Origin: an uncultured Dehalococcoidales bacterium
GTDB lineage: Bacteria > Chloroflexota > Dehalococcoidia > Dehalococcoidales > CAZFRL01
Reading direction: 5' to 3'
Assembly: GCA_964521325.1 (NCBI GenBank)
Contig: CAZFRL010000003.1
Span: 6,373-70,372, forward strand
Length of the DNA stretch: 64,000 nucleotides
In this document: positions 1 to 64,000 of the stretch, piece by piece
Layout of the letters: each line of letters starts with the position of its first letter
Position numbering within the stretch: the stretch's first letter is position 1
Program-made: the position numbers and the translations under genes
Notes under the pieces: model-generated
Told to the model about the DNA's origin: nothing
What the model saw: the letters and a program-made list of their open reading frames with translations, nothing else
The model's database searches: none

Positions 1-1651
1 CAGTGTCAGCAGCCACCTCCTTATCACCGACCACCAGCATATACGGAATCTTATCAAGTTGCGCCTGTCGAATCTTGAGATTCACTGTTTCCGACCGAGC
101 ATCAACTTCGGCACGAACCCCTTCACTTTTAAGTTCAGCCTCCAGTTTACGAGCATAATCCAAGTGGCGGTCCGCTATTGGAATCACCATTACCTGGACT
201 GGGGCTAGCCACACCGGGAAGGCACCTCCATAGTGCTCAGTAAGCGAGGCAAGAAAGCGCTCCATGCTACCCAGCACTGTCCGATGTACCATCACTACCA
301 GATGCTCCTCGCCGTCTTCACCAATGTAAGTAACATTGAAGCGCTGTGGCAGGTTAAAATCAACCTGGATAGTGGGACCCTGCCATGCCCTGCCTTGAGC
401 GTCCTCAAACTTAATGTCTATTTTAGGTCCATAAAATACACCTTCTCCCGGGTCTATATCATAGGCAAGCCCTAAACGAGCCAGAGCCTGGCTTAAGGTC
501 TCGGTAGCTTCTTCCCAGGCCTGGGTAGTGCCAGCATATTTCTCAGGTCGAGTAGAAAGTAACACCCGATAATTAGTAAAACCAAATGTGTCTATCATAA
601 AGCGGGCTAAATCCAATACCCCTGCCACTTCATCTTCTAGTTGGTCAAAACGACAGAATATATGGGCATCATCTTGGGTAAACCCTCTGACTCGGGATAG
701 ACCATGCAACACTCCAGAGCGCTCATAACGATAAACGGTGCCCAGCTCAGCGTAACGTATTGGCAGCTCTCGGTAACTGTGTAGCCCTGTTTTATAAATC
801 AGGATATGCCCGAGGCAATTCATTGGTTTAAGAATATATTCCTGCCCTTCCACCTCCATTGGGCTGTATAAATAATCACGATAAAATTCCCAATGACCGC
901 TGGTCCTCCACAAATCCAATTTGGCAATATGGGGGGTATATACCAGGTCATAGCCACGTTTGATATGCTCGTCTTTCCAGAAATCCTCAATAACCCGGCG
1001 TATCATTGCCCCCTTGGGATGCCAGTGAACCAGCCCCGGGCCAGCTTCCTCATGGATGCTAAACAGGTTAAGTTCCCTGCCCAATTTCCTATGGTCACGC
1101 TTGACTGCTTCATCCAGATTTTTTAGATATTCTGCCAAGGCCTCTTTTGTATTAAAAGCAACGCCATATATCCGTTGTAACATAGGACGATGCTCATCAC
1201 CCCGCCAGTAAGCGCCGGCAATGCTAACCAGCTTGAAAGCCTTTATTTCCCCGGTAGAATCCAGATGGGGTCCACGACATAAATCTACAAACGAACCCTG
1301 CCGATATAAGCTAACCTTCTCATCCGGGATTTCATCGATTAACTCCAGTTTATAGGGCTGAGCAGCAAACAGTTGCCGAGCTGCTTCCTTGGTCACTTCC
1401 TGTTTAACAAAGGGTTCGTTTTGAGCGATTAGCTCCTTCATCTTAGCTTCAATGACCGGCAAATCATCCGGAGTTAACGAGCGAGGTAAGTCAAAGTCAT
1501 AATAGAAGCCGCTTTCAATAGCCGGGCCAATGCCAAATTTAGCATCAGCGAAGACAGACTGAACTGCCTCAGCCATAACATGGGCTGCTGAATGCCGCAT
1601 TTTTTCCAGCTTGTTACCCTCCGTTGCCAGCTGCTCCTTATCAGAAACCAC
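1..1651 (-). CDS. thrS: threonyl-tRNA synthetase, nearly complete (C-terminal ~30 codons beyond the left window edge)
   Basis: Absent from the ORF track because it runs off the window. Manual reverse translation from GTG at 1651 (GAGAGGAG SD at ~1660-1667, in-frame TAA at 1670-1672) gives VVSDKEQLATEGNKLEKMRHSAAHVMAEAVQSVFADAKFGIGPAIESGFYYDF...EALAEYLKNLDEAVKRDHRKLG...LKIRQAQLDKIPYMLVVGDKEVAADT. This covers the ThrRS editing-domain HxxxH motif, the class II core and the anticodon-binding domain. No TGS domain precedes the HxxxH motif. Confidence 0.9.
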   Translation of the reverse strand, partial: MVSDKEQLATEGNKLEKMRHSAAHVMAEAVQSVFADAKFGIGPAIESGFYYDFDLPRSLTPDDLPVIEAKMKELIAQNEPFVKQEVTKEAARQLFAAQPYKLELIDEIPDEKVSLYRQGSFVDLCRGPHLDSTGEIKAFKLVSIAGAYWRGDEHRPMLQRIYGVAFNTKEALAEYLKNLDEAVKRDHRKLGRELNLFSIHEEAGPGLVHWHPKGAMIRRVIEDFWKDEHIKRGYDLVYTPHIAKLDLWRTSGHWEFYRDYLYSPMEVEGQEYILKPMNCLGHILIYKTGLHSYRELPIRYAELGTVYRYERSGVLHGLSRVRGFTQDDAHIFCRFDQLEDEVAGVLDLARFMIDTFGFTNYRVLLSTRPEKYAGTTQAWEEATETLSQALARLGLAYDIDPGEGVFYGPKIDIKFEDAQGRAWQGPTIQVDFNLPQRFNVTYIGEDGEEHLVVMVHRTVLGSMERFLASLTEHYGGAFPVWLAPVQVMVIPIADRHLDYARKLEAELKSEGVRAEVDARSETVNLKIRQAQLDKIPYMLVVGDKEVAADT

Positions 1652-1730
1652 TACTATACTCCTCTCAATTTATTAAATGAACACCTTCTAAATTATACTA
1701 GCCACAAGCTATAAGTGCAATCACCCTAGG

Positions 1731-1760
1731 TTGACAGGTTCAGCAAGCAACAGCTACAAT
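1731..1760 (+). promoter_or_regulatory. sigma70-type promoter candidate for the MFS gene
   Basis: TTGACA (1731-1736), 18-nt spacer, TACAAT (1755-1760). It lies only ~15 nt upstream of the TTG start at 1775, implying a very short leader. Confidence 0.5.
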
Positions 1761-1774
1761 GCCTTAGTACTACC

Positions 1775-2920
1775 TTGGTCAGGAAAATTTTCCCCATTTT
1801 AGCTTTATCCGCCTTCTCTTCAATGCTGGGCGTTGGCATAATAGCTCCACTCCTACCTCTTTACGCTGATAGCCTGGGAGCCACTGGAGTTTGGCTGGGT
1901 ATAATCTTTGCCAGCTTCTCTATCACCCGAGCTATATTCATGCCTATTTTCGGTAGACTCTCCGACCGCAAAGGTCGAAAAAATTTTATCTGCATTGGGC
2001 TTATTATCTATTCCATTATTTCGCTGGGCTATATATGGGCAGATAATGTCTCGCAGCTAACCCTGGTTCGCTTAATACAAGGGACTGCCGCGGCAATGAT
2101 TATCCCCATTGTCATAGCTTATGTTGGTGATACTTTACCGGAGGGTGAAGAGGGAAAATGGATGGGTTACCTTCAAGCTGCTCTTTTCAGCGGTTTTGGC
2201 ATTGGCCCTCTTCTGGGTGGATTGCTAACCGACCACTTCGGGATGAATGTCGCCTTCTATTCTATGGGCGGTCTTAATCTCCTGGCTTTCCTGCTAGCTG
2301 TTCTTTTTCTGCCCGAGATCAGACAGAGGAAAATGACAACAAGCCCTCACCTATCCTTTAGAGAGATAGGCGCTAGCAACATTGTAAAGGGGATTTTTAG
2401 TTTCCGACTGGGATATTCCACAGTTAGAGGCATCTTTACCTGCTTTCTCCCTATCTTTGCTGCTGTGTATATTGGCTTGAGCCCAACTTCAATCGGGATA
2501 CTGCTGGCAGTCAATATGTTGTTAATGTCAGTACTCTCGGTTCCTTTAGGTAGAATTGCCGATAGATTCAATAGAAGGGTCTTGGTAATTCTGGGTAACT
2601 CTATGTACGTTATATTTCTGGGTCTATTTCCGCTGGTACGTAACTTCTGGCAGTTATTGTTGCTGTGTGTCCTTCTAGGCATCGGCGGTGCAATCTCCTT
2701 GCCAGCCGCCTCAGCGTTGACTATAGACGAGGGCAGAAAGTTAGGCATGGGGACAACTATTGCCATATTTACCCTGGCTTTTAGCATAGGTATGGCTGTA
2801 GGGCCACTTCTAGGTGGGGTAATAGCCGATTCAGTAAATATTAACTCGGTGTTCTACTTTGGAACGGCTGTGGGACTTATCGGTACTGGCTTATTTGCCT
2901 GGTTTACCAGACGCCACTAA
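1775..2920 (+). CDS. MFS transporter
   Basis: 381-aa ORF with ~11-12 hydrophobic helices and the MFS TM2-TM3 loop motif GRLSDRKGRK. TTG start as in the track. Confidence 0.85.
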   Translation: MVRKIFPILALSAFSSMLGVGIIAPLLPLYADSLGATGVWLGIIFASFSITRAIFMPIFGRLSDRKGRKNFICIGLIIYSIISLGYIWADNVSQLTLVRLIQGTAAAMIIPIVIAYVGDTLPEGEEGKWMGYLQAALFSGFGIGPLLGGLLTDHFGMNVAFYSMGGLNLLAFLLAVLFLPEIRQRKMTTSPHLSFREIGASNIVKGIFSFRLGYSTVRGIFTCFLPIFAAVYIGLSPTSIGILLAVNMLLMSVLSVPLGRIADRFNRRVLVILGNSMYVIFLGLFPLVRNFWQLLLLCVLLGIGGAISLPAASALTIDEGRKLGMGTTIAIFTLAFSIGMAVGPLLGGVIADSVNINSVFYFGTAVGLIGTGLFAWFTRRH

Positions 2921-2936
2921 TATAGCGCCCACATTC

Positions 2937-3575
2937 CTATTCTAAAAGCTCCAGGTTCCTGACCACATCATTAAGGTCAATAAAGGGGGTGCAGTTAAGA
3001 TTTATCTCCTTACAGCAGGTCAGCAGCTCATCTCTAGCGAAAATGTGCTGAGCTAGCTTTGCCGCCGGGACATCGGAAAAACCATTTCCCACATATACCA
3101 CGCGATAACCTCTTTTTAAGAATAACCTGGTATACGATTCCTTGAAATCACTTTGTAATTGGTTACCCTCTGGCCCTACATATCTGACTTCCATACCTTC
3201 GGGACTGAATCGTGTTTGGGCAGCGAATGCCTCAATATCCTCTGCCCCAATATCCCTTAAAATTGTGTCTATATAGAAATCCAGACCATTACTTACAATA
3301 ACAAACTGGAAGCCCTTCCTGCGACAACAGTCCAGTAATCCGTCAAATCCGGCTCGTATTTTCGCCTCGCGCCGCACCAAGTCAACCAAGGTCTGTCTAT
3401 CCGCCTTAACCATGGCGAAAGCCCTGGTATTGAAATAGCCAACAGGTATCTTGCCCTCCCTGTAATCGGCTAGCAACTGCCTCCAGTTTCCATTGGCAAA
3501 GGCATCCAGCAATAGGAAACTTACATCCTTTTCGGTAATTGTGCCATCAAAATCACATTGAACTAAGGTTGTCAT
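2937..3575 (-). CDS. HAD-superfamily phosphatase (HAD-IB, MtnX/phosphoserine-phosphatase-like)
   Basis: 212 aa. HAD motif I DFDGT near the N-terminus and a late GNGFSD motif. Confidence 0.75.
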   Translation of the reverse strand: MTTLVQCDFDGTITEKDVSFLLLDAFANGNWRQLLADYREGKIPVGYFNTRAFAMVKADRQTLVDLVRREAKIRAGFDGLLDCCRRKGFQFVIVSNGLDFYIDTILRDIGAEDIEAFAAQTRFSPEGMEVRYVGPEGNQLQSDFKESYTRLFLKRGYRVVYVGNGFSDVPAAKLAQHIFARDELLTCCKEINLNCTPFIDLNDVVRNLELLE

Positions 3576-3612
3576 TGTTTTAGTCCCGGTTCAGGCTTAA
3601 TCCCTTGTAGCC

Positions 3613-3945
3613 TTAATGCTCTTCTGGGAACCACCCCTCCTTTGCCAGAATCTCATTCGTTATTTTTGTACCTGGCATATCACCCCTTGCCACATTTATT
3701 GAGACTCCTTCGCCAACGGCATTTGCAATCTTTGCCACCGCTTCATGTGAGAAACCAGGGCAGAGAATGAAGGATTGGAGCCCTTCGTTTTGAACTAAGT
3801 CCTTGCAGACATCGGCTGCTTGGTCAAAATTCATAAGCTCAACTACTACCGTGGTAAGTTCATGCTTAGAGGTCTTGATCGAAGCTCTGTGTATCTTGGG
3901 GTCACCATCAGGTGCCATAACGATAAATCCCGATTTGAAAGCCAC
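3613..3945 (-). CDS. small conserved-looking soluble protein of unknown function
   Basis: 110-aa ORF with GGAGG-type SD (aaggaggtgtgct) upstream. I can name no motif. Confidence 0.6.
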   Translation of the reverse strand: MAFKSGFIVMAPDGDPKIHRASIKTSKHELTTVVVELMNFDQAADVCKDLVQNEGLQSFILCPGFSHEAVAKIANAVGEGVSINVARGDMPGTKITNEILAKEGWFPEEH

Positions 3946-4157
3946 AGCACACCTCCTTATTTATTCACTTTTATCTATTTGAGAATTTGATTGTCTCTTT
4001 ATCTTACCGCCGCATTGTAATATTCGCCGTAATAGCCGTCAATATAACTGGCTTCTAGCGGGGTGTGACGAAGTCGCTATAGGCGATTTGCACAAAGCGG
4101 AGTGAGTTCGCTACCAGGATATTAGGCCATCTGGTGCCAATCAGCTTGACCTACTCC

Positions 4158-4574
4158 CTAGTCTACCTTAGCGCCTAGTTGTGTCATAAAGCCCAGGTTG
4201 TCGCTCTCATTCCATTCTTCCACGATTTTGCCACCTGCGATGTGAAGGATACTGATCCCTGTTATCGTCACTCGCTTACCCGTAGGGGCGATTCCCATAT
4301 ACTCACCTTTGTGGGTGCCACTCCAGCTCCAGCGCACCGCAATCTTGTCTCCTTCGGCAACCATATCCTCTGCGGCGCAATTAGTGTTGGCAAAGGGAGC
4401 GAGCGCCTCGGTCACAGCTTGTTTGTAGCCCTCCCGATTGGGCGCTACTTCGACACCAGGATAGTGAAATATAACGTCGGCGGCACAAAGCTCATCAATT
4501 GCAGCCGTGTCCGCCTTCGTCCAGATTTCCTCTGCCCAGCGATGGGCGAGAGCCTTACTTTCTTCCATTGACAT
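4158..4574 (-). CDS. SnoaL-like / ester cyclase (NTF2-fold) protein
   Basis: 138 aa. Pattern WAEEIW...D..AIDEL.A.DV..H....GTHKGEYMGIAPTGKRV...GISI......GKIVEEW is typical of ester-cyclase/SnoaL-like proteins. AGGAGG SD upstream. Confidence 0.8.
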   Translation of the reverse strand: MSMEESKALAHRWAEEIWTKADTAAIDELCAADVIFHYPGVEVAPNREGYKQAVTEALAPFANTNCAAEDMVAEGDKIAVRWSWSGTHKGEYMGIAPTGKRVTITGISILHIAGGKIVEEWNESDNLGFMTQLGAKVD

Positions 4575-4665
4575 GACTTATCACCTCCTTTTTTAGTTAA
4601 CTCAATGGTAATATCTGCCATAGTAGCTGTCAAGCCAACCCACTTCCAACACTCTGATAAGCCTG

Positions 4666-4694
4666 TTGATGTAATAGACAGCGGTAGGTATAAT
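4666..4694 (+). promoter_or_regulatory. sigma70-type promoter candidate for the 4725 gene
   Basis: TTGATG (4666-4671), 17-nt spacer, TATAAT (4689-4694), 30 nt upstream of the ATG. Confidence 0.55.
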
Positions 4695-4724
4695 TGTAAC
4701 ACCAGTATTTAGCTTGGATAGTAT

Positions 4725-6212
4725 ATGAACCAGCAGAACACTGATAGAACCGCCAAATTTGATTATCTAATACTACTCCCGATACTGGGACTAGCATTTT
4801 ACATTGCATTCATTCCCCACCACTCCTATCCCTACCCGGTACACGTTGATGAGTGGATTCACCTGGCTCTTTCTAAAGCAACAATACAAGCCGGTAGCAC
4901 TACCTTCATCGACCCTTTTTTAGGAGAATCAACTCTAGGTTTCACCTCCACCTTTGAGGCTGGCTACCATGTATTCTGGGGCATCTTTCATCAGATTAGT
5001 GGCATTCCATGGATGGTTATCTCTAGATACTTCCCAAGCATTATTTTTATGCTGACTGTTCTTTCAGCCTATGTTTTGGGTAGAAGACAGGGATTTGGCT
5101 GGGAGGCAGCTCTCTTCACCTGCCTGATACCAACCACAGTTGGAATTATGGGTCCCGCCTTTCTCGTTCCGGTGGCAATGGGATTACCCTTCATCCTCCT
5201 TTCAATCTTTGTCGCCTTTAATTTTAGAAGCATCTGGTCTTACATCGTATTATTTATTTTCATCTGTGCTCTGTTTTGTATGCATGCAGTAACAGCAGTA
5301 GCTGTAGTCCTCATTCTTATACCCTATATCTTGCTCAATCTGAAGGGTAACTTTAAACACAGCTTGGGGATAACGCTAGCCCTGGGAATACCCTGCCTCG
5401 TACCCTTCCTCTGGATACCCCAAGCCTTGCTATCTCAAGTGGAGCCACTACTCAGCTTACAGCCTCTACCTGCCTATATCGATTTGCCACTGATTATCAA
5501 GACTTATGGTTACCTTCCCGTCGCGCTCTGCCTTCTGGGTATTTTCCTGCTAGCAATTAGGGGTGAAAAGAAAAACTACGGCTTGATATCAGGCTTGCTG
5601 GTTCTATTACTGATGCTTGTCAGCTTCTTCTCCTTCCACTACGGAATACCTATAATGTATTACCGTGGGTTGACATGGACGATGTTGATGATGAGCATTG
5701 TTGCCGGGGCTGGTTTGATGGGAATAAGAAAAATCAGGCTACCGGCGAAGTTCAACGCCCAGCTAAAGATGCCTCTCATTACACAAAATGTGGGGATTAT
5801 CTTGTGCCTTGTTCTCATTGGACTGACGTTAGTCTTCTGTATTCCAGCCCGTCAAGACACCCCCTATTATCACATGATTGACACAGAAGATTATGAGGCA
5901 TTTGTCTGGATAAAAGACAATATCAGTGATACTTACGAGAAGGCAATTCTAGACCCATGGAAAGCTACCGCCTTTACTGCCATCACCGGGAAAAAAGTTT
6001 ATACCAAGATACATGCCCATCCCGAATCCACTGACAATGAAGCCTATGAATTTCTACAGAATGACTGCACTGATACTACCTTCCTGGCGGAAAATGACAT
6101 TTCTATTGTTTATACCCGGGGGGAATGTCGTAATCCTGACTTGGTAGAGGTGGGAAAGAATACCTACTTACTTGAAGAAGTGCCGAAGGATGAACAAAGT
6201 ATCCCTATTTAG
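4725..6212 (+). CDS. polytopic membrane protein with C-terminal soluble domain; possible GT-C-fold glycosyltransferase/oligosaccharyltransferase-like (function uncertain)
   Basis: 495 aa with ~12 hydrophobic segments followed by a ~110-aa hydrophilic tail. The first extracytoplasmic loop carries HVDEWIH, loosely reminiscent of the acidic EL1 motif of GT-C enzymes. No WWDYG motif. Confidence 0.6.
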   Translation: MNQQNTDRTAKFDYLILLPILGLAFYIAFIPHHSYPYPVHVDEWIHLALSKATIQAGSTTFIDPFLGESTLGFTSTFEAGYHVFWGIFHQISGIPWMVISRYFPSIIFMLTVLSAYVLGRRQGFGWEAALFTCLIPTTVGIMGPAFLVPVAMGLPFILLSIFVAFNFRSIWSYIVLFIFICALFCMHAVTAVAVVLILIPYILLNLKGNFKHSLGITLALGIPCLVPFLWIPQALLSQVEPLLSLQPLPAYIDLPLIIKTYGYLPVALCLLGIFLLAIRGEKKNYGLISGLLVLLLMLVSFFSFHYGIPIMYYRGLTWTMLMMSIVAGAGLMGIRKIRLPAKFNAQLKMPLITQNVGIILCLVLIGLTLVFCIPARQDTPYYHMIDTEDYEAFVWIKDNISDTYEKAILDPWKATAFTAITGKKVYTKIHAHPESTDNEAYEFLQNDCTDTTFLAENDISIVYTRGECRNPDLVEVGKNTYLLEEVPKDEQSIPI

Positions 6213-6258
6213 GGAACTAACTGAGTATGCCTACCTGCCATGACCAAGACTCTCGTCT

Positions 6259-7131
6259 TTACTCTGTAGCGTCAACCCAAAGGTAAAGCCGGCGGTAGGG
6301 CTCGCCCTCTTCACATCTATATAACCGGAATTCCACCTTCTGATTTCCCCCTGCCTTATCCAGTGTAAAGCTGGTTTTCCTCTCCCATCGCTCTTGATGA
6401 GCCAGCACCACCGGTCCTATTTCCTCGTTTATTACCCCGTCTACTGTCACTTCCACCCGGTATCTCATTTCTTCCTGCTCCTCGTTTACAATGCCGAGTA
6501 TCACCCTTGCCTCTTCCCCCACCACAAGCTTCTCGGGGTAACCTTCAGCCTTACCTTCCAGTCCCAAGATATAAAATTGGGTGAACCTTTCTCCTGTTTC
6601 GGGTGTAGCCATCACATAGCCCAGAGTTACTATAGCCCCCAATATGGCGATTGCCAGAATAATGGATAGCACTCTATTCCCGATAGCTTCACCCCAACCT
6701 GGTATCGCCAGGTGAAATTTAATACTAAACCTCTCCTCTGCCGTTAAGTTTCTTCTCCGAACCCAGGCAATACCCGAAACAATAAATATAAAGCAAGCTA
6801 CAGAATACAGGACAGGTTCTGGCCTTATCCCCCAGAGGGTATAGTTAAAAATAAGTCCGATAAACGCCGCCACAGGAAGGCTTAGGCCAAAGCTCAGGGC
6901 TACTCTCTCAATACCACCCAAGTCGCCTTTTCTGGGGAATAATGCAGCCATCAATGCATACCCGGGGAAGAAAAGCGCCACTAGCAGTCCGAAGATAGCA
7001 TGCAAGATACCACGTGGAAGGAAGGTAATGATGATAATTAACAGGACAGTCAGAACAATAATAATTAACAGCTCATTTTTGACCTTTGTTTCCATAGTTA
7101 CATTTAGATCCGTTATCGGACTATAGTCCAT
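6259..7131 (-). CDS. DUF1616-like membrane protein (N-terminal 4-5 TM, C-terminal beta-rich domain)
   Basis: 290 aa. PGYALMAALFP...ERVALSFGLS...TQFYILGLEGKAEGYP matches my recollection of DUF1616, a family common in archaeal surface-glycosylation neighbourhoods. Family assignment is from memory only. Confidence 0.65.
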   Translation of the reverse strand: MDYSPITDLNVTMETKVKNELLIIIVLTVLLIIIITFLPRGILHAIFGLLVALFFPGYALMAALFPRKGDLGGIERVALSFGLSLPVAAFIGLIFNYTLWGIRPEPVLYSVACFIFIVSGIAWVRRRNLTAEERFSIKFHLAIPGWGEAIGNRVLSIILAIAILGAIVTLGYVMATPETGERFTQFYILGLEGKAEGYPEKLVVGEEARVILGIVNEEQEEMRYRVEVTVDGVINEEIGPVVLAHQERWERKTSFTLDKAGGNQKVEFRLYRCEEGEPYRRLYLWVDATE

Positions 7132-7261
7132 TCTTTATTTAGAGTGTAATCTAGCCTTAACCAGAAGGCGATATAAAACCATGCCGCTTGCTCTTGACAA
7201 AAACGATGCAAAAGCAGCTAGCTCTTTCCAGTTTGAGGTATAGCCTAGAAAAATAGCTCTC

Positions 7262-7289
7262 TTGCTAAAGGCCCCTTCTTTTCTATAAT
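7262..7289 (+). promoter_or_regulatory. sigma70-type promoter candidate
   Basis: TTGCTA (7262-7267), 16-nt spacer, perfect TATAAT (7284-7289), upstream of the glycan gene train. Confidence 0.45.
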
Positions 7290-7306
7290 AGGTTAGCAAA
7301 AAGGCA

Positions 7307-7318
7307 TGCCACCTGGCA
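7307..7318. promoter_or_regulatory. palindromic operator candidate TGCCAccTGGCA (site A)
   Basis: Perfect TGCCA-N2-TGGCA, ending exactly 6 nt upstream of TTGACA at 7325-7330. The same geometry occurs at 10414-10437 and, on the minus strand, at 56212-56189. Confidence 0.6.
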
Positions 7319-7324
7319 AGTTAC

Positions 7325-7358
7325 TTGACAATTAGCAATTAATCTTGGAAAATATAGT
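7325..7358 (+). promoter_or_regulatory. promoter candidate of the 7461 operon (paralogous to the 10432 promoter)
   Basis: TTGACA at 7325-7330. The -10 is ambiguous: TGgAAAATA at +18 or TATAGT at +22. The block ACTTGACA-N4-GCAATTAAT-N-TTG-N-AAAATAT-N-GT is repeated at 10430-10464. Confidence 0.5.
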
Positions 7359-7460
7359 AGAAAATTTAGCCAGGGCTGCCGAAGCAGGACATACTGGGTT
7401 GGTAGTTAGGCAGGGTACTCTCAGGTCTACCAAGCTTTTAGAGACCAGAAATGGAATTGA

Positions 7461-8387
7461 ATGGAAAAGGTAGTCGTTACCGGTGGAGCCGGGTTTATCG
7501 GCTCACACCTCGCTGAGAAACTAGCGGGACGAGGCTATCAGGTAACAATTATAGATGACCTCTCTAGCGGGAAACGGAAAAACATAGAACGACTACTAAG
7601 CCAGGATAAAGTTGGATTCATCAAAGGTAGTATCCTCACTCCTCCTCTGCTCCAAAAACTTTTCCAGGGTACTGACTATGTCTTCCACCAGGCAGCTATT
7701 CCCAGCGTTCCCAGAAGTATAAACAATCCTCTTGCTTCCCATGAAGCAAACGTTACTGGGGTACTGAATGTGCTTATCGCTGCCAGAGATAATGGTGTTA
7801 AGAAGGTAATCTATGCTTCGTCCTCCTCAGTCTATGGTGACACTCCAACCCTTCCCAAAAGAGAGGACATGCTGCCCAACCCCCAGTCTCCTTATGCGGT
7901 AACCAAACTTACCGGAGAGTATTACTGTCGAGTTTTTGAGCAAGTCTATGGGCTTGCCACCATTTGCCTCAGATATTTTAACGTCTATGGTCCCAGACAG
8001 GACATCGATTCTCAGTATGCTGCTGTTATTCCCAGGTTTATAAAGAGAGCCTTGGCAGGGAAGGCTCCCATTATTTTTGGCGATGGTGAGCAAAGCAGAG
8101 ACTTCACCTTTGTTACGGATGTAGTTGAAGCTAATATCTTAGCTGCCGAAAGTCAGGCTTGCGGTGTATTTAACATTGGCAGAGGTAAGAATATCACCAT
8201 AAACGAGCTGGCAAATCTTGCCCTGAATATCACGGGAAGTAAGGTTGAACCGTCTTACCAAGAGCCAAGACCTGGAGATATTAAGCACAGTCTTGCCGAT
8301 ATCTCTAAAGCCAGAACCTTTGGCTACGAGCCAAAATATAGCCTGAAAGAGGGGCTAGGGCGGACCTTTAAGGAGTTCAGACAATGA
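7461..8387 (+). CDS. NAD-dependent nucleotide-sugar 4-epimerase (extended SDR, WbpP/TviC-like)
   Basis: 308 aa. GGAGFIGSH Rossmann motif, catalytic SPYAVTK (YxxxK) and DD.SSG near the N-terminus. ATGA overlap with the next gene. Confidence 0.85.
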   Translation: MEKVVVTGGAGFIGSHLAEKLAGRGYQVTIIDDLSSGKRKNIERLLSQDKVGFIKGSILTPPLLQKLFQGTDYVFHQAAIPSVPRSINNPLASHEANVTGVLNVLIAARDNGVKKVIYASSSSVYGDTPTLPKREDMLPNPQSPYAVTKLTGEYYCRVFEQVYGLATICLRYFNVYGPRQDIDSQYAAVIPRFIKRALAGKAPIIFGDGEQSRDFTFVTDVVEANILAAESQACGVFNIGRGKNITINELANLALNITGSKVEPSYQEPRPGDIKHSLADISKARTFGYEPKYSLKEGLGRTFKEFRQ

Positions 8388-9652
8388 AATATAGTCTGGA
8401 GAGGGCAGTAGTATGTATCGTTGGTCTTGGCTATGTTGGCCTGCCTTTAGCCGAAGCCTTTTCTAAAAGCTTCAAGGTTATTGGCTTTGACACCGATGTT
8501 GACAAGATAAAGAAGCTTAGCCAGAGCAGCCATAATCAAAACCTTCTGCTTACCAATAATCACAATGAGATAAGCAAAGCCAGCTTTATTATTATCTGTG
8601 TCCCAACACCGTTGACCAAATCAAAGGAGCCTGACCTATTCCATGTCATAAGCGCCGCCGAGAACGTGGGGCGTAATATGAAGCAGGGAGCTGTGGTAAT
8701 CCTTGAGTCTACCGTCTACCCCAGCGTAACTGAGGAGATAGTAAAACCCATCCTGGAGAGGGAATCAGGCTTAAGATGTGGTAAGGGCTTTAAGATTGCT
8801 TACTCCCCGGAGAGGATAAACCCGGGAGACCTTGAACACGCCATAGACAAAATGACCAAAGTCATCGCTGGAATGGATGAGGAGACCACAGAGCTTGTCG
8901 CCCAGCTTTACCGCAAGGTCACTCCCCACATCTTTAGAGCCAAGGACATAAGGACGGCTGAAGCAGCTAAGGTTATCGAAAACATTCAGCGTGACCTCAA
9001 CATCGCGCTGGTGAACGAACTAGCTACAATATTTGAGAGGATGGGACTGAGCACACAGGATGTCCTCAATACAGCGGCAACCAAATGGAACTTTCACCGC
9101 TATTCCCCGGGACTTGTCGGCGGACATTGCATCCCTGTTGACCCCTACTACCTTGTCTACAAAGCAAAGGAGTTGGGCTATCACCCCCAGGTGATTTTGG
9201 CTGGTAGAGCCATAAATGATTACATGCCCAAACGTGTTGCCCAAATGACGATAAAAGCTCTGAACGAAGTAGGTAAGGTCATCAAAGGCTCCCGAGTACT
9301 GATAATGGGTCTTACCTACAAAGAGAATGTAGCTGACACCAGGCAGACACCAGTGAAAGGGATAATAAAAGAACTTAGCGAATTCGGAGTTGATATTAGA
9401 GGCTTTGACCCTCTATTAAGCAGCCAAGATTTTGAAGGCGAACTTGGATTAAAGCTGGTGAAAGAACTTGAAGAAGCAAAAGATATAAAGTCGGATTGCA
9501 TTATCCTTGCTGTAGCCCACTCTTCCTTCTACAAACTTAGCTTGAGTGACCTCAAGGAGATGCAGAACAATACTCCCATCCTGATAGACGTTCGCGGTCT
9601 TTTCAATCCCGAAGAAGCCAAAAAAGCAGGATTTTACTATAAAGCTTTGTAG
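8384..9652 (+). CDS. UDP-N-acetyl-hexosamine (nucleotide-sugar) 6-dehydrogenase (WbpO/TviB/WbpA family)
   Basis: 422 aa. N-terminal VGLGYVGLPLA Rossmann motif, GGHCIPVDP catalytic-Cys motif and a C-terminal UDP-binding domain. Paired with the upstream epimerase as in WbpO/WbpP and TviB/TviC. Confidence 0.85.
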   Translation: MKYSLERAVVCIVGLGYVGLPLAEAFSKSFKVIGFDTDVDKIKKLSQSSHNQNLLLTNNHNEISKASFIIICVPTPLTKSKEPDLFHVISAAENVGRNMKQGAVVILESTVYPSVTEEIVKPILERESGLRCGKGFKIAYSPERINPGDLEHAIDKMTKVIAGMDEETTELVAQLYRKVTPHIFRAKDIRTAEAAKVIENIQRDLNIALVNELATIFERMGLSTQDVLNTAATKWNFHRYSPGLVGGHCIPVDPYYLVYKAKELGYHPQVILAGRAINDYMPKRVAQMTIKALNEVGKVIKGSRVLIMGLTYKENVADTRQTPVKGIIKELSEFGVDIRGFDPLLSSQDFEGELGLKLVKELEEAKDIKSDCIILAVAHSSFYKLSLSDLKEMQNNTPILIDVRGLFNPEEAKKAGFYYKAL

Positions 9653-9773
9653 ACGAGGCTGAGCTTCGCCTGAAGTTGTTCCTGATACCTTGCTTACTCA
9701 GCCACTTAGGTTGCAATAATTGCCGAGTTAATGAAGGTACCCGTGGCACAGTTTTCGAGGAGAGAAGTAAAGC

Positions 9774-10394
9774 ATGATACTTGGTATCACCCCAGCTAGG
9801 GGCGGAAGCAAGGGAATTCCAAAGAAAAATATACGGATGATATGCGGGAAGCCCCTGATTGCCTGGACTATTGAAGCTGCCAGACAATCAAGATTACTGG
9901 ATAGGTATATTGTTTCTACAGAGGACGCGGAGATTGCAGAAGTATCAAGAAAATATGGGGCTGAGGTTGTTGAGCGTCCACCGGAGCTTGCCACTGACCA
10001 AGCATCGACCTTATCTGTGCTTCAAGATGTTCTAAAGCGGATTGATGCTGGCACAGTTGTTGTATTGCAGGCAACATCACCAATCCGTAATCCCGATTTA
10101 ATCGACTGCTGCGTTAAGCAGTTCTTGGATAAAGATGCCGATTCACTGGCAACCGGGTTTATCTGCAAATATCAAGAGTATGGCACCTCAATGCTACGCA
10201 GGCAGGACATCGACGGGTTTTTTTATGATGATGGCAATATATATGTGATAAAGGCAGACCTGATAAGGAAAGGGGATAGATACGGTAAGAAAATTGAACG
10301 GGTTATTACTGATGGGGAACAGAATATAGATATAGATGACGAGTTTGATTTCTGGATTGCAGAGCAAGTATTAAAAAAGAGGGGGTTCAAGTAA
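9774..10394 (+). CDS. acylneuraminate (nonulosonic acid) cytidylyltransferase family protein (NeuA/LegF/PseF-like)
   Basis: 206 aa. The N-terminal signature PARGGSKGIPKKN is typical of CMP-NulO synthetases. Confidence 0.85.
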   Translation: MILGITPARGGSKGIPKKNIRMICGKPLIAWTIEAARQSRLLDRYIVSTEDAEIAEVSRKYGAEVVERPPELATDQASTLSVLQDVLKRIDAGTVVVLQATSPIRNPDLIDCCVKQFLDKDADSLATGFICKYQEYGTSMLRRQDIDGFFYDDGNIYVIKADLIRKGDRYGKKIERVITDGEQNIDIDDEFDFWIAEQVLKKRGFK

Positions 10395-10413
10395 TACGCC
10401 TATAGTGAGATTA

Positions 10414-10425
10414 TGCCAGTTGACA
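10414..10425. promoter_or_regulatory. operator candidate TGCCAgtTGaCA (site B, one mismatch)
   Basis: One mismatch to TGCCA-N2-TGGCA. It ends exactly 6 nt upstream of TTGACA at 10432-10437, the same spacing as site A. Confidence 0.5.
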
Positions 10426-10431
10426 GGACAC

Positions 10432-10464
10432 TTGACAGCTGGCAATTAATGTTGCAAAATATGG
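10432..10464 (+). promoter_or_regulatory. promoter candidate of the 10525 operon (paralogous to the 7325 promoter)
   Basis: TTGACA at 10432-10437. The -10 is ambiguous: TGcAAAATA at +18 or TATGGT at +22. ~76% identity to the 7305-7358 block by hand alignment. Confidence 0.5.
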
Positions 10465-10524
10465 TGAACCATTTGGGCAAAGGTTTAGCTAAAGTAGAAC
10501 ATACTGTAAGCAGAAAGGGGCTAA

Positions 10525-11643
10525 ATGAATATACCACCAGTGAAGATATATTTCCCCGAGGCGGATAGGAAAGAGATACTCAATCAAATCAATGAAATAC
10601 TTGACAGCGGGCAGTTGACCCTGGGGAAACATGGTAAAGAGTTTGAGCAAAGATTCGCTGAATATGTAGGCACAAAATATGCCGTGGCGGTAAATAGCGG
10701 CACCAGTGCCTTGGAGATAATTCTCAGGGCGTTAGATATCAAGGGTTCCTCAGTAATAGTTCCTACCAATACCTTTTTTGCCACTCCGGCTTCAGTAATC
10801 CATGCCGGGGGCAAAGTGATATTTGCTGATATAACCGATAATCTTTGCCTTGCCCCTGAAAGTCTAAGGCAGAATATCCAAAAAGATACCAAAGCTGTAT
10901 TCGTAGTCCACATTGGAGGAATTATTCCCCCACAGATAGGTGAGATTCAGCAAATCTGTAAACAGCATAACCTCTCCCTGATTGAAGATGCTGCTCATGC
11001 TCAGGGAAGCACTCTGGATGGTAAAAAGGCAGGAAGCTTCGGTATTGCCGCTGCCTTCTCTTTTTATCCCACCAAGGTGATGACCTCCGGTGAGGGTGGA
11101 ATGATTACCACCAACGATGACAATATCTACAAACGGGCACTTGTCTTCAGAGACCAAGGGAAAGCCGGTTTCTTGGGCAATGTCCATACTGAGATGGGCT
11201 ACAACTGGAGAATGAGCGAAATACATGCTGCTATAGGCTTATCCCAGTTTGCCCGGCTGGAGGAATTTATTACCGTTAGAAGAAGGGTCGCCCGGTTCTA
11301 TGATACGGACCTGGAACAAATTAATGGATTAACTCGTCTCAAGATTCCATCAGAGGTAAAGTCAAATTACTACAAGTATGTAGTAATGCTAAACGACGGC
11401 ATCGATAGGGTTGCCCTTAAAAAGGAATTAAAAGAGAAATTTAGTGTAAGCCTGAGCGGCGAGGTCTATGAGCTTCCCTGCCACCTACAGCCAATACTTA
11501 AAGCTCTATATGGATTTAACGGTGGTGAATTCCCGGTAGCCGAAGACCTTTGTCAAAGGCAGATATGCCTGCCCGTATTTGCTGGCATGACCGAAGAGCA
11601 GGCAAGATATGTGGTTCAGTCACTAAAGGGGGTTTTGGCATGA
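10525..11643 (+). CDS. DegT/DnrJ/EryC1/StrS-family PLP-dependent sugar aminotransferase
   Basis: 372 aa. AVNSGTSALE, IEDAAHA and SFYPTKVMTSGEGG (Schiff-base Lys context) are classic for the family. Confidence 0.9.
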   Translation: MNIPPVKIYFPEADRKEILNQINEILDSGQLTLGKHGKEFEQRFAEYVGTKYAVAVNSGTSALEIILRALDIKGSSVIVPTNTFFATPASVIHAGGKVIFADITDNLCLAPESLRQNIQKDTKAVFVVHIGGIIPPQIGEIQQICKQHNLSLIEDAAHAQGSTLDGKKAGSFGIAAAFSFYPTKVMTSGEGGMITTNDDNIYKRALVFRDQGKAGFLGNVHTEMGYNWRMSEIHAAIGLSQFARLEEFITVRRRVARFYDTDLEQINGLTRLKIPSEVKSNYYKYVVMLNDGIDRVALKKELKEKFSVSLSGEVYELPCHLQPILKALYGFNGGEFPVAEDLCQRQICLPVFAGMTEEQARYVVQSLKGVLA

Positions 11644-12593
11644 AAGCACTGGTAACTGGTGGCGCTGGCTTTATCGGCTCACATGTAGTCGATAAATTGA
11701 GAGACAAAGGAATTGAGGTGAGGGTCTTTGACATGGTCATGCCAACTTTTAGGAAGGACATTGAGTATTATCACGGGAGCATACTGGACCTTGAGGCGCT
11801 AAGAATGGCGGCAAGTGAAATAGATGTCATCTTCAATCTTTGTGCTGTTGCCGATGTCAAGAATGTTTACCAGGAGCCACACTATTCCGAGTCTATCAAT
11901 GTAAGGGGTACGATTAATGTTCTAGAGGCAGCTCGCCGCTCTGGATGCATAAAGAGGCTAATCTATGCCAGCACCGTATGGGTCTACGGCGACTGTATCG
12001 ATGATTTTGTGAACGAAAGTACTCCCCTATCCCCACCCTCCCACTTGTACACGGCAACCAAACTCGCTGGGGAATACTATTGTCTTGCCTACTCCAAATT
12101 ATATGACCTTGATGCAACCATCCTCCGCTATGGTATCCCCTACGGTCCAAGAGCTCGGTCAGGTGCAGTCATTCCCATATTTGTGGCTAAAGCACTAAGG
12201 GGTGAGTCCCTAACCATAGCTGGAGACGGCTCACAATTCAGAAAATTTATCTATGTTGAAGATTTAGCTGAAGGCAATGTCCTGGCACTAAAGTCCGTCG
12301 CTAAAAACAAAATATATAATCTCGTTGGTACAGAGAAAGTGACCATAAAACAGATTGCCGAGACCGTTCAGAAACTCCTTGGCGATGTAAAGATAGAGAG
12401 TATTCCTGCCCGTCCCGGAGACTTCTCTGGCAAAGAAGTCTCAAGCGAGCTGGCAGAGAAAGAGCTGGGCTGGGAGCCAAAGGTAAGCTTTGAAGATGGG
12501 CTAAACAGGTATATTGAATGGTATAAAAAAGAAGAGGAGAGGCGGGACTCAAAGTGGGCCCAGCTTGACCAGATTTTAAGGTCACAGATGTGA
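11640..12593 (+). CDS. NAD-dependent epimerase/dehydratase (extended SDR)
   Basis: The start is moved from the track's 11550 to the ATG at 11640, giving an ATGA overlap with the aminotransferase stop. The N-terminus becomes MKALVTGGAGFIGSH. YTATK (YxxxK) is present. Confidence 0.85.
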   Translation: MKALVTGGAGFIGSHVVDKLRDKGIEVRVFDMVMPTFRKDIEYYHGSILDLEALRMAASEIDVIFNLCAVADVKNVYQEPHYSESINVRGTINVLEAARRSGCIKRLIYASTVWVYGDCIDDFVNESTPLSPPSHLYTATKLAGEYYCLAYSKLYDLDATILRYGIPYGPRARSGAVIPIFVAKALRGESLTIAGDGSQFRKFIYVEDLAEGNVLALKSVAKNKIYNLVGTEKVTIKQIAETVQKLLGDVKIESIPARPGDFSGKEVSSELAEKELGWEPKVSFEDGLNRYIEWYKKEEERRDSKWAQLDQILRSQM

Positions 12594-12684
12594 TACTGGG
12601 CATAATAAAATTAATTGGAGGTAAAGGCAAATACGCATACTGTATATTGGTGCTGAGCGAGTAGGTCTAGTCTGTTTAAGAAAA

Positions 12685-13413
12685 TTGTTAGACCTAAAGA
12701 AAAATATCGTCGTTATCATTACCTATACTGATGATTTAAAACCTGAGATAGCTGATTTTGTTCCTTTTGACGACGTGGTTAAACAAACTTCGATTCCATT
12801 AATTAAAATTAAACGCTCAAGAGACCCCGCAACAATCCGGCTAATAAAAAGTTATAAACCTGATCTGATACTTATTGTTAGTTGGTCACAAATTATCCCT
12901 AAACAGGTTATAGATTTAGCTCACAAGGGATGTTTGGGAATCCACTTCTCTCTGCTACCAGAGAGAAGAGGGGGGGCACCTTTAAACTGGGCAATTATTG
13001 ATGGTCTGAGAAAAAGTGGTATCACCCTATTCTTCCTCGATAAAGGTGTTGATTCTGGGGATATAGTAGCTCAGAAGGAGTTCGAAATTACTGAAACAGA
13101 CACCCCGAGGGAACTTCTTGACAAGATATGCGTTCTTGCCCCTCAAATCATTGAAGAGAATATTGAAGCGATAGAGAGGGGGACTGTTAAACGGATAAAA
13201 CAGGACGATTCACAAGCAACCTATACTCCCCGTCGAAAACCTGAGGATGGGTTAATAGACTGGAACAAACCGGTGAAAGAAGTTTATAACTTTATCCGAG
13301 CGCTAGCTCCGCCTTACCCCTGCGCCTTCACCTATCTTGGTGGCAAAAAATTAATTGTACCTAAAGCAACGCTTAAGGGAAATTATTTACACATTGAGGG
13401 GTATATTGAATGA
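12685..13413 (+). CDS. formyltransferase-family protein (Fmt/ArnA-N-like sugar N-formyltransferase); true start probably upstream (~12631)
   Basis: 242 aa. SWSQIIP, HFSLLPERRGGAPLNWAIIDG (the HxSLLPxxRG formyltransferase motif) and a C-terminal Fmt-like domain. The in-frame upstream sequence RQIRILYIGAERVGLVCLRKL looks like the missing N-terminal Rossmann strand, but it contains no ATG/GTG/TTG. Confidence 0.8.
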   Translation: MLDLKKNIVVIITYTDDLKPEIADFVPFDDVVKQTSIPLIKIKRSRDPATIRLIKSYKPDLILIVSWSQIIPKQVIDLAHKGCLGIHFSLLPERRGGAPLNWAIIDGLRKSGITLFFLDKGVDSGDIVAQKEFEITETDTPRELLDKICVLAPQIIEENIEAIERGTVKRIKQDDSQATYTPRRKPEDGLIDWNKPVKEVYNFIRALAPPYPCAFTYLGGKKLIVPKATLKGNYLHIEGYIE

Positions 13414-14075
13414 AAGTTCTGGTCATTGCTCCACATATGGATGATGAAGTTCTGGGCATGGGTGGCACCATTGCCAGGCATGGCTTCGAGGGCGACGAGG
13501 TATATGTTTGTTTCGTGGCTCACCGTATCTACGGGCATAAGTATGATGAAGAGAAGAATAGACTTGAAATCCAGTGTGCTTTAAGAGCTAAAGAGGTATT
13601 AGGATATAAGGCAGCGGAATTTCTAAATCTAAATGATGAAAGGTTAGATGCATGCATCCAAGATATAGTAATCCCGCTGGAAGCGTATGTAAGTAAAATT
13701 AAACCTGAGACTATTTATGTATGTCACCGAGGTGATATACACCAGGACCATAAGGCTGTATTTCAAGCGGCAATGGTTGTTTTAAGACCACTGGCCAACG
13801 CGAATATCAAAAGAATATTGTCCTATGAAGTTCCGTCATCAACAGAGCAATCACCGCCGTTTACTGACCATGCCTTCCTGCCCAACTACTATGTAAATAT
13901 AGAACAATACCTAAAAACTAAAATAGATGCCTTCAGCTGCTATCAGACGGAAAAAAAGGAATTTCCTAACCCTCGTTCCCTCGAGGGGATTAGAATATAC
14001 GCTAAGAAACGTGGAACAGAGGTAGGATTCAGTGCAGCTGAAGCCTTTGTGCTCATACGGGAGCTTCGGTTATGA
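13410..14075 (+). CDS. PIG-L/LmbE-family N-deacetylase
   Basis: 221 aa. APHMDDEVLGMGG and HQDH motifs. ATGA overlap with the upstream gene. Confidence 0.85.
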   Translation: MKVLVIAPHMDDEVLGMGGTIARHGFEGDEVYVCFVAHRIYGHKYDEEKNRLEIQCALRAKEVLGYKAAEFLNLNDERLDACIQDIVIPLEAYVSKIKPETIYVCHRGDIHQDHKAVFQAAMVVLRPLANANIKRILSYEVPSSTEQSPPFTDHAFLPNYYVNIEQYLKTKIDAFSCYQTEKKEFPNPRSLEGIRIYAKKRGTEVGFSAAEAFVLIRELRL

Positions 14076-14776
14076 GTGAAGAAATTACAATCTTAATCTG
14101 CTGTTACAATGGAGAAAGGTTTCTGAGAAGAGCCCTAGATAGTGCTTTCAATCAAACTCTAAACTCTGATAAATTTGAAATCATTTTTGTTGATGATGGC
14201 TCTAACGATTTAACCCCTGAGATTGCCAGAGAGTATATAAACAGGCCTAACTTTAAATACTATAGCCATGAACAAAACTTAGGACTTGTAGCAAGCTGCA
14301 ATAGAGGCTTAGATTTAGCCAAAGGCACATGGGTGATAAGGTTAGACGCAGATGACGCTTTCTCGCTAGATATATTGAGATACACTTACAAATATGTTGA
14401 GGATAAGGAATGTAATTTTATTTATACTGACCGTAAGGACATCTATTGGGATAAAGGAGAGGAACGCTATGTTGACCTAAGTGAGTTTAACCTCTTTGAA
14501 TTGATTGCCACCGGTATCATGATGCGCAAGCAAATTCTTCTTCAAATCGGTGGTTACCGTAACCTATTTTGGGAAGAATATGACCTATATATACGCTATC
14601 TTCAATGTAGCAATGGGAAAATCATCCACATACCACAACCTCTTTACCACTACTCAGTATACCAGGGAAGCATGACTTCACACTCACAGAAGGTAACTGA
14701 AGGTTGGAACGAATTAATAAAAGAATGGGGAACTGATACTCTAAAACAATATGGCACCCATCCTAGACTATTGTAA
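14072..14776 (+). CDS. glycosyltransferase family 2
   Basis: 234 aa. N-terminal ILICCYNGERFL...FNQT...IIFVDDGSND and a DADD (DxD) motif. Confidence 0.85.
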   Translation: MSEEITILICCYNGERFLRRALDSAFNQTLNSDKFEIIFVDDGSNDLTPEIAREYINRPNFKYYSHEQNLGLVASCNRGLDLAKGTWVIRLDADDAFSLDILRYTYKYVEDKECNFIYTDRKDIYWDKGEERYVDLSEFNLFELIATGIMMRKQILLQIGGYRNLFWEEYDLYIRYLQCSNGKIIHIPQPLYHYSVYQGSMTSHSQKVTEGWNELIKEWGTDTLKQYGTHPRLL

Positions 14777-15591
14777 TGAAAAAAGAAGGTTATGTAATCA
14801 TCATCGCTGAAATCGGTGAAAATCACGTCGGTGATATGGAGCTGGCAAAGAAGATGATTGTCCAGGCGGCTAAAGCTGGAGCGGATATGGTGAAGTTCCA
14901 GTCCTATTTAACCTCTGAGGTAAGGGATGATGACCCGGAAAAGGAATGGTTTGCCAGGGTCCAGCTATCAGATAAAGCCCATCATGAGCTTAAAGAGTAT
15001 GCCGAGCGGCACGGAGTTGAATTCTTAAGCTCGCCCTTCTCCCTTAATCGGGCAAAACTCCTCTGTGAAAGGCTGGGATTAAAAAAGATAAAGATTGCCT
15101 CTTCGGAAATGCTTAACTTTTCTCTTCTAGATTATGTTAACCAGTATGCAGAAGTCGTCTTCCTCTCTACAGGAATGGCAACCATAGACGAAATCAAACT
15201 GTCTTTAAGCCACTTGAGCAAAGTGAAAACCTGCTACATCATGCACTGCGTGACCCAATATCCCGCCAAATTTGAAGATATTAATTTAAGCGTTCTAACC
15301 ACCCTTAAAGCTGCTTTTCCTGATTACCCCATCGGTTATTCCGACCACACTGTGAGTATCTTGGCGCCTATTATTGCGGCAGCTTTAGGCGCTGAGGCAA
15401 TAGAGAAGCACTTTACCCTGGACAAAACGCTTCCGGGAACAGACCATGTTCTGGCGGCTACCCCCAAAGAGCTGAAAGAGATGATTAAAAGGGTTAGAGA
15501 AACTGAAAAGATTTTAGGTAAACCAATTAAACACCCTACCTTGGAGGAAGTAGAAATCAGAGACTTTGTTAGAGGCAGGTTTCCCAAATAG
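14776..15591 (+). CDS. NeuB-family nonulosonic/sialic-acid synthase, TIM-barrel domain only (no SAF domain)
   Basis: 271 aa. IIAEIGENHVGDMELAKKMI..AAKAGADMVKFQSY, SSPFS, IKIASSEM, GYSDHT and EKHFTLD match the NeuB/PseI/LegI core. The ORF ends ~70 aa short of typical NeuB proteins, so the C-terminal SAF/antifreeze-like domain is absent. Confidence 0.8.
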   Translation: MKKEGYVIIIAEIGENHVGDMELAKKMIVQAAKAGADMVKFQSYLTSEVRDDDPEKEWFARVQLSDKAHHELKEYAERHGVEFLSSPFSLNRAKLLCERLGLKKIKIASSEMLNFSLLDYVNQYAEVVFLSTGMATIDEIKLSLSHLSKVKTCYIMHCVTQYPAKFEDINLSVLTTLKAAFPDYPIGYSDHTVSILAPIIAAALGAEAIEKHFTLDKTLPGTDHVLAATPKELKEMIKRVRETEKILGKPIKHPTLEEVEIRDFVRGRFPK

Positions 15592-15692
15592 TTTACCTGC
15601 TAAATTATCCAACTCGACAAGAGCAGGAGGACGGGGTGGAGAGAATAGAGCAAAGTGGGCTCAGTTTGAGAAGATCCTGAGGTAATAAGGAT

Positions 15693-16352
15693 GTGAAAGA
15701 CGGCATATCTAAAGATTATCACGATTATGTCTTTAAGGATGGTGAATTTATAGGTGCCTTTGAGGAAATGTACCGGGACGTTGATGACCCTTGGCACCAC
15801 GGGGATGCTACCGCCATCCATTATGATTTAGCTTTATTTCTCTTGAAAAGACATGTAAGTCTACATGGAGGTAGAGCGTTAGATTTGGGGTGTGGCAAGG
15901 GTGCCTTTACCGTTCGGCTAAAGGAAATCTTTCCCAACGCATGTATACTTGGGGTTGACATTGCTCCAACGGCAATAAAGAAGGCTAGCGAGAAATACAA
16001 TCATTTGGGAATCGAGTTTAAAGTCTTTGACGCCGGTAAATACTGGGATATGGCTGATAAGGTAGGGAAGGACTTCCAGCTTGTAGTTATGTCTGACATT
16101 ATGTGGTATATACTCTCCGAATTTGAGAGCGTCGTAAAATACCTTGACAGGATAGTATCTGTGGGGGGATATCTCCTAATTAATCAGACCTTTTATCCGC
16201 TAGACGAACAAAAGTATGGTCGTGAGACTGCTTCATCTGTAGAAGATATGCTGAAGCTAATACCCTATGAGCTGGTGGAAACAATTGAGGTAAAAAGGTC
16301 TGATAGTCAACACGCGATAATGCTATTTCAAGTAGAAACACAAGAGATGTGA
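15693..16352 (+). CDS. class I SAM-dependent methyltransferase
   Basis: 219 aa. GTG start with GAGGT SD. Motif I ALDLGCGKGAF. Confidence 0.8.
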   Translation: MKDGISKDYHDYVFKDGEFIGAFEEMYRDVDDPWHHGDATAIHYDLALFLLKRHVSLHGGRALDLGCGKGAFTVRLKEIFPNACILGVDIAPTAIKKASEKYNHLGIEFKVFDAGKYWDMADKVGKDFQLVVMSDIMWYILSEFESVVKYLDRIVSVGGYLLINQTFYPLDEQKYGRETASSVEDMLKLIPYELVETIEVKRSDSQHAIMLFQVETQEM

Positions 16353-16353
16353 A

Positions 16354-18162
16354 ATGAAACTATTACTCTTAGATAGACCAGTTGACAAGAGCATTTTAGA
16401 AGATCGAGAGGTAGAATTTTTCGGGCCGTGGGCACAACCGATGCATCTCCCCGAGGACTTAATCAAGCCCACGTTTGAGCCTTACTCAACACCAGAATCA
16501 GTTTATGAGGCAAGTATAAAAACAATGAGTACGGCTCAGACCCTACTTGCGCAGTTGAAAGATGTAGTGCCGAGCGTGACTGGAGTTAATAGAAACGAAA
16601 GATTTTGGAAAGTATTTTTAGGTCATCATGTGGTAGTTTTAGCCGGGATTGTCCAGGATATTATAGTTAGGCATCAGGCGCTGCCCGAAAAGGATTACGT
16701 TCTCGGACTAGCGCATGATGTCGATTATATAAAGGAACATGTACCTTATTCATGGAATGATGCCCAGGAACTTCTATTTTCCAATGATTGCTTCAGATGG
16801 TATGCAATGGGTTTGTATTTAGAGGACTGCTATAGTAATCACGAATCGGTAAAATACTCGGAAATTCCTCGGAGAAGAATTGCTAAAAGAGCTGATGAAC
16901 TGCGTACAACAATTTCCCAGAATGGTCTTGGATGGCTTTTTAAGAAGGTAATGCCCATTCTTCTCGGTCACGGTAGGCTACAGAGTAAAGAAGAGCAGAT
17001 GCGGGATAATACCTGCTCGTTGGTTTGGGATAGATATCATTTAGACGATTTTGATTTTAAGAAATTAGGGGCTACTGTTCTAACCGAAGAATTTTTGCCA
17101 GACATTAATTCACTCCCATCTTTTCATGTAGACAAGGAAAAAAGAGAGAAGATTGAGAATTCCTTATCTAAACCATACGGAGAACTTCTAAGTTTAAGTT
17201 TACCTGTAATTGCTGTCGAAGGCTTAGCCTATTTGGTTAATTTAATAGCGGCTGAAAAACGGCACTGGTTCAAAAAAATAGAACGCGTCTACACACATGG
17301 GCAAGGATTTAGCAACGAAGGGTCGAAAAGAATATGGCTGGCATTACTTGCCGATGACGGTAAAAAGATCGTATCCATTCAGCATGGAGGTGGGGCAACC
17401 TACTTTGCCCATTCAACGATGTTTCTGGAGAAAATAATTGCCGATGGCTATATATCCTGGGGTCCCGGTTACTCCAATTTTAGTGACTTACCAAATGCTA
17501 ACAAAACGAAAATTCTGCCAAGTATATATCTAACTCATCTTAAACAAAAGAGCCTTATTGATAAAAAAGAGAAATGGGAGATACTTTTTGTTGTTTTAGA
17601 AGAAAACCGTTATACCATATGGCTCCGTAATTCCCTATTCCCAGACATGGCTCACGATTATTTTACTCGACAAAAAGTTCTTTTTGATTATTTTTGTGCG
17701 AGAAGGCAGACTGCGGTGAAGGTTTACCCGGAAACCTATGGATGGGGACAGGCTGAGTGGATCAAGGCGAAATATCCCGCAGCCGATCTCTTAGCAAGTG
17801 GCAGGTTTGTGAATTACGCCTTGCAGTCAAGAATCGTTATCGTTGACTATAGCTCCACTGCTTTTTTAGAGTTACTTGCTATGGGAAGACCCTTTTTAGC
17901 TACCTGGAACCGTAGATGGTTCAAAGGAAATGGTTTGTTTGAGGAATTTATCGACAAATTGATTGATGTCGGAATATTCTACGAGCAACCAGAAGCATTA
18001 ATAAAGTCATATGCTGAAATAATTTCTCCAGATATTACTCTGTGGTGGAATGAAAGCAAGAGGCAAGATGTGCTTAGAGAAATGGCAAACAATTTTGCCA
18101 TGACTTCAGATGAGACGAACAAAGAGTGGAGTGAGGAATTTCAGAAAAACTTACTGTACTGA
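16354..18162 (+). CDS. orphan 602-aa protein, putative GT-B/TagF-like transferase (family unknown)
   Basis: Long ORF tightly packed in the operon. Motifs GKKIVSIQHGGG (~res 342) and RIVIVDYSSTAFLELLAMGRPF (~res 497). I recognise no GT2/GT4 signature. Confidence 0.55.
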   Translation: MKLLLLDRPVDKSILEDREVEFFGPWAQPMHLPEDLIKPTFEPYSTPESVYEASIKTMSTAQTLLAQLKDVVPSVTGVNRNERFWKVFLGHHVVVLAGIVQDIIVRHQALPEKDYVLGLAHDVDYIKEHVPYSWNDAQELLFSNDCFRWYAMGLYLEDCYSNHESVKYSEIPRRRIAKRADELRTTISQNGLGWLFKKVMPILLGHGRLQSKEEQMRDNTCSLVWDRYHLDDFDFKKLGATVLTEEFLPDINSLPSFHVDKEKREKIENSLSKPYGELLSLSLPVIAVEGLAYLVNLIAAEKRHWFKKIERVYTHGQGFSNEGSKRIWLALLADDGKKIVSIQHGGGATYFAHSTMFLEKIIADGYISWGPGYSNFSDLPNANKTKILPSIYLTHLKQKSLIDKKEKWEILFVVLEENRYTIWLRNSLFPDMAHDYFTRQKVLFDYFCARRQTAVKVYPETYGWGQAEWIKAKYPAADLLASGRFVNYALQSRIVIVDYSSTAFLELLAMGRPFLATWNRRWFKGNGLFEEFIDKLIDVGIFYEQPEALIKSYAEIISPDITLWWNESKRQDVLREMANNFAMTSDETNKEWSEEFQKNLLY

Positions 18163-18176
18163 TAATAAGGGAAACC

Positions 18177-20093
18177 ATGATTTTGTTTTTTGAAGCCTAT
18201 TCTATTATTCAGACCCTGTTCCTATTTAGGTATATAAGGAAGGCAAGGCTTATCTACTTTCATAAGCGAGGTGTCCCTAGGTCAGATTTTGCTCCAGGGG
18301 TCAAAAGACGTGTGGAGAGATTAATACACCTCATAAATAAAAGGGTTGAGATAAAAACCATCCCCACTGAAAAGGTTTACCAGTATAATTGGGAGCTTAA
18401 TAAGGAGGCAGTTGGTCTTGTCGAGGAGTTGACATCTGATATACAACAGTCTTCTGTCTACAGAATGGTACTGAAAATAATTCGGGATGCCAATATATTG
18501 AAGTTTTACCAACAACGACTAGCGACAGATATACCAGATAGATGGTTATTTATGAAGGTGGCAAAAGCCCTGAGTTCTGAGCATGATTCTCTGGTCATTA
18601 TCCCAAAGAGCAACGATAATTCTTTCTTAGAAATTAAGTTGTTTGGGAATGAAGAACTGGGGAAATATTCTATATCGGTCACCCGCAGAGCTAATAATCT
18701 CAGGTTCTTCTTTAGGAAAGTAGGTGCATTAGCTATCCTGCTTTTACTCCCTCTGGGTTTTGTTATTCTGCGGACTAGGATAACCTTAAGCAGGATTAAT
18801 CGAGAAAGCTACGACGTGGCGATGCCTGTAATCTGGGGATTTCACGGGGATGAGGATAAGGCAAAAATAAGGGGGGTTAGGAGACCACATAATGACGAAT
18901 ACTTATACAACGAGGAAATAATAAGAGGCCATATTATTCATATCTTTGGTGATTGGCGAGATACCGACGTAGTTGATAATAACTATAAAAGAATCATGAA
19001 TAAAAAAGGTATTCCCTACATAGATAGGCGGGATTATAAGGCGAACATAAATTTTCTTTTGACCGCAGGCAGGATTCAATTAAAGATTCTAACCGGTTTG
19101 TGGCAAAATTCTCTTTGCTGGCGGAGTCCTCTTGATTATATAGACTATAGCATTGGAGCTATTAACTGCATGTTAAGAAAGTACCTTGAATTTGAAAACA
19201 TTGGCTACAAAGTAGAACTGATGAGGCACGATTATAGTGCCGCTCATATTGTAGAAACAATTCTGTGTAACCAGCAAGGGAAGAAAACTGTTGGCATCCA
19301 GCACCGCGTAACAGCCGGCCCAAATGTGATGAATTCATTGTGTTACGTGCACATGGACAAATATTGCATATTTAGCGATGCCCACTTGAGACTGTATTCT
19401 CCGTATTGGGAGAAGCTCGATTTAGCCAAGACAGGAGCAATGGATATCGATTGGACGATTAATCTGGTTGATAACGGGAAATTAATGGTAAACAACCTTA
19501 AACAAAAGATGCACTCGTTATATAAGGTAAGAAAATATACCGTTCTCATTGCGTTTCCAGGTCCCTCCGGATACAATCAGCAAAGCAAGTGGGCTGAAAT
19601 GTATGACGCTTTACGGGAATTCAAATCACTTGATACTGACTGTAATGTTTTCTTGCGATTTAGAACGATTGACGACCTTAGTGCCCCTCATATGGTCCGT
19701 TTTGCCGACCTTCCTAAAAGAGACGAGCGTATAATCATAGATCTTACTAATTTTACAACTTATGAATTAATGGCCTTGTGTGACTTATATATTACTAGCT
19801 CCCACTCATCTGGGCTTATCGAGGCTGTAGCTATCGGGAAGAAGGCGTTCACCTTTGATTACATGGGAACAACTCAATATTGTTTCAGTAATTATGGCAA
19901 AGACCTCATCCTTACTATAAAGGACGACGTTTTGGCCTTATTTAAGGACTTAGAAAATAATTTTGCTGGATACGACTGTAACTGGGAGTTACTGAGGAAA
20001 GAATATAATTACTACTATGACGGCAGATGTTCGGAGAGACAACAAAGAGTCGTGTGTGAGACAGTGAAGGAAGTTAGTCAAGGGAAAACGTGA
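18177..20093 (+). CDS. orphan 638-aa protein, distant paralogue of the preceding ORF, putative transferase
   Basis: Motifs GKKTVGIQHRVT (~res 373) and CDLYITSSHSSGLIEAVAIGKKAF (~res 538). One internal hydrophobic segment (VGALAILLLLPLGFVIL). Confidence 0.55.
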   Translation: MILFFEAYSIIQTLFLFRYIRKARLIYFHKRGVPRSDFAPGVKRRVERLIHLINKRVEIKTIPTEKVYQYNWELNKEAVGLVEELTSDIQQSSVYRMVLKIIRDANILKFYQQRLATDIPDRWLFMKVAKALSSEHDSLVIIPKSNDNSFLEIKLFGNEELGKYSISVTRRANNLRFFFRKVGALAILLLLPLGFVILRTRITLSRINRESYDVAMPVIWGFHGDEDKAKIRGVRRPHNDEYLYNEEIIRGHIIHIFGDWRDTDVVDNNYKRIMNKKGIPYIDRRDYKANINFLLTAGRIQLKILTGLWQNSLCWRSPLDYIDYSIGAINCMLRKYLEFENIGYKVELMRHDYSAAHIVETILCNQQGKKTVGIQHRVTAGPNVMNSLCYVHMDKYCIFSDAHLRLYSPYWEKLDLAKTGAMDIDWTINLVDNGKLMVNNLKQKMHSLYKVRKYTVLIAFPGPSGYNQQSKWAEMYDALREFKSLDTDCNVFLRFRTIDDLSAPHMVRFADLPKRDERIIIDLTNFTTYELMALCDLYITSSHSSGLIEAVAIGKKAFTFDYMGTTQYCFSNYGKDLILTIKDDVLALFKDLENNFAGYDCNWELLRKEYNYYYDGRCSERQQRVVCETVKEVSQGKT

Positions 20094-20111
20094 ACTCCCT
20101 ATAGAGGCACA

Positions 20112-21716
20112 ATGATAATTATTTGTATTATCCCGGCAAAATCAGACTCTAAGCGACTAAAAAATAAGAATATGGCACAAATAGCAGGAAAACCCCTCAT
20201 TTACTATACAATAAAAGCGGCCCAAGCATCTAAAAAAATTGATAAGGTCTACGTATCTACAGATTCAGAGGAAATTGCAGGTTATGCCGAGAAAATGGGT
20301 GTTGAGGTTATTAAAAGAGGACAAGAATTATGTGGAGAAGCACCAGTATTAGATGTTTTTAACCATGCTTATAACAGTGTGTATAATCGCGAGATTACAC
20401 ATATTGTCGGTCTCCAGCCTGACCATCCCGACCGCAGGATGAATATTGATGAAGCAATCCGATACGGGTTAGATTCAGACTTTGACCTGCTTAAGAGCGT
20501 GGATGGCAAAGGCAGGGTAAATGGTTCTTTCTGGATGATAAAAGCGCCTTTCTTAAAGGAAAAGCGCCCCGGTTTTAAGGTAGGCACAGTCATGGACCCT
20601 TGTACTAATATTCACACCGAGGAGGACTTATTAATCGCCGAGAGGTATATTCTGCGAAAACAAACTATCGAAGTTGCTGGCAAAAAGATAGGTAAAGGTT
20701 GCCCCACTTTTGTTATAGCTGAGGGTGCTTGCAATCATATGTGTGACTTAACCCTGGCCAAGAAAATGATTGCCAAGGCTAAAGAAGCAGGGGCTGATGC
20801 CATAAAATTTCAAGCTTATAAAGCAGAACGTCTTGTAACCAAACATGCCGAGAGTTACTGGAAATATCCGGGCATAAAGTCTCAATTTGACTATTATAAA
20901 CAACTGGACAAATTCGGTGAAAGGGAATATGGCGCACTATTTGAGTATGCTAAAGAACAAGGGATTATTGCTTTCGCCACACCCTTCGATATCGAAAGCG
21001 CTTCCATGCTTAATAAGCTTGGTGTGCCTCTTTTTAAAATCGCCTCCTGTGATTTACCGGATATTAGGCTTTTAAGACATGTTGCCAGTTTTAGGAAACC
21101 CGTTATCCTATCAACCGGTGGGGCAACTCTGGAAGAAGTCAAAAACGCTGTTACCACTTTAGCCAGGGAGGGTGTTGAAGATTTAATCTTAATGGTTTGC
21201 ACTTTAAGTTATCCAGCAGGAAACGAAAGTGCTCACTTGCGGCGGATTACCGCATTTGAGAAGGAGTTCCCTGAATTAATCATTGGTGTTTCTGACCACA
21301 CAAATCCTGACCGGCAAATGCTTATCCCGTCGGTGGCGGTTGCCCTGGGTGCCAAGGTTGTAGAAAAACATTATACGTTAGACCGCAACATGACTGGCTC
21401 CGGGCATGCTTTTTCAGTTACCCCTGATGACTTGAAGAAAATGATAGAAAACATCCGGTTAACCGAACAGGTGCTGGGAAGCTCAGAAATACGTATTTAT
21501 CCACAAGAGGAAGCAGTCCGAGAAAATGCCAGGAGAAGCCTGGTGGCTGAGGTTCTTATCAAAAGTGGGGATATAATAACCTCAGAAATGGTAGGAATAA
21601 AACGCCCTGGAAATGGCTTACCGGCCTATATGATTGATACCATCATAGGAAAACGAGCCAGACAAGATATTAAGCCAGAACAGCAGATAACTTTAGAAAT
21701 GCTGGAGGAGCCCTAA
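20112..21716 (+). CDS. bifunctional fusion: NulO cytidylyltransferase-like domain + NeuB-type nonulosonic-acid synthase with SAF domain
   Basis: 534 aa. The N-terminal ~190 aa carry IPAKSDSKRLKNKN and GLQPDHPDR (cytidylyltransferase fold). Residues ~195-534 carry FVIAEGACNHMCDL..AK.MI..AKEAGADAIKFQAYK, FKIASCD and SDHT, plus a C-terminal SAF-like segment (ARRSLVAEVLIKSGDIITSEMVGIKRPGNGL). Confidence 0.85.
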   Translation: MIIICIIPAKSDSKRLKNKNMAQIAGKPLIYYTIKAAQASKKIDKVYVSTDSEEIAGYAEKMGVEVIKRGQELCGEAPVLDVFNHAYNSVYNREITHIVGLQPDHPDRRMNIDEAIRYGLDSDFDLLKSVDGKGRVNGSFWMIKAPFLKEKRPGFKVGTVMDPCTNIHTEEDLLIAERYILRKQTIEVAGKKIGKGCPTFVIAEGACNHMCDLTLAKKMIAKAKEAGADAIKFQAYKAERLVTKHAESYWKYPGIKSQFDYYKQLDKFGEREYGALFEYAKEQGIIAFATPFDIESASMLNKLGVPLFKIASCDLPDIRLLRHVASFRKPVILSTGGATLEEVKNAVTTLAREGVEDLILMVCTLSYPAGNESAHLRRITAFEKEFPELIIGVSDHTNPDRQMLIPSVAVALGAKVVEKHYTLDRNMTGSGHAFSVTPDDLKKMIENIRLTEQVLGSSEIRIYPQEEAVRENARRSLVAEVLIKSGDIITSEMVGIKRPGNGLPAYMIDTIIGKRARQDIKPEQQITLEMLEEP

Positions 21717-21750
21717 TCAAAGTTCAGGTGTGAATAGTATAAGGAGCTTT

Positions 21751-22797
21751 ATGAAAACGTGGGTACTTGTCGGGAATGAGAAACTAGAATTAAAAGAGAT
21801 ACCAATTCCCAATCCAGGGGCAGATGAGATTCTGGTCAGGGTCAAAGCGGCTAGCATTTGTAATAGGACTGACCTTGTTGCCTTTATGTATAACGAAAAA
21901 CCCGTTGAATTTTTCGGGTATAAATTACCCCACCCTGATGATTTTGGGTATGAGTGGGTTGTCCGCAGCCCCTTGTATCTTGACCACTTTGGTCACGAGG
22001 TGACAGGAATTGCAGAAAGGGTAGGAAAAGATATAACGAAAATAGCTACCGGGGACCGTGTTTTTTTGCGTAGCCCCGTAAGAAACCCAGAGCGCTCAGG
22101 ATTTGCCGAATATGTATTAGCCAAGGAATACATGATAGCTAAATTACCCCAGTACTTATCTTTTGAAGAGGGGGTGCTTGGCGAGCTTCTTCCCATCGCC
22201 ATAGGTGCAGCCAGGGACATCAGGCTTGGGGACTACGTGGGCATACTTGGTCAAGGTCCCGGAGGATTGATGATTACCCAGGTGGCAAAACTTCAGGGAG
22301 CCGCTAAAATAATTGTGGCTGATAAGTATGAAAAGAGGTTGAAATTGGCAAAAGAGTTGGGAGCTGACTGCGTAGTCAATGTGACAAGAGAAAATATAGA
22401 AAAGAAGGTGAAGGATATTATAGGAGTATCAGATTTGAAGGACTATGGTCTGGATGTAGTTATTGATGCTGTAGGCACACCAGATGTCTTGAGAGAATGC
22501 CTTAGGTTGGTGAAGAAAGGGGGCTCAGTAAGAATCTTTGGGACGCACCACTTAGAGCCAGTAATGATTGATGTGGTAAAGTGGGAGGAAAAGGCGGTAA
22601 CTATAGGCATGTCAAATGAGGCCACACCTGAAGAAACCGCAGAAAGAATGGCAAGAGCGCAACGCTTATTGGAAGCTGAACTTATAAAAACAAAACCCTT
22701 CATAACCCATGTTTTCAGGCTAGAAGAACTACCACAAGCATTTGCCCTATTAAAGAACTCACCAGGGGAGGTGATAAAGGTTGCTATCACGCCGTGA
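21751..22797 (+). CDS. zinc-type medium-chain dehydrogenase/reductase (sorbitol/threonine dehydrogenase-like)
   Basis: The start is moved to the ATG at 21751, preceded by an AAGGAG SD; the track start is 21730. CNRTD and GHE zinc-ligand contexts and the GQGPGGL Rossmann motif are present. Confidence 0.8.
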   Translation: MKTWVLVGNEKLELKEIPIPNPGADEILVRVKAASICNRTDLVAFMYNEKPVEFFGYKLPHPDDFGYEWVVRSPLYLDHFGHEVTGIAERVGKDITKIATGDRVFLRSPVRNPERSGFAEYVLAKEYMIAKLPQYLSFEEGVLGELLPIAIGAARDIRLGDYVGILGQGPGGLMITQVAKLQGAAKIIVADKYEKRLKLAKELGADCVVNVTRENIEKKVKDIIGVSDLKDYGLDVVIDAVGTPDVLRECLRLVKKGGSVRIFGTHHLEPVMIDVVKWEEKAVTIGMSNEATPEETAERMARAQRLLEAELIKTKPFITHVFRLEELPQAFALLKNSPGEVIKVAITP

Positions 22798-24181
22798 AAC
22801 ACTAAAGGTTACGGTATATATCCCAGCCTATAATTACGGGAAATATATTGAGATGGCTATCCAGAGTGTGTTAAATCAAACCATGGAAGATTGGGAATTG
22901 ATAGTCATAAATGATGGCTCAACAGATAACACCTCGGAGATTCTAAAGGGATATGAAAGCCATCCCAAAATTAGAATTATTGAGCAGCAAAACAAAGGAC
23001 TAACTGTATCGAATAACATTGCTTTAAGGTTGTCTAGCGGTAAATACTTGATGCGACTGGATGCGGATGATTATTTAGACGAAAATGCCCTTCTGGTCTT
23101 GTCAAATGTCCTGGATAGCAAGCAGGAGATTGGCCTTGTTTACCCTGATTACTACGTTATTGATGAAGAAGGAGAAGTTCTTGAAATCGTGCGCAGGAAG
23201 AAGATAGGAGAAGAAGTCGAGTTGCTTGATTTACCTGCCCATGGCGCATGTACTATGTTCCGTAAAGAATGCCTGGTAAGAATCAAGGGGTATGAGGAGA
23301 GTATCGGTTGCCAGGATGGGTATGATATTTGGCTTAAATTTAACCGATTATTTAAGCCGTCTAATGTTAATGTCCCCCTATTTTATTATCGGCAGCATCG
23401 GGGGAACCTAACCAAGGACCAGCAAAAACTTCTGCGGACACGAAAGGCAATCAAAAGCGATTTCGTAAGGAAGTATTTGGACAACGATGTCCCTCGTGTC
23501 TTAGGTATTATTCCAGTGCTGAAGAAATCTCTTTCTTATCCCTATTCCCCTTTCGTAGACCTTGCCGGGAAACCTCTATTATGGTACACAATTCATGAAG
23601 CTTTACAAACGAAAACGCTAGATAAAGTTGTGGTCACTTCAGATGATGACGAAGTCTTGAATTACGCTAAAGCATTTGCTGATATCACTATTATAAAGAG
23701 ACCTCCTGAGCTAACGAAATCTTCTTCGAAAATAGAATCCATTGTAATACACACTCTTAATGTTCTTAAAGAAAAGCATAATGTCCATAATCCGGATGCT
23801 GTCATGGTTTTATATGTTAATGTCCCACTTAGAAAAGCAACACATATAGAAGAAGCAATAAATACAATGGCTATTTTTGATGTTGATAGCGTGGTTTCGG
23901 TGTGTGAAGAACTGGCGTTTTGCTACACGCATGACAGAGATGGCTTAGCCCCTATCTGGAGCAAAAGGGACTTCAGGATAGAAAGAAACTCTATTTATAA
24001 GGAAAACGGAGCCATCCTTTTAAGTAAAGTTACTGCTGTAACGGAAAAGGATTTTTGGGGTAAGAAGATAGGGCATGTCATTATGCTCCCCGAGGAGAGC
24101 ATAAAGATAAATAGTCAGTTTGAATTTTGGCTGGCAGAAAAGATAATATCCGAATGGGATGCGGGGAATGCTGAAGCTTAA
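22781..24181 (+). CDS. fusion: GT2 glycosyltransferase + C-terminal acylneuraminate-cytidylyltransferase-like domain with degenerate N-terminal signature
   Basis: 466 aa. Residues 1-230 carry VYIPAYNYGKYI...NQT...VINDGSTDNT and LDADD (GT2). Residues ~235-460 align in architecture with NeuA-like proteins (GKPLLWYTIHEA, VVTSDDDEVLNYA, IKRPPEL, ending QFEFWLAEKI like the 9774 protein's DDEFDFWIAEQV). The ARGGSKG..KN loop is replaced by PVLKKSLSYPYSPF. Confidence 0.75.
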   Translation: MLSRRETLKVTVYIPAYNYGKYIEMAIQSVLNQTMEDWELIVINDGSTDNTSEILKGYESHPKIRIIEQQNKGLTVSNNIALRLSSGKYLMRLDADDYLDENALLVLSNVLDSKQEIGLVYPDYYVIDEEGEVLEIVRRKKIGEEVELLDLPAHGACTMFRKECLVRIKGYEESIGCQDGYDIWLKFNRLFKPSNVNVPLFYYRQHRGNLTKDQQKLLRTRKAIKSDFVRKYLDNDVPRVLGIIPVLKKSLSYPYSPFVDLAGKPLLWYTIHEALQTKTLDKVVVTSDDDEVLNYAKAFADITIIKRPPELTKSSSKIESIVIHTLNVLKEKHNVHNPDAVMVLYVNVPLRKATHIEEAINTMAIFDVDSVVSVCEELAFCYTHDRDGLAPIWSKRDFRIERNSIYKENGAILLSKVTAVTEKDFWGKKIGHVIMLPEESIKINSQFEFWLAEKIISEWDAGNAEA

Positions 24182-24196
24182 AGGGGAGTCCTCCAA

Positions 24197-26005
24197 ATGA
24201 CTACAGCTACATCTAAACCAGGGACAATGAGACCTAAGAGAGAAATAAAGATAGCCCTTGCATACATCAGGAGATATAAACGGCTATCTGCCATAAATGC
24301 ATTGGTATTAATTGGGGTAGCTGCTTCTGAAGCGTTTGGGATTGGGATGATTATTCCCATTCTACAAAGTCTGATTGGAGAGGCCGGCATAGATTTTTTC
24401 ATCATCGACTATATCAGGTCACTATGTGCCTTTTTGCATATTGAGTATAATTTCCTGAATTTAATGGCTATTTTTGCTGTTATAATAGCGATAAGGTATG
24501 GTCTTACCGCTTTACAACAATATTTAGCTAGGCTTCTGAGTGCGTCCGTAACCTACGAACTCCGAGAAAGAGCTTTCCAAAACTTGATGGACCTTCCCTT
24601 AAATTACCATTACAAACAAAAGACGGGGGATATAATTGCCACTTTATACACTTCGTCGCAGAGTTCAGGTGTTGTGATAGAACAATCTATATTAGCCTTT
24701 TCAATGGTGATAATTTGCTTGGCTTATCTAGTTATTAACTTTTTAATATCCGTCCCGCTTACTCTAATTGTGTGTGTACTGGCTTCACTTTCATATTTTC
24801 TAATAATACCCAGATTTAGAATTGGCTTTATCCAGGGAGGTGAAGAGAAAGGTTTAATAGATAAAATTTCCTCGTTCCTAGTTGATACGCTAGGGGGAAT
24901 TAAAATTCTTAAGTCGTTCAATAACGAAAGCTTCCATGTGAGGAAATTTAGGCAACTGAATTCTTCCTTTAAAAAACTTTCTATTCGGATACAGCTCAAC
25001 CGGATGATAGCTGGTATTTTTTCTGAGCCTCTTATATTTCTAATCACAATTAGTTTAATGGTTTTTGCCATCCAGGTGTTAAATATGTCTCTTGTTTTGA
25101 TGATAACCTTTTTCCTTGTTTTTATTCGATTAATTCCGCAAATTAAGGGGGTCAATGCTAATTATTTGCTGATTTTACAATTATTGCCGCACTTCTCAAA
25201 AGTTGAGGATATAGTTAGGCGAGAGAACAAAACATATCTTCCCGATGGCTCTAGAGAAATCAGGACAATTCGTTCTGGGATAGAATTTAGCCATGTTTAT
25301 TTTAGATATCCCAGCTCTCGGGAGTCTGTTTTGAAGGATGCCAATCTAATGGTGGAAAAGAACAAAAGTACGGCTTTGGTAGGAGTCTCGGGGGGTGGTA
25401 AGACCACAATAGTAGACTTGATTTTAAGGCTGCATGACCCTGATAAAGGTCTTATCAAAGTGGACGGGATTGACTTGCGCGAGTTTAGGAGGAGTGATTG
25501 GCACCGGATTCTCAGTGTAGTTCACCAAGATCCGTATTTATTTAATGACACCATATATAACAATATCTTGTATGGAAAACTAGGGGCTACGAAGGAAGAG
25601 GTTATCAATGCTGCTAAATTGGCGAACGCACATGATTTTATCTCGAAGTTGTCCGATAAATATGACACCCAGGCAGGGGAGAGAGGAGTGAAGCTTTCAG
25701 GGGGGGAGAAGCAAAGGATAGCGCTAGCCAGGGCATTGATAAAAAACCCTGAGGTTTTAATACTTGACGAAGCTACAAGCGCTTTGGACAGTGAATCTGA
25801 AAGGCTCATTAAGGACGCTATTGCCAGGCTTATCACCAGCAAAACAATAATTATTATTGCCCACAGGATATCTACGATTGTGGATGCGGATAAAATAATT
25901 GTTGTTGATAATGGAGAGATTGTCGAAGAAGGTACTCATGAGGAATTGCTCCAAAAAGACGGTATATATAAGAAAAATTATAGTCTACAACTACTCACCG
26001 CATAA
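24197..26005 (+). CDS. ABC exporter, fused permease/ATPase (MsbA/PglK-like)
   Basis: 602 aa. Six N-terminal TM helices, Walker A GVSGGGKTT, signature LSGGEKQR and Walker B ILDEATSALD. Confidence 0.9.
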   Translation: MTTATSKPGTMRPKREIKIALAYIRRYKRLSAINALVLIGVAASEAFGIGMIIPILQSLIGEAGIDFFIIDYIRSLCAFLHIEYNFLNLMAIFAVIIAIRYGLTALQQYLARLLSASVTYELRERAFQNLMDLPLNYHYKQKTGDIIATLYTSSQSSGVVIEQSILAFSMVIICLAYLVINFLISVPLTLIVCVLASLSYFLIIPRFRIGFIQGGEEKGLIDKISSFLVDTLGGIKILKSFNNESFHVRKFRQLNSSFKKLSIRIQLNRMIAGIFSEPLIFLITISLMVFAIQVLNMSLVLMITFFLVFIRLIPQIKGVNANYLLILQLLPHFSKVEDIVRRENKTYLPDGSREIRTIRSGIEFSHVYFRYPSSRESVLKDANLMVEKNKSTALVGVSGGGKTTIVDLILRLHDPDKGLIKVDGIDLREFRRSDWHRILSVVHQDPYLFNDTIYNNILYGKLGATKEEVINAAKLANAHDFISKLSDKYDTQAGERGVKLSGGEKQRIALARALIKNPEVLILDEATSALDSESERLIKDAIARLITSKTIIIIAHRISTIVDADKIIVVDNGEIVEEGTHEELLQKDGIYKKNYSLQLLTA

Positions 26006-26040
26006 GGTTGTGTTGATTTGAAGGAGGTAATGCCTGAATA

Positions 26041-26814
26041 ATGAAGAATCCCTTAAAAATAAAGCTGAGAAATAATGAACTCACCATCGGTAGTTGGATT
26101 ACACTGGGACACACCGCTATCGCTGAGATTATGGCTAAAGCTGGATTTGAGTGGTTGACGATTGATATGGAGCACAGTGTAATAACCCTTGATACTGCCC
26201 AGCAGCTAATCCAGGTTATTGAGGGCTGTGGTGTTGTTCCCCTGGTCAGAGTTGGAGAAAACAATCCAAACATAATTAAGCGGGTGATGGATGCTGGTGC
26301 CTACGGAGTAATTGTTCCTATGGTGAATAGCAAAGAGCAGGCTGAAGCCGCGGTTAAGGCAGTTAAATATCCATCTGTTGGTACTAGAGGGGTAGGATTA
26401 GCTCGAGCTCAAGGTTACGGTGACAACTTTGATGAATATGCTGCAACCGTTAATGAGGCATCCATAGTAATCGCTCAAATAGAACACATAGATGCGGTAA
26501 ATAATATTGAATCAATCCTTTCTGTAGCTGGGATAGATGGTTGCATAATAGGCCCCTACGACTTATCTGCCTCGCTGGGAATACCCGGTGATTTTGCTCA
26601 TCCCGAAGTAATAGCAGCGTTGAAAAAAGTAGAACAGACTTGCCGGGAGAAAAAAGTTGCCTTAGGCGTACATATAATCCAGCCAGATTATAGGTTAGTC
26701 TTGGAAGAAATTGCCAAAGGCTACTGTTTTATAGCTTTTAGCTTGGACATATTGTTTTTGGGCAATACCTGCCGCGAGCAGATGGCAAGGCTTAAGGAAA
26801 ATATAGAGAGGTAA
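26041..26814 (+). CDS. HpcH/HpaI-family class II (pyruvate) aldolase
   Basis: 257 aa. G.W........AEI.A.AGF.W..IDMEH, PLVRV, GVIVPMV and GPYDLS match 2-keto-3-deoxy-sugar-acid aldolases (HpaI/YfaU/GarL type). Confidence 0.85.
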   Translation: MKNPLKIKLRNNELTIGSWITLGHTAIAEIMAKAGFEWLTIDMEHSVITLDTAQQLIQVIEGCGVVPLVRVGENNPNIIKRVMDAGAYGVIVPMVNSKEQAEAAVKAVKYPSVGTRGVGLARAQGYGDNFDEYAATVNEASIVIAQIEHIDAVNNIESILSVAGIDGCIIGPYDLSASLGIPGDFAHPEVIAALKKVEQTCREKKVALGVHIIQPDYRLVLEEIAKGYCFIAFSLDILFLGNTCREQMARLKENIER

Positions 26815-26817
26815 ATA

Positions 26818-27597
26818 ATGAAGATAATAGGCATAATTCCAGCTAGAATGGGTTCGTCTCGTTTTCCAGGTAAGCCACTGGCAAAAATACTGGGAATTCC
26901 GATGATGGGACATGTCTATTTTAGAAGCAAAATGAGCCAAAGTCTAGATGAAATTTATGTAGCCACCTGTGATAAAGAGATTTGTGATTATGTGGAATCC
27001 ATCGGCGGTGAGGCTATTATGACCTCAGATTCTCATGAGCGCTGCACTGATAGGATTGCTGAAGCACTTGAAAAAATAGAAGCAACGACCAGGAGCAGGG
27101 TAGATATTGTGGTCAATATTCAGGGAGATGAACCCATGGTTTTTCCTGAAATGATTGACGAAGCAGTAGCTCCAATGTTAATTGATAGCTCTATAGTAAC
27201 CACCAATCTAATGGCGCAAATGAAAACCCGTAAGGAACATGAAGACCCGAATGAGGTGAAGGTGGTAGTTGACCAAGATAATTATGCCCTATATTTTTCC
27301 CGGGAACCCATCCCGTCATGGAAGAAAGGGGCAACCGAAGTGCCTATGTTAAAACAGGTATGTATCATTCCCTTCCGGCGAGACTTTTTATTCAGATTTA
27401 ATCAACTTGAGCCCACTCCGCTGGAGAAAGTTGAATCGGTAGATATGTTACGGGCTATGGAACATGGCTATAAGGTAAAGATGGTTCTAACCAGTTTTGA
27501 AACCTTTAGTGTAGATACCTCTGAAGACCTGCGCTTTGTCGAAGAACGGATGAAAAATGACCCGCTTCTTCCAAAATATCAAGGGACTGAGAAATGA
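26818..27597 (+). CDS. kdsB: 3-deoxy-manno-octulosonate cytidylyltransferase family protein (KdsB-like; substrate uncertain)
   Basis: 259 aa. IIPARMGSSRFPGKPL, H.RCTDRIAE, NIQGDEP, YALYFSREPIP and VESVDMLRAMEHG align along the whole length with my recollection of E. coli KdsB. Confidence 0.8.
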   Translation: MKIIGIIPARMGSSRFPGKPLAKILGIPMMGHVYFRSKMSQSLDEIYVATCDKEICDYVESIGGEAIMTSDSHERCTDRIAEALEKIEATTRSRVDIVVNIQGDEPMVFPEMIDEAVAPMLIDSSIVTTNLMAQMKTRKEHEDPNEVKVVVDQDNYALYFSREPIPSWKKGATEVPMLKQVCIIPFRRDFLFRFNQLEPTPLEKVESVDMLRAMEHGYKVKMVLTSFETFSVDTSEDLRFVEERMKNDPLLPKYQGTEK

Positions 27598-28586
27598 AAG
27601 AAGAAGAGATTCGCAAGCGGTCGGTGTTCAACCGCTATCTGGAACTGGTTGCCGAAGATGTTAAAACAATATTTACTGACCGTAGCTGTTTTATTCAGAT
27701 TGACTGCCCGGCTTGTGGAGGTAAAAACTACCAGTCACAGTTCGAGAAGTTAGGGTTTACCTATGTGCTGTGTCCAGATTGTGGTACTTTATTTGTGAAT
27801 CCCAGACCTCCAGCTCAATTGCTAATTGAATTTTACACTAAATCGCCTTCTACTAGTTTCTGGGTTCATGATTTCTTTCAACCAGTGGCTGAGGCTCGAA
27901 GAGAAAAAATCTTCCGACCAAGAGCAGAGTATATTAGAGATACCTTCCCCGAAATATCAAACGGGGTAATTGGAGATATAGGGGCTGGTTTTGGACTATT
28001 CCTGGAAGAATTAGCTAAGCTCTGGCCTTCGGCTAAATTGGTAGCCATTGAACCGTCTGATGAGATGGTGGCTATTTGTAAAGACAAGGGCTTGGAAGTC
28101 CTGCCTTATGCTGTGGAGAATGTTCAGGGCTGGGATAACCAGTTTGATTTGCTCACATCATTTGAGCTTTTTGAGCACCTATATAACCCGGGTGAGTTTC
28201 TGAACAAAGTCTGGCATTTATTACGTCAGGGGGGGCGTTTATTTCTCACCACCTTAAATGGAGAGGGTTTCGATATTCAGATATTGTGGCAAAAATCAAA
28301 GAGTGTAGCCCCACCGCATCATTTGAATTTTTTTAATCCGCGGTCAATAACGAGGCTACTTCAAGAGAACAACTTTGTTGTCGAGAAGGTTGATACTCCT
28401 GGTAAACTTGACTGGGATATAATAGAGGGAATGTACCGAGAGGGGGAAGTAGCACTTGGGCATTTTTGGCAGTTGGTTGCCGAGCAGGCTGGGCCAGCTG
28501 CTAAAAGTAGCTTGCAGGACTGGATATCGAAAAATGGTCTGTCTTCTCATATGAGAATACTGGCAAGGAGGGTCTCCCAGTCGTGA
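27594..28586 (+). CDS. class I SAM methyltransferase with N-terminal CxxC...CxxC zinc ribbon
   Basis: 330 aa. CPACGG...CPDCG zinc ribbon, then motif I IGDIGAGFGLF. ATGA overlap with kdsB-like. Confidence 0.8.
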   Translation: MKEEEIRKRSVFNRYLELVAEDVKTIFTDRSCFIQIDCPACGGKNYQSQFEKLGFTYVLCPDCGTLFVNPRPPAQLLIEFYTKSPSTSFWVHDFFQPVAEARREKIFRPRAEYIRDTFPEISNGVIGDIGAGFGLFLEELAKLWPSAKLVAIEPSDEMVAICKDKGLEVLPYAVENVQGWDNQFDLLTSFELFEHLYNPGEFLNKVWHLLRQGGRLFLTTLNGEGFDIQILWQKSKSVAPPHHLNFFNPRSITRLLQENNFVVEKVDTPGKLDWDIIEGMYREGEVALGHFWQLVAEQAGPAAKSSLQDWISKNGLSSHMRILARRVSQS

Positions 28587-29455
28587 GCCTTCAAAGTTTC
28601 CTCAAACATATTTTGCCGAATAAAATAATTCTTTGGATTATCCGCTTACACCAACTAATACGCATTAAGTCTCTTCGTCCTGCTGTTCGTGAACAGAAAC
28701 TATCACCTATTTACCATCAGTTAACCAAGATTGTTCCTGATATTACCCACCAATATACTTCTTCTGACTTAGACTCAGAATATTTGATAACCAAGGCTAG
28801 AGCCCAGCACTCCTTTCAAATTGCTCTGGTGAATGAAGCTCTACAATCTATTAATGGTCCGCCGAAGGATACAATAACAATCGTTGACATTGGTGATTCA
28901 GCCGGTACCCACCTTCAATATATAAAGGGAATCCACAAAGACCGCAACATTCGCTGTTTAAGCATAAATATAGATGGAGAAGCAGTTAGGCGAATTAAGG
29001 AGAAAGGGCTGGAAGCAATTTGTGCTCGTGCTGAGGATTTACCATCTCGTTCCATTGAAGCCGATATTTTTCTATCCTTTGAGATGCTCGAGCACCTGGC
29101 GAACCCCTGTGGGTTTCTCCGGAGTCTTTCTGAAACCGAGTGCAAGGCTTTTGTAGTAACTGTTCCTTATGTCAACTGTAGCCGAGTGGGCCTGTATCAT
29201 ATCCGGGAAAACCAAAAGCGCAATGTAAATCCTGAAGATACGCATATTTTTGAACTTTCACCAGAGGACTGGCGGTTGCTTTTCAAACACTCAGGATGGG
29301 CAGTACAAGCTGACAAAGTTTACCTACAATATTCCAGAAAGTCTCCGCTTCGCTTTTGGTTGAAAAGGTACTGGAAACGATATGATTTTGAAGGCTTCTA
29401 TGGTGCCATTCTAAAGCCGGATAAATCCTGGAGTAGTTTGTATAATGGGTGGTAG
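28583..29455 (+). CDS. class I SAM-dependent methyltransferase (divergent)
   Basis: 290 aa. GTGA overlap start. IVDIGDSAGTH motif I-like and FEMLEHL (post-II) motif. Confidence 0.65.
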   Translation: MSLQSFLKHILPNKIILWIIRLHQLIRIKSLRPAVREQKLSPIYHQLTKIVPDITHQYTSSDLDSEYLITKARAQHSFQIALVNEALQSINGPPKDTITIVDIGDSAGTHLQYIKGIHKDRNIRCLSINIDGEAVRRIKEKGLEAICARAEDLPSRSIEADIFLSFEMLEHLANPCGFLRSLSETECKAFVVTVPYVNCSRVGLYHIRENQKRNVNPEDTHIFELSPEDWRLLFKHSGWAVQADKVYLQYSRKSPLRFWLKRYWKRYDFEGFYGAILKPDKSWSSLYNGW

Positions 29456-29471
29456 ACAAGAAGGGTTGACA

Positions 29472-30395
29472 ATGCCAAGAATATTTATTTCCACTTCTTC
29501 TTTTGCCAAATATGATGCATCACCATTAAAGTTGCTGAAGGAAGTTGGCATGAATGTTCAGATAAATCCTTACCAGCGTAAACTTACCCCAGATGAGTGT
29601 TTGAATCTTTATAAAGATATTGATGGCCTACTTGCCGGCACTGAGGCTTTAACCGCTAAAGTCTTGAGGTCGGCCAAGAACTTGAAGGTTATATCGCGTT
29701 GCGGTGTGGGCACAGATAATATTGATATGGGAGCGGCAAAAGAGCTGGGAATTAAGGTATTCATTACAGCGGATGCCCCTACCCAGGCAGTAGCTGAGCT
29801 AACCATCGGTCTGATACTAGACCTGTTGCGCGGTATTTCTGCACAAGACCACTTAGTTAAAACCAGCTCATGGCAGAAGAATATGGGCAGCTTACTTTCA
29901 GGGAAGACCCTTGGCATTCTAGGACTGGGAAGAATAGGTAAGAAGGTGGTAGAGCTAACACAACCCTTCAATTTGAAGTATGTCGCCTGGGATAATTCGC
30001 CAGACAGGCAGTTTGCTGATAAATACAGCATTGAGCTTACCGGGCTTGATGAGCTGCTAACCAAAGCCGATATAGTGACAGTTCATCTTCCTTATACCTC
30101 TGAATTGAAGGGTATTATCGGAGAAAGAGAACTTAGTTTAATGAAACGAGGTGCCTTTTTGCTCAATACCGCTCGAGGGGGACTGGTGGATGAGGTTGCA
30201 CTCTATAGTGCGCTAAAGGCAAAAGGAATTGCCGGGGCAGCCCTGGATACCTTTGACCAAGAACCCTATACTGGTCCTTTAACGGAACTGGATAACGTTA
30301 TTCTCACTCCCCATATTGGCTCATACGCCAGAGAAGCCCGCATAGAGATGGAAACCCAGGCAGTAAAAAATTTGCTTCAAGGGTTTGGACTTTAA
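29472..30395 (+). CDS. D-isomer-specific 2-hydroxyacid dehydrogenase (PGDH/GyaR-like)
   Basis: The start is moved to the ATG at 29472 (MPRIFIST); the track start is 29445. GILGLGRIGKKV NAD motif, NTARGGLVDE and LDTF..EP. Confidence 0.85.
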   Translation: MPRIFISTSSFAKYDASPLKLLKEVGMNVQINPYQRKLTPDECLNLYKDIDGLLAGTEALTAKVLRSAKNLKVISRCGVGTDNIDMGAAKELGIKVFITADAPTQAVAELTIGLILDLLRGISAQDHLVKTSSWQKNMGSLLSGKTLGILGLGRIGKKVVELTQPFNLKYVAWDNSPDRQFADKYSIELTGLDELLTKADIVTVHLPYTSELKGIIGERELSLMKRGAFLLNTARGGLVDEVALYSALKAKGIAGAALDTFDQEPYTGPLTELDNVILTPHIGSYAREARIEMETQAVKNLLQGFGL

Positions 30396-30451
30396 AAAAA
30401 GGCTCGCAATAATTAAAAAAGTACATCGTTAAAATATTTTAATACGCTGTG

Positions 30452-30481
30452 TTGACAACAGGGCATATTTATGGTTATGAT
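30452..30481 (+). promoter_or_regulatory. internal sigma70-type promoter candidate
   Basis: TTGACA (30452-30457), 18-nt spacer, TATGAT (30476-30481) in the 165-nt gap after the dehydrogenase. This argues against the track's 30449 start for the next ORF. Confidence 0.5.
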
Positions 30482-30559
30482 GTGCTCATCTGGCAATTTC
30501 TTAATTGTCTTTGGGTTTTAACATTAAAATCAAGAGAAGGTGCTCATAGGAGTTTTGGA

Positions 30560-31204
30560 GTGATTAAGGCGGTTATTTTTGATGTTGACGGGGTTATAAT
30601 TGAGTCAGCCGAGATTAAGACTAGGGCTTTTGAGCTGCTTTTTGCCGATTATCCTGATAAGCTAGGGGAAATTATTGACTACCATAAGAGAAATGCTGGT
30701 CTTTCCCGTTATATCAAGTTTAGGTATTTTTACGAGGAAATATTAAGACAGAAGCTTCCTCCCCAAAAAGAAGCTGAATTAGGGGAAAGATTCTCCCAAA
30801 TTGTCCTGCATGAGGTTCTCAAAGCACCATTTGTACCAGGAGTCCTAGATTTTCTTACACGGAATAAAGACCGTTACCATTTCTTTATCGCTTCCGGCAC
30901 TCCTGAGGACGAACTCCGTAACATTATTACCCACCGCAAATTGGACCACTTTTTCCATGAGATACACGGCACCCCAAAGCTGAAAGAGGAAATCATAGAA
31001 GATATTCTAAGCAGATACTCTTTGCAGAGGAAGGAAACTGTTTTTATCGGTGATGCTGAAAGCGACCGAGTTTCTGTTGACAAGGTAGGGGTACTCTTCA
31101 TTGCTCGTATTAGCCCGGGGGATCATCAACTGCAAGACTGCCGTTGGAAAGTTAACGATTTAACTGGTCTGGATACCCTTTTGAGCAACATGAGTGCTTG
31201 TTAA
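30560..31204 (+). CDS. HAD-superfamily hydrolase (beta-phosphoglucomutase/phosphatase-like, subfamily IA)
   Basis: The start is moved to the GTG at 30560 (AGGAG SD 7 nt upstream), giving VIKAVIFDVDGVIIES (motif I DxDG). ASGT (motif II) and GDAESD (motif IV) are present. Confidence 0.8.
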   Translation: MIKAVIFDVDGVIIESAEIKTRAFELLFADYPDKLGEIIDYHKRNAGLSRYIKFRYFYEEILRQKLPPQKEAELGERFSQIVLHEVLKAPFVPGVLDFLTRNKDRYHFFIASGTPEDELRNIITHRKLDHFFHEIHGTPKLKEEIIEDILSRYSLQRKETVFIGDAESDRVSVDKVGVLFIARISPGDHQLQDCRWKVNDLTGLDTLLSNMSAC

Positions 31205-31225
31205 AAGAAAGGAGAACAATAACCG

Positions 31226-32137
31226 ATGAAAGCTATAGTCTTTGGTGGCTCAGGTTTTTTGGGGAGCCATGTGGCAGATGCACTCACCAAGACAGGTTAT
31301 GAAACCACCATTTTCGATATTAAAAAGTCGCCATATTTGCAAAAGGGGCAGAAGATGATTCTCGGAAATATTCTTGATAAGGAGGCGGTGGAAAGAGCAG
31401 TAACAGGATACGATGTAGTATACAATTTTGCTGGGGTGGCTGACATTGAGGAGGCACCTAAAAAACCGGTCGAAACAGTAGAAAACAATATTCTTGGGAC
31501 TACTATTATTCTCGAATCCTGTCGTAAAAATGGAGTAAAAAGATTTGTTTTTGCCAGTACTATTTATGTTTATAGTGATACCGGCTCTTTCTACAGAAGC
31601 AGCAAACAGGCCAGTGAACTAATTATTGAGAACTATAATGAGGTTTTTGGGTTGCCCTACACCATATTGAGATATGGCACTCTCTATGGTCCGAGAGCCG
31701 ATGAAAAGAATTATATATACCAAATCCTAAAGCAGGCTATAACCGAGGGTAAAATTATCAGTTTTGGTAAAAGCGATGATTTGAGAGGGTATATTCATGT
31801 TGAGGATGCTGCTCGATATAGTGTAGAAGTCTTATCTAAAGAATTTGAAAGTGAGTATGTAATTCTTACCGGAGCTCAACCCATGAAGAGAGGGAAACTA
31901 CTAACAATGATTAAAGAGATGCTTGGCAATCGTATTCAGATTGACTTCTTGCCAGTAGATTCAGAGCTTCATTATGAGGTCACACCCTATTCATTCAGTC
32001 CAAAAATAGCCAAGGTATATAGAGGTGCTTCTTACCTTGACCTGGGACAGGGAATATTGCAATGCCTAGATGAAATCTATAAAAAGTATTCCCCAGTCAA
32101 GGAGCTAAATGGTATTTTTATGTCAAACAGAGATTGA
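31226..32137 (+). CDS. NAD-dependent epimerase/dehydratase (SDR)
   Basis: 303 aa. GGSGFLGSH and YRSSK (YxxxK). Confidence 0.8.
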   Translation: MKAIVFGGSGFLGSHVADALTKTGYETTIFDIKKSPYLQKGQKMILGNILDKEAVERAVTGYDVVYNFAGVADIEEAPKKPVETVENNILGTTIILESCRKNGVKRFVFASTIYVYSDTGSFYRSSKQASELIIENYNEVFGLPYTILRYGTLYGPRADEKNYIYQILKQAITEGKIISFGKSDDLRGYIHVEDAARYSVEVLSKEFESEYVILTGAQPMKRGKLLTMIKEMLGNRIQIDFLPVDSELHYEVTPYSFSPKIAKVYRGASYLDLGQGILQCLDEIYKKYSPVKELNGIFMSNRD

Positions 32138-32162
32138 GTAAATAGTAAAGAGTAAGGGTTAG

Positions 32163-33971
32163 ATGAAAGACACTATTATCGTGCATGCCAGAGATATAAA
32201 AAAAGCCTCACCCATAGCAGCCAAGAGGCCTTTTAACTGGCTCTACTTGGGACAAGATATCAAACAAAGGGAGAATATTTCCCAGGCGCTGGGGAAGGAA
32301 AATCGCTACTTCATTGGAGATTTATTACAGAAGGCTGCCCTTAGAGAAAAGCAGCCATTTCTCGATTTCATCGCCCAGCTAGGTCTTTGCCAGAAAAACA
32401 AACTTTACTGGTGGTCATCAAATACTGCCTATAGACACCCATTTCTGAGAAACGACCTCTTTTTACTCTGGTGTTATAATGCCATCCTTGACAAGATTTG
32501 CTCAGAAAAGAAACAAGATGGAGATAGAGTACTTTTTATTCTTGTCGAGGACCGTTGGTTGTATCGGTATTTGTGGGAACACAGCCAGAAGAATGGATAT
32601 GGTTTTCGTTTTTTAAGCCGGAAATCTGTGCTTCCAGAAATTCTGAAGTCCGTAATTAGGGGCATCGCCAGTAGAGGGTATTTTCTGCTAAAGACTACCT
32701 ACCAAGTTTGGCAGTCAAGAGGTATTGCTTCTAGGCGTAAAATCATTAGTAGCAAAGGGGATAGGCAGCAAGTTTATATTTATTCCTGGATACAGGATAG
32801 GTTCTTCCAGGGAAACGGGAAGTTTAACGATGCTTATTTGGGAAGGCTACCAGAAATCTTAACTAAAAACGGCTTTAATGTTGCCTACATTACATCTCCG
32901 TTTCTCTACCCCGCCCTAAAGAGAAAATGCCTGGATTACGGTAAGTATGAATTCACCTTCTTGGACCAGTACATCGATTTTGGCAACATAGTGAAGTGTC
33001 TATTTACCCTTTCCCCTATTTCTTATGATAGTAAGCAAAGATGGTTAAGGACGCTACTCTGGCGCCAAACCGTGTATGAAATTTCCTCGGTTCCTGGACA
33101 CCTTCTTTATTACTGTGCTTTTAAAAAGTGGCTGAAAGAAATTAGCCGGGGTGAGATTACCATAGTCTACCCCTTTGAAAACCAGCCCTGGGAAAAAATG
33201 CTCTGTATGGCGGCAAAAGAGTCAGGCAAAAATATAAAGCTGGTTGGTTATCAACACTCAGTAGTCCCCGCCTTATTGCTAAACTATTTCCTTGGGGCTA
33301 AGGAGTCCAGTAATATGCCTCTGCCTCACACTGTAGTAGCCAATGGTGAATATACACTGGAATTACTTAAGAATGCCAGGTATGGGAATGTGGAATTGGT
33401 GAATGGGGGTGCTCTGCGATATGAGCACCTTCATGAGATTAGAGAACGCTTAACTAAAAAAGAGGGGAAATTAAAAACTGTTTTGGTAGCACTGCCCTAC
33501 CTAGCTAATCTTGCCCGAGAGATGTTATTAACTACATTTAATACCTTCAAAGATTCGGAGGGGGAAAATATCAGAATCATTATAAAGCCCCATCCAGTTG
33601 TGCCCTTAAAACGCTTAAAAATGCAGCCGTTGTCTTGGCCGGCGCATTTTCAGAAAACAGATAAATCCATATCGGAAATCCTTAAAGATGTCGATTTGCT
33701 TATTTACTCATCATCAACTACCGGCTTAGAGACGCTCCTGGCTGGTGTTCCAGTCATTAAATACTGCTCGGGGCATATTATTGATCTTGATACCTTAGAT
33801 GCTCTTGATGGAGCAGCGGTAAGAAGTTGCTCTGAAAATAACATGAAGCAAGTGGTTTTATCAGCTCTAAATGAAAAGAGTGACCACTCAGCCCAACGAC
33901 TTACAACGAGCCTTGACCGGTTCTTTTCTCCAGTTAACGAAGACGTATGGAAGCAAATCGTGAAGTGTTAA
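32163..33971 (+). CDS. orphan 602-aa protein, third member of the QH/SS-motif putative transferase group
   Basis: Motifs GKNIKLVGYQHSVV (~res 361) and VDLLIYSSSTTGLETLLAGVPVI (~res 512). The motif order and ~150-residue spacing match ORFs 16354 and 18177. Confidence 0.55.
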   Translation: MKDTIIVHARDIKKASPIAAKRPFNWLYLGQDIKQRENISQALGKENRYFIGDLLQKAALREKQPFLDFIAQLGLCQKNKLYWWSSNTAYRHPFLRNDLFLLWCYNAILDKICSEKKQDGDRVLFILVEDRWLYRYLWEHSQKNGYGFRFLSRKSVLPEILKSVIRGIASRGYFLLKTTYQVWQSRGIASRRKIISSKGDRQQVYIYSWIQDRFFQGNGKFNDAYLGRLPEILTKNGFNVAYITSPFLYPALKRKCLDYGKYEFTFLDQYIDFGNIVKCLFTLSPISYDSKQRWLRTLLWRQTVYEISSVPGHLLYYCAFKKWLKEISRGEITIVYPFENQPWEKMLCMAAKESGKNIKLVGYQHSVVPALLLNYFLGAKESSNMPLPHTVVANGEYTLELLKNARYGNVELVNGGALRYEHLHEIRERLTKKEGKLKTVLVALPYLANLAREMLLTTFNTFKDSEGENIRIIIKPHPVVPLKRLKMQPLSWPAHFQKTDKSISEILKDVDLLIYSSSTTGLETLLAGVPVIKYCSGHIIDLDTLDALDGAAVRSCSENNMKQVVLSALNEKSDHSAQRLTTSLDRFFSPVNEDVWKQIVKC

Positions 33972-33995
33972 ATGTCAGTACGAGGAGGGCTAACA

Positions 33996-34784
33996 ATGGA
34001 AAAGCCTGAAGTGGTGATTTTATGTGGTGGCAAAGGCTCCCGGTTAAGTGAGGAGACGATTCTTAAGCCGAAACCAATGGTTGAAATAGGTGGAAGACCA
34101 ATATTATGGCATATAATGAAAATTTATGCCCATTATGGCCATAAAAGGTTTATCCTTGCCCTAGGTTACAAAGGTGAAGATATTAAGAGATACTTCTATG
34201 ACTATAGAATTATGTCGGCTGATTTTACCCTGCCTATGCATCCGCATGAGCCTCCACAGCTTCATAACATTCATAAAGATAATGACTGGGAAATCACCTT
34301 TGTTGATACAGGGTTAAATACCTTGAAAGGTGGAAGGATAAAACGTCTAGAGAAATATATAAAATCTGAAGACTTCCTTTTAACCTATGGTGATGGTGTA
34401 GCCAACATAAATATTGATGACCTTTATAAGTTTCATATCTCCCATGGTAAGATTGGAACGGTAACTGCGGTAAGACCTCCCTCAAGATTCGGCGAGCTAG
34501 TATTATCCAGCGATGAAGTGGTTAAATTTGAGGAGAAACCCCAGCTTGGCACCGGGGTGATTAATGGGGGGTTTTTCGCGTTTAAAAGAGAATTCCTGAA
34601 GTATCTAACGCCTGACGAAGACTGTGATTTTGAGTTTAGTGCTTTGCAGAAACTGGCTCAAGATGGGCAATTGAAAGCCTACTTCCATACCGGATTCTGG
34701 CAGTGCATGGATAATGTCCGTGATAGGGATTACTTAAATAGCCTGTGGGATGATAATGAAGCACATTGGAAGGTATGGAAGTGA
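33996..34784 (+). CDS. rfbF: glucose-1-phosphate cytidylyltransferase
   Basis: The start is moved to the ATG at 33996, preceded by an AGGAGG SD; the track start is 33972. ILCGGKGSRLSEET..KPKPMVEIGGRPILWHIMKIYAHYG...LGYKGE.IK.YF.DY and GFWQCMD match RfbF/DdhA closely. Confidence 0.85.
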   Translation: MEKPEVVILCGGKGSRLSEETILKPKPMVEIGGRPILWHIMKIYAHYGHKRFILALGYKGEDIKRYFYDYRIMSADFTLPMHPHEPPQLHNIHKDNDWEITFVDTGLNTLKGGRIKRLEKYIKSEDFLLTYGDGVANINIDDLYKFHISHGKIGTVTAVRPPSRFGELVLSSDEVVKFEEKPQLGTGVINGGFFAFKREFLKYLTPDEDCDFEFSALQKLAQDGQLKAYFHTGFWQCMDNVRDRDYLNSLWDDNEAHWKVWK

Positions 34785-35857
34785 AGGTCAATCAGGATAA
34801 CCGCAAGCTGCTCTACCATCCAAAGAACATCCAGGAATGGTTAAGCAAAGGCACATGCCAACCAGTGACCGCGGAGATTGACCCAAGTTTAATGTGCAAC
34901 CACAAGTGTCCTGAGTGCACCTTCCGTAACTATCTCAAGAAGCAGTTTATTCCAGGGCGTATCCTAAAAAGATTAGTGCCTGAGCTTTCTGCTGCTGGTG
35001 TCAAAGGAGTGATAATTTCCGGGGGGGGAGAGCCACTTACTAATCCTAATACCTATAGGTTTATCGAATTACTTGCCCAAGGAGGGATTGACGTGACCCT
35101 TTCCACTAATGGGCTTACACTGGATAAGAATATGGAATCCCTTCTTCGTCATTGTTTAAGAATCAGAGTATCAGTGGATGCTGCCTCACCCCAGGTCTAT
35201 CTGAAGACCCATGGCGTGTCGGAGTCCTACTTCAAACGGATGTTAGACAATTTGCACGCAGCCGTTCGCCTAAAAAGAAATTTAGGCTTTAGGACTAACC
35301 TTGGCATTAGCTTCCTTGTCTCCAGCCAAACTAAGGAGGATATCGTTCCGGCTATGGCATTGTTTAAAGAAATAGGGTTAGACTTTATCCAATTTAAGCC
35401 GATGCAGAGATATGATGAGAGTAAAAGCCAGTGGTACTATGAGGACATTGGCTCCCTCGAGGAGTATATCGCTAGGAAACATGACTTCGAGAGTGAAACA
35501 TTCAGGATTAGCTTCCTACGGGAGAAATATTTTGTGGGGGAGAAATATGAGAGGGGCTATACCAGGTGTCACGGTGCGTGTTTTGATTTAGTAATTGGCG
35601 CCGATTCTAAGGTATACCTCTGTTGCCATCTCAAGTATAATCCGAGTTATTGCCTTGGAGACCTTCAGTCAGAGCCTCTTATTAATACCATTGAACGAAT
35701 CAGGTCAAATTCTCGCGTGACAAAGGATTGCGTCCCTCTCTGCCGGCTGGACGCTATTAATGAACTCCTTGAAGATTTTCCCAACAATCCAGATAATGCT
35801 ATCCATGTCTTGAACCAGTTTAAAGGGGACGATGCATTGGATAAGAACTGGTTATAA
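34766..35857 (+). CDS. radical SAM enzyme (sugar-modifying, function unknown)
   Basis: 363 aa. CNHKCPECTF (CxxxCxxC), the glycine-rich ISGGGEPL SAM motif and a C-terminal Cys cluster (CHGACF...LCCH...C). Overlaps the rfbF stop. An alternative start is at 34775. Confidence 0.8.
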   Translation: MEGMEVKVNQDNRKLLYHPKNIQEWLSKGTCQPVTAEIDPSLMCNHKCPECTFRNYLKKQFIPGRILKRLVPELSAAGVKGVIISGGGEPLTNPNTYRFIELLAQGGIDVTLSTNGLTLDKNMESLLRHCLRIRVSVDAASPQVYLKTHGVSESYFKRMLDNLHAAVRLKRNLGFRTNLGISFLVSSQTKEDIVPAMALFKEIGLDFIQFKPMQRYDESKSQWYYEDIGSLEEYIARKHDFESETFRISFLREKYFVGEKYERGYTRCHGACFDLVIGADSKVYLCCHLKYNPSYCLGDLQSEPLINTIERIRSNSRVTKDCVPLCRLDAINELLEDFPNNPDNAIHVLNQFKGDDALDKNWL

Positions 35858-35945
35858 CGACCTAGAAGAGATTTATTTAAAATTTTGGCATCGGCTTGGT
35901 CGAGGAATAATAAGAATACATATACCCTAACTTTGGTATGATTTA

Positions 35946-36836
35946 ATGAAAGTAAGTGTGATTGTCCCAACCTATAATCGAGCACATCTTGTAACAGAAA
36001 CCATAGATTCAATATTAAGCCAAACCTTTAAAGACTTTGAGTTGATAATAGTGGATAATAACTCTTCAGACAATACTGAGGAAGTGATTAAGTCATACAA
36101 AGATGAACGTATAAAGTATTTCAAGAACCAGAACAATGGGATAATCGCTGTTAATAGAAATTATGGCATAAGTAAAGCTCAAGGTGAGTATATTGCTTTT
36201 TGTGATGATGACGACTTGTGGTTCCCGGAAAAGCTGGAGAAACAGATGCAGGAGTTTGAAAAGGATAGCCAAATAGGCTTAGTTTGTAACAATGAGATAG
36301 GTTTTGATGATAGGGGAGACCATGGAGAGATGATTAAAACCAAGTTAAGGGGCAGGGACTTCTCCTTTGAATCTCTAATTTGGAATAATCATGTGTCCAG
36401 CTCTACAGCCATGGTGAGAAAGGCTGTTCTAGATGATGTAGGGGTAATGGATGAAAGTCCACAATTCGTGTGTGTGGAAGATTATGAGCTCTGGCTGAGG
36501 ATAGCCCAAAAATACAGGGTCAAATATATAGATTTACCTTTAGGTAAGTATAGAACTCATCCTGGTGCGTATAGGAAAGGAGCTGTCAAAGTGCTAGGGC
36601 TGGACAGGTTAATATACAAAAAGTTATTAGATAAAGGGATATTAAGCCCTGAATTATATCAGAGGAGAATCAGCAAACTTAATCGTCAAATCCTGCTTTT
36701 AAAGTTCCTAACCTATACCGGGACAACTAAATACGCCTTGTTTTTTATGCGGCTACTTCGTAGTTTGAAAAGACTTATAAGTATGACAGGGCTTTTTAAA
36801 AGCCAAGGTACGGAGGACAGATCCCTAGGGGAATAG
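35946..36836 (+). CDS. glycosyltransferase family 2
   Basis: 296 aa. VIVPTYNRAHLV...SQT...IIVDNNSSDNT and CDDDD (DxD). Confidence 0.85.
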   Translation: MKVSVIVPTYNRAHLVTETIDSILSQTFKDFELIIVDNNSSDNTEEVIKSYKDERIKYFKNQNNGIIAVNRNYGISKAQGEYIAFCDDDDLWFPEKLEKQMQEFEKDSQIGLVCNNEIGFDDRGDHGEMIKTKLRGRDFSFESLIWNNHVSSSTAMVRKAVLDDVGVMDESPQFVCVEDYELWLRIAQKYRVKYIDLPLGKYRTHPGAYRKGAVKVLGLDRLIYKKLLDKGILSPELYQRRISKLNRQILLLKFLTYTGTTKYALFFMRLLRSLKRLISMTGLFKSQGTEDRSLGE

Positions 36837-36872
36837 AAATTTATTCAGTACTGGCAAATTAAAGAGCAAGAG

Positions 36873-37997
36873 CTAGGGAAAGTACAGCCCCTTAGTTGCT
36901 TTTTCCAGATGAAATATGTCTGTGCTTTGGTGCAGCGGCAAAACGAGTAGATGTTCAGCTAGAAAATTCGCTGTGGGATATTCTTTATTGCCCTTTACCT
37001 GTCTGGGAAGCCAGGGCCAGTGGTTAACAGGAATCCCTCTGCTTAGTAGCTTCTGCTCAAAACTGCCCCCATCATCGGCAATGATGGGGAATACCTGTGG
37101 GCAGACTCCCTCAAGCAAATCTTCAAAAATTATGGTTACCCTGTGCTTTCTATGCAATCTATCTAGCCAAAATTTGTAATTTTCTCTCCTCCTGTTGACT
37201 ATCTCATCAGGGTCTACTCTTTGTAAAACCTTAAGCGAGAGTCCAGATAGCCTCACTTTAGCCCTTTGATAATCCAGAGTGCTATCTCTTTCCACCTTGG
37301 ACAAAAACTTGTAATAAACATTTCTGAAGTATTGCGATGGAAACTTATAGCGGGCTTCAAGATAACTCAGTAGTGAACTGAGAATATATTTGGAGGGGTT
37401 TATATGTGGAAGGCTCTCTTCGGCTAACCTAATCTGTGAACGGCTTCGGGTCTTCATCAATTGTTCATTGTTTACAAACAAAACTGCTCCATTTGGAACG
37501 GGTAAAATCTTCCAAATGCTGGAGAACCCGATATCCCCTAAGGTCCCCAGTAAGTGTGAGTTCTTTCTGCTCAAAAAGCCGTGAGCATTATCTTCTATGA
37601 GAGTGAGGCCGTGCTCTTTACAGATACTCTGGGTTTCAAGTAGCCTTTGGGGAAAGCCAAAATAATTCACAACCAATATAGCTTTTGTCTTCTGATTTAT
37701 TCTTTTTTTAATATCTTCTATGTCCGGCTCGAGGTTCGTCAGCATCTTATAAAATGCTGTCTGTATGCCTAGTTCGTAGAAAGGCTCAGCGGTTACGTCA
37801 CAGATGTAGGAGGGAAGTAAGACATTGTCACCCTTGGTATAATCTAAAATCTTCAGTCCGTCAAGGAGCGCTATTCTTCCATAGCCAGAGAGTGAGTAAT
37901 TCTTAACGCCATATTGCTCCATCCATTCGAAGAGCTTTCTTTCTTTCTTTTTAAGAAATAGCCCTAGCGTTAAGTGAGGGCTTCCATTAATTAGCAT
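36873..37997 (-). CDS. DegT/DnrJ/EryC1-like PLP-fold protein (divergent)
   Basis: 374 aa. Architecture and motifs (LPSYICDV, ILVVNYFGFP, LIEDNAHGF, SSIWKILPVPNG) parallel the DegT family but are clearly divergent from the 10525 paralogue. Confidence 0.6.
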   Translation of the reverse strand: MLINGSPHLTLGLFLKKKERKLFEWMEQYGVKNYSLSGYGRIALLDGLKILDYTKGDNVLLPSYICDVTAEPFYELGIQTAFYKMLTNLEPDIEDIKKRINQKTKAILVVNYFGFPQRLLETQSICKEHGLTLIEDNAHGFLSRKNSHLLGTLGDIGFSSIWKILPVPNGAVLFVNNEQLMKTRSRSQIRLAEESLPHINPSKYILSSLLSYLEARYKFPSQYFRNVYYKFLSKVERDSTLDYQRAKVRLSGLSLKVLQRVDPDEIVNRRRENYKFWLDRLHRKHRVTIIFEDLLEGVCPQVFPIIADDGGSFEQKLLSRGIPVNHWPWLPRQVKGNKEYPTANFLAEHLLVLPLHQSTDIFHLEKATKGLYFP

Positions 37998-38031
37998 ACA
38001 GACTCCATTGTGGGGGACTCTCCGCCTACTC

Positions 38032-38778
38032 TTAAACTCGATTTAGCAGCTGATACAAGTATTTGGTTAATCTAGTAGTCTGAGAATAGGCTTTTTGGTA
38101 GTTATAGCACTTGACTGTCACGCCACCAAAGCTTTGCTTAAAGAAATTTATATTGCGCTTTGCTTCGTCTCCTTCTGCTTCTTCCTCTGAGGCTAACGTC
38201 CCCATATCAAATTTTTTGATTCCTTTGTCTTTAGCGTATTTTATTGCTTCCCAAATAATTAGTTTACTGGCATTACCTACTAAAGTAACACGTTCTTTAG
38301 CCTTTTCAAATCGCTTAGACCCGATTACCCAGGAGATCATATTATCTTCGTCTTCCAAATAGCCGTGGCCACTAATAATTTCGCCATTAAACTCAGCAAC
38401 AAATAGCGTCACATTCTTTTTAATATCTTCCTGGCTTAGTAGAAAGCCCGATACCGCCTTTGTTTTCTTAACCGAACGGTACATTTCATAGAACTCACCA
38501 TAATTTTGATTTAGCTTAATTTTGACACCAGCCCGCTCCGCCCGGTTTATGGGTTTTCTGCAGTTGCCTCTACTCATATTTGTCCAGATAGTATCTAAAT
38601 CTCGGGTCAAATTAATGATTGAGGTAAACGCTGGCACGCAAGTAAATCCTTCAGCATCAACCTTGTTCTTGCAATGAACGAACGTCACGCTATCACAATT
38701 ACTAACTTCGACGGGATAATCGCAGAACTGTATTTCCTTAATTTTGAATAGAAGAATTTTCCTATCAACGACTAACAT
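38032..38778 (-). CDS. FemAB-like / GNAT-fold acyl- or aminoacyl-transferase (single-domain)
   Basis: 248 aa. RKPINRAERAGVKI, the WEAIKYAKDKGIKKFDMG block and the C-terminal FFKQSFGG motif are typical of FemABX/Acetyltransf_6-type proteins. Confidence 0.65.
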   Translation of the reverse strand: MLVVDRKILLFKIKEIQFCDYPVEVSNCDSVTFVHCKNKVDAEGFTCVPAFTSIINLTRDLDTIWTNMSRGNCRKPINRAERAGVKIKLNQNYGEFYEMYRSVKKTKAVSGFLLSQEDIKKNVTLFVAEFNGEIISGHGYLEDEDNMISWVIGSKRFEKAKERVTLVGNASKLIIWEAIKYAKDKGIKKFDMGTLASEEEAEGDEAKRNINFFKQSFGGVTVKCYNYQKAYSQTTRLTKYLYQLLNRV

Positions 38779-39700
38779 TGTGGTTTCCTCTGTTTTGATT
38801 CAAGCAAGAAGCCAAATCTCCCATGGTCATCACCTTCAACGTACCTTCGTCTCTCTTTTGAGACACTATAGCCAGGAATGTTTCCAAATCTTGTAACAAT
38901 CCCTTAGACAGTAGCAGGCTCCAGGGATGCAGCCAAATGTGGAAAACCTTGTTGGTTCGGATAGTTCTCCTAAGGCCTGTCTTAGCCCGAGATAGTAAGG
39001 TGAAAGGCACAAAAGGGTCATAAAAAGACATGGACCCGGGTATTTCCCAGATATCTTCTTTCCACAAAGGTAGAACCGGGAGCGCTATGAGCTTACCTAT
39101 TGCTCCACTAGCTTTACGAATTAACAGTGGTGCGGTCTTCTTACAGAGCTTGGCGTCGTTGCCTCGGTAGATTTTAATTCCTTGACCCTTAAGGGCATCT
39201 ATATGCCCTATAAAATTCCCAGGGAAGACAAACGATTGTGGGGCGAAACCCCATTTCCGCATTAAATTCACACCCAATTCAACTTCCAGCCTAGCTGCTT
39301 CTTGATTACAAAGAGAAAACGGAATATGGAAAAAGGAGTGAAGACCAATTTCGTGAGTTACCGGGCTAGCTAGGATTTCATTGATTATATCGGGAGCAGA
39401 ATAGAGTGGCGAACTACAAATCTGACAATAGAAATCCCAATTGACCCAGCCATCCTTAAACTGAGGCAGATCCTTGGATATCCATCTTTTCCCCTCGCCT
39501 TGATTCAGGAACAGGTGCCCAACTACTGCCCAACTTGCTGGAATATTGTATCTCTGAAGCAGGTTGAGGAGTAGCTTAGCAACTCCCCTACCACATTGCG
39601 GGTCGTTGTTAAGTAATCTTAGAGCTTTATGTTCCGGATGTGCGATAAAGCCCCACCCCAACTCAAGATCTAAACTTATGACAAAAACGGGCTTAGCCAT
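38765..39700 (-). CDS. polysaccharide deacetylase-like (CE4-related) protein
   Basis: 311 aa. N-terminal VFVISLDLELGWG and later HSFFH/HPW His motifs resemble the polysaccharide-deacetylase subfamily found in EPS loci. Confidence 0.6.
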   Translation of the reverse strand: MAKPVFVISLDLELGWGFIAHPEHKALRLLNNDPQCGRGVAKLLLNLLQRYNIPASWAVVGHLFLNQGEGKRWISKDLPQFKDGWVNWDFYCQICSSPLYSAPDIINEILASPVTHEIGLHSFFHIPFSLCNQEAARLEVELGVNLMRKWGFAPQSFVFPGNFIGHIDALKGQGIKIYRGNDAKLCKKTAPLLIRKASGAIGKLIALPVLPLWKEDIWEIPGSMSFYDPFVPFTLLSRAKTGLRRTIRTNKVFHIWLHPWSLLLSKGLLQDLETFLAIVSQKRDEGTLKVMTMGDLASCLNQNRGNHNVSR

Positions 39701-39884
39701 CTATTTATTATAGAAGTCATTATACTTCAACACTTTTGGCAAGTCAATGGACAGCAGGCTTTTTAAAAATAAACAACCTAATTTATGCTGTGTTTGTGGC
39801 TGATTGAACTTGTGCCCCACAGGTACATAAGAGTATAATGAGTTAGCATATTTGTAGGACATCTGGCTTATTATGTGCCAAATC

Positions 39885-41618
39885 ATGAAAAGAAATAATC
39901 TTCCCTTCATAGCTGCAATTCTTTTCTTTGTCTGTATAACATTATTACTCGTATATCTTCTAGGAATGCGTCTTTATTCTCCGCTCCCGACTGCTGTTTT
40001 TTGGGTCCTAGTTATCACCGCAATTTCGGCAATGGTATTTCAAATTGCCAGAGTTCCGTGGCCCGGTTATGAACCACTCTTAGTCGTAGAAATTTTAATG
40101 TTCAGCATTATATTGCACATGATTCATCTAGTCCCTCACTATGGCTTCAGCGGTTTTGATTCACTGAGAAATTTGATGGTAGTAAGGGAAACCATTGAAC
40201 AAGGCATGCTATCGCCTGACAGGCTAGGTGCCGCATCTATTGCTGCCTGGCCCTTATTACATATGTGGAGTGCCGAGCTGCACTTCATTACTGGGATTAC
40301 CCCACGAAATATTGCTATGTGGTTTCCATCATTAGTTATTAGCAGCCTTTTTGCTTTACTCTTCTATATCTCTATGAAGCGGGTATTTAAAAGCAAGCAA
40401 GTTGCATTATTAGCCATGTTACTGATGGTGACAATACTATATTTCACATTTAGCGGGGCAATTTTTAAACAGGAATTTTTCGCCTTAGTTATGATGATGG
40501 CTGTGCTTTACTTTTTAACCAAGACACAGGTAAACAATAAGACACGGTTTGCTGTCCTTTCGATCTTATGTTTAGCCGGGGTTATATTTTCCCACCATTT
40601 AACTGCTTTTCTCTTATTGCTCCTTCTTATTGTGTGGCTAATCACTAACCGCCTTTTGGATATACTTGGCGGTAAGTGGCTGGCTTCTCCCAAAAAGGCA
40701 ACCCTTGGCATAACTGGGATATTCACGCTACTTACTTTTATAGGAGTATTTGCTTACCAGATATATATAAATGAATCACTCCTATCGACTTTAATCAGCC
40801 TAAGTCGAGACCTCTTATATGGTGAACAGGGTGTGACACTTGCCGAAACAGCATACGTCGTAAACCCACAAGTCATAATAACAACTACGGGACAAATAAC
40901 ATTCTGGGGCTATTACCTTTTTCACACAGTGTTTGCCATCATTTTGCTGCGTGGCTTACTTTCCCGGTCTAAAGAGAGATTTCCTGAATTTTACTCACTT
41001 ATCCTCCTCTTGTTTGTATATGGGGTTTGGGCACTTGTGCAGTTATACCTTCTGAATGTGAGAACAGCCGGGGTTGTTACTGTAGAACGCTTGCTTATGT
41101 TAGGATGGATTTGGGGACTTGCACCGCTAGTTATTTGCGTTTTGGAGAGCAAGCCAAGATGGGGTAAGCAACTCGGCATAATAGTACTGGCTGCGTTTAT
41201 GGTGTTTAATGTTTATATGATACCACCTGTGGATTGGGACTTCCAGGCATCTGGAAGGATGGAAGGACATGTGGTTTTAAGGGAAGACTATGCTCTAGCT
41301 AAGACGTTAGCCCTTACCGGCGAGGGGGGAACCTTCAAGATGACCGGTATGGCAATCTATGATGTTCAAGGTTACTACAGTCCTTATTACCATCTGGGCA
41401 AAGTTGGCCCTGAATATTTGGAAACGTTTAACTGGATAGCTATTAAGAAAAAAGAGCTAGAAGCCTATGTCGAAACCGGCAATAGACTCATAGGAATGGG
41501 CAGACCATTCAGTTATAATATGGATATGCTGAATGAACTCGAGGAAATGATAATCGAAGATTCTTCCCAGAGTAGGGATAGGATTTACGATTCCAACAAT
41601 CTCGCCGTGTTTAAATAA
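39885..41618 (+). CDS. polytopic membrane protein (~14 TM) with C-terminal soluble domain; possible GT-C-fold glycosyltransferase or polymerase
   Basis: The track ORF is 39873-41618; the ATG at 39885 (MKRNNLPF) is equally possible. Many hydrophobic helices, an acidic first loop (GFSGFD) and a ~130-aa hydrophilic tail. Confidence 0.6.
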   Translation: MKRNNLPFIAAILFFVCITLLLVYLLGMRLYSPLPTAVFWVLVITAISAMVFQIARVPWPGYEPLLVVEILMFSIILHMIHLVPHYGFSGFDSLRNLMVVRETIEQGMLSPDRLGAASIAAWPLLHMWSAELHFITGITPRNIAMWFPSLVISSLFALLFYISMKRVFKSKQVALLAMLLMVTILYFTFSGAIFKQEFFALVMMMAVLYFLTKTQVNNKTRFAVLSILCLAGVIFSHHLTAFLLLLLLIVWLITNRLLDILGGKWLASPKKATLGITGIFTLLTFIGVFAYQIYINESLLSTLISLSRDLLYGEQGVTLAETAYVVNPQVIITTTGQITFWGYYLFHTVFAIILLRGLLSRSKERFPEFYSLILLLFVYGVWALVQLYLLNVRTAGVVTVERLLMLGWIWGLAPLVICVLESKPRWGKQLGIIVLAAFMVFNVYMIPPVDWDFQASGRMEGHVVLREDYALAKTLALTGEGGTFKMTGMAIYDVQGYYSPYYHLGKVGPEYLETFNWIAIKKKELEAYVETGNRLIGMGRPFSYNMDMLNELEEMIIEDSSQSRDRIYDSNNLAVFK

Positions 41619-41705
41619 GCCATATTAGAATAGCGAGCAGTGATTTGGTGTGATTCATTCGCAGGAAAGTATAGCACCCAGTAATCTGGAACAATCGATA
41701 AACAT

Positions 41706-42749
41706 CTAGGCCCTCACCCTAGGGCGAAACATGTAGCCCCAAATTCCTCTAATAATTCCGATAGCAACAGCAAAGAAACCAATATAGCCCACCATAAGTA
41801 CTAACACGGCGTCTTTTGTTTTTTGAATGTACTGCCTTACCTTCATTAATTGAACGAGATAAAAAACTAAAGGTGATACTAAAATCACCAATGATAAATA
41901 CAAAAGTGGCGCAATCTTGAGTAGAAATCCTAGTGTTAAGAGGACGACTAGAATCGGCACAAACCCAGCATTAAACAGGTAGCGAATTCCCATCTTAGAA
42001 GGGTGTTTACGATACATGGCTATTCCCCCGCTGGCACGGTGGTAGGCTTGCTTTATATAATCCCTAATACTGGGTCTAGGGTGTACATACACGATAGCCT
42101 CTGGTTTGAACGCTATCCGATAGCCCATCTGTTCCACCCTCCAAAGGATATCGTGGTCTTCTCCCGCTGACAAAGTAGTGTCGAATCCTCTCACTGCCTC
42201 AAATACGCTCTTTCTGAAGGATTGATTTGTCCCCACACTTTTACCACTACGACTCATGCGCCCATAACGGTCATGGATTCTTGTAACCTTTCGTCCACCG
42301 TAGGCACATACATAGAGTTGGGCAATGGTTCTCTGGCGCCAGTTTTTAACATCGTATTCTACATGCGAGCTACCTACTACTGTGCCTACATCTGAATCCT
42401 CATATCCTTCCACTAGGTTCCTTACCCAGCTTTCGCACACCCTATCATCGGCATCTGTGGTCATCAATATTTCACCGATTGCATTTCTAGCCCCGGTGTT
42501 TATTGCTGCGCTAACACCCTTGTTATAGTCATGGCACACTAGCTTGACCGGATAGCGTGATACAATCCCCCTAGAGCGATCACTAGAGCCGTCATCAACC
42601 ACAATTATTTCCATTTTCTCTGAAGGATAATCCTGCTGAAGTAGCGCCTTGATAGCAGTGCTGACTGTTGATTCGGCATTATAGACAGGCAGAATCACAG
42701 ACACAAATGGAAGCTTCTGCTTGTCTTTCCCTTTTCGATTACTTGCCAT
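41706..42749 (-). CDS. glycosyltransferase family 2 with C-terminal TM helices (processive-type architecture)
   Basis: 347 aa. VILPVYNAE, VVDDGSSD and TDADD, with 3 C-terminal hydrophobic helices. Confidence 0.85.
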   Translation of the reverse strand: MASNRKGKDKQKLPFVSVILPVYNAESTVSTAIKALLQQDYPSEKMEIIVVDDGSSDRSRGIVSRYPVKLVCHDYNKGVSAAINTGARNAIGEILMTTDADDRVCESWVRNLVEGYEDSDVGTVVGSSHVEYDVKNWRQRTIAQLYVCAYGGRKVTRIHDRYGRMSRSGKSVGTNQSFRKSVFEAVRGFDTTLSAGEDHDILWRVEQMGYRIAFKPEAIVYVHPRPSIRDYIKQAYHRASGGIAMYRKHPSKMGIRYLFNAGFVPILVVLLTLGFLLKIAPLLYLSLVILVSPLVFYLVQLMKVRQYIQKTKDAVLVLMVGYIGFFAVAIGIIRGIWGYMFRPRVRA

Positions 42750-43866
42750 GTATATTCCCTAATGGTAATTGTCCTTCCCTTCTCCAAGGAATGTCGTTAC
42801 CATTAAACAGCTCATTGGCAACCCTGTGGCAATTACCTTGATAAACAGGATAGTTTCTCTTACATTCTATAAGGGCTGAAAGAAAATCCTCTTTCACTGG
42901 CTTAGCCATGCATCCACACTGATACTTCCTCACTATTTCTGCGATTTCAGGCACATCGGTAGTTACCACCGGCCTGCCACAGACTAGTGACTCTACAGCT
43001 GATAGTGGAATCTCCGGACTATCCCTCAGGGTAAGGAAGGGGGTAACAGTAATGTGAGTTTGGGCATATAACGAGGGGGTATCAGCTACCCGGTTAATAA
43101 CCTCGACTCGGTTTTCCAAATCTAGCTCCTTAATTTTTCTATGCAGAGTTTGATTATACTTTCCTCTCCACAAAAGGTACAACGAGGCTTTATGATGCTG
43201 GCTAAACTCAGCAAAGGATTCTAAGAGTAAGTCCAGCCCTTTTTCGATAAATGGGGCTTCACTTTCACTCTCCATATTGGGAGCACTGGCAAAAAGTATC
43301 CTAAACTCTTTAATATCGGGTGGTTCACTGTATTTGAATCGGCTTGAATCAACCCAGGGATAGATAAGGAATATCTTTCTGGACTCTACTCCCATAACCG
43401 TTAGTTGTTCTTTTATTCGGCGGCTCTGGGCGATTATAGCCGGTAATTTAGGAGCGAATTTACTAGTAAAGGTCTTGACTATGTCATCGTCAAAGCTAAA
43501 GGGGAGGACATTAATAATAGGAATGCACTTTCTTAAATCCAAAAGGGGAAGGAATCCACTGTTGATGCTGGCTGATAAATATATTATATCGAATCTCCTT
43601 TCAAACAGCTTGACAAAGGGGTAAAAGAAGGCACCATTAACTAGCCGGAGGAAAGGATTCGGCTTTTCCGCCCTTAAGAATCGAGTGTTTATGATGAGAT
43701 ATTGCCCCATCTTCTTAAGCGGCAAAAAACCCAGATTATTGCAGGTCAATACCGGAACTTTGAGCTCTTGCGAAAGCAAATACATCTGATTGGCATATGC
43801 TTCATTAAAGTGCGGGGCAAGTGCATCCCCAACTATACCTATTTTCCGATTAAGCTTCGCATTCAT
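42739..43866 (-). CDS. glycosyltransferase, GT-B fold (GT4-like)
   Basis: 375 aa. The C-terminal SAVESLVCGRPVVTTDVPEIAEIV (E-x7-E-like region) is typical of GT4. Confidence 0.75.
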   Translation of the reverse strand: MNAKLNRKIGIVGDALAPHFNEAYANQMYLLSQELKVPVLTCNNLGFLPLKKMGQYLIINTRFLRAEKPNPFLRLVNGAFFYPFVKLFERRFDIIYLSASINSGFLPLLDLRKCIPIINVLPFSFDDDIVKTFTSKFAPKLPAIIAQSRRIKEQLTVMGVESRKIFLIYPWVDSSRFKYSEPPDIKEFRILFASAPNMESESEAPFIEKGLDLLLESFAEFSQHHKASLYLLWRGKYNQTLHRKIKELDLENRVEVINRVADTPSLYAQTHITVTPFLTLRDSPEIPLSAVESLVCGRPVVTTDVPEIAEIVRKYQCGCMAKPVKEDFLSALIECKRNYPVYQGNCHRVANELFNGNDIPWRREGQLPLGNIHGK

Positions 43867-43883
43867 GGTTTTAGGGTTTAAGC

Positions 43884-44981
43884 TCAGCAGATTCTGGCTA
43901 TAAACTGGTAAATTTGGTTGAAGGTATCTGGGCTGTAGGCAGACGGAATTTCTACCTTGTAGGCTGGTATATTCTCCAGACTGCTTCTCAAGCTCTCGGC
44001 TAGTTTCCTTTCCTGGGTAGCGACCAGGCTGTTGGGGAAAACAAAAGAGTAAGCGAGCATGTACCGTAGAAAGGGAGCGGAGCTTATACCAAAACTGGAC
44101 ATACCCATGCCTGAAAAGTCCTCCAGTCTGGCACTAAGTAGCAGGCTGTCTACGATTTGTTCTAAAGAAGCCTGGGGAAGGGGTTCAAAATTAACTCGTT
44201 TATCGGCATGTAATCCGCTGCTCCTAGTGATTAAGAGCAGAGTCTTTAATTTAGCCGATTTAGTCTCGTTCCCTCCAGCTTTTCCATGCTTGTCTCTCAG
44301 ATACCGGGCAATAAATTGAGCCTGTTGGAGAATACCAAAATTTGTCTCGTTAGACAACTGTTTGGTCATAAAGTCAAACATGGCAGGATTCATAGGAAAG
44401 TCCAAAATCTTATTCTGGTGCAGAATCACTCTGTCGTCGCCGAGGCAGGTAAAGCCAGCACAACGCACAAAATCCATACACAGCGAGGTCTTAAAGCCAC
44501 CAGCTCGTCCACTGAGCAAGTATGCCTGATTATCCTTGCTCACGGCTGCTGAATGGGTTAGAAAGTAGCCTTTCAGGCTCAGTTTATGCTCGATGATTCT
44601 GAGTAAGAAGGCTTGAGGAAAGAACAGGGATATGCGAACCAAGCTGAAAGGCTGCATTTGAAATTGCCTACTCGAATGGAGATTGATTATAGTATTTCCC
44701 TGTTCAAACCCTTTTATCTCCACATTCCAGCTTGCCCTCCCCTCAGACTCATGGCAGTAGAAGTAGTTATCCTTGATGTAATATTTATAGTCTACGAGGT
44801 AGCAGTTCTCATTTGAAGGGGTAAACCTGCCTATATTCAGGACTATATCCGGCTTTTCCACTTGCTCAACCTGAAAACAGGAGAACCTCAGGTTTATCAA
44901 GTCCCCGAAGTCAAATTTTCTATCCCTGATTATCTGAAATTTCAGGATGTCATGGATATTGTAGCTTAAAATCTGTTTCAT
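43884..44981 (-). CDS. HPr-kinase-like (HprK C-domain/PEPCK-like P-loop) protein, degenerate Walker A (paralogue B)
   Basis: 365 aa. THSAAVSKDNQAYLLSGRAGGFKTSLCMDFVRCAGFTCLGDDRVIL parallels the HprK/P pattern HG.......G.LI.G.SG.GKSE.AL.L..RGH.LVADD. The GK of the P-loop is FK, and the DD is retained. Confidence 0.6.
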   Translation of the reverse strand: MKQILSYNIHDILKFQIIRDRKFDFGDLINLRFSCFQVEQVEKPDIVLNIGRFTPSNENCYLVDYKYYIKDNYFYCHESEGRASWNVEIKGFEQGNTIINLHSSRQFQMQPFSLVRISLFFPQAFLLRIIEHKLSLKGYFLTHSAAVSKDNQAYLLSGRAGGFKTSLCMDFVRCAGFTCLGDDRVILHQNKILDFPMNPAMFDFMTKQLSNETNFGILQQAQFIARYLRDKHGKAGGNETKSAKLKTLLLITRSSGLHADKRVNFEPLPQASLEQIVDSLLLSARLEDFSGMGMSSFGISSAPFLRYMLAYSFVFPNSLVATQERKLAESLRSSLENIPAYKVEIPSAYSPDTFNQIYQFIARIC

Positions 44982-45030
44982 CTGTTAAGCTTTCCTTGCC
45001 TTCATCGTCAGATATACTGAGTGCCTGGGG

Positions 45031-45228
45031 TCAGGGCGAGATAGCAGCCTCCACACCACAAAGCTGGTCTGTTCCAATTTTCTTGCTTAGCTCCAGGGTA
45101 AAGCTGCCATCACTACAGCCCAGATCCAAGAGTTTAGCGGATTTATCTGGCTCCAGGAGGTCAATGATAACCCTCCTATTTTCAAGGTCAGCGGAGTCTT
45201 GGAGTTTCTTTGACCATTCCCTCAGCAT
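45031..45228 (-). pseudogene. truncated class I (MetW-like) SAM methyltransferase remnant (N-terminal 65 codons only)
   Basis: Encodes ...VIIDLLEPDKSAKLLDLGCSDGSFTLELSKKIGTDQLCGVEAAISP* and stops just after motif I/post-I. Full-length relatives are ~200 aa. None of the three frames of the 49-nt gap before the next gene continues the fold. Confidence 0.6.
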
Positions 45229-46253
45229 TTGCCTGCCAATTTGGTTATCCTGTCCAGGGTTTCATTATCGTATTTCAGCGGCACCTCTACCTGGTAGAAG
45301 GCCTGTGCCACACTTAAGGACTGACTCAGGTTCGCTTCATATCGAGCCCAATGAGTAGCCATATTGCTCCGGGGAAATAGATAAGAGTATTCCATCATAT
45401 ATTTAATGAAGGGAAGGGACTCAAGCTTTTGATTTGATATCACATGAGCGATAAATTCCTCTTTGCTAATCTTTTTCACCTTGAACTCCTTTCGGGGCAG
45501 AAGAAGAAAAACAGAGTGAACATTCGCCTTATCCTGTGTCAAGCCCGGGAATAAAGTTTTCGGGCTGATTTTGGTCCCCATCTGCAGTCCTGTTATTTTT
45601 TGGGAGATTTGATTAACCCTGAAAAGGAGTCTATGCCTTGCTTTCATCCTCCTTCTGATAAAAGGAGTTAGATTAAAATCTACGATGTGTAATGGCAAAG
45701 GAAAACTTAATACAGCATTATTACCCAAGATAACAAAATGGTCTCCAAGAAGCTTGAACCCCCTCTCCACAAGGTTTAAGGCAACGGTAGTCTTGCCAGC
45801 AGCACCTCGTCCAGTGAAGATATATGCTCTATCGTCCTTGACCACTCCAGAGCCATGCACAATAGCGTAGCCTTTTTCATTCAGCTTGAACCATATCAGG
45901 TGATTTATTATGAAGTCAGGGAGAAGCAGCCAGGCAAAGGGATTAGCTGAAACATGGACCTCCATACTGCCACCACTAAATCCAGATATCTTTAGTCGCC
46001 ATTTAGCATATTTATAAGAATCAGAGCAGTAGAGGTAATCTTCCTGTATATAGAACTTATCGTCCAAGATATGGCAATTTGGGCTTTGTGAACTGAATTT
46101 GCCCAAGCAGATAGTAAAATCTGGCTCATCTTTTTGTTTTGACTCAAAATCCCGCAATTCAATGTCCCAGAAAGGAAGAATCCGGCTCAACAAAACAGCA
46201 TTATTCACTACTTTAAAGGTGACAATATCATGGATGCTATAATACTTTTCCAC
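45222..46253 (-). CDS. HPr-kinase-like (HprK C-domain/PEPCK-like P-loop) protein, intact Walker A (paralogue A)
   Basis: 343 aa. VHGSGVVKDDRAYIFTGRGAAGKTTVALNLVERGFKLLGDHFVIL has an intact Walker A (GRGAAGKT). The HprK LVADD position reads LLGDH. Confidence 0.65.
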   Translation of the reverse strand: MEKYYSIHDIVTFKVVNNAVLLSRILPFWDIELRDFESKQKDEPDFTICLGKFSSQSPNCHILDDKFYIQEDYLYCSDSYKYAKWRLKISGFSGGSMEVHVSANPFAWLLLPDFIINHLIWFKLNEKGYAIVHGSGVVKDDRAYIFTGRGAAGKTTVALNLVERGFKLLGDHFVILGNNAVLSFPLPLHIVDFNLTPFIRRRMKARHRLLFRVNQISQKITGLQMGTKISPKTLFPGLTQDKANVHSVFLLLPRKEFKVKKISKEEFIAHVISNQKLESLPFIKYMMEYSYLFPRSNMATHWARYEANLSQSLSVAQAFYQVEVPLKYDNETLDRITKLAGKC

Positions 46254-46261
46254 AACTTTTA

Positions 46262-47287
46262 CTAAATTCCCCGAACTTCTTTTAGCTTCTTAATACAGGC
46301 TTGGGCAAATTTTTCTATGTTGCCGGTTTCAATCAATATCCCATTCTCATCAATCACCTCTGGATGAGGCCCAATATCAAAAGCAACTACTGGCTTCCCA
46401 CAAGCCTGCGCCTCTGCTACTGGAACATTGAAGGTCTCCCAGAGTGAACCCGTAGCGTAGAGATCACACATTGCATAGTAAAGAGGGAGAACCCCATGGG
46501 CGACAAAATTAGCAAATACTACCGAGTCGTCGCTTATACTCTTTAGATCTCGGAAATAATAGGCGTAATCAGGGCGCCCAACAATGACAAGTTTAGCACT
46601 CGGTATCTTCTCCTTAACCAAGTTGAAAGCACGGATTAGGAGATGAACACCCTTTACCGGCCGCAATCCTCCGACAAAAAGGATAGTAGGGTCACTCCCC
46701 AGGCCGTATTTTCTCCTGATTTCATAACCATTGACCCCTAGGTGAAATTTTTCCAAATGTATCTTGTTATATACAACTTCGCTGTCTAATCCAGTGTATT
46801 GCTTGAGTTCCTTCTGCGCGTATTTACTTACTGCAACAGCACTGTCTGCATTCTTTACAGTAAGTCTGGTAAGGAATATCTGCAATTTAATATAGATTCG
46901 CTCGTAGAGGTGTGGGAAGAATTGGGGATCCATAATTCCGTGATACCACACTTTATGCTCAACCTTATAGAATCTCTTGGCGAGGTAAGCCAGCCAAGTC
47001 ATTGGATACTGGTGTGTAATAATTAGATCAAAGCTCCTCAGTTTGGGAAGCCACTGCAAAGTTCGAAATATGTCCAGCGGGAAGACCAATCGATAGATTC
47101 TCTCCCAGGTCGGATTTTTGGGCATACCAATAATAAATACGTTAACATTCCTTGGCCTTATGGCGGCACGCAGAGCAAATATGGCAACGTAGTTGCCCTG
47201 GGCCACTAGTTCTTGAGCCTGAAGCTCAGCTACTCGAGCGCCACCGTCATAGTCGACAAAGTTAGGATACAGTATGGCTATCCTCAT
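46262..47287 (-). CDS. glycosyltransferase family 4 (GT-B)
   Basis: 341 aa. FVGGLRPVKG and ETFNVPVAEAQACGKPVVAFDIGPHPEVI (E-x7-E). Confidence 0.85.
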   Translation of the reverse strand: MRIAILYPNFVDYDGGARVAELQAQELVAQGNYVAIFALRAAIRPRNVNVFIIGMPKNPTWERIYRLVFPLDIFRTLQWLPKLRSFDLIITHQYPMTWLAYLAKRFYKVEHKVWYHGIMDPQFFPHLYERIYIKLQIFLTRLTVKNADSAVAVSKYAQKELKQYTGLDSEVVYNKIHLEKFHLGVNGYEIRRKYGLGSDPTILFVGGLRPVKGVHLLIRAFNLVKEKIPSAKLVIVGRPDYAYYFRDLKSISDDSVVFANFVAHGVLPLYYAMCDLYATGSLWETFNVPVAEAQACGKPVVAFDIGPHPEVIDENGILIETGNIEKFAQACIKKLKEVRGI

Positions 47288-47480
47288 AGTGACCTTATTG
47301 CTCCTCCTTTGTTTACCCCAATAACGTATCCTTTTTCCTTTTGGCCTAGTTATAGAATGATATCAGCCGAAACAAAAGACTAGAATAAGTAAGAGTGTAA
47401 ATACGCAAAACTTTGCTGTTAACAATGTCTTATACTGTATGCACCCAACTATACTAGGTACTGGCATCACACTGATTGCT

Positions 47481-47915
47481 TCAATCTGCTTTAGTATCCC
47501 TTACCTGCCTTAATAGGTTCTCAACAAGCTTTGAGCTTTCTCTTAGTTGACTGCCAACACCATAAACTATCTTGCAGCCAATCTCTTCACATGCCTCTAT
47601 TTCATTTTGTGGCATATTGTCATGGATTCTATCTCCCCCTTTGGCAAATATATCGGGCTTAACCAATTTTAATGTCTCGGCTTGGGTGCCATCGTTGTCC
47701 ACGGTAGCGATAACCTCATCAACACAGCGTAATTCCTTCAGAATTTTCATTCTGTCTTCCAGGGGCATAAAGCAATAACCCTTCTTCCTTATCATATCTT
47801 CGTCATTACTGACCAAAACAATGAGATAATCACCTAGCGTCTTTGCTTTCTGAAAGTGTCGCAAATGACCAATGTGCAAAGGGTCAAAACCACCAGCTAC
47901 AGCTACTCTTACCAT
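47481..47915 (-). CDS. small HIGH-motif nucleotidyltransferase (cytidylyltransferase-like; HldC/RfaE-domain-II or TagD-like)
   Basis: 144 aa. GGFDPLHIGHLRHF..AK.LGDYLIV.VSND and KGGD. Confidence 0.8.
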   Translation of the reverse strand: MVRVAVAGGFDPLHIGHLRHFQKAKTLGDYLIVLVSNDEDMIRKKGYCFMPLEDRMKILKELRCVDEVIATVDNDGTQAETLKLVKPDIFAKGGDRIHDNMPQNEIEACEEIGCKIVYGVGSQLRESSKLVENLLRQVRDTKAD

Positions 47916-47968
47916 CTCTTGCTCCTTAAAATATAATAGGAGACTAAGATCGCTATTCTCATTCTCTA

Positions 47969-48658
47969 TTAGGAGCTCTCCTTAACTGCTGCCATCATCT
48001 CAATGGCTTTATTAGCATCGGTGACAAATTGCCGTACGGTATCACGGGTATATTTATGGTCTACCATTCGAGTAAGGAACGGGGGTGGGATGGTGATGAT
48101 GTGAGCGCCGGCTATTGCCGCCTGAAGGATATCAGCCACCGACCTTATGCTGCCAACGATGATTCGGCTCTTATATTTCCAGCGCTCAAGCCAGTCAACC
48201 GAATTTTTGATAACCTCTGACACATTTCCACCCTCATCACCCACTCTGCCAGCAAAAATACTGATAAAGGTCGCCCCAGCTTTGGCCGCAAAAATAACCT
48301 GTCCTAATGACAGGGCTACTGTTGCATTAACCTTTATCCCTTCGTTTTCAAGTTGTCTGATAACTCCATAGCAGGGGGTGCCATCCTGAGTTGTCTGGGG
48401 AACCTTGATAACAATGTTCGGTGTCCAGGAAGCAAACTTATGTGCCTGAGCTACCATTTCCTCAAGGTCATTGGTGGTAACTTCAACGCTTACCGGGCGA
48501 GGATGAACCAATCTAGCAATCTCTGTCGCTCCCTTCTCTATGTTGTAAACACCATCTTTGAGCATTATGGAAGGATTGGTGGTAACACCATCAGCTATGC
48601 CCATCTCAACCCATCTTTCAATTTCCTTTACATCTGCTGAATCAATGAAAATTTCCAT
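47969..48658 (-). CDS. tal: transaldolase / fructose-6-phosphate aldolase family (short, TalC/Fsa-type)
   Basis: 229 aa. FIDSADVKEI, GVTTNPSI and VIKVP (Schiff-base Lys). Confidence 0.85.
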   Translation of the reverse strand: MEIFIDSADVKEIERWVEMGIADGVTTNPSIMLKDGVYNIEKGATEIARLVHPRPVSVEVTTNDLEEMVAQAHKFASWTPNIVIKVPQTTQDGTPCYGVIRQLENEGIKVNATVALSLGQVIFAAKAGATFISIFAGRVGDEGGNVSEVIKNSVDWLERWKYKSRIIVGSIRSVADILQAAIAGAHIITIPPPFLTRMVDHKYTRDTVRQFVTDANKAIEMMAAVKESS

Positions 48659-48668
48659 ATGTATCCTC

Positions 48669-49250
48669 CTAGGTTAAGATTATTTGCACTGCTTCTAAGA
48701 GATTTGAGGCAATGGCATCGGGTCTTATATTTTCTTCATCCATCAGATGGCAGAGTTCGCACTTCATCCTGCCGAGAAGTATGGTCCTACATCCAGCACC
48801 CTTTCCTGCTTTAACATCAGTAAGCCCATCACCTACCATCCAGGACTGAGATAGATCTATGTTATGCTCCCTTGCCGCTTGAAATAGAAGCCCAGGTTTA
48901 GGCTTTCGACATTCACAGTTCACCCTTAAGCTCTCATCCACTGCCTCAGGGTGATGGAAACAATAGTATTCGCCATCAATGAAAGCCCCCTGTTCAGCGA
49001 GTTGCTCTCTCATTTTCTCTCTGATTTTCTCAAAAGTCTCCCATGAGAGATGCCCTTTTGCTATTCCCGGCTGGTTGGAAACTATGATCACTTTGTACTC
49101 CGTCTCTTTCAGCTTCTTAATAGCCTCACCTGCCCAGCGGAAGAGTTTCAATTGCTCTGCAGTGAACGGCGAATCAATAATCCCGTGCTCCTGGTAGTAG
49201 ACAAGCTCATTTACCACGCCATCCCTGTCAAGAAAAACTGCTCGGTTCAT
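48669..49250 (-). CDS. gmhB: D-glycero-D-manno-heptose 1,7-bisphosphate phosphatase
   Basis: The start is moved to the ATG at 49250 (ATGA overlap with the gmhA stop), giving MNRAVFLDRDGVVNE; the track start is 49277. SNQPGIAKG and the Zn-finger insert C.H...C.CRKPKPG are GmhB hallmarks. Confidence 0.85.
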   Translation of the reverse strand: MNRAVFLDRDGVVNELVYYQEHGIIDSPFTAEQLKLFRWAGEAIKKLKETEYKVIIVSNQPGIAKGHLSWETFEKIREKMREQLAEQGAFIDGEYYCFHHPEAVDESLRVNCECRKPKPGLLFQAAREHNIDLSQSWMVGDGLTDVKAGKGAGCRTILLGRMKCELCHLMDEENIRPDAIASNLLEAVQIILT

Positions 49251-49846
49251 AATTCGGTTATCTTCTGCTTTAGACAACTACAAATAAGGTGCTCTAAAGT
49301 CAGGTGAAAAGACTCCACATAGGGAGTGGAATTTGCCGGAACGACAATACAAGCATCGGCAATTTCCTTCATTGGTCCACCATCAAAGCCGGAAAGGCCA
49401 ATGGTCTTACCCCCGTTCTCCTTGACATACCTCATCGCCTTGATGAGGTTTTGTGACCATAAGTCTGCTTTATCTCGCCCAGCACCACCATGTACGCTGA
49501 TGCAGATAAGGACATCCCCCTCATGGAATTTAGTCTTGAGCTGCTCAATGAAGAGGCTATCAAAGCCTTCATCATTTATTAAGGCAAGCATGAGAGGAAT
49601 GTTATCATTGAGGCATTCGGCTTTGAATCCTCTTTTTCCCTCAGGGGCGGCAGTCTTAAGCAGGTCGCAGGCGAAGTGAGTAGCGGTGGAGGCAGAGCCT
49701 CCGTTTCCACAGGTATAGACCCGATTTCCATTCCTCCAGGCATCAAAGAGGATTCCAATAACCTTATCCGTGTCCTCTACTGATATCTTTCGGGCAACCT
49801 CACTTACCCCAGATAGGTAATCCTCAATGAGTTCCCTGTTTTTCAT
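49247..49846 (-). CDS. gmhA: phosphoheptose (sedoheptulose-7-phosphate) isomerase, SIS domain
   Basis: 199 aa. CGNGGSASTATHFACDL and the SIS-domain layout. Confidence 0.85.
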   Translation of the reverse strand: MKNRELIEDYLSGVSEVARKISVEDTDKVIGILFDAWRNGNRVYTCGNGGSASTATHFACDLLKTAAPEGKRGFKAECLNDNIPLMLALINDEGFDSLFIEQLKTKFHEGDVLICISVHGGAGRDKADLWSQNLIKAMRYVKENGGKTIGLSGFDGGPMKEIADACIVVPANSTPYVESFHLTLEHLICSCLKQKITEL

Positions 49847-49869
49847 AATTCCTCCGGTTGCCTGACTTA

Positions 49870-50856
49870 TTAGGTGTTAGCCAGTATCTTCGCCCCATCA
49901 AAGTCAAAGTGAAACCTTTCCCACCCAAGTCCCATCTTGTGCATAGCCTCTATTACCTTGGACTTATCGCTGTTATTGCAGTAAAACATCAAAAATCCTC
50001 CCCCGCCGGCTCCAATCAGTTTACCTCCTATAGCCCCGTTCTTCCGGGCGACCTCGTAACACTCGTCAACAAAAGGATAGGATATCTTCGAAGAGCGCTT
50101 TTTCTTTGTCTCCCAGTGAACTTGAAGGAATTCGCCAAGGCTATCTACCTCTCCTTTTTCTAGATGCCTTCGTGTTTCCAAGCCTATTTCTTTAATCTGA
50201 TGGAGATTTTGAATCATTGCCGGGTTATCCTTTCTACTCTGCTTGTCATGCTCAGAGAGTATCTCCGAGGCATTCCTCTCCTTACCGGTGAAGAAGAGGA
50301 CAAGATTGCTCTCTAATCGGTCTAGAGCTTCCTCAGATATTCGCAATGGCTCTACGGTAACTCCGCCATTCTTCTCGAAGGTGAGGCAAGTGAGACCACC
50401 GAAAGCAGCCATATACTGGTCTTGTTTACCTATAGGTTCCCCTATGAGGTCTATCTCAATGTGACAGGCTTCCTCAGCGAGCTGCCTTTGGTTTATGAAT
50501 TCACTCTTATAAGCATGAAGGGCATTAAGAAGAGCTACAGTGAAACTGGAGGAGGTGCCTAGTCCGCAGCCAGCGGGCACATCAGCAGCAGAATGAAGCT
50601 CTATTCCCTGTTCAATGCCAAGGAGCTTAAGGGCTGCCTTGAAGATTCGATGCTCTATGTCATCTACATTATCTATTATCTCCATCTTAGAATAGCTAAG
50701 TCGGATACTGTTATAAAATCTCTTGTTAGCCAAGATAGTGCAATATTTGTTAATTGCCCCGGCAATCAGGAAACCGCCATATTTGGAATAATACGCTGCG
50801 AAATCTGTTCCCCCACCTCCCAAGGTTATCCTTGTCGGTGCTCTTGAAAGTATCAT
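49870..50856 (-). CDS. hddA: GHMP-family sugar kinase, D-glycero-alpha-D-manno-heptose 7-phosphate kinase-like
   Basis: 328 aa. SRAPTRITLGGGGTDF, the GHMP motif II PAGCGLGTSSS and the C-terminal GAGGGGF. Confidence 0.75.
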   Translation of the reverse strand: MILSRAPTRITLGGGGTDFAAYYSKYGGFLIAGAINKYCTILANKRFYNSIRLSYSKMEIIDNVDDIEHRIFKAALKLLGIEQGIELHSAADVPAGCGLGTSSSFTVALLNALHAYKSEFINQRQLAEEACHIEIDLIGEPIGKQDQYMAAFGGLTCLTFEKNGGVTVEPLRISEEALDRLESNLVLFFTGKERNASEILSEHDKQSRKDNPAMIQNLHQIKEIGLETRRHLEKGEVDSLGEFLQVHWETKKKRSSKISYPFVDECYEVARKNGAIGGKLIGAGGGGFLMFYCNNSDKSKVIEAMHKMGLGWERFHFDFDGAKILANT

Positions 50857-50887
50857 TTCACCCTCATTCGGTTGTTATCTGACATAG

Positions 50888-51616
50888 CTAGAGCTTGGCT
50901 TTGGCTACGCTTGAGAAAGAACGTGGAGATAGATTACTTTTAGCGAACTCTTCGAAATCTTTAAGTCCCTGAGGTGAGCCTATCTCATAGAAGCGATTCC
51001 TGACCTCATAGGCAAGAAGGTCTCCCGTCTCAATGAGCCGTGAAAACAGTCGCTCCAGAGTATAGTGACCCTGTGGAATCATTTTAAGGATTTCTTTTCT
51101 GAAGATATTCGCTCCATATTCAATATAGACCATACCGGCAGCTCTTTCGCTCTTGCTAAACTTCTTTACTAGCTCTCCTGCTACAACGGTGTTGCTCCTC
51201 TCATATTTGTCGTAGTTTTTATAAACACTCATAAGAGCAAGATTATCCTTAGACTCAAAAAAGGACATGGCAGCTTTAAAGTTCAGGAATAGATAAGAAT
51301 CGCCGTAGAGGGTAAAAAGGATATCTTCGAGCAGGTTCTCAGCGTTTTTAAGCGCTCCAGCGGTACCGAGGAGTCCATCCTCGCGACTATATTTCACACT
51401 CATCCCAAACCTATTTCCGTCTCCAAAATAATTCTCTATTTGTTCCCCAAGATGACCAATACATAAGATGATATCCCTTATTCCGTTTTCCCTAAGAAAG
51501 TCGAGTTGATGTTCAAGGAAAGGCTTACCCAAGATTTGAACCATGGATTTAGGGCGGTCTCGAGCTAAGGCTTCTAGCCTTGTTGCCAGACCTCCAGCCA
51601 GTATTACTACCTGCAT
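50888..51616 (-). CDS. sugar-1-phosphate nucleotidylyltransferase, heptose-1-phosphate guanylyltransferase-like (HddC-like)
   Basis: 242 aa. VILAGGLATRL...PK.MV.I.GKPFLE. Substrate is inferred only from the operon context. Confidence 0.7.
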   Translation of the reverse strand: MQVVILAGGLATRLEALARDRPKSMVQILGKPFLEHQLDFLRENGIRDIILCIGHLGEQIENYFGDGNRFGMSVKYSREDGLLGTAGALKNAENLLEDILFTLYGDSYLFLNFKAAMSFFESKDNLALMSVYKNYDKYERSNTVVAGELVKKFSKSERAAGMVYIEYGANIFRKEILKMIPQGHYTLERLFSRLIETGDLLAYEVRNRFYEIGSPQGLKDFEEFAKSNLSPRSFSSVAKAKL

Positions 51617-51625
51617 CGTTCCTCC

Positions 51626-52576
51626 TCAAGCTTCATCCAAATTCTCTCTCCAGTAATCAAGAAGGTCGGATAGAGTTTTCTCCATAGGTATTTGAGGCTG
51701 CCAGCCGAGACTGAGCAGTTTTGTGTTATCGCCTACATATATCGGGTCATCAAAAGGGCGTAATTTTTCAGGGATTACTCGATAATTAATCTCCCTTCTA
51801 GAAAGGGAGATTAGCTTGGTTAGAATCTCTTCCGTTTTATATGCCTTTCCAGAGCAGAGATTATAAACCTCTCCAGGCTCTCCTTTCTCGGACAAAAGCC
51901 ATAGCGCATTTACTGCATCCCTGCCATCAGTAAAGTCCCTGATTGTATTTAAGCTCCCTACTTCTAAGACCTCTTTTAACCCCTTCTCTATTTCAACTAT
52001 ACCTTTAGCAAAATCGGAGCAGGCGTCAAAGGTTTTCCTCGGGCCTGTCATATTAAAAGGGCGGACACGGATGACCTTCATTCCATAGACCTTCCAGTAA
52101 AAGTAACCAAGCATGTCTTCGCTTACCTTACTAACCGCATACATGCTGGTGGGTCTAAAATCCCCTTCTTCCGTTAAAGGCATTTCATTTTCATCGCAGG
52201 GTCCATATACTGAACTTGAACCCACAATTTCTATTACCGGAGCTATTCCTGTCTCTCTTATGCTATCCAGTAAATAGAATGTCCCTAACACATTGGTCTT
52301 TAGTGTCTCTTCAGGGTTCTCCCAGGACACAGTGACAAAGCTTTGGGCGGCGAGATGAAAGACAATGTCTGGCTTTACCTCGCTGATGATTCTCCTCACT
52401 CCCTGGCTGTCTTTTAAATCGCATTTCAAAATGGTAATCTTGTCTTTTAGATGCTTGATATTCTGTGTATCATCATAAGCCATTCCGTATATCTGAAGGC
52501 CTTTCTCTACTAACATATCCGCCAAGTGAGAACCAATAAAACCTTCGCAGCCGGTTATTAAAATTCTTGTGAACAA
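51626..52576 (-). CDS. GDP-sugar 4,6-dehydratase/4-reductase family SDR (Gmd/Rmd/DmhA-like)
   Basis: 316 aa. ITGCEGFIGSH, HLAAQSFV.VSW..P, NVLGT..LL and MYAVSK. Confidence 0.75.
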   Translation of the reverse strand: MFTRILITGCEGFIGSHLADMLVEKGLQIYGMAYDDTQNIKHLKDKITILKCDLKDSQGVRRIISEVKPDIVFHLAAQSFVTVSWENPEETLKTNVLGTFYLLDSIRETGIAPVIEIVGSSSVYGPCDENEMPLTEEGDFRPTSMYAVSKVSEDMLGYFYWKVYGMKVIRVRPFNMTGPRKTFDACSDFAKGIVEIEKGLKEVLEVGSLNTIRDFTDGRDAVNALWLLSEKGEPGEVYNLCSGKAYKTEEILTKLISLSRREINYRVIPEKLRPFDDPIYVGDNTKLLSLGWQPQIPMEKTLSDLLDYWRENLDEA

Positions 52577-52658
52577 TTATCACCTCTACTAAATAATGGC
52601 ATCAAAGAACTCGCATTTTTAGACTTCTTGTTCCAAATGTCCTTGAACATTACTCGCT

Positions 52659-54095
52659 TTAGAAAAGATGCTTAAAGAAAGTTCTAGCTGATTTAAAAGT
52701 TCTTCTAATCTCCCTGGGCTTAAGTATCATCCTCTTCGCTTTCATCAATATATACCGGGGTCTCAGATAGTACTCACGAATAGCTCGTTCACAAAAGGCA
52801 TTTATCTCCTCTGCTGGTAGGTTAGGTAGATTTAAAAGGCAATTATACCTCGTCTCTTCTATTACCCATTTGGAGTAGTCGGAAGTAGTAAGGTAATTAT
52901 TTCTTTTTGCCCATTCAAAAGCTTCTGTACCCGGATAAACTTGGAGAGGGTAAAATTGCATGGTATCGCAGTTGAGTTCCTTGGCGAGTTTAAGGGTTTT
53001 TCCCATGGTTTCTTTGGTCTCACCCGGGTTACCGACAATAAAGCAGCCATGAACCGTCAAGCCTGCCTTTCTTGAATTTTTGACATATTCACGAATCTGC
53101 TTAACTGTTATCCCCTTGTGCATTAAATCCAGTGAATTCTGGTCTCCACTTTCAAAACCTGTTCCAAGCCCCCTGCATCCCGCCTCCTTCATCGCTAACA
53201 TTGTCTCTAAGTCCAAGTCAGCCCTAACTTGGGCATACCACCTTATTTTGATGTTCCGCGCCAGAATTAATCGACATATCTCTCGTACCCTCTCTCTGTC
53301 AATCGTAAAGGTATCATCATCTAGTTCTATTGCCTTCACCTCAGGCAGCTTCTCAGCAATATATTCAAACTCGTCAACCACATTGGCTGCACTCCGTGGT
53401 CTAAATTGCCGGCTGTGAAAAGTCTGGGGATACAGGCAAAAAGAACATTTATAGGGACAACCTCTCGCTGTCAATATCTGTACCATGGGATAGTCCACAG
53501 CAGCGAAGAAATAGTTTTTGATGTTGAGATGCTTTTTGTAGACCTTGCTGACAAAGGGAAGCTCGTCAAGGTTCTCGATTAAAGGACGAGGTCTATTGTA
53601 AACCACGCTGCTGTTTTCTCTGAAGATAAGTCCATCGACAGCTCTCAAATCACCTTTATCACTCAGGCAGTAAGCAAGGTCACGAATCGTATAATCATAT
53701 TCTCCCTTCGCCACCGCATCTACTTTGTTACTTAATAGAAGGGTTTCTTCAGGTAGAACAGAGGGATGAGTACCGACTAAAGTGATAAAGGCGGAGGGAA
53801 AGGCAGCTTTCAATTTCTCAACTACTTTGATGTCGTTGTAGATGCTGGGGGTACTGGTATCAACCACAATTAAGCGGGGCGAGGATTTTTCTGCCCTCTC
53901 GATGATATTATTAATGGAATAACCCTCTGCGGGGGCATCGATGAGGCTTACATTAAACCCATTCTGGTCAAGAACCCCGGCGGCATATACCAGCCAAAAA
54001 GGGTAGTAAAGTGTGCCCCCGATTGACACCCCAGGGCTTCGGGATGTTCTGGAAAATCTGTTCATGAATGGCGGATTTAGTAATAAGACATTCAT
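52659..54095 (-). CDS. B12-binding-domain radical SAM enzyme (class B rSAM, likely methyltransferase-type)
   Basis: 478 aa. An N-terminal cobalamin-binding-like Rossmann region, then TARGCPYKCSFCLYP (CxxxCxxC) and a TIM-barrel rSAM core. Confidence 0.8.
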   Translation of the reverse strand: MNVLLLNPPFMNRFSRTSRSPGVSIGGTLYYPFWLVYAAGVLDQNGFNVSLIDAPAEGYSINNIIERAEKSSPRLIVVDTSTPSIYNDIKVVEKLKAAFPSAFITLVGTHPSVLPEETLLLSNKVDAVAKGEYDYTIRDLAYCLSDKGDLRAVDGLIFRENSSVVYNRPRPLIENLDELPFVSKVYKKHLNIKNYFFAAVDYPMVQILTARGCPYKCSFCLYPQTFHSRQFRPRSAANVVDEFEYIAEKLPEVKAIELDDDTFTIDRERVREICRLILARNIKIRWYAQVRADLDLETMLAMKEAGCRGLGTGFESGDQNSLDLMHKGITVKQIREYVKNSRKAGLTVHGCFIVGNPGETKETMGKTLKLAKELNCDTMQFYPLQVYPGTEAFEWAKRNNYLTTSDYSKWVIEETRYNCLLNLPNLPAEEINAFCERAIREYYLRPRYILMKAKRMILKPREIRRTFKSARTFFKHLF

Positions 54096-54115
54096 ACCAA
54101 CTCTTCTTCCATAGC

Positions 54116-55075
54116 CTACTTAATGCCGGTTTTATGTGGAAGTATTATTCCTTTCCAAAACCCGAGAGTGTATAAAGTATGCTCGACAATATAGACAAAC
54201 GGTATCGAAACTAAATACCTAATATCTCTTTCTCGAATTATGAACTTCAAAGCCATAGTTACTAATAGAAGACAATATAAGCCCAGTAGAGATAGAAAGG
54301 CCCAACGGGTAAACAGCAGTGATAGAACAACCAAAGGGATAACCAATGGCGGGATAACTTGTAAGTCCCAGGCTCGAATCACCCCTCTCTCTTTTCCATA
54401 CCGATACATCTTTTTGGCGAATTTTCCCACGGTCCAGCCATGTTGGTGCAAAACTATTGCCTCTGGGGTATAGAGCAATTTTCCTTTCTTATAAAGCTTC
54501 TTATTCAGTTCCAAATCCTCTCCACCAGGTAACTTAATATTGAACCCACCTACCTTCAATATGTCCTGCTTACGATATACACTATTAAATCCACCAATGC
54601 TTCTTAAAAAGCGTTTGTTCTTGAAGAACCTTCCTTGTGGTGTTTTAGCACCTCCCAGAAATGTACCCATGGAAAGGTTGATTGATTTTTCCCACAGGCT
54701 GTCTCCTGTATTTTTTGTTGCCCCACCAACACCAATAATACCCGTATCAAATTCTTTAATTAAATTTCTTAGCCATTCTTTATCTGGTATACAGTCAGCA
54801 TCGGTAAAAGCTATATACTCCCCTTTCGCCCTTTCTGTTCCAATCTGACGAGCGCAAGCTATGGATTGAGCACCCTCGTAGAATATTTTCACTAGGAAGT
54901 TCCTCGCCTTTCCCACCGTCTCATCGGTGGAATGCCCATCAACGATGATGACCTCATAAGGCTTTAGTGATTGAGAAAAGACCGCTTTTAGGCATTGCTC
55001 TATCTTAGCAGCTTCATTCCGCGCCGGTATTACTACAGATATCTTGGGTCTACTCACTCCTCTTACTTCCCCCAA
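54116..55075 (-). CDS. glycosyltransferase family 2 with C-terminal TM helices
   Basis: 319 aa. VVIPARNEA, IIVDGHSTDET and TDADC. The TTG start overlaps the upstream gene by 26 nt, so the exact start is uncertain. Confidence 0.8.
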   Translation of the reverse strand: MGEVRGVSRPKISVVIPARNEAAKIEQCLKAVFSQSLKPYEVIIVDGHSTDETVGKARNFLVKIFYEGAQSIACARQIGTERAKGEYIAFTDADCIPDKEWLRNLIKEFDTGIIGVGGATKNTGDSLWEKSINLSMGTFLGGAKTPQGRFFKNKRFLRSIGGFNSVYRKQDILKVGGFNIKLPGGEDLELNKKLYKKGKLLYTPEAIVLHQHGWTVGKFAKKMYRYGKERGVIRAWDLQVIPPLVIPLVVLSLLFTRWAFLSLLGLYCLLLVTMALKFIIRERDIRYLVSIPFVYIVEHTLYTLGFWKGIILPHKTGIK

Positions 55076-55793
55076 ATAAGCAATGCTTAAGGCGAATTCT
55101 GACTACCGAGAGGGCCACACCGAGTCCATGCTTGATTGCCTTTAAGTTAAGGGTTGATGAGACATAGGAACAGGAGATGACAACTTCTCTGATAATAGCC
55201 CCTCTTCTTCTGGCTTCCTCCAGACTCTCAATGCTAGCACTCATTCCCCTCTCAGAAAGGGGAAGATTTGTAAATGCCTTTCTGTTGTAAGCCCTAAAGC
55301 CACTTTGAGCATCGGATACCTTTGTCTTAGAGCCAAGGTTAAACAGCAAGGTAATTACACTGATGCCGAATTTGCGATAGCTTGGCATAATAGCCGATTG
55401 AATTGGTTGGAGAAAACGGGAGCCAATGACAACGTCTGCTTCCCCGTTGAGGATAGGAGTTACTAACTTTGGTATTTCATCCGGGTTGTGTTGTCCATCA
55501 CCATCGATGATAACCAAAATATCAGCGGCATTTGCCTTCACCGTCTCGAAACACGACTTGATGGCTTCTCCATAGCCCCTATTTGTGCCATGATTTATTA
55601 CCTGGGCTCCGGCTGCTCTTGCTGCTTCGGCTGAGCCATCGTATGAACCATCATCTATCACGATGACATGGTCAACATAGTTCTTGGCCGTAGAAACCAC
55701 GTCACCAATAAAGTACTCGGTATTAAAACAAGGTATGGCGGCTACGACTTTAGGTCTAATTTTCTGAGAAGGTTGAGACAACTGCGGCATCAC
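55050..55793 (-). CDS. GT2 polyprenyl-phosphate glycosyltransferase (DPM1/GtrB-like)
   Basis: 247 aa. AAIPCFNTE, VIVIDDGSYDGS, NRGYGEA, IDGDGQH.P..IP and VIGSRF. Confidence 0.8.
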   Translation of the reverse strand: MMPQLSQPSQKIRPKVVAAIPCFNTEYFIGDVVSTAKNYVDHVIVIDDGSYDGSAEAARAAGAQVINHGTNRGYGEAIKSCFETVKANAADILVIIDGDGQHNPDEIPKLVTPILNGEADVVIGSRFLQPIQSAIMPSYRKFGISVITLLFNLGSKTKVSDAQSGFRAYNRKAFTNLPLSERGMSASIESLEEARRRGAIIREVVISCSYVSSTLNLKAIKHGLGVALSVVRIRLKHCLFGGSKRSE

Positions 55794-55914
55794 ATCTCCC
55801 TTATCCTAATCTTCTTGAGGCCTCTTCTTTTGGTACCTACCGCTAGAATCCTCAAAGCATCCATTACTGTTTAGTCTATGATGTATATTATCTATTTAAT
55901 ACCCGAGATTCCGG

Positions 55915-56112
55915 CTATTCTTCCCCACCTTTGATTCCCACCTCGTTGAACAACCTCCCCAGCTCACGACGGGCAAGACGGGTAGGCTTACCCCCGCTTT
56001 TCTCCCAGCGTTGCACTGTAGACAGACTGACGCATATCTCCCGAGCCAAATCTTCCTGTGTCCAACCCTTCTTTTTTCGCAGTTCCTTTACCTTTTCCTT
56101 AATTTGTTCCAT
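55915..56112 (-). CDS. XRE-family helix-turn-helix transcriptional regulator (65 aa)
   Basis: LRKKKGWTQEDLAREICVSLSTVQRWE is a canonical HTH_3/XRE motif. Confidence 0.85.
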   Translation of the reverse strand: MEQIKEKVKELRKKKGWTQEDLAREICVSLSTVQRWEKSGGKPTRLARRELGRLFNEVGIKGGEE

Positions 56113-56165
56113 TATAGAAGACCTGGGCTACATTAGGTAAGGTTTTACCTTGGGTATTATTAAGG

Positions 56166-56194
56166 ATTATAACACGTAATATGCCAGATGTCAA
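56166..56194 (-). promoter_or_regulatory. near-consensus sigma70 promoter of the XRE gene
   Basis: On the minus strand: TTGACA (56194-56189), 17-nt spacer, TGtTATAAT (extended -10, TATAAT = 56171-56166), ~55 nt upstream of the ATG at 56112. Confidence 0.65.
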
Positions 56195-56212
56195 TAGGTA
56201 TGCCAGTTGGCA
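56182..56212. promoter_or_regulatory. two operator candidates: TGCCAgaTGtCA (56182-56193) and perfect TGCCAgtTGGCA (56201-56212)
   Basis: The perfect palindrome ends 6 nt upstream (minus-strand sense) of the XRE promoter -35. The one-mismatch copy overlaps the -35 and spacer. Centre-to-centre distance is 19 nt. Confidence 0.6.
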
Positions 56213-56240
56213 AGTTCCCACCAAAATTCAACCTTCTATG

Positions 56241-56885
56241 TTACCTCCAGGCTTGCCCACTTTTGATAAGTGTATAGAACTTCCTTCGGCGTATTGTCAC
56301 TAGTACAAACCAAATTAATATTGCCATGCCCAAAAGTTCAGGTACATATACACCTGGGTCAGTGAACAGGCTATAGGAGATGTTCTGTGTCCAGTGGGTG
56401 AGGTCTGCTCTGGCAAAAGTAAAACCATAAATGGGCCAGAGAAGGGTTTGAGGAGTAAGCCACATTTGGTCAAAGATTAGGTGAGTAAAGGTACCAAAAC
56501 AAAGGATGAGGAGCCAGGGCTTTCTATAACTCCGGTTGAGGTAAAATCCAGCGAGGGTGATGATAAGGAGAAAGAGAATAGTGTGGGAAAATATTCTGCC
56601 ATTGCTAAAAGTGTCCCTGAAAAAGAACTGCCCTACAGGTTTATCAATGATGTCAGGGAGAAGCGAACCGATGAGCAGAAGCCTTATGTCTATCTTTTCT
56701 AAAAAGGCAAGCCACTTTGCGCTACCACTGGATGGGTAATTTTGTGTGGAGTGCATTCCAGAGGTAGACTCAAGGCGTTCCATTCCCGTATCAACCCTTG
56801 ATGGAAGGGAGTGGCATTTGGCGAGAGTGCTTTTTAATAGAACTGCCGCACCAAGGGTAAGTCCAGCGTGCCCAAATATCAGCAT
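56241..56885 (-). CDS. membrane-bound metal-dependent hydrolase-like protein (YdjM/DUF457-like)
   Basis: 214 aa. N-terminal MLIFGHAGLTLG, LPDIIDKP and multiple TM helices. Confidence 0.65.
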   Translation of the reverse strand: MLIFGHAGLTLGAAVLLKSTLAKCHSLPSRVDTGMERLESTSGMHSTQNYPSSGSAKWLAFLEKIDIRLLLIGSLLPDIIDKPVGQFFFRDTFSNGRIFSHTILFLLIITLAGFYLNRSYRKPWLLILCFGTFTHLIFDQMWLTPQTLLWPIYGFTFARADLTHWTQNISYSLFTDPGVYVPELLGMAILIWFVLVTIRRRKFYTLIKSGQAWR

Positions 56886-56975
56886 CCGATTTCTGTCTCT
56901 TGCATTATAATATATCTAAAAAGAATAGCATAATAATCGTTGGTGATGACCGCTTGGTACAGAAATTATATAGGC

Positions 56976-57004
56976 TTGCAAGGCAGGTAGGCTTATGGTA
57001 GTAT
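56976..57004 (+). promoter_or_regulatory. sigma70-type promoter candidate for hdrA
   Basis: TTGCAA (56976-56981), 17-nt spacer, TGgTAGTAT (extended -10, 56999-57004). Confidence 0.55.
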
Positions 57005-57040
57005 ATGGGCGAAGTAAAAACAGTTTTTGAGGAACACGAA

Positions 57041-57064
57041 TTTAGCCTCACCCCCAGGGCTAAA
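57041..57064 (+). other. 5'-leader hairpin upstream of hdrA
   Basis: TTTAGCC (57041-57047), a 10-nt C-rich loop, GGCTAAA (57058-57064). There is no U-tract, so it is not a classical terminator. Confidence 0.35.
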
Positions 57065-57092
57065 ATATATAAGGTAAAGCAGGAGATTAAGA

Positions 57093-59048
57093 GTGGAACC
57101 TAGAATTGGTGTATATATCTGTCATTGTGGCAGCAATATCGCTGGTACAGTTGATGTAGAAGAGGTTACCAGGTTTGCTCAACAGCTAGACTCGGTAGTG
57201 ATAGCACGAAATTATAAGTATATGTGCTCTGACCCGGGGCAGGATACCATCAGAAATGATATCAAAGAATACGAACTTAACCGGGTAGTGGTAGCTTCCT
57301 GCTCCCCGCTGATGCATGAGCGAACCTTCCGTAAAACCTGTGAAAGCGCTGGAGTGAACCGTTATCTATTCTACATGGCGAACATTCGAGAGCACTGCTC
57401 GTGGGTAACCGAAGACCCCAAGGAAGCTACCGAGAAAGCTAAGGCATTGGTCAGTGCAGCAGTAAGGCGTATTTATTACCAGGAGGCATTGGAAACCAAG
57501 AAGGTTCCAGTCAACCCCAATACCCTGATAGTAGGCGGAGGTATTTCCGGTATTCAGGCAGCTTTGGAGATTGCTGATTCCAAGCGTAAGGTCTATCTGG
57601 TGGAAAGAGAGCCTAGCATTGGGGGACATATGGCACAGCTGGATAAGACTTTCCCTACTCTCGATTGCTCAGCCTGTATTCTTACTCCAAAGATGACATT
57701 GGTGGGCTCCCATCCCTATATTGAGCTGATGACATATAGCGAAGTGGAGGAGGTTTCTGGCTATTTTGGCAATTTCACGGTCAAAATTAGGAAGAAGGCA
57801 AGGTATGTTGACGAAGATAAGTGTAATGGCTGCGGCTTATGCCAGACCAAATGCCCTTGGAAGGTAGATAGTGAGTTTGATGCTGGTCTGGGTAAGAGGA
57901 AAGCCATTTATACCCCCTTTCCTCAAGCGGTGCCTAACACACCAGTTATTGACCGAGAGCACTGTGCCTACTTTCTAAAGGGGACCTGTCGTGTCTGTGA
58001 GAAAGTCTGCGAGACGAATGCTATTGATTTTGAACAGAAGGATGAAATCATAGAGGTAGAGGTTGGTAATATAATCGTAGCCACTGGTTTCAGTCTGTTT
58101 GAGCCTACCGGTATTTATCAGTACGGCTACGGCTCCCTTGATAATGTCCTCACCAGCCTCGAGTTTGAGAGAATAGTTAATTCCTCTGGACCTACTGGCG
58201 GTGAAATTGTGCTTAAGGATGGTTCGCATCCCCAGAGTGTAGCCATTATCCACTGTGTGGGCAGTCGAGATAAGGACTACCATGAGTACTGCTCCCGAGT
58301 TTGTTGTATGTACTCAATGAAGTTTAGTCACTTGCTACGGGAGCATATTCCTGGAGCTGAAATTTATGAATTCTATGTTGATATCAGGAGCTTTGGTAAA
58401 GGCTTTGAGGAGTTCTACAACCGAGTCATGGATGAAGGGACAATATTTATCCAGGCCCGCCCTAGCGGGGTAACCGATGTAGCCGAGACGCCTGAGGAGA
58501 AGGGGAAACTCATTGTTCAGTATGAATTAGACAGTTCACAATGTCGCCAACCGGTGGACATGGTTGTTCTAAGTTGTGCTCTGGAGCCACAACCGGATGT
58601 CGAGGCTGTAGCCCGGCTATTCGGTATTAGCCGGAGTGCTGATGGCTTCTTCCTGGAGAAGCATCCCAAGCTCGACCCAGTGGCCACAATGAGTGATGGC
58701 ATTTTCGTGGTTGGCTGTGCTCAAGGTCCCAAGGATATACCGGACAGTGTAGCTCAGGCTTCAGCCGCCGCAGCCCGGGTTCTGGCTATGATTAGCAAGG
58801 GCAGTGTCGAGATTGAGGCAGCTACTGCCGTTATTGATGAAGAAATCTGCTCCGGCTGCAAGGTTTGTGAGCTTCTCTGCCCCTATAAGGCTATCTCCTT
58901 TGACGAAGAGAAGGAGGTATGCCGGGTTAACGAGGCTCTATGTAAGGGGTGTGGTGTGTGTGTGGCAGCTTGCCCTAGTGGTGCTATCACTGGTAAGCAC
59001 TTTACCACTGAGCAGATTATGGCTGAGATTGAAGGCATATTGGTATAA
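57093..59048 (+). CDS. hdrA: heterodisulfide reductase subunit A-like flavoprotein (HdrA)
   Basis: 651 aa, GTG start. IGVYICHCGSNI, GGGISGIQAALE FAD motif, PTLDCSACILTPKM, an inserted ferredoxin domain and a C-terminal 2x[4Fe-4S] domain. Confidence 0.9.
   Translation: MEPRIGVYICHCGSNIAGTVDVEEVTRFAQQLDSVVIARNYKYMCSDPGQDTIRNDIKEYELNRVVVASCSPLMHERTFRKTCESAGVNRYLFYMANIREHCSWVTEDPKEATEKAKALVSAAVRRIYYQEALETKKVPVNPNTLIVGGGISGIQAALEIADSKRKVYLVEREPSIGGHMAQLDKTFPTLDCSACILTPKMTLVGSHPYIELMTYSEVEEVSGYFGNFTVKIRKKARYVDEDKCNGCGLCQTKCPWKVDSEFDAGLGKRKAIYTPFPQAVPNTPVIDREHCAYFLKGTCRVCEKVCETNAIDFEQKDEIIEVEVGNIIVATGFSLFEPTGIYQYGYGSLDNVLTSLEFERIVNSSGPTGGEIVLKDGSHPQSVAIIHCVGSRDKDYHEYCSRVCCMYSMKFSHLLREHIPGAEIYEFYVDIRSFGKGFEEFYNRVMDEGTIFIQARPSGVTDVAETPEEKGKLIVQYELDSSQCRQPVDMVVLSCALEPQPDVEAVARLFGISRSADGFFLEKHPKLDPVATMSDGIFVVGCAQGPKDIPDSVAQASAAAARVLAMISKGSVEIEAATAVIDEEICSGCKVCELLCPYKAISFDEEKEVCRVNEALCKGCGVCVAACPSGAITGKHFTTEQIMAEIEGILV
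58053..59048 (+). repeat. high-identity paralogous block, copy 1 (hdrA 3' third)
   Basis: By-eye alignment with 61479-62519 gives >90% nt identity, with runs of ~97% (for example around 58600-58790 versus 62080-62270). The 5' ~860 nt of the two genes are clearly less similar (~78% aa). Confidence 0.8.
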
Positions 59049-59138
59049 GGTATTAACTCAAGAAGCGTTGTTTGTTGGTGTTCTTCCACAACGATAGACG
59101 AGTGCTAAACTTTATAAAGTATAAGCTGGAGGCTAAGA

Positions 59139-62100
59139 GTGGAACCTAGAATTGGTGTGTATATCTGTCATTGCGGCAGCAACATAGCTGGTACGGTTGA
59201 TGTAGAGCAGGTTGCCCAGTTTGCCCAGAACTTGGATTCGGTGGTAGTAGCTCGTGACTATAAGTTTATGTGTTCTGACCCTGGTCAACAGTTAATCAAA
59301 GATGATATTAAGGAGCTTGGTCTTAATCGAATAGTTGTTGCTTCTTGCTCGCCAACGATGCATGAACCTACATTCCGTCGCGTCTGTCAGGAGTCAGGGC
59401 TAAATCCCTATGTGTTTGAGATGGCGAACATTCGAGAGCACTGCTCGTGGGTGACTGAAGACCACGGGGAAGCTACCGAGAAAGCCAAGGCATTAGTAAG
59501 CGCTGCGGTAAGGCGGGTTTATTACCACCAGCCTCTGGAGACTAGGCGGGTTTCTATTAACCCCAATACCCTGGTAGTAGGCGGAGGCATTTCTGGTATT
59601 CAGGCAGCTTTAGAGATTGCTGATTCAGAGCATAAGGTCTACTTGGTAGAGAGGGAGCCCAGCATTGGCGGTCATATGTGCCAACTGGACAAGACCTTCC
59701 CTACTCTGGATTGTTCGGCTTGTATTCTTACCCCTAAGATGAGCGATGTAGGGTCTCATCCATATATTGAGCTAATGAGCTATAGCGATATTGTAGATGT
59801 CTCAGGGTTCGTAGGTAACTTCAAGGTCAAAATCAAGAAGAAGCCCAGGTATGTGGATGTTGATAAATGCACCGGTTGCTCGGATTGTGCCAATGTGTGC
59901 CCTGTTGAACTACCTGCCGAGTTTGAATTTGGGAGGAGCCAAAGGAAGGCGATATACCGTCCTTTCCCTCAGGCTGTTCCCAATGCTTTTACCATTGATA
60001 AACGGGGCTATCCACCCTGCCGGGCGGCTTGTCCTGCTGGGGTCAATGCCCAGGGTTACATAGCCCTTATTTCACAGGGTAAGTTCAAGGAGGCTCTTAA
60101 CCTGTTCAGGGAGACTCAGCCCTTTGCTAGGGTTTGTGGACGAGTCTGCACGCATCCCTGTGAGATTGATTGCGAGAGGGGAGGAGTTGATGAGCCAATA
60201 GCCATCCGCTCACTAAAGCGCTTCATGGCTGACTATGAGCTAAAGGTAGGCAGAGAAAAAGCAACTCCGGTTGAGAAAACGAAGAAAGAGGAAGTGGCTA
60301 TTATTGGCTCTGGGCCTGCCGGCCTGGCTTGTGCTTATGACCTTATTAGAGAGGGATACCCGGTTACTGTTTTTGAGGCTGCCCCGCAGGCAGGTGGTTT
60401 GCTGCGTTATGGTATCCCCGAATACAGATTGCCCAACGAGATAGTAGATAATGAAATTAGCTATATTGAAGAGCTGGGGGTGGAAATAAAGACAAATGCC
60501 CCAGTGAAAGACCTGGAGAATATTTTCAATCAAGGGTATCATGCCGTCTTCCTGGCAGCTGGTGCCGGCACCAGCCAGAAAATGGGTATTCCTAACGAAG
60601 ACACCAAGGGAGTAATCCATGCCCTCGACTTCCTAAATCAGGTGAATTTAGGGACAGAGGTTAGCTTAGGAAACCGGGTAGTTATTATTGGCGGCGGCAA
60701 TGCTGCCGTGGATGCAGCCAGAGTGTCCCGCCGTCTAGGAGCAAAGGAGGTTACGATTGTTTATCGTCGCTCCAGAGCCGAAATGCCAGCCGTCAAGAGC
60801 GAGGTTGATGAAGCGGAACGGGAGGGAGTGAAAATCCATATTCTAGCGGCGCCAGTCAAAATCCTGTCCCAGAATGACCACCTAACCGGTATCCGGTGCA
60901 TTCAGATGGAATTAGGCGAACCTGACGCCAGTGGGCGTCGACGCCCAATACCTATTAAAGGCTCAGAATTTGATATGGATGTCGATAATGTAATCATTGC
61001 CATCGGTCAGGCAGTGGATAAACCGGCGCTACCCAAGGAGCTAGAATATACCGGTTGGGGCACGCTCTCTGTTGACCCGGTCACCTTGCAAACCAACATT
61101 GAAGGTGTTTTTGCTGGCGGTGACGTGGTGGCTGGTCCAGCCGATGTTATTGCTGCTATTGCTGTCGGCAAGGAAGCTGCCATCTCTGTTAGTCGCTACA
61201 TCAGAGGAGAGGACTTAACAGAGGGAAGGCCAACCTCGATTAAAAGAGTACAAGAGGTATCAAAGGAAGGGGTGGAGAAGAAGGCGAGGAGTGCTATGCC
61301 AATGCTCGAGCTGGAGAAACGGAAGGGCTTTAACGAGGTCGAGCTAGGCTTCGATGAGAAAATGGCTATTGAGGAGGCCGGACGCTGTTTGAACTGTGGC
61401 GTGTGCTCGGAATGTATGGAGTGTGTTAAAGTCTGCGAGGTCAACGCAATCAATCATGAAATGGAGGAGGAGATTGTTGAGGTAGAGGTGGGTAATATAA
61501 TCGTAGCCACTGGTTTTAATCTGTTTGAGCCTACTGGTATTTATCAGTACGGCTACGGCTCCCTTGATAATGTCCTCACCAGCCTCGAGTTTGAGAGAAT
61601 GGTAAACGCTTCAGGACCGACTACTGGTGAAATTGTGCTTAAAGATGGTTCACACCCCCAGAGTGTAGCCATTATCCACTGCGTGGGCAGTCGAGATAAG
61701 GACTATCATGAGTACTGCTCCCGGGTTTGCTGCATGTACTCAATGAAGTTTAGTCACCTGCTACGGGAGCATGTTCCCGGGATTAAAGTCTATGAATTCT
61801 ATCATAATGATATCAGGAGCTTTGGTAAAGGCTTTGAGGAGTTTTACAACCGAGTCATAGATGAAGGGACAATATTTATCCAGTCTCGTCCCACCAGGGT
61901 AACCAATATAGCCGAAACGCCTGAAGAGAAGGAGAAACTCATTGTTCAGTATGAATTAGTAGACAGTTCACAATGTCGTCAACCGGTGGATTATGAATTA
62001 GACAGTTCACAATATCGCCAACCAGTGGATATGGTTATTTTAAGTTGTGCCATGGAGCCACAACCAGATGTCGAAGCTGTAGCCCGGCTATTTGGTATTA

Positions 62101-62519
62101 GCCGGAGTGCTGATGGCTTCTTCCTGGAGAAGCATCCCAAGCTCGACCCAGTAGCTACAATGAGTGATGGTATCTTCGTGGTTGGCTGCGCTCAAGGTCC
62201 CAAGGATATACCGGACAGTGTAGCTCAGGCTTCAGCCGCTGCAGCCCGGGTTCTGGCTATGATTAATGTGGGCACTGTTGAGATTGAGGCAGCTACTGCC
62301 GTTATCGACGAAAGAATCTGCTCCGGCTGCCAGATTTGTAAGCTTGTGTGTCCCTATGCTGCTATCTCCTTTGACGAAGAGAAGGAGGTGTGTCGGGTTA
62401 ATGAAATTCTATGCAAGGGGTGTGGTGCCTGTGTTGGTGGTTGTCCCAGTGATGCTATAAGCCTTAGTCACTTCACTAATGAGCAAATCCTGGCGGAGAT
62501 GGAGGGTATGCTGGTATAG
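59139..62519 (+). CDS. HdrA-like protein with internal GltD/NfnB-like NAD(P)H-FAD module (HdrL-type architecture)
   Basis: 1126 aa. Residues 1-287 and ~760-1126 are collinear with the upstream HdrA. Residues ~288-755 (nt ~60000-61400) carry CRAACPAGV...C.RVCTHPCE..C, VAIIGSGPAGLACAYDL, GGLLRYGIPEYRLP and VIIGGGNAAVDAAR, i.e. the glutamate-synthase small-subunit-like fold. Confidence 0.85.
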   Translation: MEPRIGVYICHCGSNIAGTVDVEQVAQFAQNLDSVVVARDYKFMCSDPGQQLIKDDIKELGLNRIVVASCSPTMHEPTFRRVCQESGLNPYVFEMANIREHCSWVTEDHGEATEKAKALVSAAVRRVYYHQPLETRRVSINPNTLVVGGGISGIQAALEIADSEHKVYLVEREPSIGGHMCQLDKTFPTLDCSACILTPKMSDVGSHPYIELMSYSDIVDVSGFVGNFKVKIKKKPRYVDVDKCTGCSDCANVCPVELPAEFEFGRSQRKAIYRPFPQAVPNAFTIDKRGYPPCRAACPAGVNAQGYIALISQGKFKEALNLFRETQPFARVCGRVCTHPCEIDCERGGVDEPIAIRSLKRFMADYELKVGREKATPVEKTKKEEVAIIGSGPAGLACAYDLIREGYPVTVFEAAPQAGGLLRYGIPEYRLPNEIVDNEISYIEELGVEIKTNAPVKDLENIFNQGYHAVFLAAGAGTSQKMGIPNEDTKGVIHALDFLNQVNLGTEVSLGNRVVIIGGGNAAVDAARVSRRLGAKEVTIVYRRSRAEMPAVKSEVDEAEREGVKIHILAAPVKILSQNDHLTGIRCIQMELGEPDASGRRRPIPIKGSEFDMDVDNVIIAIGQAVDKPALPKELEYTGWGTLSVDPVTLQTNIEGVFAGGDVVAGPADVIAAIAVGKEAAISVSRYIRGEDLTEGRPTSIKRVQEVSKEGVEKKARSAMPMLELEKRKGFNEVELGFDEKMAIEEAGRCLNCGVCSECMECVKVCEVNAINHEMEEEIVEVEVGNIIVATGFNLFEPTGIYQYGYGSLDNVLTSLEFERMVNASGPTTGEIVLKDGSHPQSVAIIHCVGSRDKDYHEYCSRVCCMYSMKFSHLLREHVPGIKVYEFYHNDIRSFGKGFEEFYNRVIDEGTIFIQSRPTRVTNIAETPEEKEKLIVQYELVDSSQCRQPVDYELDSSQYRQPVDMVILSCAMEPQPDVEAVARLFGISRSADGFFLEKHPKLDPVATMSDGIFVVGCAQGPKDIPDSVAQASAAAARVLAMINVGTVEIEAATAVIDERICSGCQICKLVCPYAAISFDEEKEVCRVNEILCKGCGACVGGCPSDAISLSHFTNEQILAEMEGMLV
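61479..62519 (+). repeat. high-identity paralogous block, copy 2
   Basis: Counterpart of 58053-59048. It is 45 nt longer: a 42-nt tandem-duplication unit plus one extra codon (YHNDIR versus YVDIR). Confidence 0.8.
61950..62030 (+). repeat. in-frame tandem duplication (42 nt + 39 nt) inside the HdrA-GltD gene
   Basis: tatgaattagtagacagttcacaatgtcgtcaaccggtggat / tatgaattagacagttcacaatatcgccaaccagtggat. This encodes YELVDSSQCRQPVD-YELDSSQYRQPVD, whereas hdrA at 58519-58560 has a single YELDSSQCRQPVD. Confidence 0.9.
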
Positions 62520-62528
62520 CAATACCCC

Positions 62529-63401
62529 TTAATATTCACTAGAGATAAAGTTCTTAATCTGGGCATAGGTAAATATCGGCCCGTCACGACATACGTATAG
62601 ATTACCAATATTACACCGCCCGCACTTACCTACACCGCACTTCATTCTTTTTTCCAGAGTGGTTATCATTTGCTCTGGGGCAAAGCCCAGCTTTTCTAGC
62701 ACAGGGAAGGTAAACCGTATCATAATCGGTGGTCCACAGACAACAGCTACGGCATTGTTAGCTGAGGGAGCTACCTGCTCCAATACCGCCGGAACAAACC
62801 CCTCTCTTCCCGTCCAATTCTCATCGCCTTTGTCAACAGTGGTTACCATGCTTACTGTTTTGTCCTTCTCCCACGCATCCGAGTCATACTTAAAGCAGAG
62901 GTCAGCAGGACTACGAGCCCCGTAGATTATGTCTATATTTTTATATTTATCCCTGTTATCCAAGACGTTCCAAATTAGAGACCGTAACGGGGCTAACCCG
63001 ATGCCGCCGGCAACAAAAACCAGGTTCTTACCCTGTAAGAAATCAAGGGGGAAGCTATTACCATAGGGACCTCGAAAACCTATCTCAGCACCGACACCAA
63101 GCCGGTGGAGGGCGTTGGTTACTTTTCCCACCTTGTTTATGGCACACTCCAGGTGGTCGCTTCGGGTGGGGCTGGAGGAAATACAAAAGGTAGCTTCACC
63201 GATGCCAAAGACAGATAATTCAGCGAATTGCCCTGAGTCAAAGGTAAATTCTTTCTTCAGTTTCTCATCTTTAAAATTAAGATGGAAGGTTCTGACAGTA
63301 GGGGTTTCATCAATTATTTTCTCTACTATTGCTATGTGAGGCAGATAAACATTATCCTTGGCAAGGAATCTCCTCCTCTGGCTAATATCAGTAATTGTCA
63401 T
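62529..63401 (-). CDS. FAD/NAD(P)-binding oxidoreductase with C-terminal [2Fe-2S] (AsrB/HydG/PyrK/FloxA-like)
   Basis: The start is moved to the ATG at 63401 (GGAGAA SD); the track start is 63428. Ferredoxin-reductase-type FAD and NAD domains (GGIGLAP) and CGVGKCGRC....VC.DGPIF. Confidence 0.8.
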   Translation of the reverse strand: MTITDISQRRRFLAKDNVYLPHIAIVEKIIDETPTVRTFHLNFKDEKLKKEFTFDSGQFAELSVFGIGEATFCISSSPTRSDHLECAINKVGKVTNALHRLGVGAEIGFRGPYGNSFPLDFLQGKNLVFVAGGIGLAPLRSLIWNVLDNRDKYKNIDIIYGARSPADLCFKYDSDAWEKDKTVSMVTTVDKGDENWTGREGFVPAVLEQVAPSANNAVAVVCGPPIMIRFTFPVLEKLGFAPEQMITTLEKRMKCGVGKCGRCNIGNLYVCRDGPIFTYAQIKNFISSEY

Positions 63402-63447
63402 CTTCAGTTCTCCAATTATAAATACCACCTGGCCAAGTTGATTGAAG

Positions 63448-64000
63448 CTATGCCTCAGCTGGCAGTCTGTCCAGTGTTTGAGTAATATCCCAGTTTACCG
63501 GGCATTGACGAATGCACCTTCCACATCCAGTGCAGGCAATGACGCCAAAATTCATCGGGTAGAATCCATATTTATGGTATACCTTCTGTCTCACCCGCCG
63601 CCACTTTTCTTCTCTGGGGTTTTCCATTGGCATCTTGGTATAGATGGGGAAAGCACAGCTATCCCAGCTTCTAAATCTGGCTCCCAAGCCCTTAGCCAGT
63701 TCATCATTAATATCGAAGCAATAACAGGTGGGACAAAGGAAGGTGCAAATACCACAACTTATACACTTGGCGGCTATTCCTTCCCAGAAGTCCTGATTGT
63801 CAAACGAAGACGATAGTTTTCGCTTGATATCCTCAGTATCTATCTTTCTGGTTACCTTATTGTAGGACGCTTCTTTTGCTTCCTTGGCTTTAGCTTCATC
63901 GGCTTCACTTGCCTCTTCTACCCCGCTAGCTGCAGCGATTAGCTTTTTGCCTTTATCGGTAACCTCTTCAATTAAAAACTCATCACCAATATCAATAAGC
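63448..64000 (-). CDS. 4Fe-4S dicluster protein (AsrA/HydB/FloxB-like), N-terminus beyond the right window edge
   Basis: The track shows only the last 79 codons. Manual reverse translation stays open to the window edge: LIDIGDEFLIEEV...DIKRKLSSSFDNQDFWEGIAAKCISCGICTFLCPTCYCFDINDE...SWDSCAF...CTGCGRCIRQCP. It has two CxxCxxCxxxCP motifs. Confidence 0.8.
   Translation of the reverse strand, partial: LIDIGDEFLIEEVTDKGKKLIAAASGVEEASEADEAKAKEAKEASYNKVTRKIDTEDIKRKLSSSFDNQDFWEGIAAKCISCGICTFLCPTCYCFDINDELAKGLGARFRSWDSCAFPIYTKMPMENPREEKWRRVRQKVYHKYGFYPMNFGVIACTGCGRCIRQCPVNWDITQTLDRLPAEA

Follow-up and report, generated by a model that had tools for sequence, protein, structure and literature searches.

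The Tannerella forsythia proteins Tanf_01245/TFUB4_00887/BFO_1060 (NF046086) are genetically implicated as transferases of Pse/Leg derivatives; the BFO_1060/Tanf_01245 proteins combine a GT-B/TagB-like domain with an HP motif, are encoded in NulO loci, and CMP-NulO donors have been proposed for them (PMC5420450). In sialyl- and Kdo-transferases, CMP is bound via a (K/R)XHP motif, a Ser pair and a Glu (PMC12887879). TarL uses an invariant His and a Glu on the ribose, and it binds the membrane through long amphipathic helices (PMC10901376). The family TIGR04331/PF27859 is named after Leptospira interrogans LIC12162, and one member, from Herbaspirillum, is encoded beside neuABC and the gene of a 'surface carbohydrate biosynthesis protein' (PMC6679464). 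A literature search found no experimentally demonstrated activity for the LIC12162 family, no demonstrated function for TIGR04326 and TIGR04396, and, for the three families described below, not one assayed protein.

The window analysed here is a 64,000-nucleotide stretch of contig CAZFRL010000003.1 from an uncultured Dehalococcoidales bacterium. It contains three ORFs, A, B and C (Table 1), which the original prediction had singled out for two shared motifs at constant spacing; the genes are arranged as a tight operon (intergenic gaps of 0-25 nt). All three ORFs are present exactly as described, as are the six motif strings, and the motif-1 His is separated from motif 2 by 154 (A), 164 (B) and 150 (C) residues. 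A Pfam search confirmed the absence of any GT2, GT4 or GT-C match in the three ORFs; it also returned no sialyltransferase, no significant Capsule_synth and no Glyphos_transf (PF04464) match at E<=1.

Table 1. Features of the window, in window coordinates; percentages are conservation within the respective family.
Feature	Position	Strand	Remarks
ORF A	16354-18162	+	602 aa, ATG start; predicted GT-B fold enzyme, LIC12162 family (PF27859; TIGR04331-like)
ORF B	18177-20093	+	638 aa, ATG start; predicted GT-B fold enzyme, uncurated family, full-length homologue of ORF C family by profile
ORF C	32163-33971	+	602 aa, ATG start; TIGR04326-like 'surface carbohydrate biosynthesis protein', full-length homologue of B by profile
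A motif 1, GKKIVSIQHGGG	17359..17394	+	A 336-347; Q343-H344-G345 (QHG) invariant
B motif 1, GKKTVGIQHRVT	19278..19313	+	B 368-379
C motif 1, GKNIKLVGYQHSVV	33225..33266	+	C 355-368; Q364 and H365 94% each
A motif 2, RIVIVDYSSTAFLELLAMGRPF	17830..17895	+	A 493-514; D498, E506, P513 invariant; T502 is T/S
B motif 2, CDLYITSSHSSGLIEAVAIGKKAF	19779..19850	+	B 535-558; S544 97%, E549 91%
C motif 2, VDLLIYSSSTTGLETLLAGVPVI	33690..33758	+	C 510-532; T519 79%, E523 99%, G528 93%
A K456-V-Y458-P459	17719..17730	+	(K/R)xHP position by hhalign register with C KPHP; K 100%, Y 85%, P 82%
B R494-F-R496	19656..19664	+	(K/R)xHP position by hhalign register with C; R494 93%, R496 83% (K 15%)
C K475-P-H477-P478	33585..33596	+	complete (K/R)xHP; H and P 100%, K 90%; aligns to KpsC K-V-H-P
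B hydrophobic segment, VGALAILLLLPLGFVILRT	18720..18776	+	residues 182-200, in a 32-residue AF2 helix (167-198); Kyte-Doolittle 2.25
PseF-like cytidylyltransferase (CTP_transf_3)	9774..10394	+	context gene
NeuB-family synthase without SAF domain	14776..15591	+	two genes upstream of A
CTP_transf_3 (N-terminal part)-NeuB-SAF fusion	20112..21716	+	directly downstream of B; kept in L001, L004, L010
GT2-CTP_transf_3 fusion	22781..24181	+	
Fused TMD-NBD ABC exporter	24197..26005	+	conserved downstream in L001, L004, L021
HpaI/HpcH-type aldolase and KdsB-subfamily cytidylyltransferase	26041..27597	+	KdsB exceeds NCBIfam cutoff
Glucose-1-phosphate cytidylyltransferase RfbF	33972..34784	+	above cutoff; begins 1 base past C stop codon

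The three proteins had been regarded as orphans that may define an undescribed family, a description that is not supported for A and C. ORF A matches TIGR04331 ('LIC12162 family transferase', which the prediction had listed among the families to search) with E 9.2e-49 and 166.6 bits over residues 264-596; since this score is below the NCBI cutoff of 225 bits, A represents a divergent subfamily. PF27859 ('LIC12162') is present in A and in 29 of 29 A homologues. ORF C matches TIGR04326, the JGI name on some of its homologues, with E 1.8e-32 and 112.5 bits, thus below the 250-bit cutoff, and TIGR04396 with E 5.6e-5, likewise below the curated cutoff. It also hits the BFO_1060 model (E 0.008), Capsule_synth (E 0.008, 16.1 bits against a 20-bit cutoff) and KpsC 6mgb (E 0.013). 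Of the relatives that had been suggested, the LIC12162 family was recovered, but Glyphos_transf was not and Capsule_synth stayed below its cutoff. A and C belong to catalogued families of putative function (transferase and surface carbohydrate biosynthesis, respectively), and B to an unnamed sister family comprising 345 representative clusters at 50% identity. ORF B itself matches no Pfam or NCBIfam family, TIGR04326 and TIGR04396 included. Among 78 diverse B-family members, eight match TIGR04396 (best E 2e-10), five match BFO_1060_trans (best 4.5e-7) and two match NeuC weakly (E 2e-4); Epimerase_2 is a precomputed match in one B homologue, and P0232 joins a B-like domain to a BFO_1060/Glyphos_transf-like transferase domain and has a NeuC-like segment besides. 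Judged by these profiles, B stands closest, among curated families, to TIGR04396 and to the BFO_1060 nonulosonic-acid transferases.

Searching the PDB by sequence profile gave no match for A or B. AF2 models were obtained for A (pLDDT 84.6, pTM 0.88) and B (pLDDT 90.8, pTM 0.91): every significant Foldseek match of either model in the PDB is a GT-B enzyme, with modest TM-scores (0.25-0.38, query-normalised). The top match of B is TagF 3l7l (E 6e-7), a polysialyltransferase also being among its matches, and those of A include TagF, WbbB and PseG. When normalised to the target, the highest TM-scores in both models are those of UDP-GlcNAc 2-epimerases (0.55-0.61), with TagF at 0.52-0.55 for B and a single TagF at 0.42 for A. 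The fold of A and B, as modelled, is GT-B, as had been anticipated, with TagF the best structural match of B. In the model of A, motif 1 contributes a strand (338-342), after which residues 345-359 make up a loop of low confidence.

In each family, conservation is highest at residues of the motifs. Across the families, conservation in the two motifs is limited to the motif-1 His and to one Ser/Thr and a Glu in motif 2; one basic residue in the C-terminal domain is conserved as well. H376 is the sole residue invariant across 112 diverse B-family members. The predicted His-based motif stands: the invariant His lies in QH(G), described as a variant of TagF WHG, in which H444 is the catalytic base (PMC11666461). 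Neither the 'SS' doublet of motif 2 nor the 'GK(K/N)' of motif 1 is conserved within families, and (L/I)ITDYSS, given the lack of a Glyphos_transf match, is not supported as a TagF/CDP marker. The cytidine-type (K/R)xHP motif is complete in C only, where motif 2 (S..GxE) also aligns to KpsC SSQMGFE; the equivalent positions read KxYP in A and RxR in B. C lacks QXXXD, the motif that carries the nucleophile in retaining Kdo transferases. The hydrophobic helix of B is probably a membrane anchor, and a 19-residue hydrophobic window of >=1.6 (Kyte-Doolittle) occurs in 64% of 133 B-family members.

As had been claimed, the locus encodes no recognisable sialyl- or Kdo-transferase and does carry KdsB-type and RfbF genes among its several cytidylyltransferase genes; NeuB genes are present as well. 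The A-B pair recurs beside NeuB and cytidylyltransferase genes, and the two remain adjacent even where the identity of B has dropped to 39%, in an Anammoxibacter MAG. A NeuB-like gene lies within 10 kb in 11 of the 13 B-family loci with flanks, and a CTP_transf_3-like gene is found in 10 of the 13. C homologues adjoin KdsB-like/HpcH or CTP_transf_3 modules, and one of them, in L007, adjoins the same HpcH aldolase/KdsB pair that precedes C here; this pair is a candidate donor-making module for C. The ABC exporter is a possible flippase/exporter of a lipid-linked glycan.

The reading that I favour, with a probability of about 0.6, is that A, B and C are paralogues that diverged long ago within a single GT-B superfamily of ~600 aa proteins, acting as cytidine-nucleotide-dependent transferases in (non)ulosonic-acid glycan loci. 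Were the proteins unrelated, the shared motifs would be a chance resemblance, and pairwise BLASTP indeed gave nothing significant (E 0.09-0.5). Comparison by hhalign of profiles made from the homologues of each ORF gave A and B a probability of 15-27% (E 7e-4 at 27%), with both motifs in register, and A and C 56.6%, or 66.7% with larger alignments (E 5e-5); these two links are weak. B and C, however, aligned with a probability of 93.5%, which larger alignments raised to 97.0% (E 8.9e-11, 557 columns, full length). Searched against all ORFs of the window, the B-family HMM placed C second (E 2e-4), and B likewise took second place with the C-family HMM. Two remote B-family members matched the C HMM. 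The models of A and B present their secondary-structure elements in the same order, with the motifs on equivalent strands, and the top conservation of the motif residues likewise speaks against coincidence. A chance resemblance is thus largely refuted for B and C, and highly improbable overall; by profile comparison the homology of the three ORFs is real and distant. The expected similarity of the paralogues is there at the profile level, most firmly for B and C, and not significant by pairwise BLASTP.

Related proteins might nevertheless be GT-B nucleotide-sugar hydrolases or hydrolysing 2-epimerases, analogues of NeuC, LegG or PseG feeding NeuB-type synthases (hexose + PEP). The window holds two NeuB-type synthases, yet no recognisable NeuC, LegG or PseG; the 2-epimerase TM-scores, the PseG match of A and the NeuC and Epimerase_2 matches in the B family point the same way, and the H-x-H-G-G-E and N-S-S-S-G motifs of NeuC-type enzymes resemble motifs 1 and 2. 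What makes this proposal improbable is that the related loci L001, L003 and L004 contain both A and B although a distinct PseG-like gene adjoins NeuB there, that the NeuC-like segment of P0232 is additional to its B-like domain, and that some C homologues have no NeuB nearby. Moreover, the conserved hydrophobic helix of B is unexpected in a soluble hydrolase, family-level matches to BFO_1060/TIGR04396 outnumber those to NeuC, and three 600-aa hydrolases within one locus are hard to place. It is also conceivable, if unlikely, that A, B and C are GT-B transferases for UDP-, GDP- or dTDP-sugars, including TagF-like hexose-1-phosphate transferases that make phosphodiester-linked glycans. The hydroxyl loop and Glu of motif 2 are a pattern generic to GT-B nucleotide sites, and the donor of CslB, a TagF-like polymerase, is a UDP-sugar. 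CslB forms linkages of two kinds, glycosidic and phosphodiester (PMC5974469), and the enzymes for which QHG has specifically been reported are hexose-phosphate transferases of the GT-B type (PMC11666461). The HP dipeptide is missing in A and B, UDP-dependent GT-B enzymes predominate among the Foldseek matches, and the products of the locus include nucleotide sugars other than cytidine-linked ones (TviB/TviC-like enzymes, heptose pathway, other NDP-sugar enzymes). Yet at least six GT2 and two GT4 enzymes are already there for ordinary NDP-sugars, with nothing else for the CMP-activated products; the genes are tightly and repeatedly paired with CTP_transf_3/NeuB or KdsB-type genes; the full (K/R)xHP of C aligns to KpsC; and the nearest curated relatives are NulO transferases of the BFO_1060 type.

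For cytidine-nucleotide-dependent transferases, I infer the transferase activity, the class of donor, the acceptor and what the single residues do as follows; the mechanism is drawn from other GT-B enzymes by analogy. A, B and C would add cytidine-activated donors from neighbouring genes to a lipid-linked surface glycan at the cytoplasmic membrane face, and the operon's ABC exporter would then carry the glycan across the membrane. The donors for A and B would be CMP-nonulosonates made by the two NeuB/cytidylyltransferase modules, and that for C either a CMP-2-keto-3-deoxy acid (HpcH-aldolase/KdsB-type module) or a CDP-hexose derivative (RfbF). The C-terminal Rossmann domain may grip the nucleotide via the conserved basic residue K456 (A), R494 (B) or K475 (C), with the Ser/Thr T502, S544 or T519 at a helix start in the nucleotide site and the Glu E506, E549 or E523, 4-5 residues further on, binding the ribose; in C only, His477-Pro478 would complete the (K/R)xHP CMP-phosphate/cytosine motif. 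In the N-terminal domain, the QH(G) His (H344, H376 or H365) would sit at the cleft and act either as general base or as a ligand of the phosphate, cf. TagF H444. Residues 182-200 probably anchor B in the membrane.

Compared with known systems, A resembles the LIC12162 family by TIGR04331 (E 9e-49) and PF27859 and departs from it by its sub-cutoff score; the Herbaspirillum arrangement (PMC6679464) recalls the A-B pairing. C matches both TIGR04326 (LIC13510-type) and TIGR04396, and the B family the latter (8/78), all with scores below curated cutoffs. Links to the BFO_1060 type are weak and repeated (C, the B family, and P0232, which joins both domains), but similarity is far under the 200-bit family cutoff, A and B are without its HP, and that type is ~445 aa long, whereas A, B and C have ~600-640 aa with large helical insertions. 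The CDP-polyol phosphotransferases TagF/TarL/TagB share the GT-B fold, with TagF the best structural match of B, and the invariant N-domain His in a (W/Q)HG-type motif, with the ribose-binding Glu and long membrane-binding helices as further likenesses (PMC10901376, PMC11666461). They differ in that PF04464 is unmatched and that only C has an equivalent of the second invariant His (TagF H584/TarL H433); nothing points to A, B and C forming phosphodiester instead of glycosidic bonds. From the CMP-dependent GT-B sialyltransferases and retaining beta-Kdo transferases the three proteins are set apart by a much larger, different N-terminal half, by the replaced HP in A and B, and by the missing QXXXD and sub-cutoff Capsule_synth score of C. 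With KpsC (GT107), WbbB (GT99) and KrkA (GT140) there is nonetheless common ground: WbbB and a polysialyltransferase are among the fold matches of A and B, C aligns to KpsC, and its distance from (K/R)xHP to Ser/Thr..Glu, 46 residues, is comparable to H227-E276 of KrkA.

The original prediction placed three candidate transferases of about 600 residues in the window, here called A, B and C, and ascribed to them two shared motifs at constant spacing: a QH-type motif (motif 1, with H344 in A, H376 in B and H365 in C) and a Ser/Thr..Glu motif (motif 2). All three ORFs are present as described, each quoted motif string was located where expected, and motif 2 follows the motif-1 histidine at 154 (A), 164 (B) and 150 (C) residues. 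A Pfam search of the three proteins returned no GT2, GT4 or GT-C signature, as had been claimed. Pairwise BLASTP among A, B and C gave nothing significant (E 0.09-0.5), with motif 1 already aligned in the best local pairs. Profiles were therefore compared; 28 (B), 29 (A) and 156 (C) homologues were collected, and the B set was enlarged by 345 clusters through an exhaustive profile search. The probability obtained for B and C was 93.5% with the first alignments and 97.0% with larger ones (E 8.9e-11, 557 columns, end to end in both proteins). The A-C comparison gave 57%, then 67% (E 5e-5) with the larger alignments, and the A-B comparison 27% (E 7e-4), in an alignment that matches up both motifs. 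Two remote members of the B family were found by the C-family HMM, and the B and C HMMs place each other second among all window ORFs; an HMM search of the same ORFs found no fourth paralogue. From the profile comparison and the HMM cross-ranking it follows that B and C are genuine paralogues, and very old ones. A shares their architecture and is related more distantly; when A and B are modelled with AlphaFold, the order of strands and helices is identical and both motifs lie on equivalent strands. That the resemblance is due to chance is excluded for B and C, and for A it is unlikely. The proposed kinship of the three proteins is thus invisible to BLASTP, is borne out by profiles for B and C, and has weaker links for A.

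Features of the window discussed in the text
Feature	Position	Strand	Size or content
ORF A	16354-18162	+	602 aa
ORF B	18177-20093	+	638 aa
ORF C	32163-33971	+	602 aa
ORF of no Pfam family	4725-6212	+	495 aa
DUF1616 protein and two large HdrA-like Fe-S flavoproteins	6259-7131; 57093-62519	-; +	DUF1616 match, E 4e-75
Gene with listed TTG start	11550-12593	+	
Short GT2-like protein, then SAF-less NeuB	14072-15591	+	GT2-like protein, 234 aa
Cytidylyltransferase-NeuB-SAF fusion	20112-21716	+	
GT2-cytidylyltransferase fusion	22781-24181	+	
Aldolase, KdsB-subfamily cytidylyltransferase, epimerase block	26041-32137	+	
Membrane protein	39873-41618	+	581 aa
GT4 and GT2 genes	41706-47287; 54116-55793		
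ORF of no Pfam family	43884-44981	-	365 aa
ORF of no Pfam family	45222-46253	-	343 aa
Heptose-like block	47969-52576	-	
B12-binding radical SAM enzyme	52659-54095	-	

Among the 112 members of the B family, which extend down to 16% identity, H376 is the sole invariant residue, and D352, W411, G420, R494, T528, S544 and E549 are conserved in at least 90%. The A family has Q343-H344-G345, K456, D498, E506 and P513 invariant, and the standouts of the C family are E339-N340, Q364-H365 (94%), K475 (90%), H477-P478 (100%) and E523 (99%). The core common to the three families comprises the motif-1 histidine, a basic residue at which the second strand of the C-terminal domain ends, and a single Ser/Thr followed 4-5 residues later by a Glu. 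Neither the SS doublet nor the GK(K/N) prefix, both put forward as motif elements, is conserved within the families.

The AlphaFold modelling and structure search that had been suggested were run on A (pLDDT 84.6, pTM 0.88) and B (pLDDT 90.8, pTM 0.91). The model of A has 39 PDB matches at E<=1e-3, all of them GT-B among the matches listed, including SPY, 2-epimerases, BshA, PseG, HMW1C, TagF and WbbB. That of B has 75 at the same threshold, likewise GT-B enzymes, headed by the teichoic-acid polymerase TagF (E 6e-7); UDP-GlcNAc 2-epimerases, MurG and a polysialyltransferase are among those that follow. Normalised to the query, TM-scores reach a modest 0.25-0.38, and both models contain large helical insertions; searching the PDB with the sequence profiles of the A and B families returned nothing even at E 10. 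A and B can safely be predicted to adopt the GT-B fold, two Rossmann-like domains with a cleft, and C would share it by full-length homology to B (97%). Judging from the models, the fold alone would not choose a sub-family for either A or B. In B, residues 182-200 form a hydrophobic stretch (Kyte-Doolittle 2.25) within a 32-residue helix, and this stretch is hydrophobic in 64% of the family, which suggests that B is membrane-anchored.

The claim that the three proteins define an undescribed family holds for B only, since A carries PF27859 and matches TIGR04331, and C matches TIGR04326. The database entry of A itself (P0029) and those of all 28 homologues carry the precomputed Pfam assignment PF27859 'LIC12162', and A matches the NCBIfam model TIGR04331 'LIC12162 family transferase' over residues 264-596 with 166.6 bits (E 9.2e-49); although this lies below the 225-bit cutoff, A appears clearly related to that family. 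The original prediction had tentatively named a LIC12162-type family among those to check; that suggestion proves correct, the matching protein being A. Over residues 314-564 C matches TIGR04326 (112.5 bits, E 1.8e-32, cutoff 250 bits), and it also matches TIGR04396 (E 5.6e-5) and, short of the 200-bit cutoff, the BFO_1060 family glycosyltransferase model NF046086 (15.3 bits, E 0.008), a Tannerella nonulosonic-acid transferase family. B itself matched no curated family. Among 78 diverse members of the B family, TIGR04396 was matched by eight (best 2e-10), BFO_1060_trans by five (best 4.5e-7), NeuC by two (E 2e-4) and TarF by one (E 0.005), and neither TIGR04326 nor TIGR04331 by any. The matches of C and of the B family to the BFO_1060 model indicate relatedness only. 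Of two Pfam families that had been named as checks, Glyphos_transf (PF04464) was matched by none of the three proteins at E<=1, and Capsule_synth (PF05159, KpsC/KpsS) was matched by neither A nor B and, in C, over residues 452-533 only, with 16.1 bits (E 0.008) against a cutoff of 20. The Epimerase_2, TIGR03568 and Glyco_tran_28_C models, which represent NeuC, LegG and PseG, matched none of A, B and C. A functional study was not found in the literature on LIC12162, TIGR04331, TIGR04326, TIGR04396 and PF27859; in a Herbaspirillum genome paper, the neighbours of neuABC include a gene of the LIC12162 family and one for a 'surface carbohydrate biosynthesis protein' (PMC6679464).

A, B and C belong to a long plus-strand surface-glycan operon (about 7.4-36.8 kb). 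It opens with TviC-like and TviB-like genes, a PseF-like cytidylyltransferase, a PseC/LegC-like aminotransferase, a dehydratase and a formyltransferase, and continues with a PIG-L deacetylase, a short GT2, a NeuB-family nonulosonic-acid synthase without SAF domain and a methyltransferase. A starts 1 nt past this methyltransferase gene, and B 14 nt past A. After B come a cytidylyltransferase-NeuB-SAF fusion, a Zn-dehydrogenase, a GT2-cytidylyltransferase fusion and an ABC exporter. C is preceded by an HpaI-type aldolase, a KdsB-subfamily cytidylyltransferase (above cutoff), two methyltransferases, a 2-hydroxyacid dehydrogenase, a HAD phosphatase and an epimerase. The gene for the glucose-1-phosphate cytidylyltransferase RfbF (above cutoff) begins at the base following the C stop codon, and a radical SAM enzyme and a GT2 follow. 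As predicted, no sialyl- or Kdo-transferase is recognisable anywhere in the window, and the same is true of NeuC, LegG and PseG; Rfam and tRNA scans of the window returned nothing.

Several features of this operon recur elsewhere. The two fusions, both unusual, are found at 60-80% identity in several metagenomic loci (L001, L004, L010, L021). In the first, about 100 N-terminal residues from a CMP-sugar cytidylyltransferase are joined to a complete NeuB-SAF synthase; in the second, a GT2 domain is joined to a cytidylyltransferase domain. The pair of short GT2 and SAF-less NeuB, directly adjacent here, recurs in L017 (5896-7443), and loci with NeuB-SAF carry a PseG-like gene instead of the pair. 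The window has two NeuB-type synthases and no recognisable NeuC, LegG or PseG; the missing step, nucleotide-sugar hydrolysis, may be carried out by the short GT2. The block running from aldolase to epimerase lies directly upstream of C; in L007 (5661-9971) a C homologue of 30% identity has both an HpaI/HpcH-type pyruvate aldolase and a KdsB-like cytidylyltransferase upstream of it, over a distance of about 4.5 kb at most, and the aldolase is its direct neighbour. The aldolase-KdsB block may make a CMP-activated 2-keto-3-deoxy sugar acid by a route that needs neither NeuB nor KdsA. With the TTG listed as its start, the gene at 11550-12593 shares 94 nt with the aminotransferase gene upstream, and its family matches begin at residue 31-33; its true start is probably ~90 nt further downstream.

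A and B are adjacent or nearly so in five related loci (L001, L003, L004, L010, L012). One of these, L003, is from an Anammoxibacter MAG with a 39% identical B, and a profile scan of genome contigs with the B family gave one locus, from an Anammoxibacter MAG. Very weak A matches (21-22% identity) lie beside B in L017 and, in L021, a few kb from it. A NeuB-like gene lies within 10 kb in 11 of the 13 B-family loci with usable flanks, and a CTP_transf_3-like cytidylyltransferase gene in 10. Homologues of C at ~30% identity stand beside KdsB-like and HpcH aldolase genes in L007 and beside CTP_transf_3, HAD and methyltransferase genes in L006, with no NeuB near either. Two fusion proteins contain a B-like domain: P0200 joins it to a B12-radical-SAM enzyme, and P0232 to a NeuC-like fragment and a BFO_1060/TIGR04396/Glyphos_transf-like domain. 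A B12-binding radical SAM gene also lies between the A-like and B-like genes of L001 (8365-9780); several such enzymes are encoded in L003, L004 and L010 and one in the window.

Elsewhere in the window, a block resembling a nucleotide-heptose pathway (transaldolase-like, GmhB-like HAD, GmhA-like SIS, GHMP kinase, nucleotidyltransferase and 4,6-dehydratase-type genes) is flanked by GT4 and GT2 genes. The 581-aa membrane protein has a weak PMT_2 match (GT-C, ArnT/PMT-like) and is a possible candidate for a periplasmic or extracytoplasmic transferase of the finished glycan. For the strongly matched DUF1616 a single paper was found, on a Haloferax volcanii membrane glycoprotein. The source might be archaeal, and the lipid carrier would then be dolichol instead of undecaprenol. 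The three ORFs of no Pfam family lie inside or beside the glycan cluster; that of 343 aa has a marginal HprK-related kinase A match only.

A, B and C are best read as transferases that use the cytidine-activated products which the neighbouring modules make; they would act on a lipid-linked acceptor at the membrane, ahead of ABC-dependent export. C has the strongest evidence, with its full CMP motif set, its links to KpsC and TIGR04396 and its KdsB-type neighbours; the evidence is weaker for A and B, which are without the HP dipeptide. The main rival, that the three proteins are NeuC/PseG-like hydrolases, is attractive because such a gene is missing from the window and because the folds of A and B are similar to those of 2-epimerases. 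However, sister loci keep a PseG-like gene alongside A and B, so that a role as PseG substitute was rejected, and both the membrane helix of B and the occurrence of C homologues without NeuB argue against hydrolysis in general. A second rival reading is possible for A and B: these would be GT-B transferases for UDP- or GDP-sugars, hexose-phosphate transfer included. A more ambitious version of the transferase reading is possible but rather unlikely: A, B and C would be the founders of two or three glycosyltransferase families that are new and missing from CAZy, dedicated in environmental prokaryotes to nonulosonic acids and other 2-keto-3-deoxy acids in CMP-activated form; the conserved A-B pair would operate on a lipid-linked glycan as a unit of two enzymes, perhaps a polymerase or a pair that caps sequentially; in B, Arg-x-Arg would stand in for the canonical HP; and the fusion of B to a B12-radical-SAM enzyme in some lineages would couple transfer with C-methylation.

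The advance is one of annotation: a gap is filled, nothing is overturned, no new kind of system emerges, and a specialist would not be greatly surprised by any of these results. The LIC12162 and TIGR04326 families were already catalogued; the unnamed B family, with at least 345 clusters, was not. The three are brought together on one GT-B scaffold tied to ulosonic-acid loci, each with a short list of invariant residues as mutation targets and each paired with a defined donor-making gene module, or likely donor pathway. Knowledge of transferases for the sialic-acid-like sugars of bacteria and archaea has been called 'scarce' (PMC5420450), and in 2018 the legionaminic-acid transferase was unidentified in any organism using that sugar in protein glycosylation (PMC6137143). 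Since transferases for these bacterial sugars are scarce, A, B and C are reasonable targets: they offer concrete candidates for assigning such activities and possible glyco-engineering tools.

A (K/R)XHP motif is common to sialyltransferases and retaining Kdo transferases; its K/R touches the cytosine, on which its Pro stacks, and its His touches the phosphate of CMP; in sialyl- and Kdo transferases a Ser pair binds phosphate and a Glu the ribose (PMC12887879). At the (K/R)XHP position C has K475-P-H477-P478, aligned with the KVHP of KpsC, A has KxYP and B has RxR. The phosphate- and ribose-binding Ser/Thr..Glu pattern of CMP-dependent sialyl- and beta-Kdo transferases is present by sequence in all three proteins, as T502/E506 (A), S544/E549 (B) and T519/E523 (C), 79-100% conserved. 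It is expected ~45-50 residues after HP, and the spacing from His477 to Glu523 of C is 46, as against 49 in KrkA; the C profile aligns both its K-P-H-P and T..E motifs to KpsC (E 0.013). In retaining Kdo transferases the nucleophile is given by QXXXD, which follows strand one of the C-terminal domain (PMC12887879). This motif of GT99, GT107 and GT140 is absent from C: its residues 436-470 contain no conserved Q or D, the conserved positions being L441, V442 and F462. A retaining Kdo-transferase mechanism was rejected for C because QXXXD is missing.

The comparison with TagF covers both of its invariant histidines. The proposed base of TagF, H444, sits in a WHG motif of the N-terminal subdomain, which is replaced by QHG or QYA in GT-B hexose-phosphate transferases and other GT-B enzymes (PMC11666461). 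Motif 1 is literally QHG in A and QH in B and C, and its histidine would correspond to the first invariant His of TagF, with QHG in 100% of the A family, H376 in 100% of the B family (Q in 60%) and QH in 94% of the C family. TarL has a second invariant His, a Glu on the ribose and long membrane-binding helices (PMC10901376). At the position aligned with this second His, which contacts the donor phosphate (H584 in TagF, H433 in TarL), C has H477, conserved in 100% of its family, A has Y458 and B has R496.

Follow-up and report, generated by a model that had tools for sequence, protein, structure and literature searches.

A widespread aldolase-cytidylyltransferase gene cassette and its possible role in the synthesis of a CMP-activated ulosonic acid

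The window, the whole stretch of 64,000 nucleotides that was analysed, carries seven tightly packed genes on the plus strand between positions 26041 and 32137. They encode an HpcH/HpaI class II (metal-dependent) 2-keto-acid aldolase (26041-26814; PF03328, 4.9e-39), a KdsB-subfamily cytidylyltransferase of the 'QIFDM' type (26818-27597; PF02348, CTP_transf_3, 1.4e-50), a class I SAM methyltransferase with a Zn-ribbon-like, Cys-rich N-terminus (27594-28586; Methyltransf_23, 2.5e-18), a second, divergent SAM methyltransferase (28583-29455; weak Methyltransf_11, 3.9e-6), a D-2-hydroxyacid dehydrogenase (29445-30395; PF02826 and PF00389), a HAD-IA phosphatase (frame open over 30449-31204; PF00702/PF13419) and an extended, GalE-like SDR (31226-32137; PF01370, 2.7e-42). 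All seven frames of the first-pass annotation were recovered at the same coordinates and their families were matched by profiles. The ATGA overlap between the KdsB-like and Zn-ribbon methyltransferase genes (27594-27597) and the GTGA overlap between the two methyltransferase genes (28583-28586) were found as described, but the gap between the aldolase and KdsB-like genes is 3 nt and not 4 nt. The gene list was real but had missed the SDR and the following 602-aa frame (32163-33971, plus strand) as core parts; both are members of the same conserved block.

Upstream of the aldolase lies a fused permease-ATPase ABC exporter, HepA/MsbA/PglK-like (24197-26005, plus strand; PF00664 and PF00005), whose best NCBIfam match, HepA_fam_ABC, is below the cut-off. 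Its homologues are immediately upstream of the aldolase in three related loci and near it in four others; the exporter is associated with the cassette but is not part of its core.

The aldolase gene is preceded by GGAGG. The closest solved structure is that of YfaU (2vws, 7.6e-46), with which the protein shares about 36% identity, and its scores are under every equivalog cut-off (HpaI 196 bits against 369, GarL 173 against 407, RhmA 171 against 441). Comparison with its clade and YfaU indicates that the catalytic residues are intact, H45, R70, E148 and D174 being invariant throughout. Plasmid-borne catabolic relatives reach at most 43% identity, and the lone 43% match is a copy of the cassette itself. 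From its sequence the aldolase is proposed to be the C-C bond-forming enzyme of the pathway; pyruvate as donor, a 3-deoxy product and the identity of the acceptor have not been shown. No extra clade-specific Arg or Lys obviously fit for binding a phosphate was seen in the aldolase clade, which is weak evidence against the proposed pathway. HpcH/HpaI-family aldolases are otherwise catabolic and their reaction is reversible, which also counts against it.

The KdsB-like protein scores above the cut-offs of the KdsB models of NCBIfam (PRK13368, 326 bits against a cut-off of 255; TIGR00466, 177 against 155) and its closest structure is E. coli KpsU (1gq9, 2e-44). The catalytic and CTP-binding residues are all retained in its clade, where R10, R15, K19, Q98, D100, R157, R213 and D235 are invariant. 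The sugar pocket is different: positions 181, 185, 187, 210 and 211 are Q, I, F, D and M in place of the canonical H, Y, Y, E and Q, which do not vary among the three canonical KdsB/KpsU sequences used for comparison. Of 41 clade members, 40 have H181Q, 39 have I, M or N for Y185, 39 have Y187F, 40 have E210D and all 41 have Q211M. About 75 of the best 150 representatives at 50% identity carry the Q-(I/M)-F-D-M signature, and the canonical HYYEQ first appears among them at rank ~66. Q98 and Tyr185 of E. coli KdsB bind O5 of Kdo (PMC12199768). The placement of the protein relative to bona fide KdsB is thus that of a separate subfamily, and since the pocket is changed throughout the clade, the gene is predicted not to encode an ordinary Kdo enzyme, which argues against ordinary Kdo supply.

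The N-terminal part of the first methyltransferase (residues 26-71) has weak matches to S27e/YnfU zinc ribbons, and of the 29 long loci 8 have a homologue of it within the cassette; in three loci the homologue is inserted between the aldolase and the cytidylyltransferase. Homologues of the second, with 49-75% identity, are within the cassette in six loci. Methyltransferases are present in about half of the loci; both are accessory, presumably for decoration. The dehydrogenase scores 245 bits with the PGDH model TIGR01327 (cut-off 454) and its closest structure is a short PGDH (1wwk, 5e-58). The V-R-S motif of PGDH is changed to A-G-x-(E/D) in all 38 members of the dehydrogenase clade, and the catalytic R and H motifs are retained; by these motifs the protein is PGDH-like in fold and no bona fide PGDH. 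Its start may be at ATG 29472 instead of 29445. For the HAD gene, GTG 30560 is a more probable start than 30449: AGGAG precedes this codon, and a gene call of 214 aa on an identical Logan contig agrees with it. This start leaves an intergenic gap of 164 nt, which holds TTGACA-18-TATGAT (30452-30481, plus strand), a match to 11 of 12 consensus positions and the best within 24000-34000. The earlier proposal of an internal promoter at this place holds as far as a sigma-70-like match before the HAD gene is concerned, but its support is consensus only, as promoter-like sites are not enriched over shuffled sequence across the region as a whole. The HAD protein is fused with a TIGR04326-like protein in two cases, and in one locus an inositol-monophosphatase-family gene is found instead of the HAD gene. 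The best solved relatives of the SDR are UDP-hexose 4-epimerases (4zrm, 1e-24). Its orthologues, with 43-72% identity, occur in 21 of the 29 long loci and in a cassette from Acuticoccus, and the SDR is a core member.

The 602-aa protein matches no Pfam family at 1e-5 and scores 112 bits with TIGR04326 (cut-off 250). A Foldseek search with its AF2 model (pLDDT 87.4) gives matches at E ~1e-9 to GT-B glycosyltransferases and to UDP-GlcNAc 2-epimerases. The best PDB profile match, though weak, is KpsC (6mgb, E 0.013), with K-x-H-P and S..G.E..G aligned; the HP-containing nucleotide-binding stretch is common to the protein and to KpsC, a CMP-Kdo-dependent transferase, and H477-P478 is invariant in 39 homologues. 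A TIGR04326-like gene is 3' of the cassette in 8 of the 29 long loci. Transfer of the CMP-sugar is the probable function, although the sequence matches are weak (E ~0.01). Hydrolysing UDP-GlcNAc 2-epimerases, NeuC among them, have a similar fold, which counts against the protein's identity as a transferase.

Conservation was examined in 80 metagenome loci with 53-83% identity and a first set of five. In all five of the latter, two from Dehalococcoidia and one each from Omnitrophota, Bdellovibrionota and Rhodopseudomonas, the KdsB-like gene directly follows the aldolase gene, with 4-nt overlaps in the last two. A flank of 2 kb or more downstream of the aldolase is available for 40 related loci, and 37 of these have a PF02348 cytidylyltransferase gene within two genes of the aldolase, KdsB-like and downstream in 28 and NeuA-like and upstream in nine. 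Two distinct PF02348 subfamilies are recruited to the same aldolase. At least five lineages carry such loci, among them uncultured Dehalococcoidia (the source of the nearest relatives), Omnitrophota, Bdellovibrionota, a Rhodopseudomonas MAG, a deltaproteobacterial MAG, a plasmid of a cultured Acuticoccus and many metagenome contigs. The arrangement is far beyond chance, and because it is conserved across lineages the aldolase is not an unrelated catabolic neighbour. In 29 long loci, searched from -4 to +8 kb, the dehydrogenase is present in 23, the SDR in 21, the HAD in 16 and NeuB in one. The cassette on the plasmid of Acuticoccus sp. I52.16.1 has only the aldolase, the cytidylyltransferase, a 'phosphoglycerate dehydrogenase', the HAD and an NAD(P) oxidoreductase, a set of five genes that therefore seems to be complete in itself and to be supplied by central metabolites. 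One architecture has a YhcH/NanQ-type, N-acetylneuraminate-anomerase-like gene between the cytidylyltransferase and the aldolase, which fits a free, mutarotating ulosonic acid intermediate. A bona fide 6-phosphogluconolactonase gene (TIGR01198, 156 bits against 124) lies between the SDR and HAD genes in seven loci. A cyclase-family hydrolase has a similar position in two loci, and follows the KdsB-like gene in the Bdellovibrionota locus.

The absence from the window of KdsA/DAHP-synthase-type and KdsD-type genes, claimed in the first-pass annotation, holds for the scanned frames of at least 150 aa, which did not include three on the minus strand (49247-49846, 55050-55793 and 56241-56885). No KdsC-type gene was found among the window frames scanned. 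Two NeuB-type PEP-dependent ulosonate synthases (14776-15591 and 20112-21716) and three further PF02348 domains (9774-10394, the N-terminus of 20112-21716 and the C-terminus of 22781-24181) are present upstream in the same island and had not been mentioned before. NeuB is found within 10 kb in about a third of the long loci, including this window.

On balance we consider it likely, on comparative and sequence evidence alone, that the cassette encodes a pathway, complete in itself, to a 2-ulosonic acid that is CMP-activated and often O-methylated and has a carbon skeleton provided by the aldolase. The product is unidentified and there are no biochemical data. This reading, put forward earlier from the gene order, is supported by the conserved adjacency and the remodelled pocket of the KdsB-like enzyme. 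Both computational checks suggested with it thus favour it, and as far as the data reach neither of the objections foreseen there applies. The genes from 26041 to 33971 are one copy of a widespread, horizontally mobile cassette, probably for an acidic sugar of surface glycans. To our knowledge, the activated substrates of the PF02348 family (Kdo, sialic, pseudaminic and legionaminic acids) are all 2-ulosonic acids. Full-text searching found no paper that describes the cassette, which is apparently undescribed so far.

In the postulated pathway, C-C bond formation would fall to a class II, Mg-dependent 2-keto-acid aldolase and not to PEP-dependent KdsA or NeuB. The aldolase would join the enolate of pyruvate (or, less likely, hydroxypyruvate) to an aldehyde, in the simplest case a phosphorylated aldose, to give a 4-hydroxy-2-oxo acid. 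Removal of the phosphate by the HAD phosphatase would make the reversible aldol step irreversible, a role played for Kdo by KdsC. The KdsB-subfamily enzyme, its pocket rebuilt for a substrate other than Kdo, would then convert the acid and CTP into the CMP-glycoside and pyrophosphate, and the accessory methyltransferases would O-methylate the sugar. The dehydrogenase and the GalE-like SDR may modify the sugar through an oxidation and a reduction (epimerisation), like ElaA and ElaC, or may prepare one aldol partner. In the ElaABC system a cytidylyltransferase and two NAD(P) oxidoreductases tailor a CMP-ulosonic acid, CMP-legionaminic acid (PMC13656337). The TIGR04326-like GT-B protein would move the sugar onto the glycan, and the neighbouring ABC exporter may aid export of the glycan. 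Several observations count against the scheme. In its simple Kdo-like form it leaves the roles of the dehydrogenase, the SDR and the HAD unexplained, the dehydrogenase family acts at C2 of 2-hydroxy/2-keto acids and fits poorly with tailoring of a CMP-glycoside, and the nearby NeuB genes also weigh against an aldolase-based pathway.

The lactonase and cyclase-family hydrolase genes beside those of the SDR and HAD suggest another route, from sugar phosphate through lactone and aldonate to 2-keto-aldonate, that would not need an aldolase. The SDR would oxidise C1 of a sugar phosphate to a lactone, opened by the lactonase or spontaneously, the dehydrogenase would oxidise C2, the HAD would dephosphorylate the product and the cytidylyltransferase would activate a non-deoxy 2-ulosonic acid. 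The aldolase, not being the primary synthase, could epimerise C3/C4 by retro-aldol and aldol reactions, or could add pyruvate to the 2-keto group, with a branched ulosonic acid that is dicarboxylic as the product. The route would place four of the core enzymes, of which there are five, in a single linear sequence. The dehydrogenase family includes 2-ketogluconate and 2-ketogluconate-6-phosphate reductases, one solved relative of the dehydrogenase is a 'probable 2-ketogluconate reductase', and the SDR has a weak match to the SDR-type glucose-6-phosphate dehydrogenase Azf. A side role for the aldolase is, however, hard to reconcile with its being the most conserved partner of the cytidylyltransferase, the only universal one, above the dehydrogenase and the SDR. 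The nearest solved relatives of the SDR are nucleotide-sugar 4-epimerases and not sugar 1-dehydrogenases, only a minority of loci, this window not among them, have the lactonase, and we know of no CMP-activated 2-keto-aldonate. We regard this route as unlikely.

Still less support remains for the possibility that the cassette makes no glycosyl donor of its own but a small acid, e.g. a methylated glycerate or some other hydroxy acid, which decorates nonulosonic acids made by NeuB of the island and activated by the KdsB-like enzyme. The NeuB genes in and near such loci speak for it, and the dehydrogenase, the phosphatase and the two methyltransferases could in principle yield di-O-methylglycerate, a known substituent of Campylobacter pseudaminic acid (mentioned in 10.64898/2026.04.20.719630). 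But NeuB is missing from the neighbourhood in most loci and on the Acuticoccus plasmid, the window's own NeuB genes already adjoin other cytidylyltransferase domains, the core has no acyl-activating or acyl-transfer enzyme, half of the loci lack methyltransferases and the aldolase is left without a role. Ordinary Kdo supply, in which the KdsB-like protein is a normal CMP-Kdo synthetase and the aldolase a catabolic neighbour or a Kdo aldolase (arabinose + pyruvate), has the KdsB model scores in its favour and the fact that the nearest solved relatives are all CMP-Kdo synthetases, but is highly improbable given the clade-wide loss of five pocket residues including the O5-binding Tyr, the adjacency conserved across phyla, the failure to find KdsA, KdsC-type or KdsD genes among the scanned frames of the window, the origin of the nearest relatives in Dehalococcoidia, which are not known to have an outer membrane or lipid A, and the presence of the cassette on an alphaproteobacterial plasmid whose host should own a chromosomal kdsB.

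The aldolase-based pathway, which we prefer, can be compared with several known systems. With the Kdo pathway (KdsD-KdsA-KdsC-KdsB) and KpsU it shares the family and the catalytic residues of the cytidylyltransferase that performs the final step, a HAD-superfamily phosphatase and, in its probable transferase, the nucleotide-binding stretch of KpsC. It differs in having a class II pyruvate-type aldolase instead of KdsA (PEP-dependent, with the DAHP-synthase fold) and KdsD, a capped type IA HAD that is not KdsC-like, the rebuilt pocket, and a 2-hydroxyacid dehydrogenase and an SDR added to the core. The nonulosonic acid pathways (NeuB/PseI/LegI with NeuA/PseF/LegF) have the same proposed end product, a CMP-activated ulosonic acid for surface glycans; the architecture with the NanQ-like anomerase has a NeuA/PseF-like cytidylyltransferase, and, as in ElaABC, the cytidylyltransferase adjoins two NAD(P) oxidoreductases. 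Unlike these pathways, the cassette does not rely on NeuB for the condensation, for which pyruvate and not PEP is probably the donor, and its core lacks a UDP/GDP-sugar dehydratase, an aminotransferase, an acetyltransferase and a hydrolysing 2-epimerase; the window's NeuB genes stand apart from it. Catabolic HpcH/HpaI aldolases (HpaI, GarL, RhmA/YfaU) and the hydroxy-keto-acid aldolases of biocatalysis have the same fold, catalytic His/Arg/Glu/Asp and reversible joining of pyruvate and aldehyde, but the cassette clade, 48-83% identical across phyla, stays under all equivalog cut-offs and in the loci examined always has a cytidylyltransferase next to it in a glycan locus; none of its members belongs to an operon of aromatic or sugar-acid catabolism. 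The logic of the pathway is that of the one-pot synthesis of CMP-sialic acid, in which the reversible sialic acid aldolase is pulled forward by CTP-dependent activation by CMP-sialic acid synthetase. That method is an artificial one with a class I (Schiff-base) aldolase, whereas the coupling in the cassette is apparently natural, genetically fixed and based on a class II, metal-dependent enzyme.

The cassette (26041-33971, + strand) is preceded by an ABC exporter gene (24197-26005, +; profile search) and opens with two enzymes, an HpcH/HpaI aldolase (26041-26814, +; PF03328, 4.9e-39) and a KdsB-family cytidylyltransferase (26818-27597, +; PF02348, 1.4e-50; NCBIfam PRK13368, 326 bits against a cut-off of 255). 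They are followed on the same strand by a methyltransferase with a cysteine-rich N-terminus (27594-28586), a divergent methyltransferase (28583-29455), a D-2-hydroxyacid dehydrogenase (29445-30395), a HAD-IA hydrolase (ORF 30449-31204) and an extended SDR (31226-32137), all assigned by profile search. The last gene (32163-33971, +) encodes a 602-aa TIGR04326-like protein, whose GT-B fold is assigned from a predicted structure and profile matches. The gene list of the first-pass annotation for 24197-32137 is borne out by the ORF listing and the profile searches, and its ATGA and GTGA overlaps are present in the sequence; the gap between aldolase and cytidylyltransferase measures 3 nt rather than the 4 nt it gave. 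The HAD gene is predicted to start most likely at GTG 30560, behind AGGAG. This start leaves a 164-nt gap upstream, inside which lies the best promoter-like match of the region, a consensus match only. The nucleotide composition at the cassette is nothing special, and no tRNA genes were found in the window.

Homologues of the aldolase number in the thousands, the best 120 being 71-100% identical. When species-representative genomes were scanned, relatives of 49-82% identity came from five lineages: uncultured Dehalococcoidia (including GCA_040960625.1 and CAYWAU01) and MAGs of Omnitrophota, Bdellovibrionota, Rhodopseudomonas and a deltaproteobacterium. The KdsB-like gene is directly 3' of the aldolase in four of the five, with a 4-nt overlap in two of these. 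A metagenome scan returned at least 600 stretches, 546 of them confirmed as relatives among the matches listed; 80 loci were kept, and ORFs were called in all loci and then clustered. Where at least 2 kb downstream and at least 1.5 kb upstream of the aldolase are available (40 loci), a PF02348 cytidylyltransferase is located at most two genes away in 37 and anywhere in the locus in 39. The non-canonical ulosonic-acid pathway proposed in the first-pass annotation would have been refuted by a lack of conserved adjacency, and it passes this check. The linked cytidylyltransferases are of two kinds: 28 are KdsB-like and downstream, nine are NeuA/PseF-like and upstream.

The partners were counted within -4/+8 kb of the aldolase in the 29 loci whose downstream flank is at least 5 kb long. 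The 2-hydroxyacid dehydrogenase is found in 23, an SDR of the 31226 type in 21, the HAD in 16 (with an inositol-monophosphatase-family gene in its place in one more), any methyltransferase in 15 and the 602-aa protein in eight. When plasmids were searched with the aldolase by tblastn, nearly all matches were catabolic HpaI/BphF-type enzymes of at most 38% identity. The one useful match was a plasmid of a cultured strain, Acuticoccus sp. I52.16.1 (NZ_CP094833.1, MRB58_RS24555-24575), where the cassette has only five genes: the aldolase, an 'acylneuraminate cytidylyltransferase family' gene, a 'phosphoglycerate dehydrogenase', a HAD and an NAD(P) oxidoreductase. The partner counts and this bare version indicate that, as far as gene content can tell, five genes form the core of the unit, that this core is conserved and portable, and that methyltransferases and a transferase are accessories to it.

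The order of the genes is not the same everywhere. An alternative architecture on marine metagenome contigs (L058, 7146-9942; also L063, L065 and L079) opens with a NeuA-like cytidylyltransferase, a YhcH/NanQ-like anomerase and the aldolase and continues with an SDR, a bona fide 6-phosphogluconolactonase, a HAD and the dehydrogenase. Some loci contain a cyclase-family hydrolase. SIS, GFO/IDH/MocA, FabG-like and DHQS-like genes are found in a third architecture; they were set aside as pathway parts, because the minimal cassette lacks them and they may serve neighbouring sugar pathways. In the locus of the Omnitrophota MAG (L008, 5916-9784 and 16847-17944), a carbamoyltransferase and a 3-dehydroquinate-synthase-like gene adjoin the cassette copy, and may be further tailoring enzymes or belong to a different sugar pathway.

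The aldolase fits the HpcH/HpaI class II family. Its H45, R70, E148 and D174 are invariant and aligned with YfaU, and it keeps the catalytic His and Arg and the metal-binding Glu and Asp of YfaU/HpaI. None of the named catabolic equivalogs is reached (HpaI, 196 of 369 bits; GarL, 173 of 407; RhmA, 171 of 441), and the genomic context is that of glycan synthesis, not catabolism. The closest structure to the dehydrogenase is the short phosphoglycerate dehydrogenase 1wwk (5e-58); the test for D-3-phosphoglycerate dehydrogenase is nevertheless not met (TIGR01327, 245 bits against a cut-off of 454). The V-R-S motif of phosphoglycerate dehydrogenases, situated before the first domain crossover, contributes to phosphate binding. 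It is present in the P. horikoshii and human enzymes in an alignment comparison, whereas the 38 members of the dehydrogenase clade all have A-G-x-(E/D) in its place; the enzyme is not filed as a phosphoglycerate dehydrogenase because a motif with this function has been replaced. A supply of hydroxypyruvate from 3-phosphoglycerate by the dehydrogenase and the HAD is weakened by the loss of the Arg-Ser motif and the conserved acidic residue found instead; hydroxypyruvate from free glycerate remains possible. The SDR resembles nucleotide-sugar 4-epimerases. The HAD is of the capped IA type, and no solved structure is close to it; the Zn-ribbon methyltransferase matches only generic class I methyltransferases in the PDB.

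In the best-supported scheme, every step of which is inferred, the logic resembles that of the Kdo pathway but another enzyme does the condensing. The aldolase would add the enolate of a 2-keto acid, most simply pyruvate, to an aldehyde; dephosphorylation would follow, and CTP-dependent activation would pull the reversible aldol step forward. O-methylation would be optional, and the sugar would undergo redox tailoring and be transferred onto the glycan. ElaABC, in which a cytidylyltransferase is paired with two NAD(P) oxidoreductases and CMP-legionaminic acid is epimerised (PMC13656337), is a precedent for the same combination in the cassette. The main gap in the scheme is the unresolved site of action of the dehydrogenase, the SDR and the occasional lactonase, and the 6-phosphogluconolactonase of the L058-type loci is not accounted for by a simple Kdo-like scheme. 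These three enzymes are well explained by a rival route, in which a sugar phosphate is converted through a lactone and an aldonate to a 2-keto-aldonate that is then dephosphorylated and CMP-activated; such a route, however, has no clear job for the aldolase, which is universally conserved.

The cassette lies within a 30-kb one-strand glycan island (7461-36836), which additionally codes for two NeuB-type synthases and three further PF02348 domains, and likewise for several GT2 enzymes, for a CDP-glucose branch and for a transferase related to the LIC12162 family. The NeuB genes are 4-11 kb upstream of the cassette, beside other cytidylyltransferase domains. It could be supposed that the cassette merely supplies a substituent for NeuB-derived sugars, but this is poorly supported: NeuB is found within -4/+8 kb of the aldolase in only one of the 29 loci, and the Acuticoccus cassette lacks it. 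The first-pass annotation had noted the absence of KdsA and KdsD from the window, and the scan agrees: neither these nor KdsC were found among the scanned window ORFs of at least 150 aa, three such ORFs on the - strand (49247-49846, 55050-55793 and 56241-56885) having been left out of the KdsA/KdsD scan.

Several other features of the window deserve description. The NeuB-family synthases and further cytidylyltransferases of the island are encoded by ORFs at 9774-10394, 14776-15591, 20112-21716 and 22781-24181; they include a 534-aa three-part fusion (an N-terminal cytidylyltransferase part, NeuB and SAF), a 206-aa PseF-like cytidylyltransferase and a 466-aa GT2::cytidylyltransferase fusion. 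The island glycan may therefore contain as many as three or four distinct CMP-activated acids. An N-formylated amino sugar or nonulosonic acid is suggested by two genes at 12685-14075, for a formyltransferase and a PIG-L-type deacetylase, which separate an aminotransferase/SDR pair from the first NeuB. Two large proteins have no Pfam domain: one (16354-18162, 602 aa) is related to the LIC12162 family transferases but stays below their cut-off (TIGR04331, 167 bits against 225), and the other (18177-20093, 638 aa) has no family match at all. The gene for a glucose-1-phosphate cytidylyltransferase, which scores above the equivalog cut-off (328/300), overlaps with a radical SAM gene of unclear type, whose best match, far under the cut-off, is a tungsten-cofactor maturase; this pair (33972-35857) may perform an unusual CDP-hexose modification. 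Genes on the - strand at 47969-55075 (a transaldolase/FSA-family enzyme, a GmhB-like HAD, a GHMP kinase, a nucleotidyltransferase, a GDP-mannose-dehydratase-like SDR, a B12-binding radical SAM enzyme and a GT2) make up a second sugar pathway, which resembles an NDP-heptose route that includes a methylation or rearrangement by radical chemistry. The island is flanked on one side by a DUF1616 membrane protein (6259-7131, -) and on the other by large Fe-S/flavin oxidoreductases (57093-63428), one of them a multi-domain protein of 1126 aa; the borders of the island are marked by neither a tRNA gene nor a mobility gene.

The KdsB-like protein meets the models for CMP-Kdo synthetase (TIGR00466, 177 bits against 155, besides PF02348 and PRK13368), and the solved structures that match it best are all of KdsB/KpsU, those of E. 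coli KpsU and KdsB being the nearest. In an alignment, 41 cassette-linked homologues were compared with three references, KdsB and KpsU of E. coli and KdsB of Vibrio (E. coli numbering). R10, R15, K19, Q98, G99, D100, R157, R213 and D235 are invariant in all 41, and the test for the catalytic and CTP-binding residues (R10, R15, K19, Q98, D100, D235) is met. The test for the Kdo pocket (H181, Y185, Y187, E210, Q211) is not: H181 is Q in 40 of 41, Y185 is I, M or N in 39, Y187 is F in 39, E210 is D in 40 and Q211 is M in all. H181, E210 and Q211 are reported to have roles in the Kdo pocket of the 3K8D structure. In this E. coli KdsB complex, according to PMC12199768, the C5 hydroxyl of Kdo is held by Q98 and Y185, and H181 is within the active site. 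What K19 and the two Asp of KdsB do is described in PMC3149649. Among 1.8 billion cluster representatives searched, 1783 are relatives at E ≤1e-30. Among the best 150 of these, about 75 have the Q-(I/M)-F-D-M signature, and the canonical H-Y-Y-E-Q appears first at about rank 66 and then downward. The survey and the alignment together indicate a separate subfamily of considerable size, in which the chemistry is conserved and the sugar pocket is predicted to be more hydrophobic. Ordinary Kdo supply, which the synthetase models would allow, is poorly supported, as the replacement of the pocket residues across the 41 homologues argues, at the level of alignment, against Kdo as the substrate. Automated annotation will name the protein KdsB despite its altered pocket.

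The 602-aa protein has no Pfam domain at normal thresholds. Some of its homologues carry the JGI name TIGR04326 family; the cut-off of this surface carbohydrate biosynthesis model is not reached (112 bits against 250, residues 314-564 only), and the protein is a relative of the family, not a scored member. A confident AlphaFold model built from 39 homologues (pLDDT 87.4, pTM 0.89) predicts a GT-B fold, to which UDP-GlcNAc 2-epimerases and GT-B glycosyltransferases are the nearest solved folds. The best PDB match of the family profile, below threshold, is the CMP-Kdo-dependent transferase KpsC (6mgb, E 0.013), with which the invariant K-x-H-P and S..G.E..G stretches align in this weak match; the match to PF05159 is likewise below threshold (E 0.008). 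The protein is a probable transferase for the CMP-sugar, an assignment made with moderate confidence and without a catalytic nucleophile. In two loci from other metagenomes a HAD domain is fused to a TIGR04326-like GT-B protein (P0168, L098 1291-3741, 816 aa; P0195, L097 2128-4617, 829 aa), which hints at a coupling of dephosphorylation to transfer or at a phosphate on the unit that is transferred.

The furthest-reaching reading, which we consider about evenly poised between right and wrong, is of an undescribed, widespread route whose carriers include Dehalococcoidia, Omnitrophota, Bdellovibrionota, alphaproteobacteria and marine bacteria. In it, a new, often O-methylated acidic sugar would be built by a class II pyruvate aldolase, not a PEP-dependent synthase, a dedicated subfamily of KdsB-like enzymes with the 'QIFDM' pocket (positions 181/185/187/210/211, HYYEQ in canonical KdsB) would activate it with CMP, and a new KpsC-like GT-B family would install it on cell-surface glycans. 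CMP-activated sugars affect how hosts recognise a cell, how sensitive it is to phages and how stable its envelope is. To our knowledge they form a very small class (Kdo, sialic, pseudaminic and legionaminic acids and a few relatives), all made via PEP-dependent synthases. If the reading is true, a new sugar and a new enzymatic logic, that of a natural reversible pyruvate aldolase driven by CTP activation, join this short list; an unknown acidic sugar is present on the surfaces of many uncultured bacteria, and hundreds of 'KdsB' annotations are misleading. The cassette is widespread, and its five-gene unit in a cultured strain makes the claim directly testable; it also offers ready-made enzymes for biocatalysis, namely the aldolase, a promiscuity-shifted cytidylyltransferase and the transferase. 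The first-pass annotation knew of no description of such a route, and a full-text literature search found none of the cassette. The SugarBase preprint (10.64898/2026.04.20.719630) reports new CMP-ulosonic acids in Magnetospirillum and does not mention an aldolase.

In its inferred operation the cassette resembles the pathways for Kdo and nonulosonic acids, with which it has the family of the activation enzyme in common. It differs from the former in having no KdsA or KdsD among the scanned window ORFs and in a cytidylyltransferase that fails the Kdo-pocket test, and from the latter, the NeuB-type pathway, in that NeuB is not part of the unit (one of 29 long loci, none in the Acuticoccus cassette). 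Its dehydrogenase likewise fails the test for D-3-phosphoglycerate dehydrogenase. By these tests it belongs to neither pathway. The retaining beta-Kdo transferases KpsC/KpsS (GT107) are marked by a modified GT-B fold and an HP-containing stretch that binds CMP; for the 602-aa protein a GT-B fold is predicted, and the alignment of its K-x-H-P with KpsC stands at a below-threshold E only. CMP-ulosonic-acid pathways themselves are known; what we rate as new is the inferred variant, in which a class II aldolase takes the part of the synthase.

Follow-up and report, generated by a model that had tools for sequence, protein, structure and literature searches.

Two adjacent P-loop proteins resembling HprK, each departing from the canonical active site at a different position, are encoded among glycosyltransferase genes in the window (the whole 64-kb stretch of DNA analyzed). 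What could such a pair contribute to a glycan gene cluster? The original prediction described two paralogues with "motif decay" in a setting of GT4, GT4, and GT2 genes. The paralogues, here called A and B, are indeed present as minus-strand open reading frames (ORFs), and Pfam matches were obtained for all three glycosyltransferases around them (Table 1).

Table 1. Features of the A/B locus and its surroundings, in window coordinates.
Feature	Position	Strand	Evidence
GT2 + HpnJ-like B12-radical-SAM module	52659..55075	minus	HpnJ E 6.7e-124; GT2
GT4 glycosyltransferase, 8 nt upstream of A	46262..47287	minus	Pfam Glycos_transf_1 6e-31, Glyco_transf_4 5e-19
Copy A, predicted PEPCK/HprK-superfamily protein, canonical P-loop	45222..46253	minus	ORF, 343 aa, GTG start
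A P-loop G148-RGAAGKTT-156, canonical Walker A	45786..45812	minus	G153 and K154 invariant in alignment A1
A D171-H172, aligned with the HprK/P Asp-Asp	45738..45743	minus	HMM alignment to L. casei HprK/P
Methyltransferase stub (class-I SAM type, N-terminal 65 codons) in the A-B gap	45031..45228	minus	translation with motif I LLDLGCSDG
Copy B, paralogue with conserved non-canonical P-loop	43884..44981	minus	ORF, 365 aa
B variant P-loop G158-RAGGFKTS-166, Phe for Walker-A Gly	44484..44510	minus	F163 nearly invariant in alignment A2
B acidic pair D182-D183	44433..44438	minus	D182 invariant in alignment A2
GT4 glycosyltransferase, 17 nt downstream of B	42739..43866	minus	Pfam Glyco_trans_1_4 6e-19
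GT2 glycosyltransferase, C-terminal membrane region, overlaps preceding GT4	41706..42749	minus	Pfam Glycos_transf_2 7e-30
PMT_2-type membrane glycosyltransferase (GT-C-like, 12 TM), recurring beside the pair	39873..41618	plus	Pfam PMT_2 5.8e-6; 12 hydrophobic segments

Sequence relationships and predicted fold of A and B

The N-terminus assigned to A (MEKYYSIHDI) agrees with those of its homologues, and the two proteins share an N-terminal start of the form (Y/N)IHDI(V/L)xF. A and B were 30% identical over their full length (BLASTP, E 1e-49), and HHalign matched their family profiles over 330 columns with a probability of 100% (E 7.8e-74), a similarity far beyond chance that marks them, as judged from sequence comparison, as ancient paralogues. 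Neither protein contained TM segments when both were checked, so A is cytoplasmic. We found 60 homologues of A, at 45-100% identity, and 130 homologues of B; the closest homologues of the pair were binned as Dehalococcoidales.

Similarity to the HprK superfamily, which the original prediction expected from Pfam and profile searches, was recovered, but Pfam membership was not: A matched Hpr_kinase_C (PF07475) at E 0.0019 with 18.2 bits against a cut-off of 33.3, and B had no Pfam HprK match in the profile search. The HprK/P C-domain pattern was likewise detected around the P-loop, but weakly, over ~45-65 residues and below cut-offs, and the whole fold is nearer to ATP-PEPCK. HprK-type sequence matches in general were weak and spanned ~45-70 residues around the P-loop. 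With TIGR00679, A scored 16 bits against a cut-off of 240 and B gave no match. The HprK models PF07475 and TIGR00679 were matched at E <= 0.01 by 10 and 11 of 29 family members, respectively, and the A-family profile matched HprK/P among PDB sequences at E 0.006. The best-scoring curated models were those of the HprK-related proteins, TIGR04352 and TIGR04355, matched by 29/29 and 27/29 members (best E 2.6e-10 and 1.6e-11); A matched HprK_rel_A at E 1.3e-7, with scores of 31 and 22.7 bits for TIGR04352/TIGR04355 against a 200-bit cut-off, and B matched HprK_rel_A and HprK_rel_B at E 2.4e-4 (20.3 and 20.3 bits, same cut-off). The ScmC model TIGR04249 matched neither A nor B at E <= 10 and gave weak matches in 4/29 family members (best E 1.1e-7), and precomputed matches to PF27840 (ScmC) on some homologues were mostly "weak" or "faint." No Pfam or NCBIfam PEPCK model matched A or B at E <= 10, and the family profiles matched PEPCK sequences in the PDB at E 0.07-0.7. 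The best genuine PDB sequence match of the B profile was a PEPCK, over the His, P-loop, and DD region; its nominal top match, the designed β-propeller "Bagel," was an artefact of eight sub-threshold repeats on one β-hairpin. The HprK, HprK-related, and ScmC models and PEPCK were the sole sequence matches.

Since no curated HprK, HprK-related, or ScmC model was matched at threshold, A and B form, by sequence criteria, a family separate from all three, and genuine membership in HprK/P, HprK_rel_A/B, or ScmC was ruled out by the curated thresholds. The HprK-related proteins TIGR04352 and TIGR04355 are themselves two adjacent HprK-like paralogues of unknown function in a PqqD-type RiPP-like context. 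Adjacency of two paralogues is shared with the present pair (13 loci), but the match covers only ~60 residues, at ~20-31 bits vs. 200, and the RiPP-like context is absent here. ScmC proteins are similar to A and B in size and, as described above, weakly match some homologues. We know of no function for ScmC itself. The SynChlorMet cassette combines radical-SAM/SPASM maturases with a small precursor; unlike this, the A/B locus showed neither a radical-SAM/SPASM cassette nor a precursor peptide, and the radical-SAM genes present are B12-binding and HpnJ-like.

The AlphaFold (AF2) models of A (pLDDT 90.3) and B (pLDDT 83.9) both matched ATP-PEPCK and HprK/P with a Foldseek probability of ~1.0. 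For A the best PDB match was an ATP-PEPCK (E 1.5e-8, query-normalised TM 0.57) and the top 35 were all ATP-PEPCKs; for B it was the E. coli ATP-PEPCK (E 2.5e-6, query-normalised TM 0.49) and the top 6 were all ATP-PEPCKs. Full-length HprK/P structures (1ko7, 1knx) gave TM 0.22-0.28 and rmsd 12-14 Å against A (HprK/P overall, TM 0.22-0.29), with a match to the C-terminal domain only; the N-terminal half failed to superpose. On the profile and model evidence A and B belong to the PEP-carboxykinase/HprK P-loop superfamily, and according to the models each whole protein is closer to ATP-PEPCK than to HprK/P, so "HprK-like" describes the P-loop half only. PckA (ATP-PEPCK) is, however, ~530 aa long compared with 343-365 aa here, and TM values of 0.49-0.57 between predicted and known structures indicate a common fold, not a common function. 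HprK/P also differs in acting in carbon catabolite control, whereas the context here is glycan assembly; no PTS genes were found within the 64-kb window.

Complementary active-site motifs across the family

The active-site motifs comprise H133, the P-loop at 148-156, and L-L-G-D171-H172 in A, and H143, the P-loop at 158-166, and G-D182-D183 in B. GRGAAGKTT and LLGDH in A, GRAGGFKTS and GDD in B, and the common IHDI-type N-terminus were all present as originally described. A and B resemble HprK/P in having the P-loop domain His, GxxGxGK[ST], and Asp(-Asp), with 17 residues from the K to the D in both. Relative to the HprK/P catalytic set, A has the His and Walker A but D-H for D-D, and B has the His and D-D but Phe for the Walker Gly. 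The second Asp of HprK/P is the catalytic base.

A motif census of 115 A-type and about 200 B-type homologues revealed that these states are fixed. Among the A-types the Walker Gly was conserved in 114/115, the Lys in 115/115, and D171 in 109/115, and position 172 was occupied by H (48), N (43), D (20), or E (4). Among the B-types the Walker Gly position held F in 150, H in 14, Y in 10, S in 8, L in 5, and G in only 3 sequences; the P-loop Lys was conserved in 198/203, and the position matching A 172 was D in 170 and E in 29. The His, P-loop Lys, and first Asp were almost invariant in both types, down to ~25-30% identity, and a clade of single-copy (solo) relatives kept both the canonical Walker A and the acidic pair. 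The complementary motif states of A and B are thus, as read from these alignments, a family-wide, selected division and not the "motif decay" proposed originally. Neither site is textbook-competent, because A-types mostly have no second Asp and B-types have no Walker Gly. This observation weighs against the catalytic role that we favor below.

A reading to which we give almost no credence is that A and B no longer function and are what is left of a degenerating HprK-like gene. Both copies do show motif deviations and a truncated methyltransferase lies between them, but the ORFs are intact and full length, 40-80% identity is kept across two domains of life, the deviations are the same throughout the family, and the structural models are confident. 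Recent decay or pseudogene formation was effectively refuted on these grounds.

Distribution and glycan context of the pair

The family comprises at least 326 clusters at 50% identity. The pair is conserved as such, with A followed by B in 13 distinct loci that span Chloroflexota, Thermoplasmatales, Methanobacterium, Aenigmatarchaeota, and Methanoperedens, the Methanoperedens locus (L014) containing a divergent A. In three loci where A is missing, the neighbour of B is an unrelated, thymidylate-kinase-like P-loop protein. The use of L012 and L013 as proof of a lone B was partly revised, as they represent a B′ subgroup that always lies beside the thymidylate-kinase-like P-loop gene. Our literature searches on any family member, including HPr kinase with archaeal glycosylation or AglB, and on ScmC, SynChlorMet, and HprK-related kinases found nothing relevant.

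The minimal intergenic gaps noted originally apply to the outer borders of the pair (8 and 17 nt) but not to the A-B junction, a gap of 240 nt that holds the methyltransferase stub; overlap of the A stop and B start, by 4-32 nt, is usual in the family. The ATG of the stub overlaps the stop codon of A, and in locus L019 the corresponding slot is occupied by a methyltransferase with which the stub product shares 45% identity over 55 aa (E 5e-17). Three unrelated methyltransferase families fill the A-B slot across loci. No methyltransferase remnant was found in the 240-nt A-B gap of L017. At that locus the B gene overlaps at its end with a gene for a Phosphodiest protein of the alkaline-phosphatase superfamily, which, like the methyltransferases in the slot, we count in favor of phosphate chemistry. 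Methyltransferases make up roughly 10-25% of the genes in these loci, and their proximity could for this reason be partly incidental.

All 17 annotated loci of the family are glycan loci (17/17; other contexts, 0), and an exclusively non-glycan setting, which the original prediction had named as its refutation, was not found. The A/B pair is linked to glycan assembly. An orthologue of the GT4 downstream of B holds the same position in L009, and the PMT_2-type protein has a homologue in the membrane protein encoded behind B in Methanobacterium oryzae (E 7e-8), which in turn matches its counterpart in L001 (E 2e-56). The pairing of a GT2 with a B12-radical-SAM gene also occurs in L001, L002, L014, L019, and L023 and accompanies A/B in most loci; L008 and L010 have B12-radical-SAM genes with no GT2 shown beside them. 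Solo copies, which occur in DPANN archaea, adjoin STT3/AglB in 4/4 loci, with PMT_2, a small GT2, and a Wzx-like flippase alongside in 3/4 and Glycos_transf_4 in 2/4 (the initiating enzyme, in L021 and L022). With STT3/AglB beside the solo relatives and a recurrent GT-C neighbour, the setting can be defined more narrowly than as "surface glycan."

Two other types of system were considered and rejected. A RiPP cassette was excluded by the absence of a conserved small ORF and of a SPASM maturase beside the pair, the radical-SAM genes being B12/HpnJ-like and found with a GT2 in most loci. A defence or "conflict" system, raised by weak GT4-conflict matches on the neighbours, was ruled out, as no PADLOC model matched A, B, or the flanking GT4s at E <= 0.01. 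The window contains no tRNAs. Its HdrA2-like genes would point to an archaeal host of the methanogen or ANME type, while the nearest relatives of the pair are, as noted above, in Dehalococcoidales bins.

Possible role in glycan assembly and alternative explanations

Because the family always lies among glycan genes and its solo form lies beside AglB, our results suggest that the synthesis of cell-surface glycans includes a step not described before, in which phosphate is probably added. Our preferred reading, offered tentatively, is that A and B may constitute a hetero-oligomeric, ATP-dependent phosphotransferase that acts on a lipid-linked glycan. The two proteins would work as a cytoplasmic hetero-oligomer, in which the canonical site for the nucleotide triphosphate would come from A. 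The His, Lys, and Asp-Asp are retained in B, but the Phe that replaces Gly in its remodelled phosphate loop implies that the ligand of B is probably not a nucleotide and could be, e.g., the acceptor. The complex would be an accessory enzyme of lipid-linked glycan assembly in a pathway of the N-glycan or S-layer-glycan type, and would transfer phosphate in an ATP-dependent manner onto a sugar of the growing lipid-linked oligosaccharide. The phosphate might then be methylated, which we propose because methyltransferase genes recur in the A-B slot, or might provide the attachment point for the neighbouring GT-C membrane transferase. We know of no glycan of any host organism that carries the predicted phosphate. 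A precedent for coupling phosphate and methyl groups is WbdD, the chain terminator of the E. coli O9a O-antigen, whose kinase and methyltransferase phosphorylate and then methylate the end of a glycan carried on polyprenol, leaving it capped with methyl-phosphate (PMC3482155). WbdD differs in having a eukaryotic protein-kinase fold fused to its methyltransferase, which is a separate gene here where present; there is no homology, and the likeness is to be taken as functional analogy only.

A broader scheme, which we consider unlikely, is an undescribed, widespread archaeal/Chloroflexota glycosylation step in which a cytoplasmic phosphate "handle" would be followed either by methylation or by flipping and glycosylation by an ArnT-like PMT_2 GT-C, with A/B as an obligate heteromer. 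The PMT_2 GT-C would use a polyprenyl-phosphate sugar supplied by the adjacent small GT2. A would bind ATP, B would use its remodelled loop to bind the phosphate or pyrophosphate of the acceptor, and the heteromer would have arisen by complementary loss from a self-sufficient, AglB-linked ancestor.

Could the acceptor be a protein instead? An HprK-type Ser/Thr kinase acting on a glycosyltransferase, AglB, or a glycoprotein acceptor would serve regulation or provide phospho-Ser for sugar building (phosphoglycosylation). All characterised HprK-type enzymes target Ser of HPr or RiPP precursors, that is, a protein or peptide Ser and not sugars, which also speaks against the preferred phosphotransferase (PMC8498205). 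Lasso-peptide kinases (paeninodin PadeK; the pseudomycoidin kinase with its nucleotidyltransferase) are HprK-type enzymes within biosynthetic clusters, and in pseudomycoidin the phosphate placed on the peptide is a handle to which hexoses are then added (PMC8498205), a precedent for the preferred reading as well. In the M. oryzae locus, an NTP_transf_5 nucleotidyltransferase gene follows a third gene of the HprK-like type. The lasso-peptide kinases differ, however, in modifying the C-terminal Ser of a peptide as single-copy enzymes in a RiPP context. In overall fold A/B is closer to a small-molecule enzyme, PEPCK, than to HprK/P, and beside the pair we saw neither a conserved small ORF nor a gene for a dedicated protein partner, the recurrent neighbours being GTs, GT-C, and methyltransferases, so that a protein kinase appears unlikely. 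The resemblance to ATP-PEPCK, a small-molecule phosphotransferase and the best structural match, together with the many precursor-synthesis genes in these loci and a weak match of one family member to the FomB phosphonate kinase (E 0.007), would fit an enzyme of soluble precursor synthesis, either a small-molecule kinase or a PEP-dependent one, whose product would be an activated sugar, a sugar acid, or a phospho-compound. Such a role is improbable, given that precursor genes vary by locus while the pair stays fixed between GTs, that the DPANN solo loci beside AglB are poor in precursor genes (one UDP-glucose dehydrogenase in L021 and L022, plus an epimerase in L022), and that a kinase of its own is already present for the heptose pathway encoded in the window.

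Action on the lipid carrier, as a polyprenol/dolichol kinase or as an enzyme of carrier (pyro)phosphate synthesis or recycling, would agree with the solo copies that adjoin AglB, with Glycos_transf_4 in L021/L022, and with the small DPANN genomes, in which supplying the carrier is a core need; B could use its remodelled loop to bind polyprenyl (pyro)phosphate. Known polyprenol kinases are integral membrane proteins, unlike A and B, which have no membrane segments, and the coupling to methyltransferases would be left unexplained; we regard this as quite improbable. A non-catalytic role, with A and B as a nucleotide-sensing scaffold or pseudoenzyme pair that organises glycosyltransferases, would account for the altered canonical motifs in both copies and for the GTs that always flank the pair. 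It seems more doubtful still, as the near-invariant His, Lys, and Asp of both types and the complete site of the solo clade form a pattern typical of retained chemistry.

To our knowledge, only a handful of model species have provided what is known of N-glycosylation and S-layer glycan pathways in archaea, and many genes in the corresponding clusters have no assigned role. The present analysis defines a sizeable kinase-like family fixed in glycan clusters of methanogens, Methanoperedens, Thermoplasmatales, DPANN archaea, and Dehalococcoidia-type bacteria, and in reduced DPANN genomes the family lies directly beside the oligosaccharyltransferase AglB. The hypothesis is testable because Methanobacterium oryzae DSM 11106, which is in culture, encodes the A-methyltransferase-B module. 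The passage from the solo form to A and B offers a clean natural case of complementary active-site divergence after duplication, of use for studying the evolution of obligate heteromeric enzymes and pseudoenzymes. If A/B is a glycan or carrier phosphotransferase, it would represent a new enzyme class in glycan tailoring, built on the PEPCK/HprK fold, and phosphorylated or methyl-phosphorylated glycans would be predicted in these lineages.

The A and B genes and their superfamily

The two tandem P-loop paralogs of the original prediction, A and B, were both present on the minus strand. The ~25-30% identity judged by eye was borne out by BLASTP, which aligned the proteins over their full length at 30% identity (E 1e-49), and HHalign matched the A-family and B-family profiles over 330 columns (probability 100%, E 7.8e-74). 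The motifs were also as described, with H133, G148-RGAAGKTT-156 and LLG-D171-H172 in A, H143, G158-RAGGFKTS-166 and G-D182-D183 in B, and an N-terminal start of (Y/N)IHDI(V/L)xF in both. No membrane segments were found in A or B. The minimal intergenic gaps that had been claimed apply to the outer junctions with the GT4 genes (8 nt from A and 17 nt from B), but 240 nt separate A from B.

A and B belong to the HprK/PEPCK P-loop superfamily and lie far outside every curated family. A matched Hpr_kinase_C (E 0.0019; 18 bits vs. a cut-off of 33) and the HprK-related kinase models HprK_rel_A (TIGR04352; E 1.3e-7; 31 bits vs. a cut-off of 200) and HprK_rel_B (TIGR04355; E 4.6e-5), and the sole model matches of B were HprK_rel_A and HprK_rel_B (each E 2.4e-4). 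Among 29 diverse family members, HprK_rel_A was matched by all 29, HprK_rel_B by 27, HprK/P by 11 and the SynChlorMet cassette protein ScmC by 4, and none was close to any curated threshold. Against PDB sequences, the A profile matched HprK/P (E 0.006) and the B profile ATP-PEPCK (E 0.07), both alignments spanning the His, P-loop and Asp segment, with no match beyond these two. The AlphaFold2 models were confident (A, pLDDT 90.3, pTM 0.89; B, pLDDT 83.9, pTM 0.86), and the top Foldseek matches in the PDB were full-length ATP-dependent PEP carboxykinases for A (E 1.5e-8, TM 0.57) and B (E 2.5e-6, TM 0.49), scores that describe the whole protein and do not single out the N-terminal ~105 residues against the PEPCK N-domain. 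HprK/P aligned through its nucleotide-binding domain alone (TM 0.2-0.3). Because the full-length match is to ATP-PEPCK and the HprK/P match is to that one domain, "HprK-like" is apt for the P-loop half alone, and for the whole proteins the term small PEPCK/HprK-superfamily protein is more fitting. The proposed resemblance to the HprK/P C-domain stands for the P-loop half, below all cut-offs, but the whole fold is nearer to ATP-PEPCK.

At E <= 1e-30 the combined A plus B profile retrieved 326 clusters (50% identity), almost all of them ~350 aa long, and at E <= 1e-10 it retrieved 1,286. The closest homologs of A and B were binned as Dehalococcoidales. Named bacterial sources include Chloroflexota/Dehalococcoidales MAGs and a WOR-3 bacterium, and named archaeal sources include Thermoplasmatales, the cultured Methanobacterium oryzae DSM 11106, Methanophagales, Candidatus Methanoperedens, Aenigmatarchaeota and Micrarchaeota. 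None of the family proteins carried a functional name beyond the label "HPr ki…" assigned automatically to one protein from Methanoperedens.

Complementary active sites and pairing

The motif deviations first read as decay recurred throughout the 316 family sequences surveyed, 115 of A-type and about 200 of B-type. The residue before the Walker-A Lys, Gly in the canonical motif, was Gly in 114 A-type sequences and Phe (150), His (14), Tyr (10), Ser (8), Leu (5) or Gly (3) in the B-type, with the Lys itself present in 115 and 198, respectively. The residue following the conserved Asp was His (48), Asn (43), Asp (20) or Glu (4) in the A-type and Asp (170) or Glu (29) in the B-type. The His, Lys and first Asp were near-invariant in both. 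A solo clade of single-copy members in DPANN archaea combines SDD with a near-canonical P-loop, A[CS]KGV[GA]KT[ST], in which the Lys follows Gly in most cases and Ala in three.

On these sequence patterns, the supposed decay appears to be a conserved division of labor between A and B. The most economical account is duplication of a self-sufficient ancestor followed by fixation of complementary changes in its two copies, which would imply that A and B now work together. Such joint working agrees with the order A then B, which holds in 13 distinct loci and mostly comes with a stop/start overlap of 4-32 nt, and with the P-loop partner of B′, a B-type form (P-loop GMGGAFKTT, acidic motif GDE) that occurs without A. 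In all three B′ loci an ATP-grasp enzyme precedes B′ and an unrelated thymidylate-kinase-like P-loop protein follows it; the latter may be a non-homologous substitute for A. TIGR04352 and TIGR04355, which we take to be a tandem pair of HprK-related paralogs of unassigned function, offer a precedent for pairing.

Glycan loci around the family

All 17 annotated loci were glycan assembly loci and none had another context, in agreement with the predicted embedding among glycosyltransferases. Recurrent neighbors were Alg14/Alg13 or GT4 upstream, GT2 or GT4 downstream, methyltransferases, and a GT2 plus B12-radical-SAM module. A 12-TM GT-C-type membrane protein recurs beside the pair, the 607-aa M. 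oryzae protein matching a 610-aa protein in locus L001 (E 2e-56) and the PMT_2-like protein of the window (E 7e-8); elsewhere its place is taken by DUF2206 or PMT_2 proteins. The solo-clade loci are the most informative on context. The solo gene adjoins STT3/AglB in four of four (Aenigmatarchaeota, Micrarchaeota and two metagenomic relatives), with PMT_2, a small GT2 and a Wzx-like flippase in three and an initiating Glycos_transf_4 in two, which is a core N-glycosylation cluster. The original interpretation was partly supported: it kept its direction, an HprK/PEPCK P-loop pair in glycan loci, with the decay read anew and the context sharpened to AglB.

Features of the window and of homologous loci (L numbers; positions within each locus)
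Feature	Locus	Position	Strand	Detail
A	window	45222-46253	-	343 aa, GTG start
B	window	43884-44981	-	365 aa
GT4 next to A	window	46262-47287
GT4 next to B	window	42739-43866
GT2 flanking the pair	window	41706-42749
PMT_2-like protein	window	39873-41618
MetW-like class-I SAM methyltransferase stub	window	45031-45228	-	65 codons, N-terminal motif-I part alone; ATG overlaps A stop
Complete heptose-type precursor set	window	47481-51616	-	just upstream of GT4-A-B block
GT2 plus B12-binding radical-SAM pair	window	52659-55075	-	radical-SAM HpnJ-like, E 6.7e-124, below equivalog cut-off
Second large glycan sub-locus	window	9774-32137	+	opposite strand to A/B
PglK/MsbA-type fused ABC exporter	window	24197-26005	+	in second sub-locus
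Three ORFs, 602-638 aa	window	16354-18162, 18177-20093, 32163-33971	+	few or no hydrophobic segments
Redox genes flanking glycan locus	window	57093-63428
GT2 plus B12-radical-SAM pair	L001	1893-4380
GT2 plus B12-radical-SAM pair	L002	1162-3592
GT2 plus B12-radical-SAM pair	L014	2566-5220
GT2 plus B12-radical-SAM pair	L019	2655-5251
GT2 plus B12-radical-SAM pair	L023	3572-5990
B′ module	L016	8808-11778		PHP phosphoesterase, ATP-grasp, B′, thymidylate-kinase-like P-loop protein, DUF354, GT2
B′ module	L020	5741-8771		same genes
B′ module	L013	6820-9759		same genes
Phosphodiest (PF01663, alkaline-phosphatase superfamily)	L017	3424-5046		540 aa; overlaps B stop; three GT4 genes after
Third, distant HprK-like ORF and NTP_transf_5	L008	421-3028		ORF 294 aa, Hpr_kinase_C E 3e-6, GNSGLGKST…TDD
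Masked N bases breaking A ortholog	L009	8500-8600 region		in stored record

Genes seen between A and B were always methyltransferases, from three mutually unrelated families. M. oryzae DSM 11106 (L008) has a 290-aa class-I enzyme with a Trm112-like zinc ribbon that overlaps both A and B, a Dehalococcoidales MAG (L009) has an unrelated 303-aa SAM-methyltransferase-fold protein, and L019 has a MetW-like gene, broken in two by a frameshift within a run of G, to which the window stub is homologous (45% over 55 aa, E 5e-17). That three independent insertions are all methyltransferases is unlikely by chance, by a rough estimate 0.1-2% if methyltransferases make up roughly 10-25% of genes in such loci. 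A methyltransferase also overlaps the stop codon of B in L010, and no recognizable ORF was found in the 239-nt A-B gap of L017.

The window holds a glycan locus of ~49 kb with nonulosonic-acid and heptose precursor pathways and the ABC exporter. The heptose-type set, syntenic in L001, encodes a transaldolase/FSA-like protein, GmhB-like HAD phosphatase, GmhA-like SIS isomerase, GHMP kinase, nucleotidyltransferase and small RfaE-domain-II-like adenylyl/cytidylyltransferase (77 bits). The second sub-locus points to nonulosonic-acid-type sugars, with a PseF-like cytidylyltransferase, DegT aminotransferase, formyltransferase, PIG-L deacetylase, several methyltransferases, two NeuB synthases (one fused to CTP_transf_3 and SAF) and an HpcH/HpaI aldolase with a CMP-transferase. 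The three 602-638-aa ORFs had no Pfam match, and BLAST found no similarity between the first and the other two. The flanking redox genes suggest an anaerobe, perhaps a methanogen or ANME-type archaeon, in contrast to the Dehalococcoidales binning of the closest A and B homologs. Their products are an HdrA2-like flavoprotein that scores 857 bits against the methanogen-type HdrA2 model, a fused HdrA/GltD-like Fe-S flavoprotein of 1126 aa, and a hydrogenase/sulfite-reductase gamma-like subunit.

Polysaccharide deacetylases occur near the GT2 plus B12-radical-SAM pair. In hopanoid synthesis, HpnI, HpnK and HpnJ carry out GlcNAc transfer, deacetylation and ring contraction to a cyclitol; the GT2, deacetylase and HpnJ-like set mirrors this logic, and by analogy the glycan may contain a sugar that is carbocyclic or C-modified. 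In M. oryzae, the glycan locus also carries the third HprK-like ORF with the nucleotidyltransferase gene after it, an arrangement similar to the paired kinase and nucleotidyltransferase known for phosphoglycosylated lasso peptides.

Proposed reaction and alternatives

We infer that A and B form a cytoplasmic hetero-oligomer in which A would bind ATP and B, with metal and acid-base residues retained and the phosphate loop remodeled, would bind the acceptor. Phosphate would pass to a sugar of a lipid-linked oligosaccharide and would then be methylated or serve as acceptor for the ArnT-like GT-C. This logic of phosphate followed by modification is suggested by analogy with WbdD, which adds first a phosphate and then a methyl group at the end of polyprenol-linked O-antigen (PMC3482155), and with a lasso peptide phosphorylated by an HprK-type kinase, to whose phosphate hexoses are then joined (PMC8498205). 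The superfamily, fold, pairing, motif pattern and context of A and B are shown by the data, while the hetero-oligomer, its catalysis and its acceptor are proposed. Taken as a whole, phosphorylation of a lipid-linked oligosaccharide by an A/B hetero-oligomer is a tentative proposal with somewhat less than an even chance of being correct.

A Ser kinase for a protein or peptide is unlikely, if the most credible alternative. Phosphorylation of a soluble precursor is rather less probable, and action on the carrier lipid, by proteins lacking membrane segments, slightly less again. A non-catalytic scaffold, to be set beside the near-invariant His, Lys and Asp, is improbable. Decaying remnants are very improbable, the same deviations being found family-wide.

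Full-text literature searches found no paper on the A/B family, ScmC, or HprK-related kinases in glycosylation. The fold and superfamily of A and B are already known. What appears undescribed is a distinct family with complementary active sites throughout, a solo form of ancestral type, and a fixed place in glycan/AglB clusters across Archaea and Chloroflexota.
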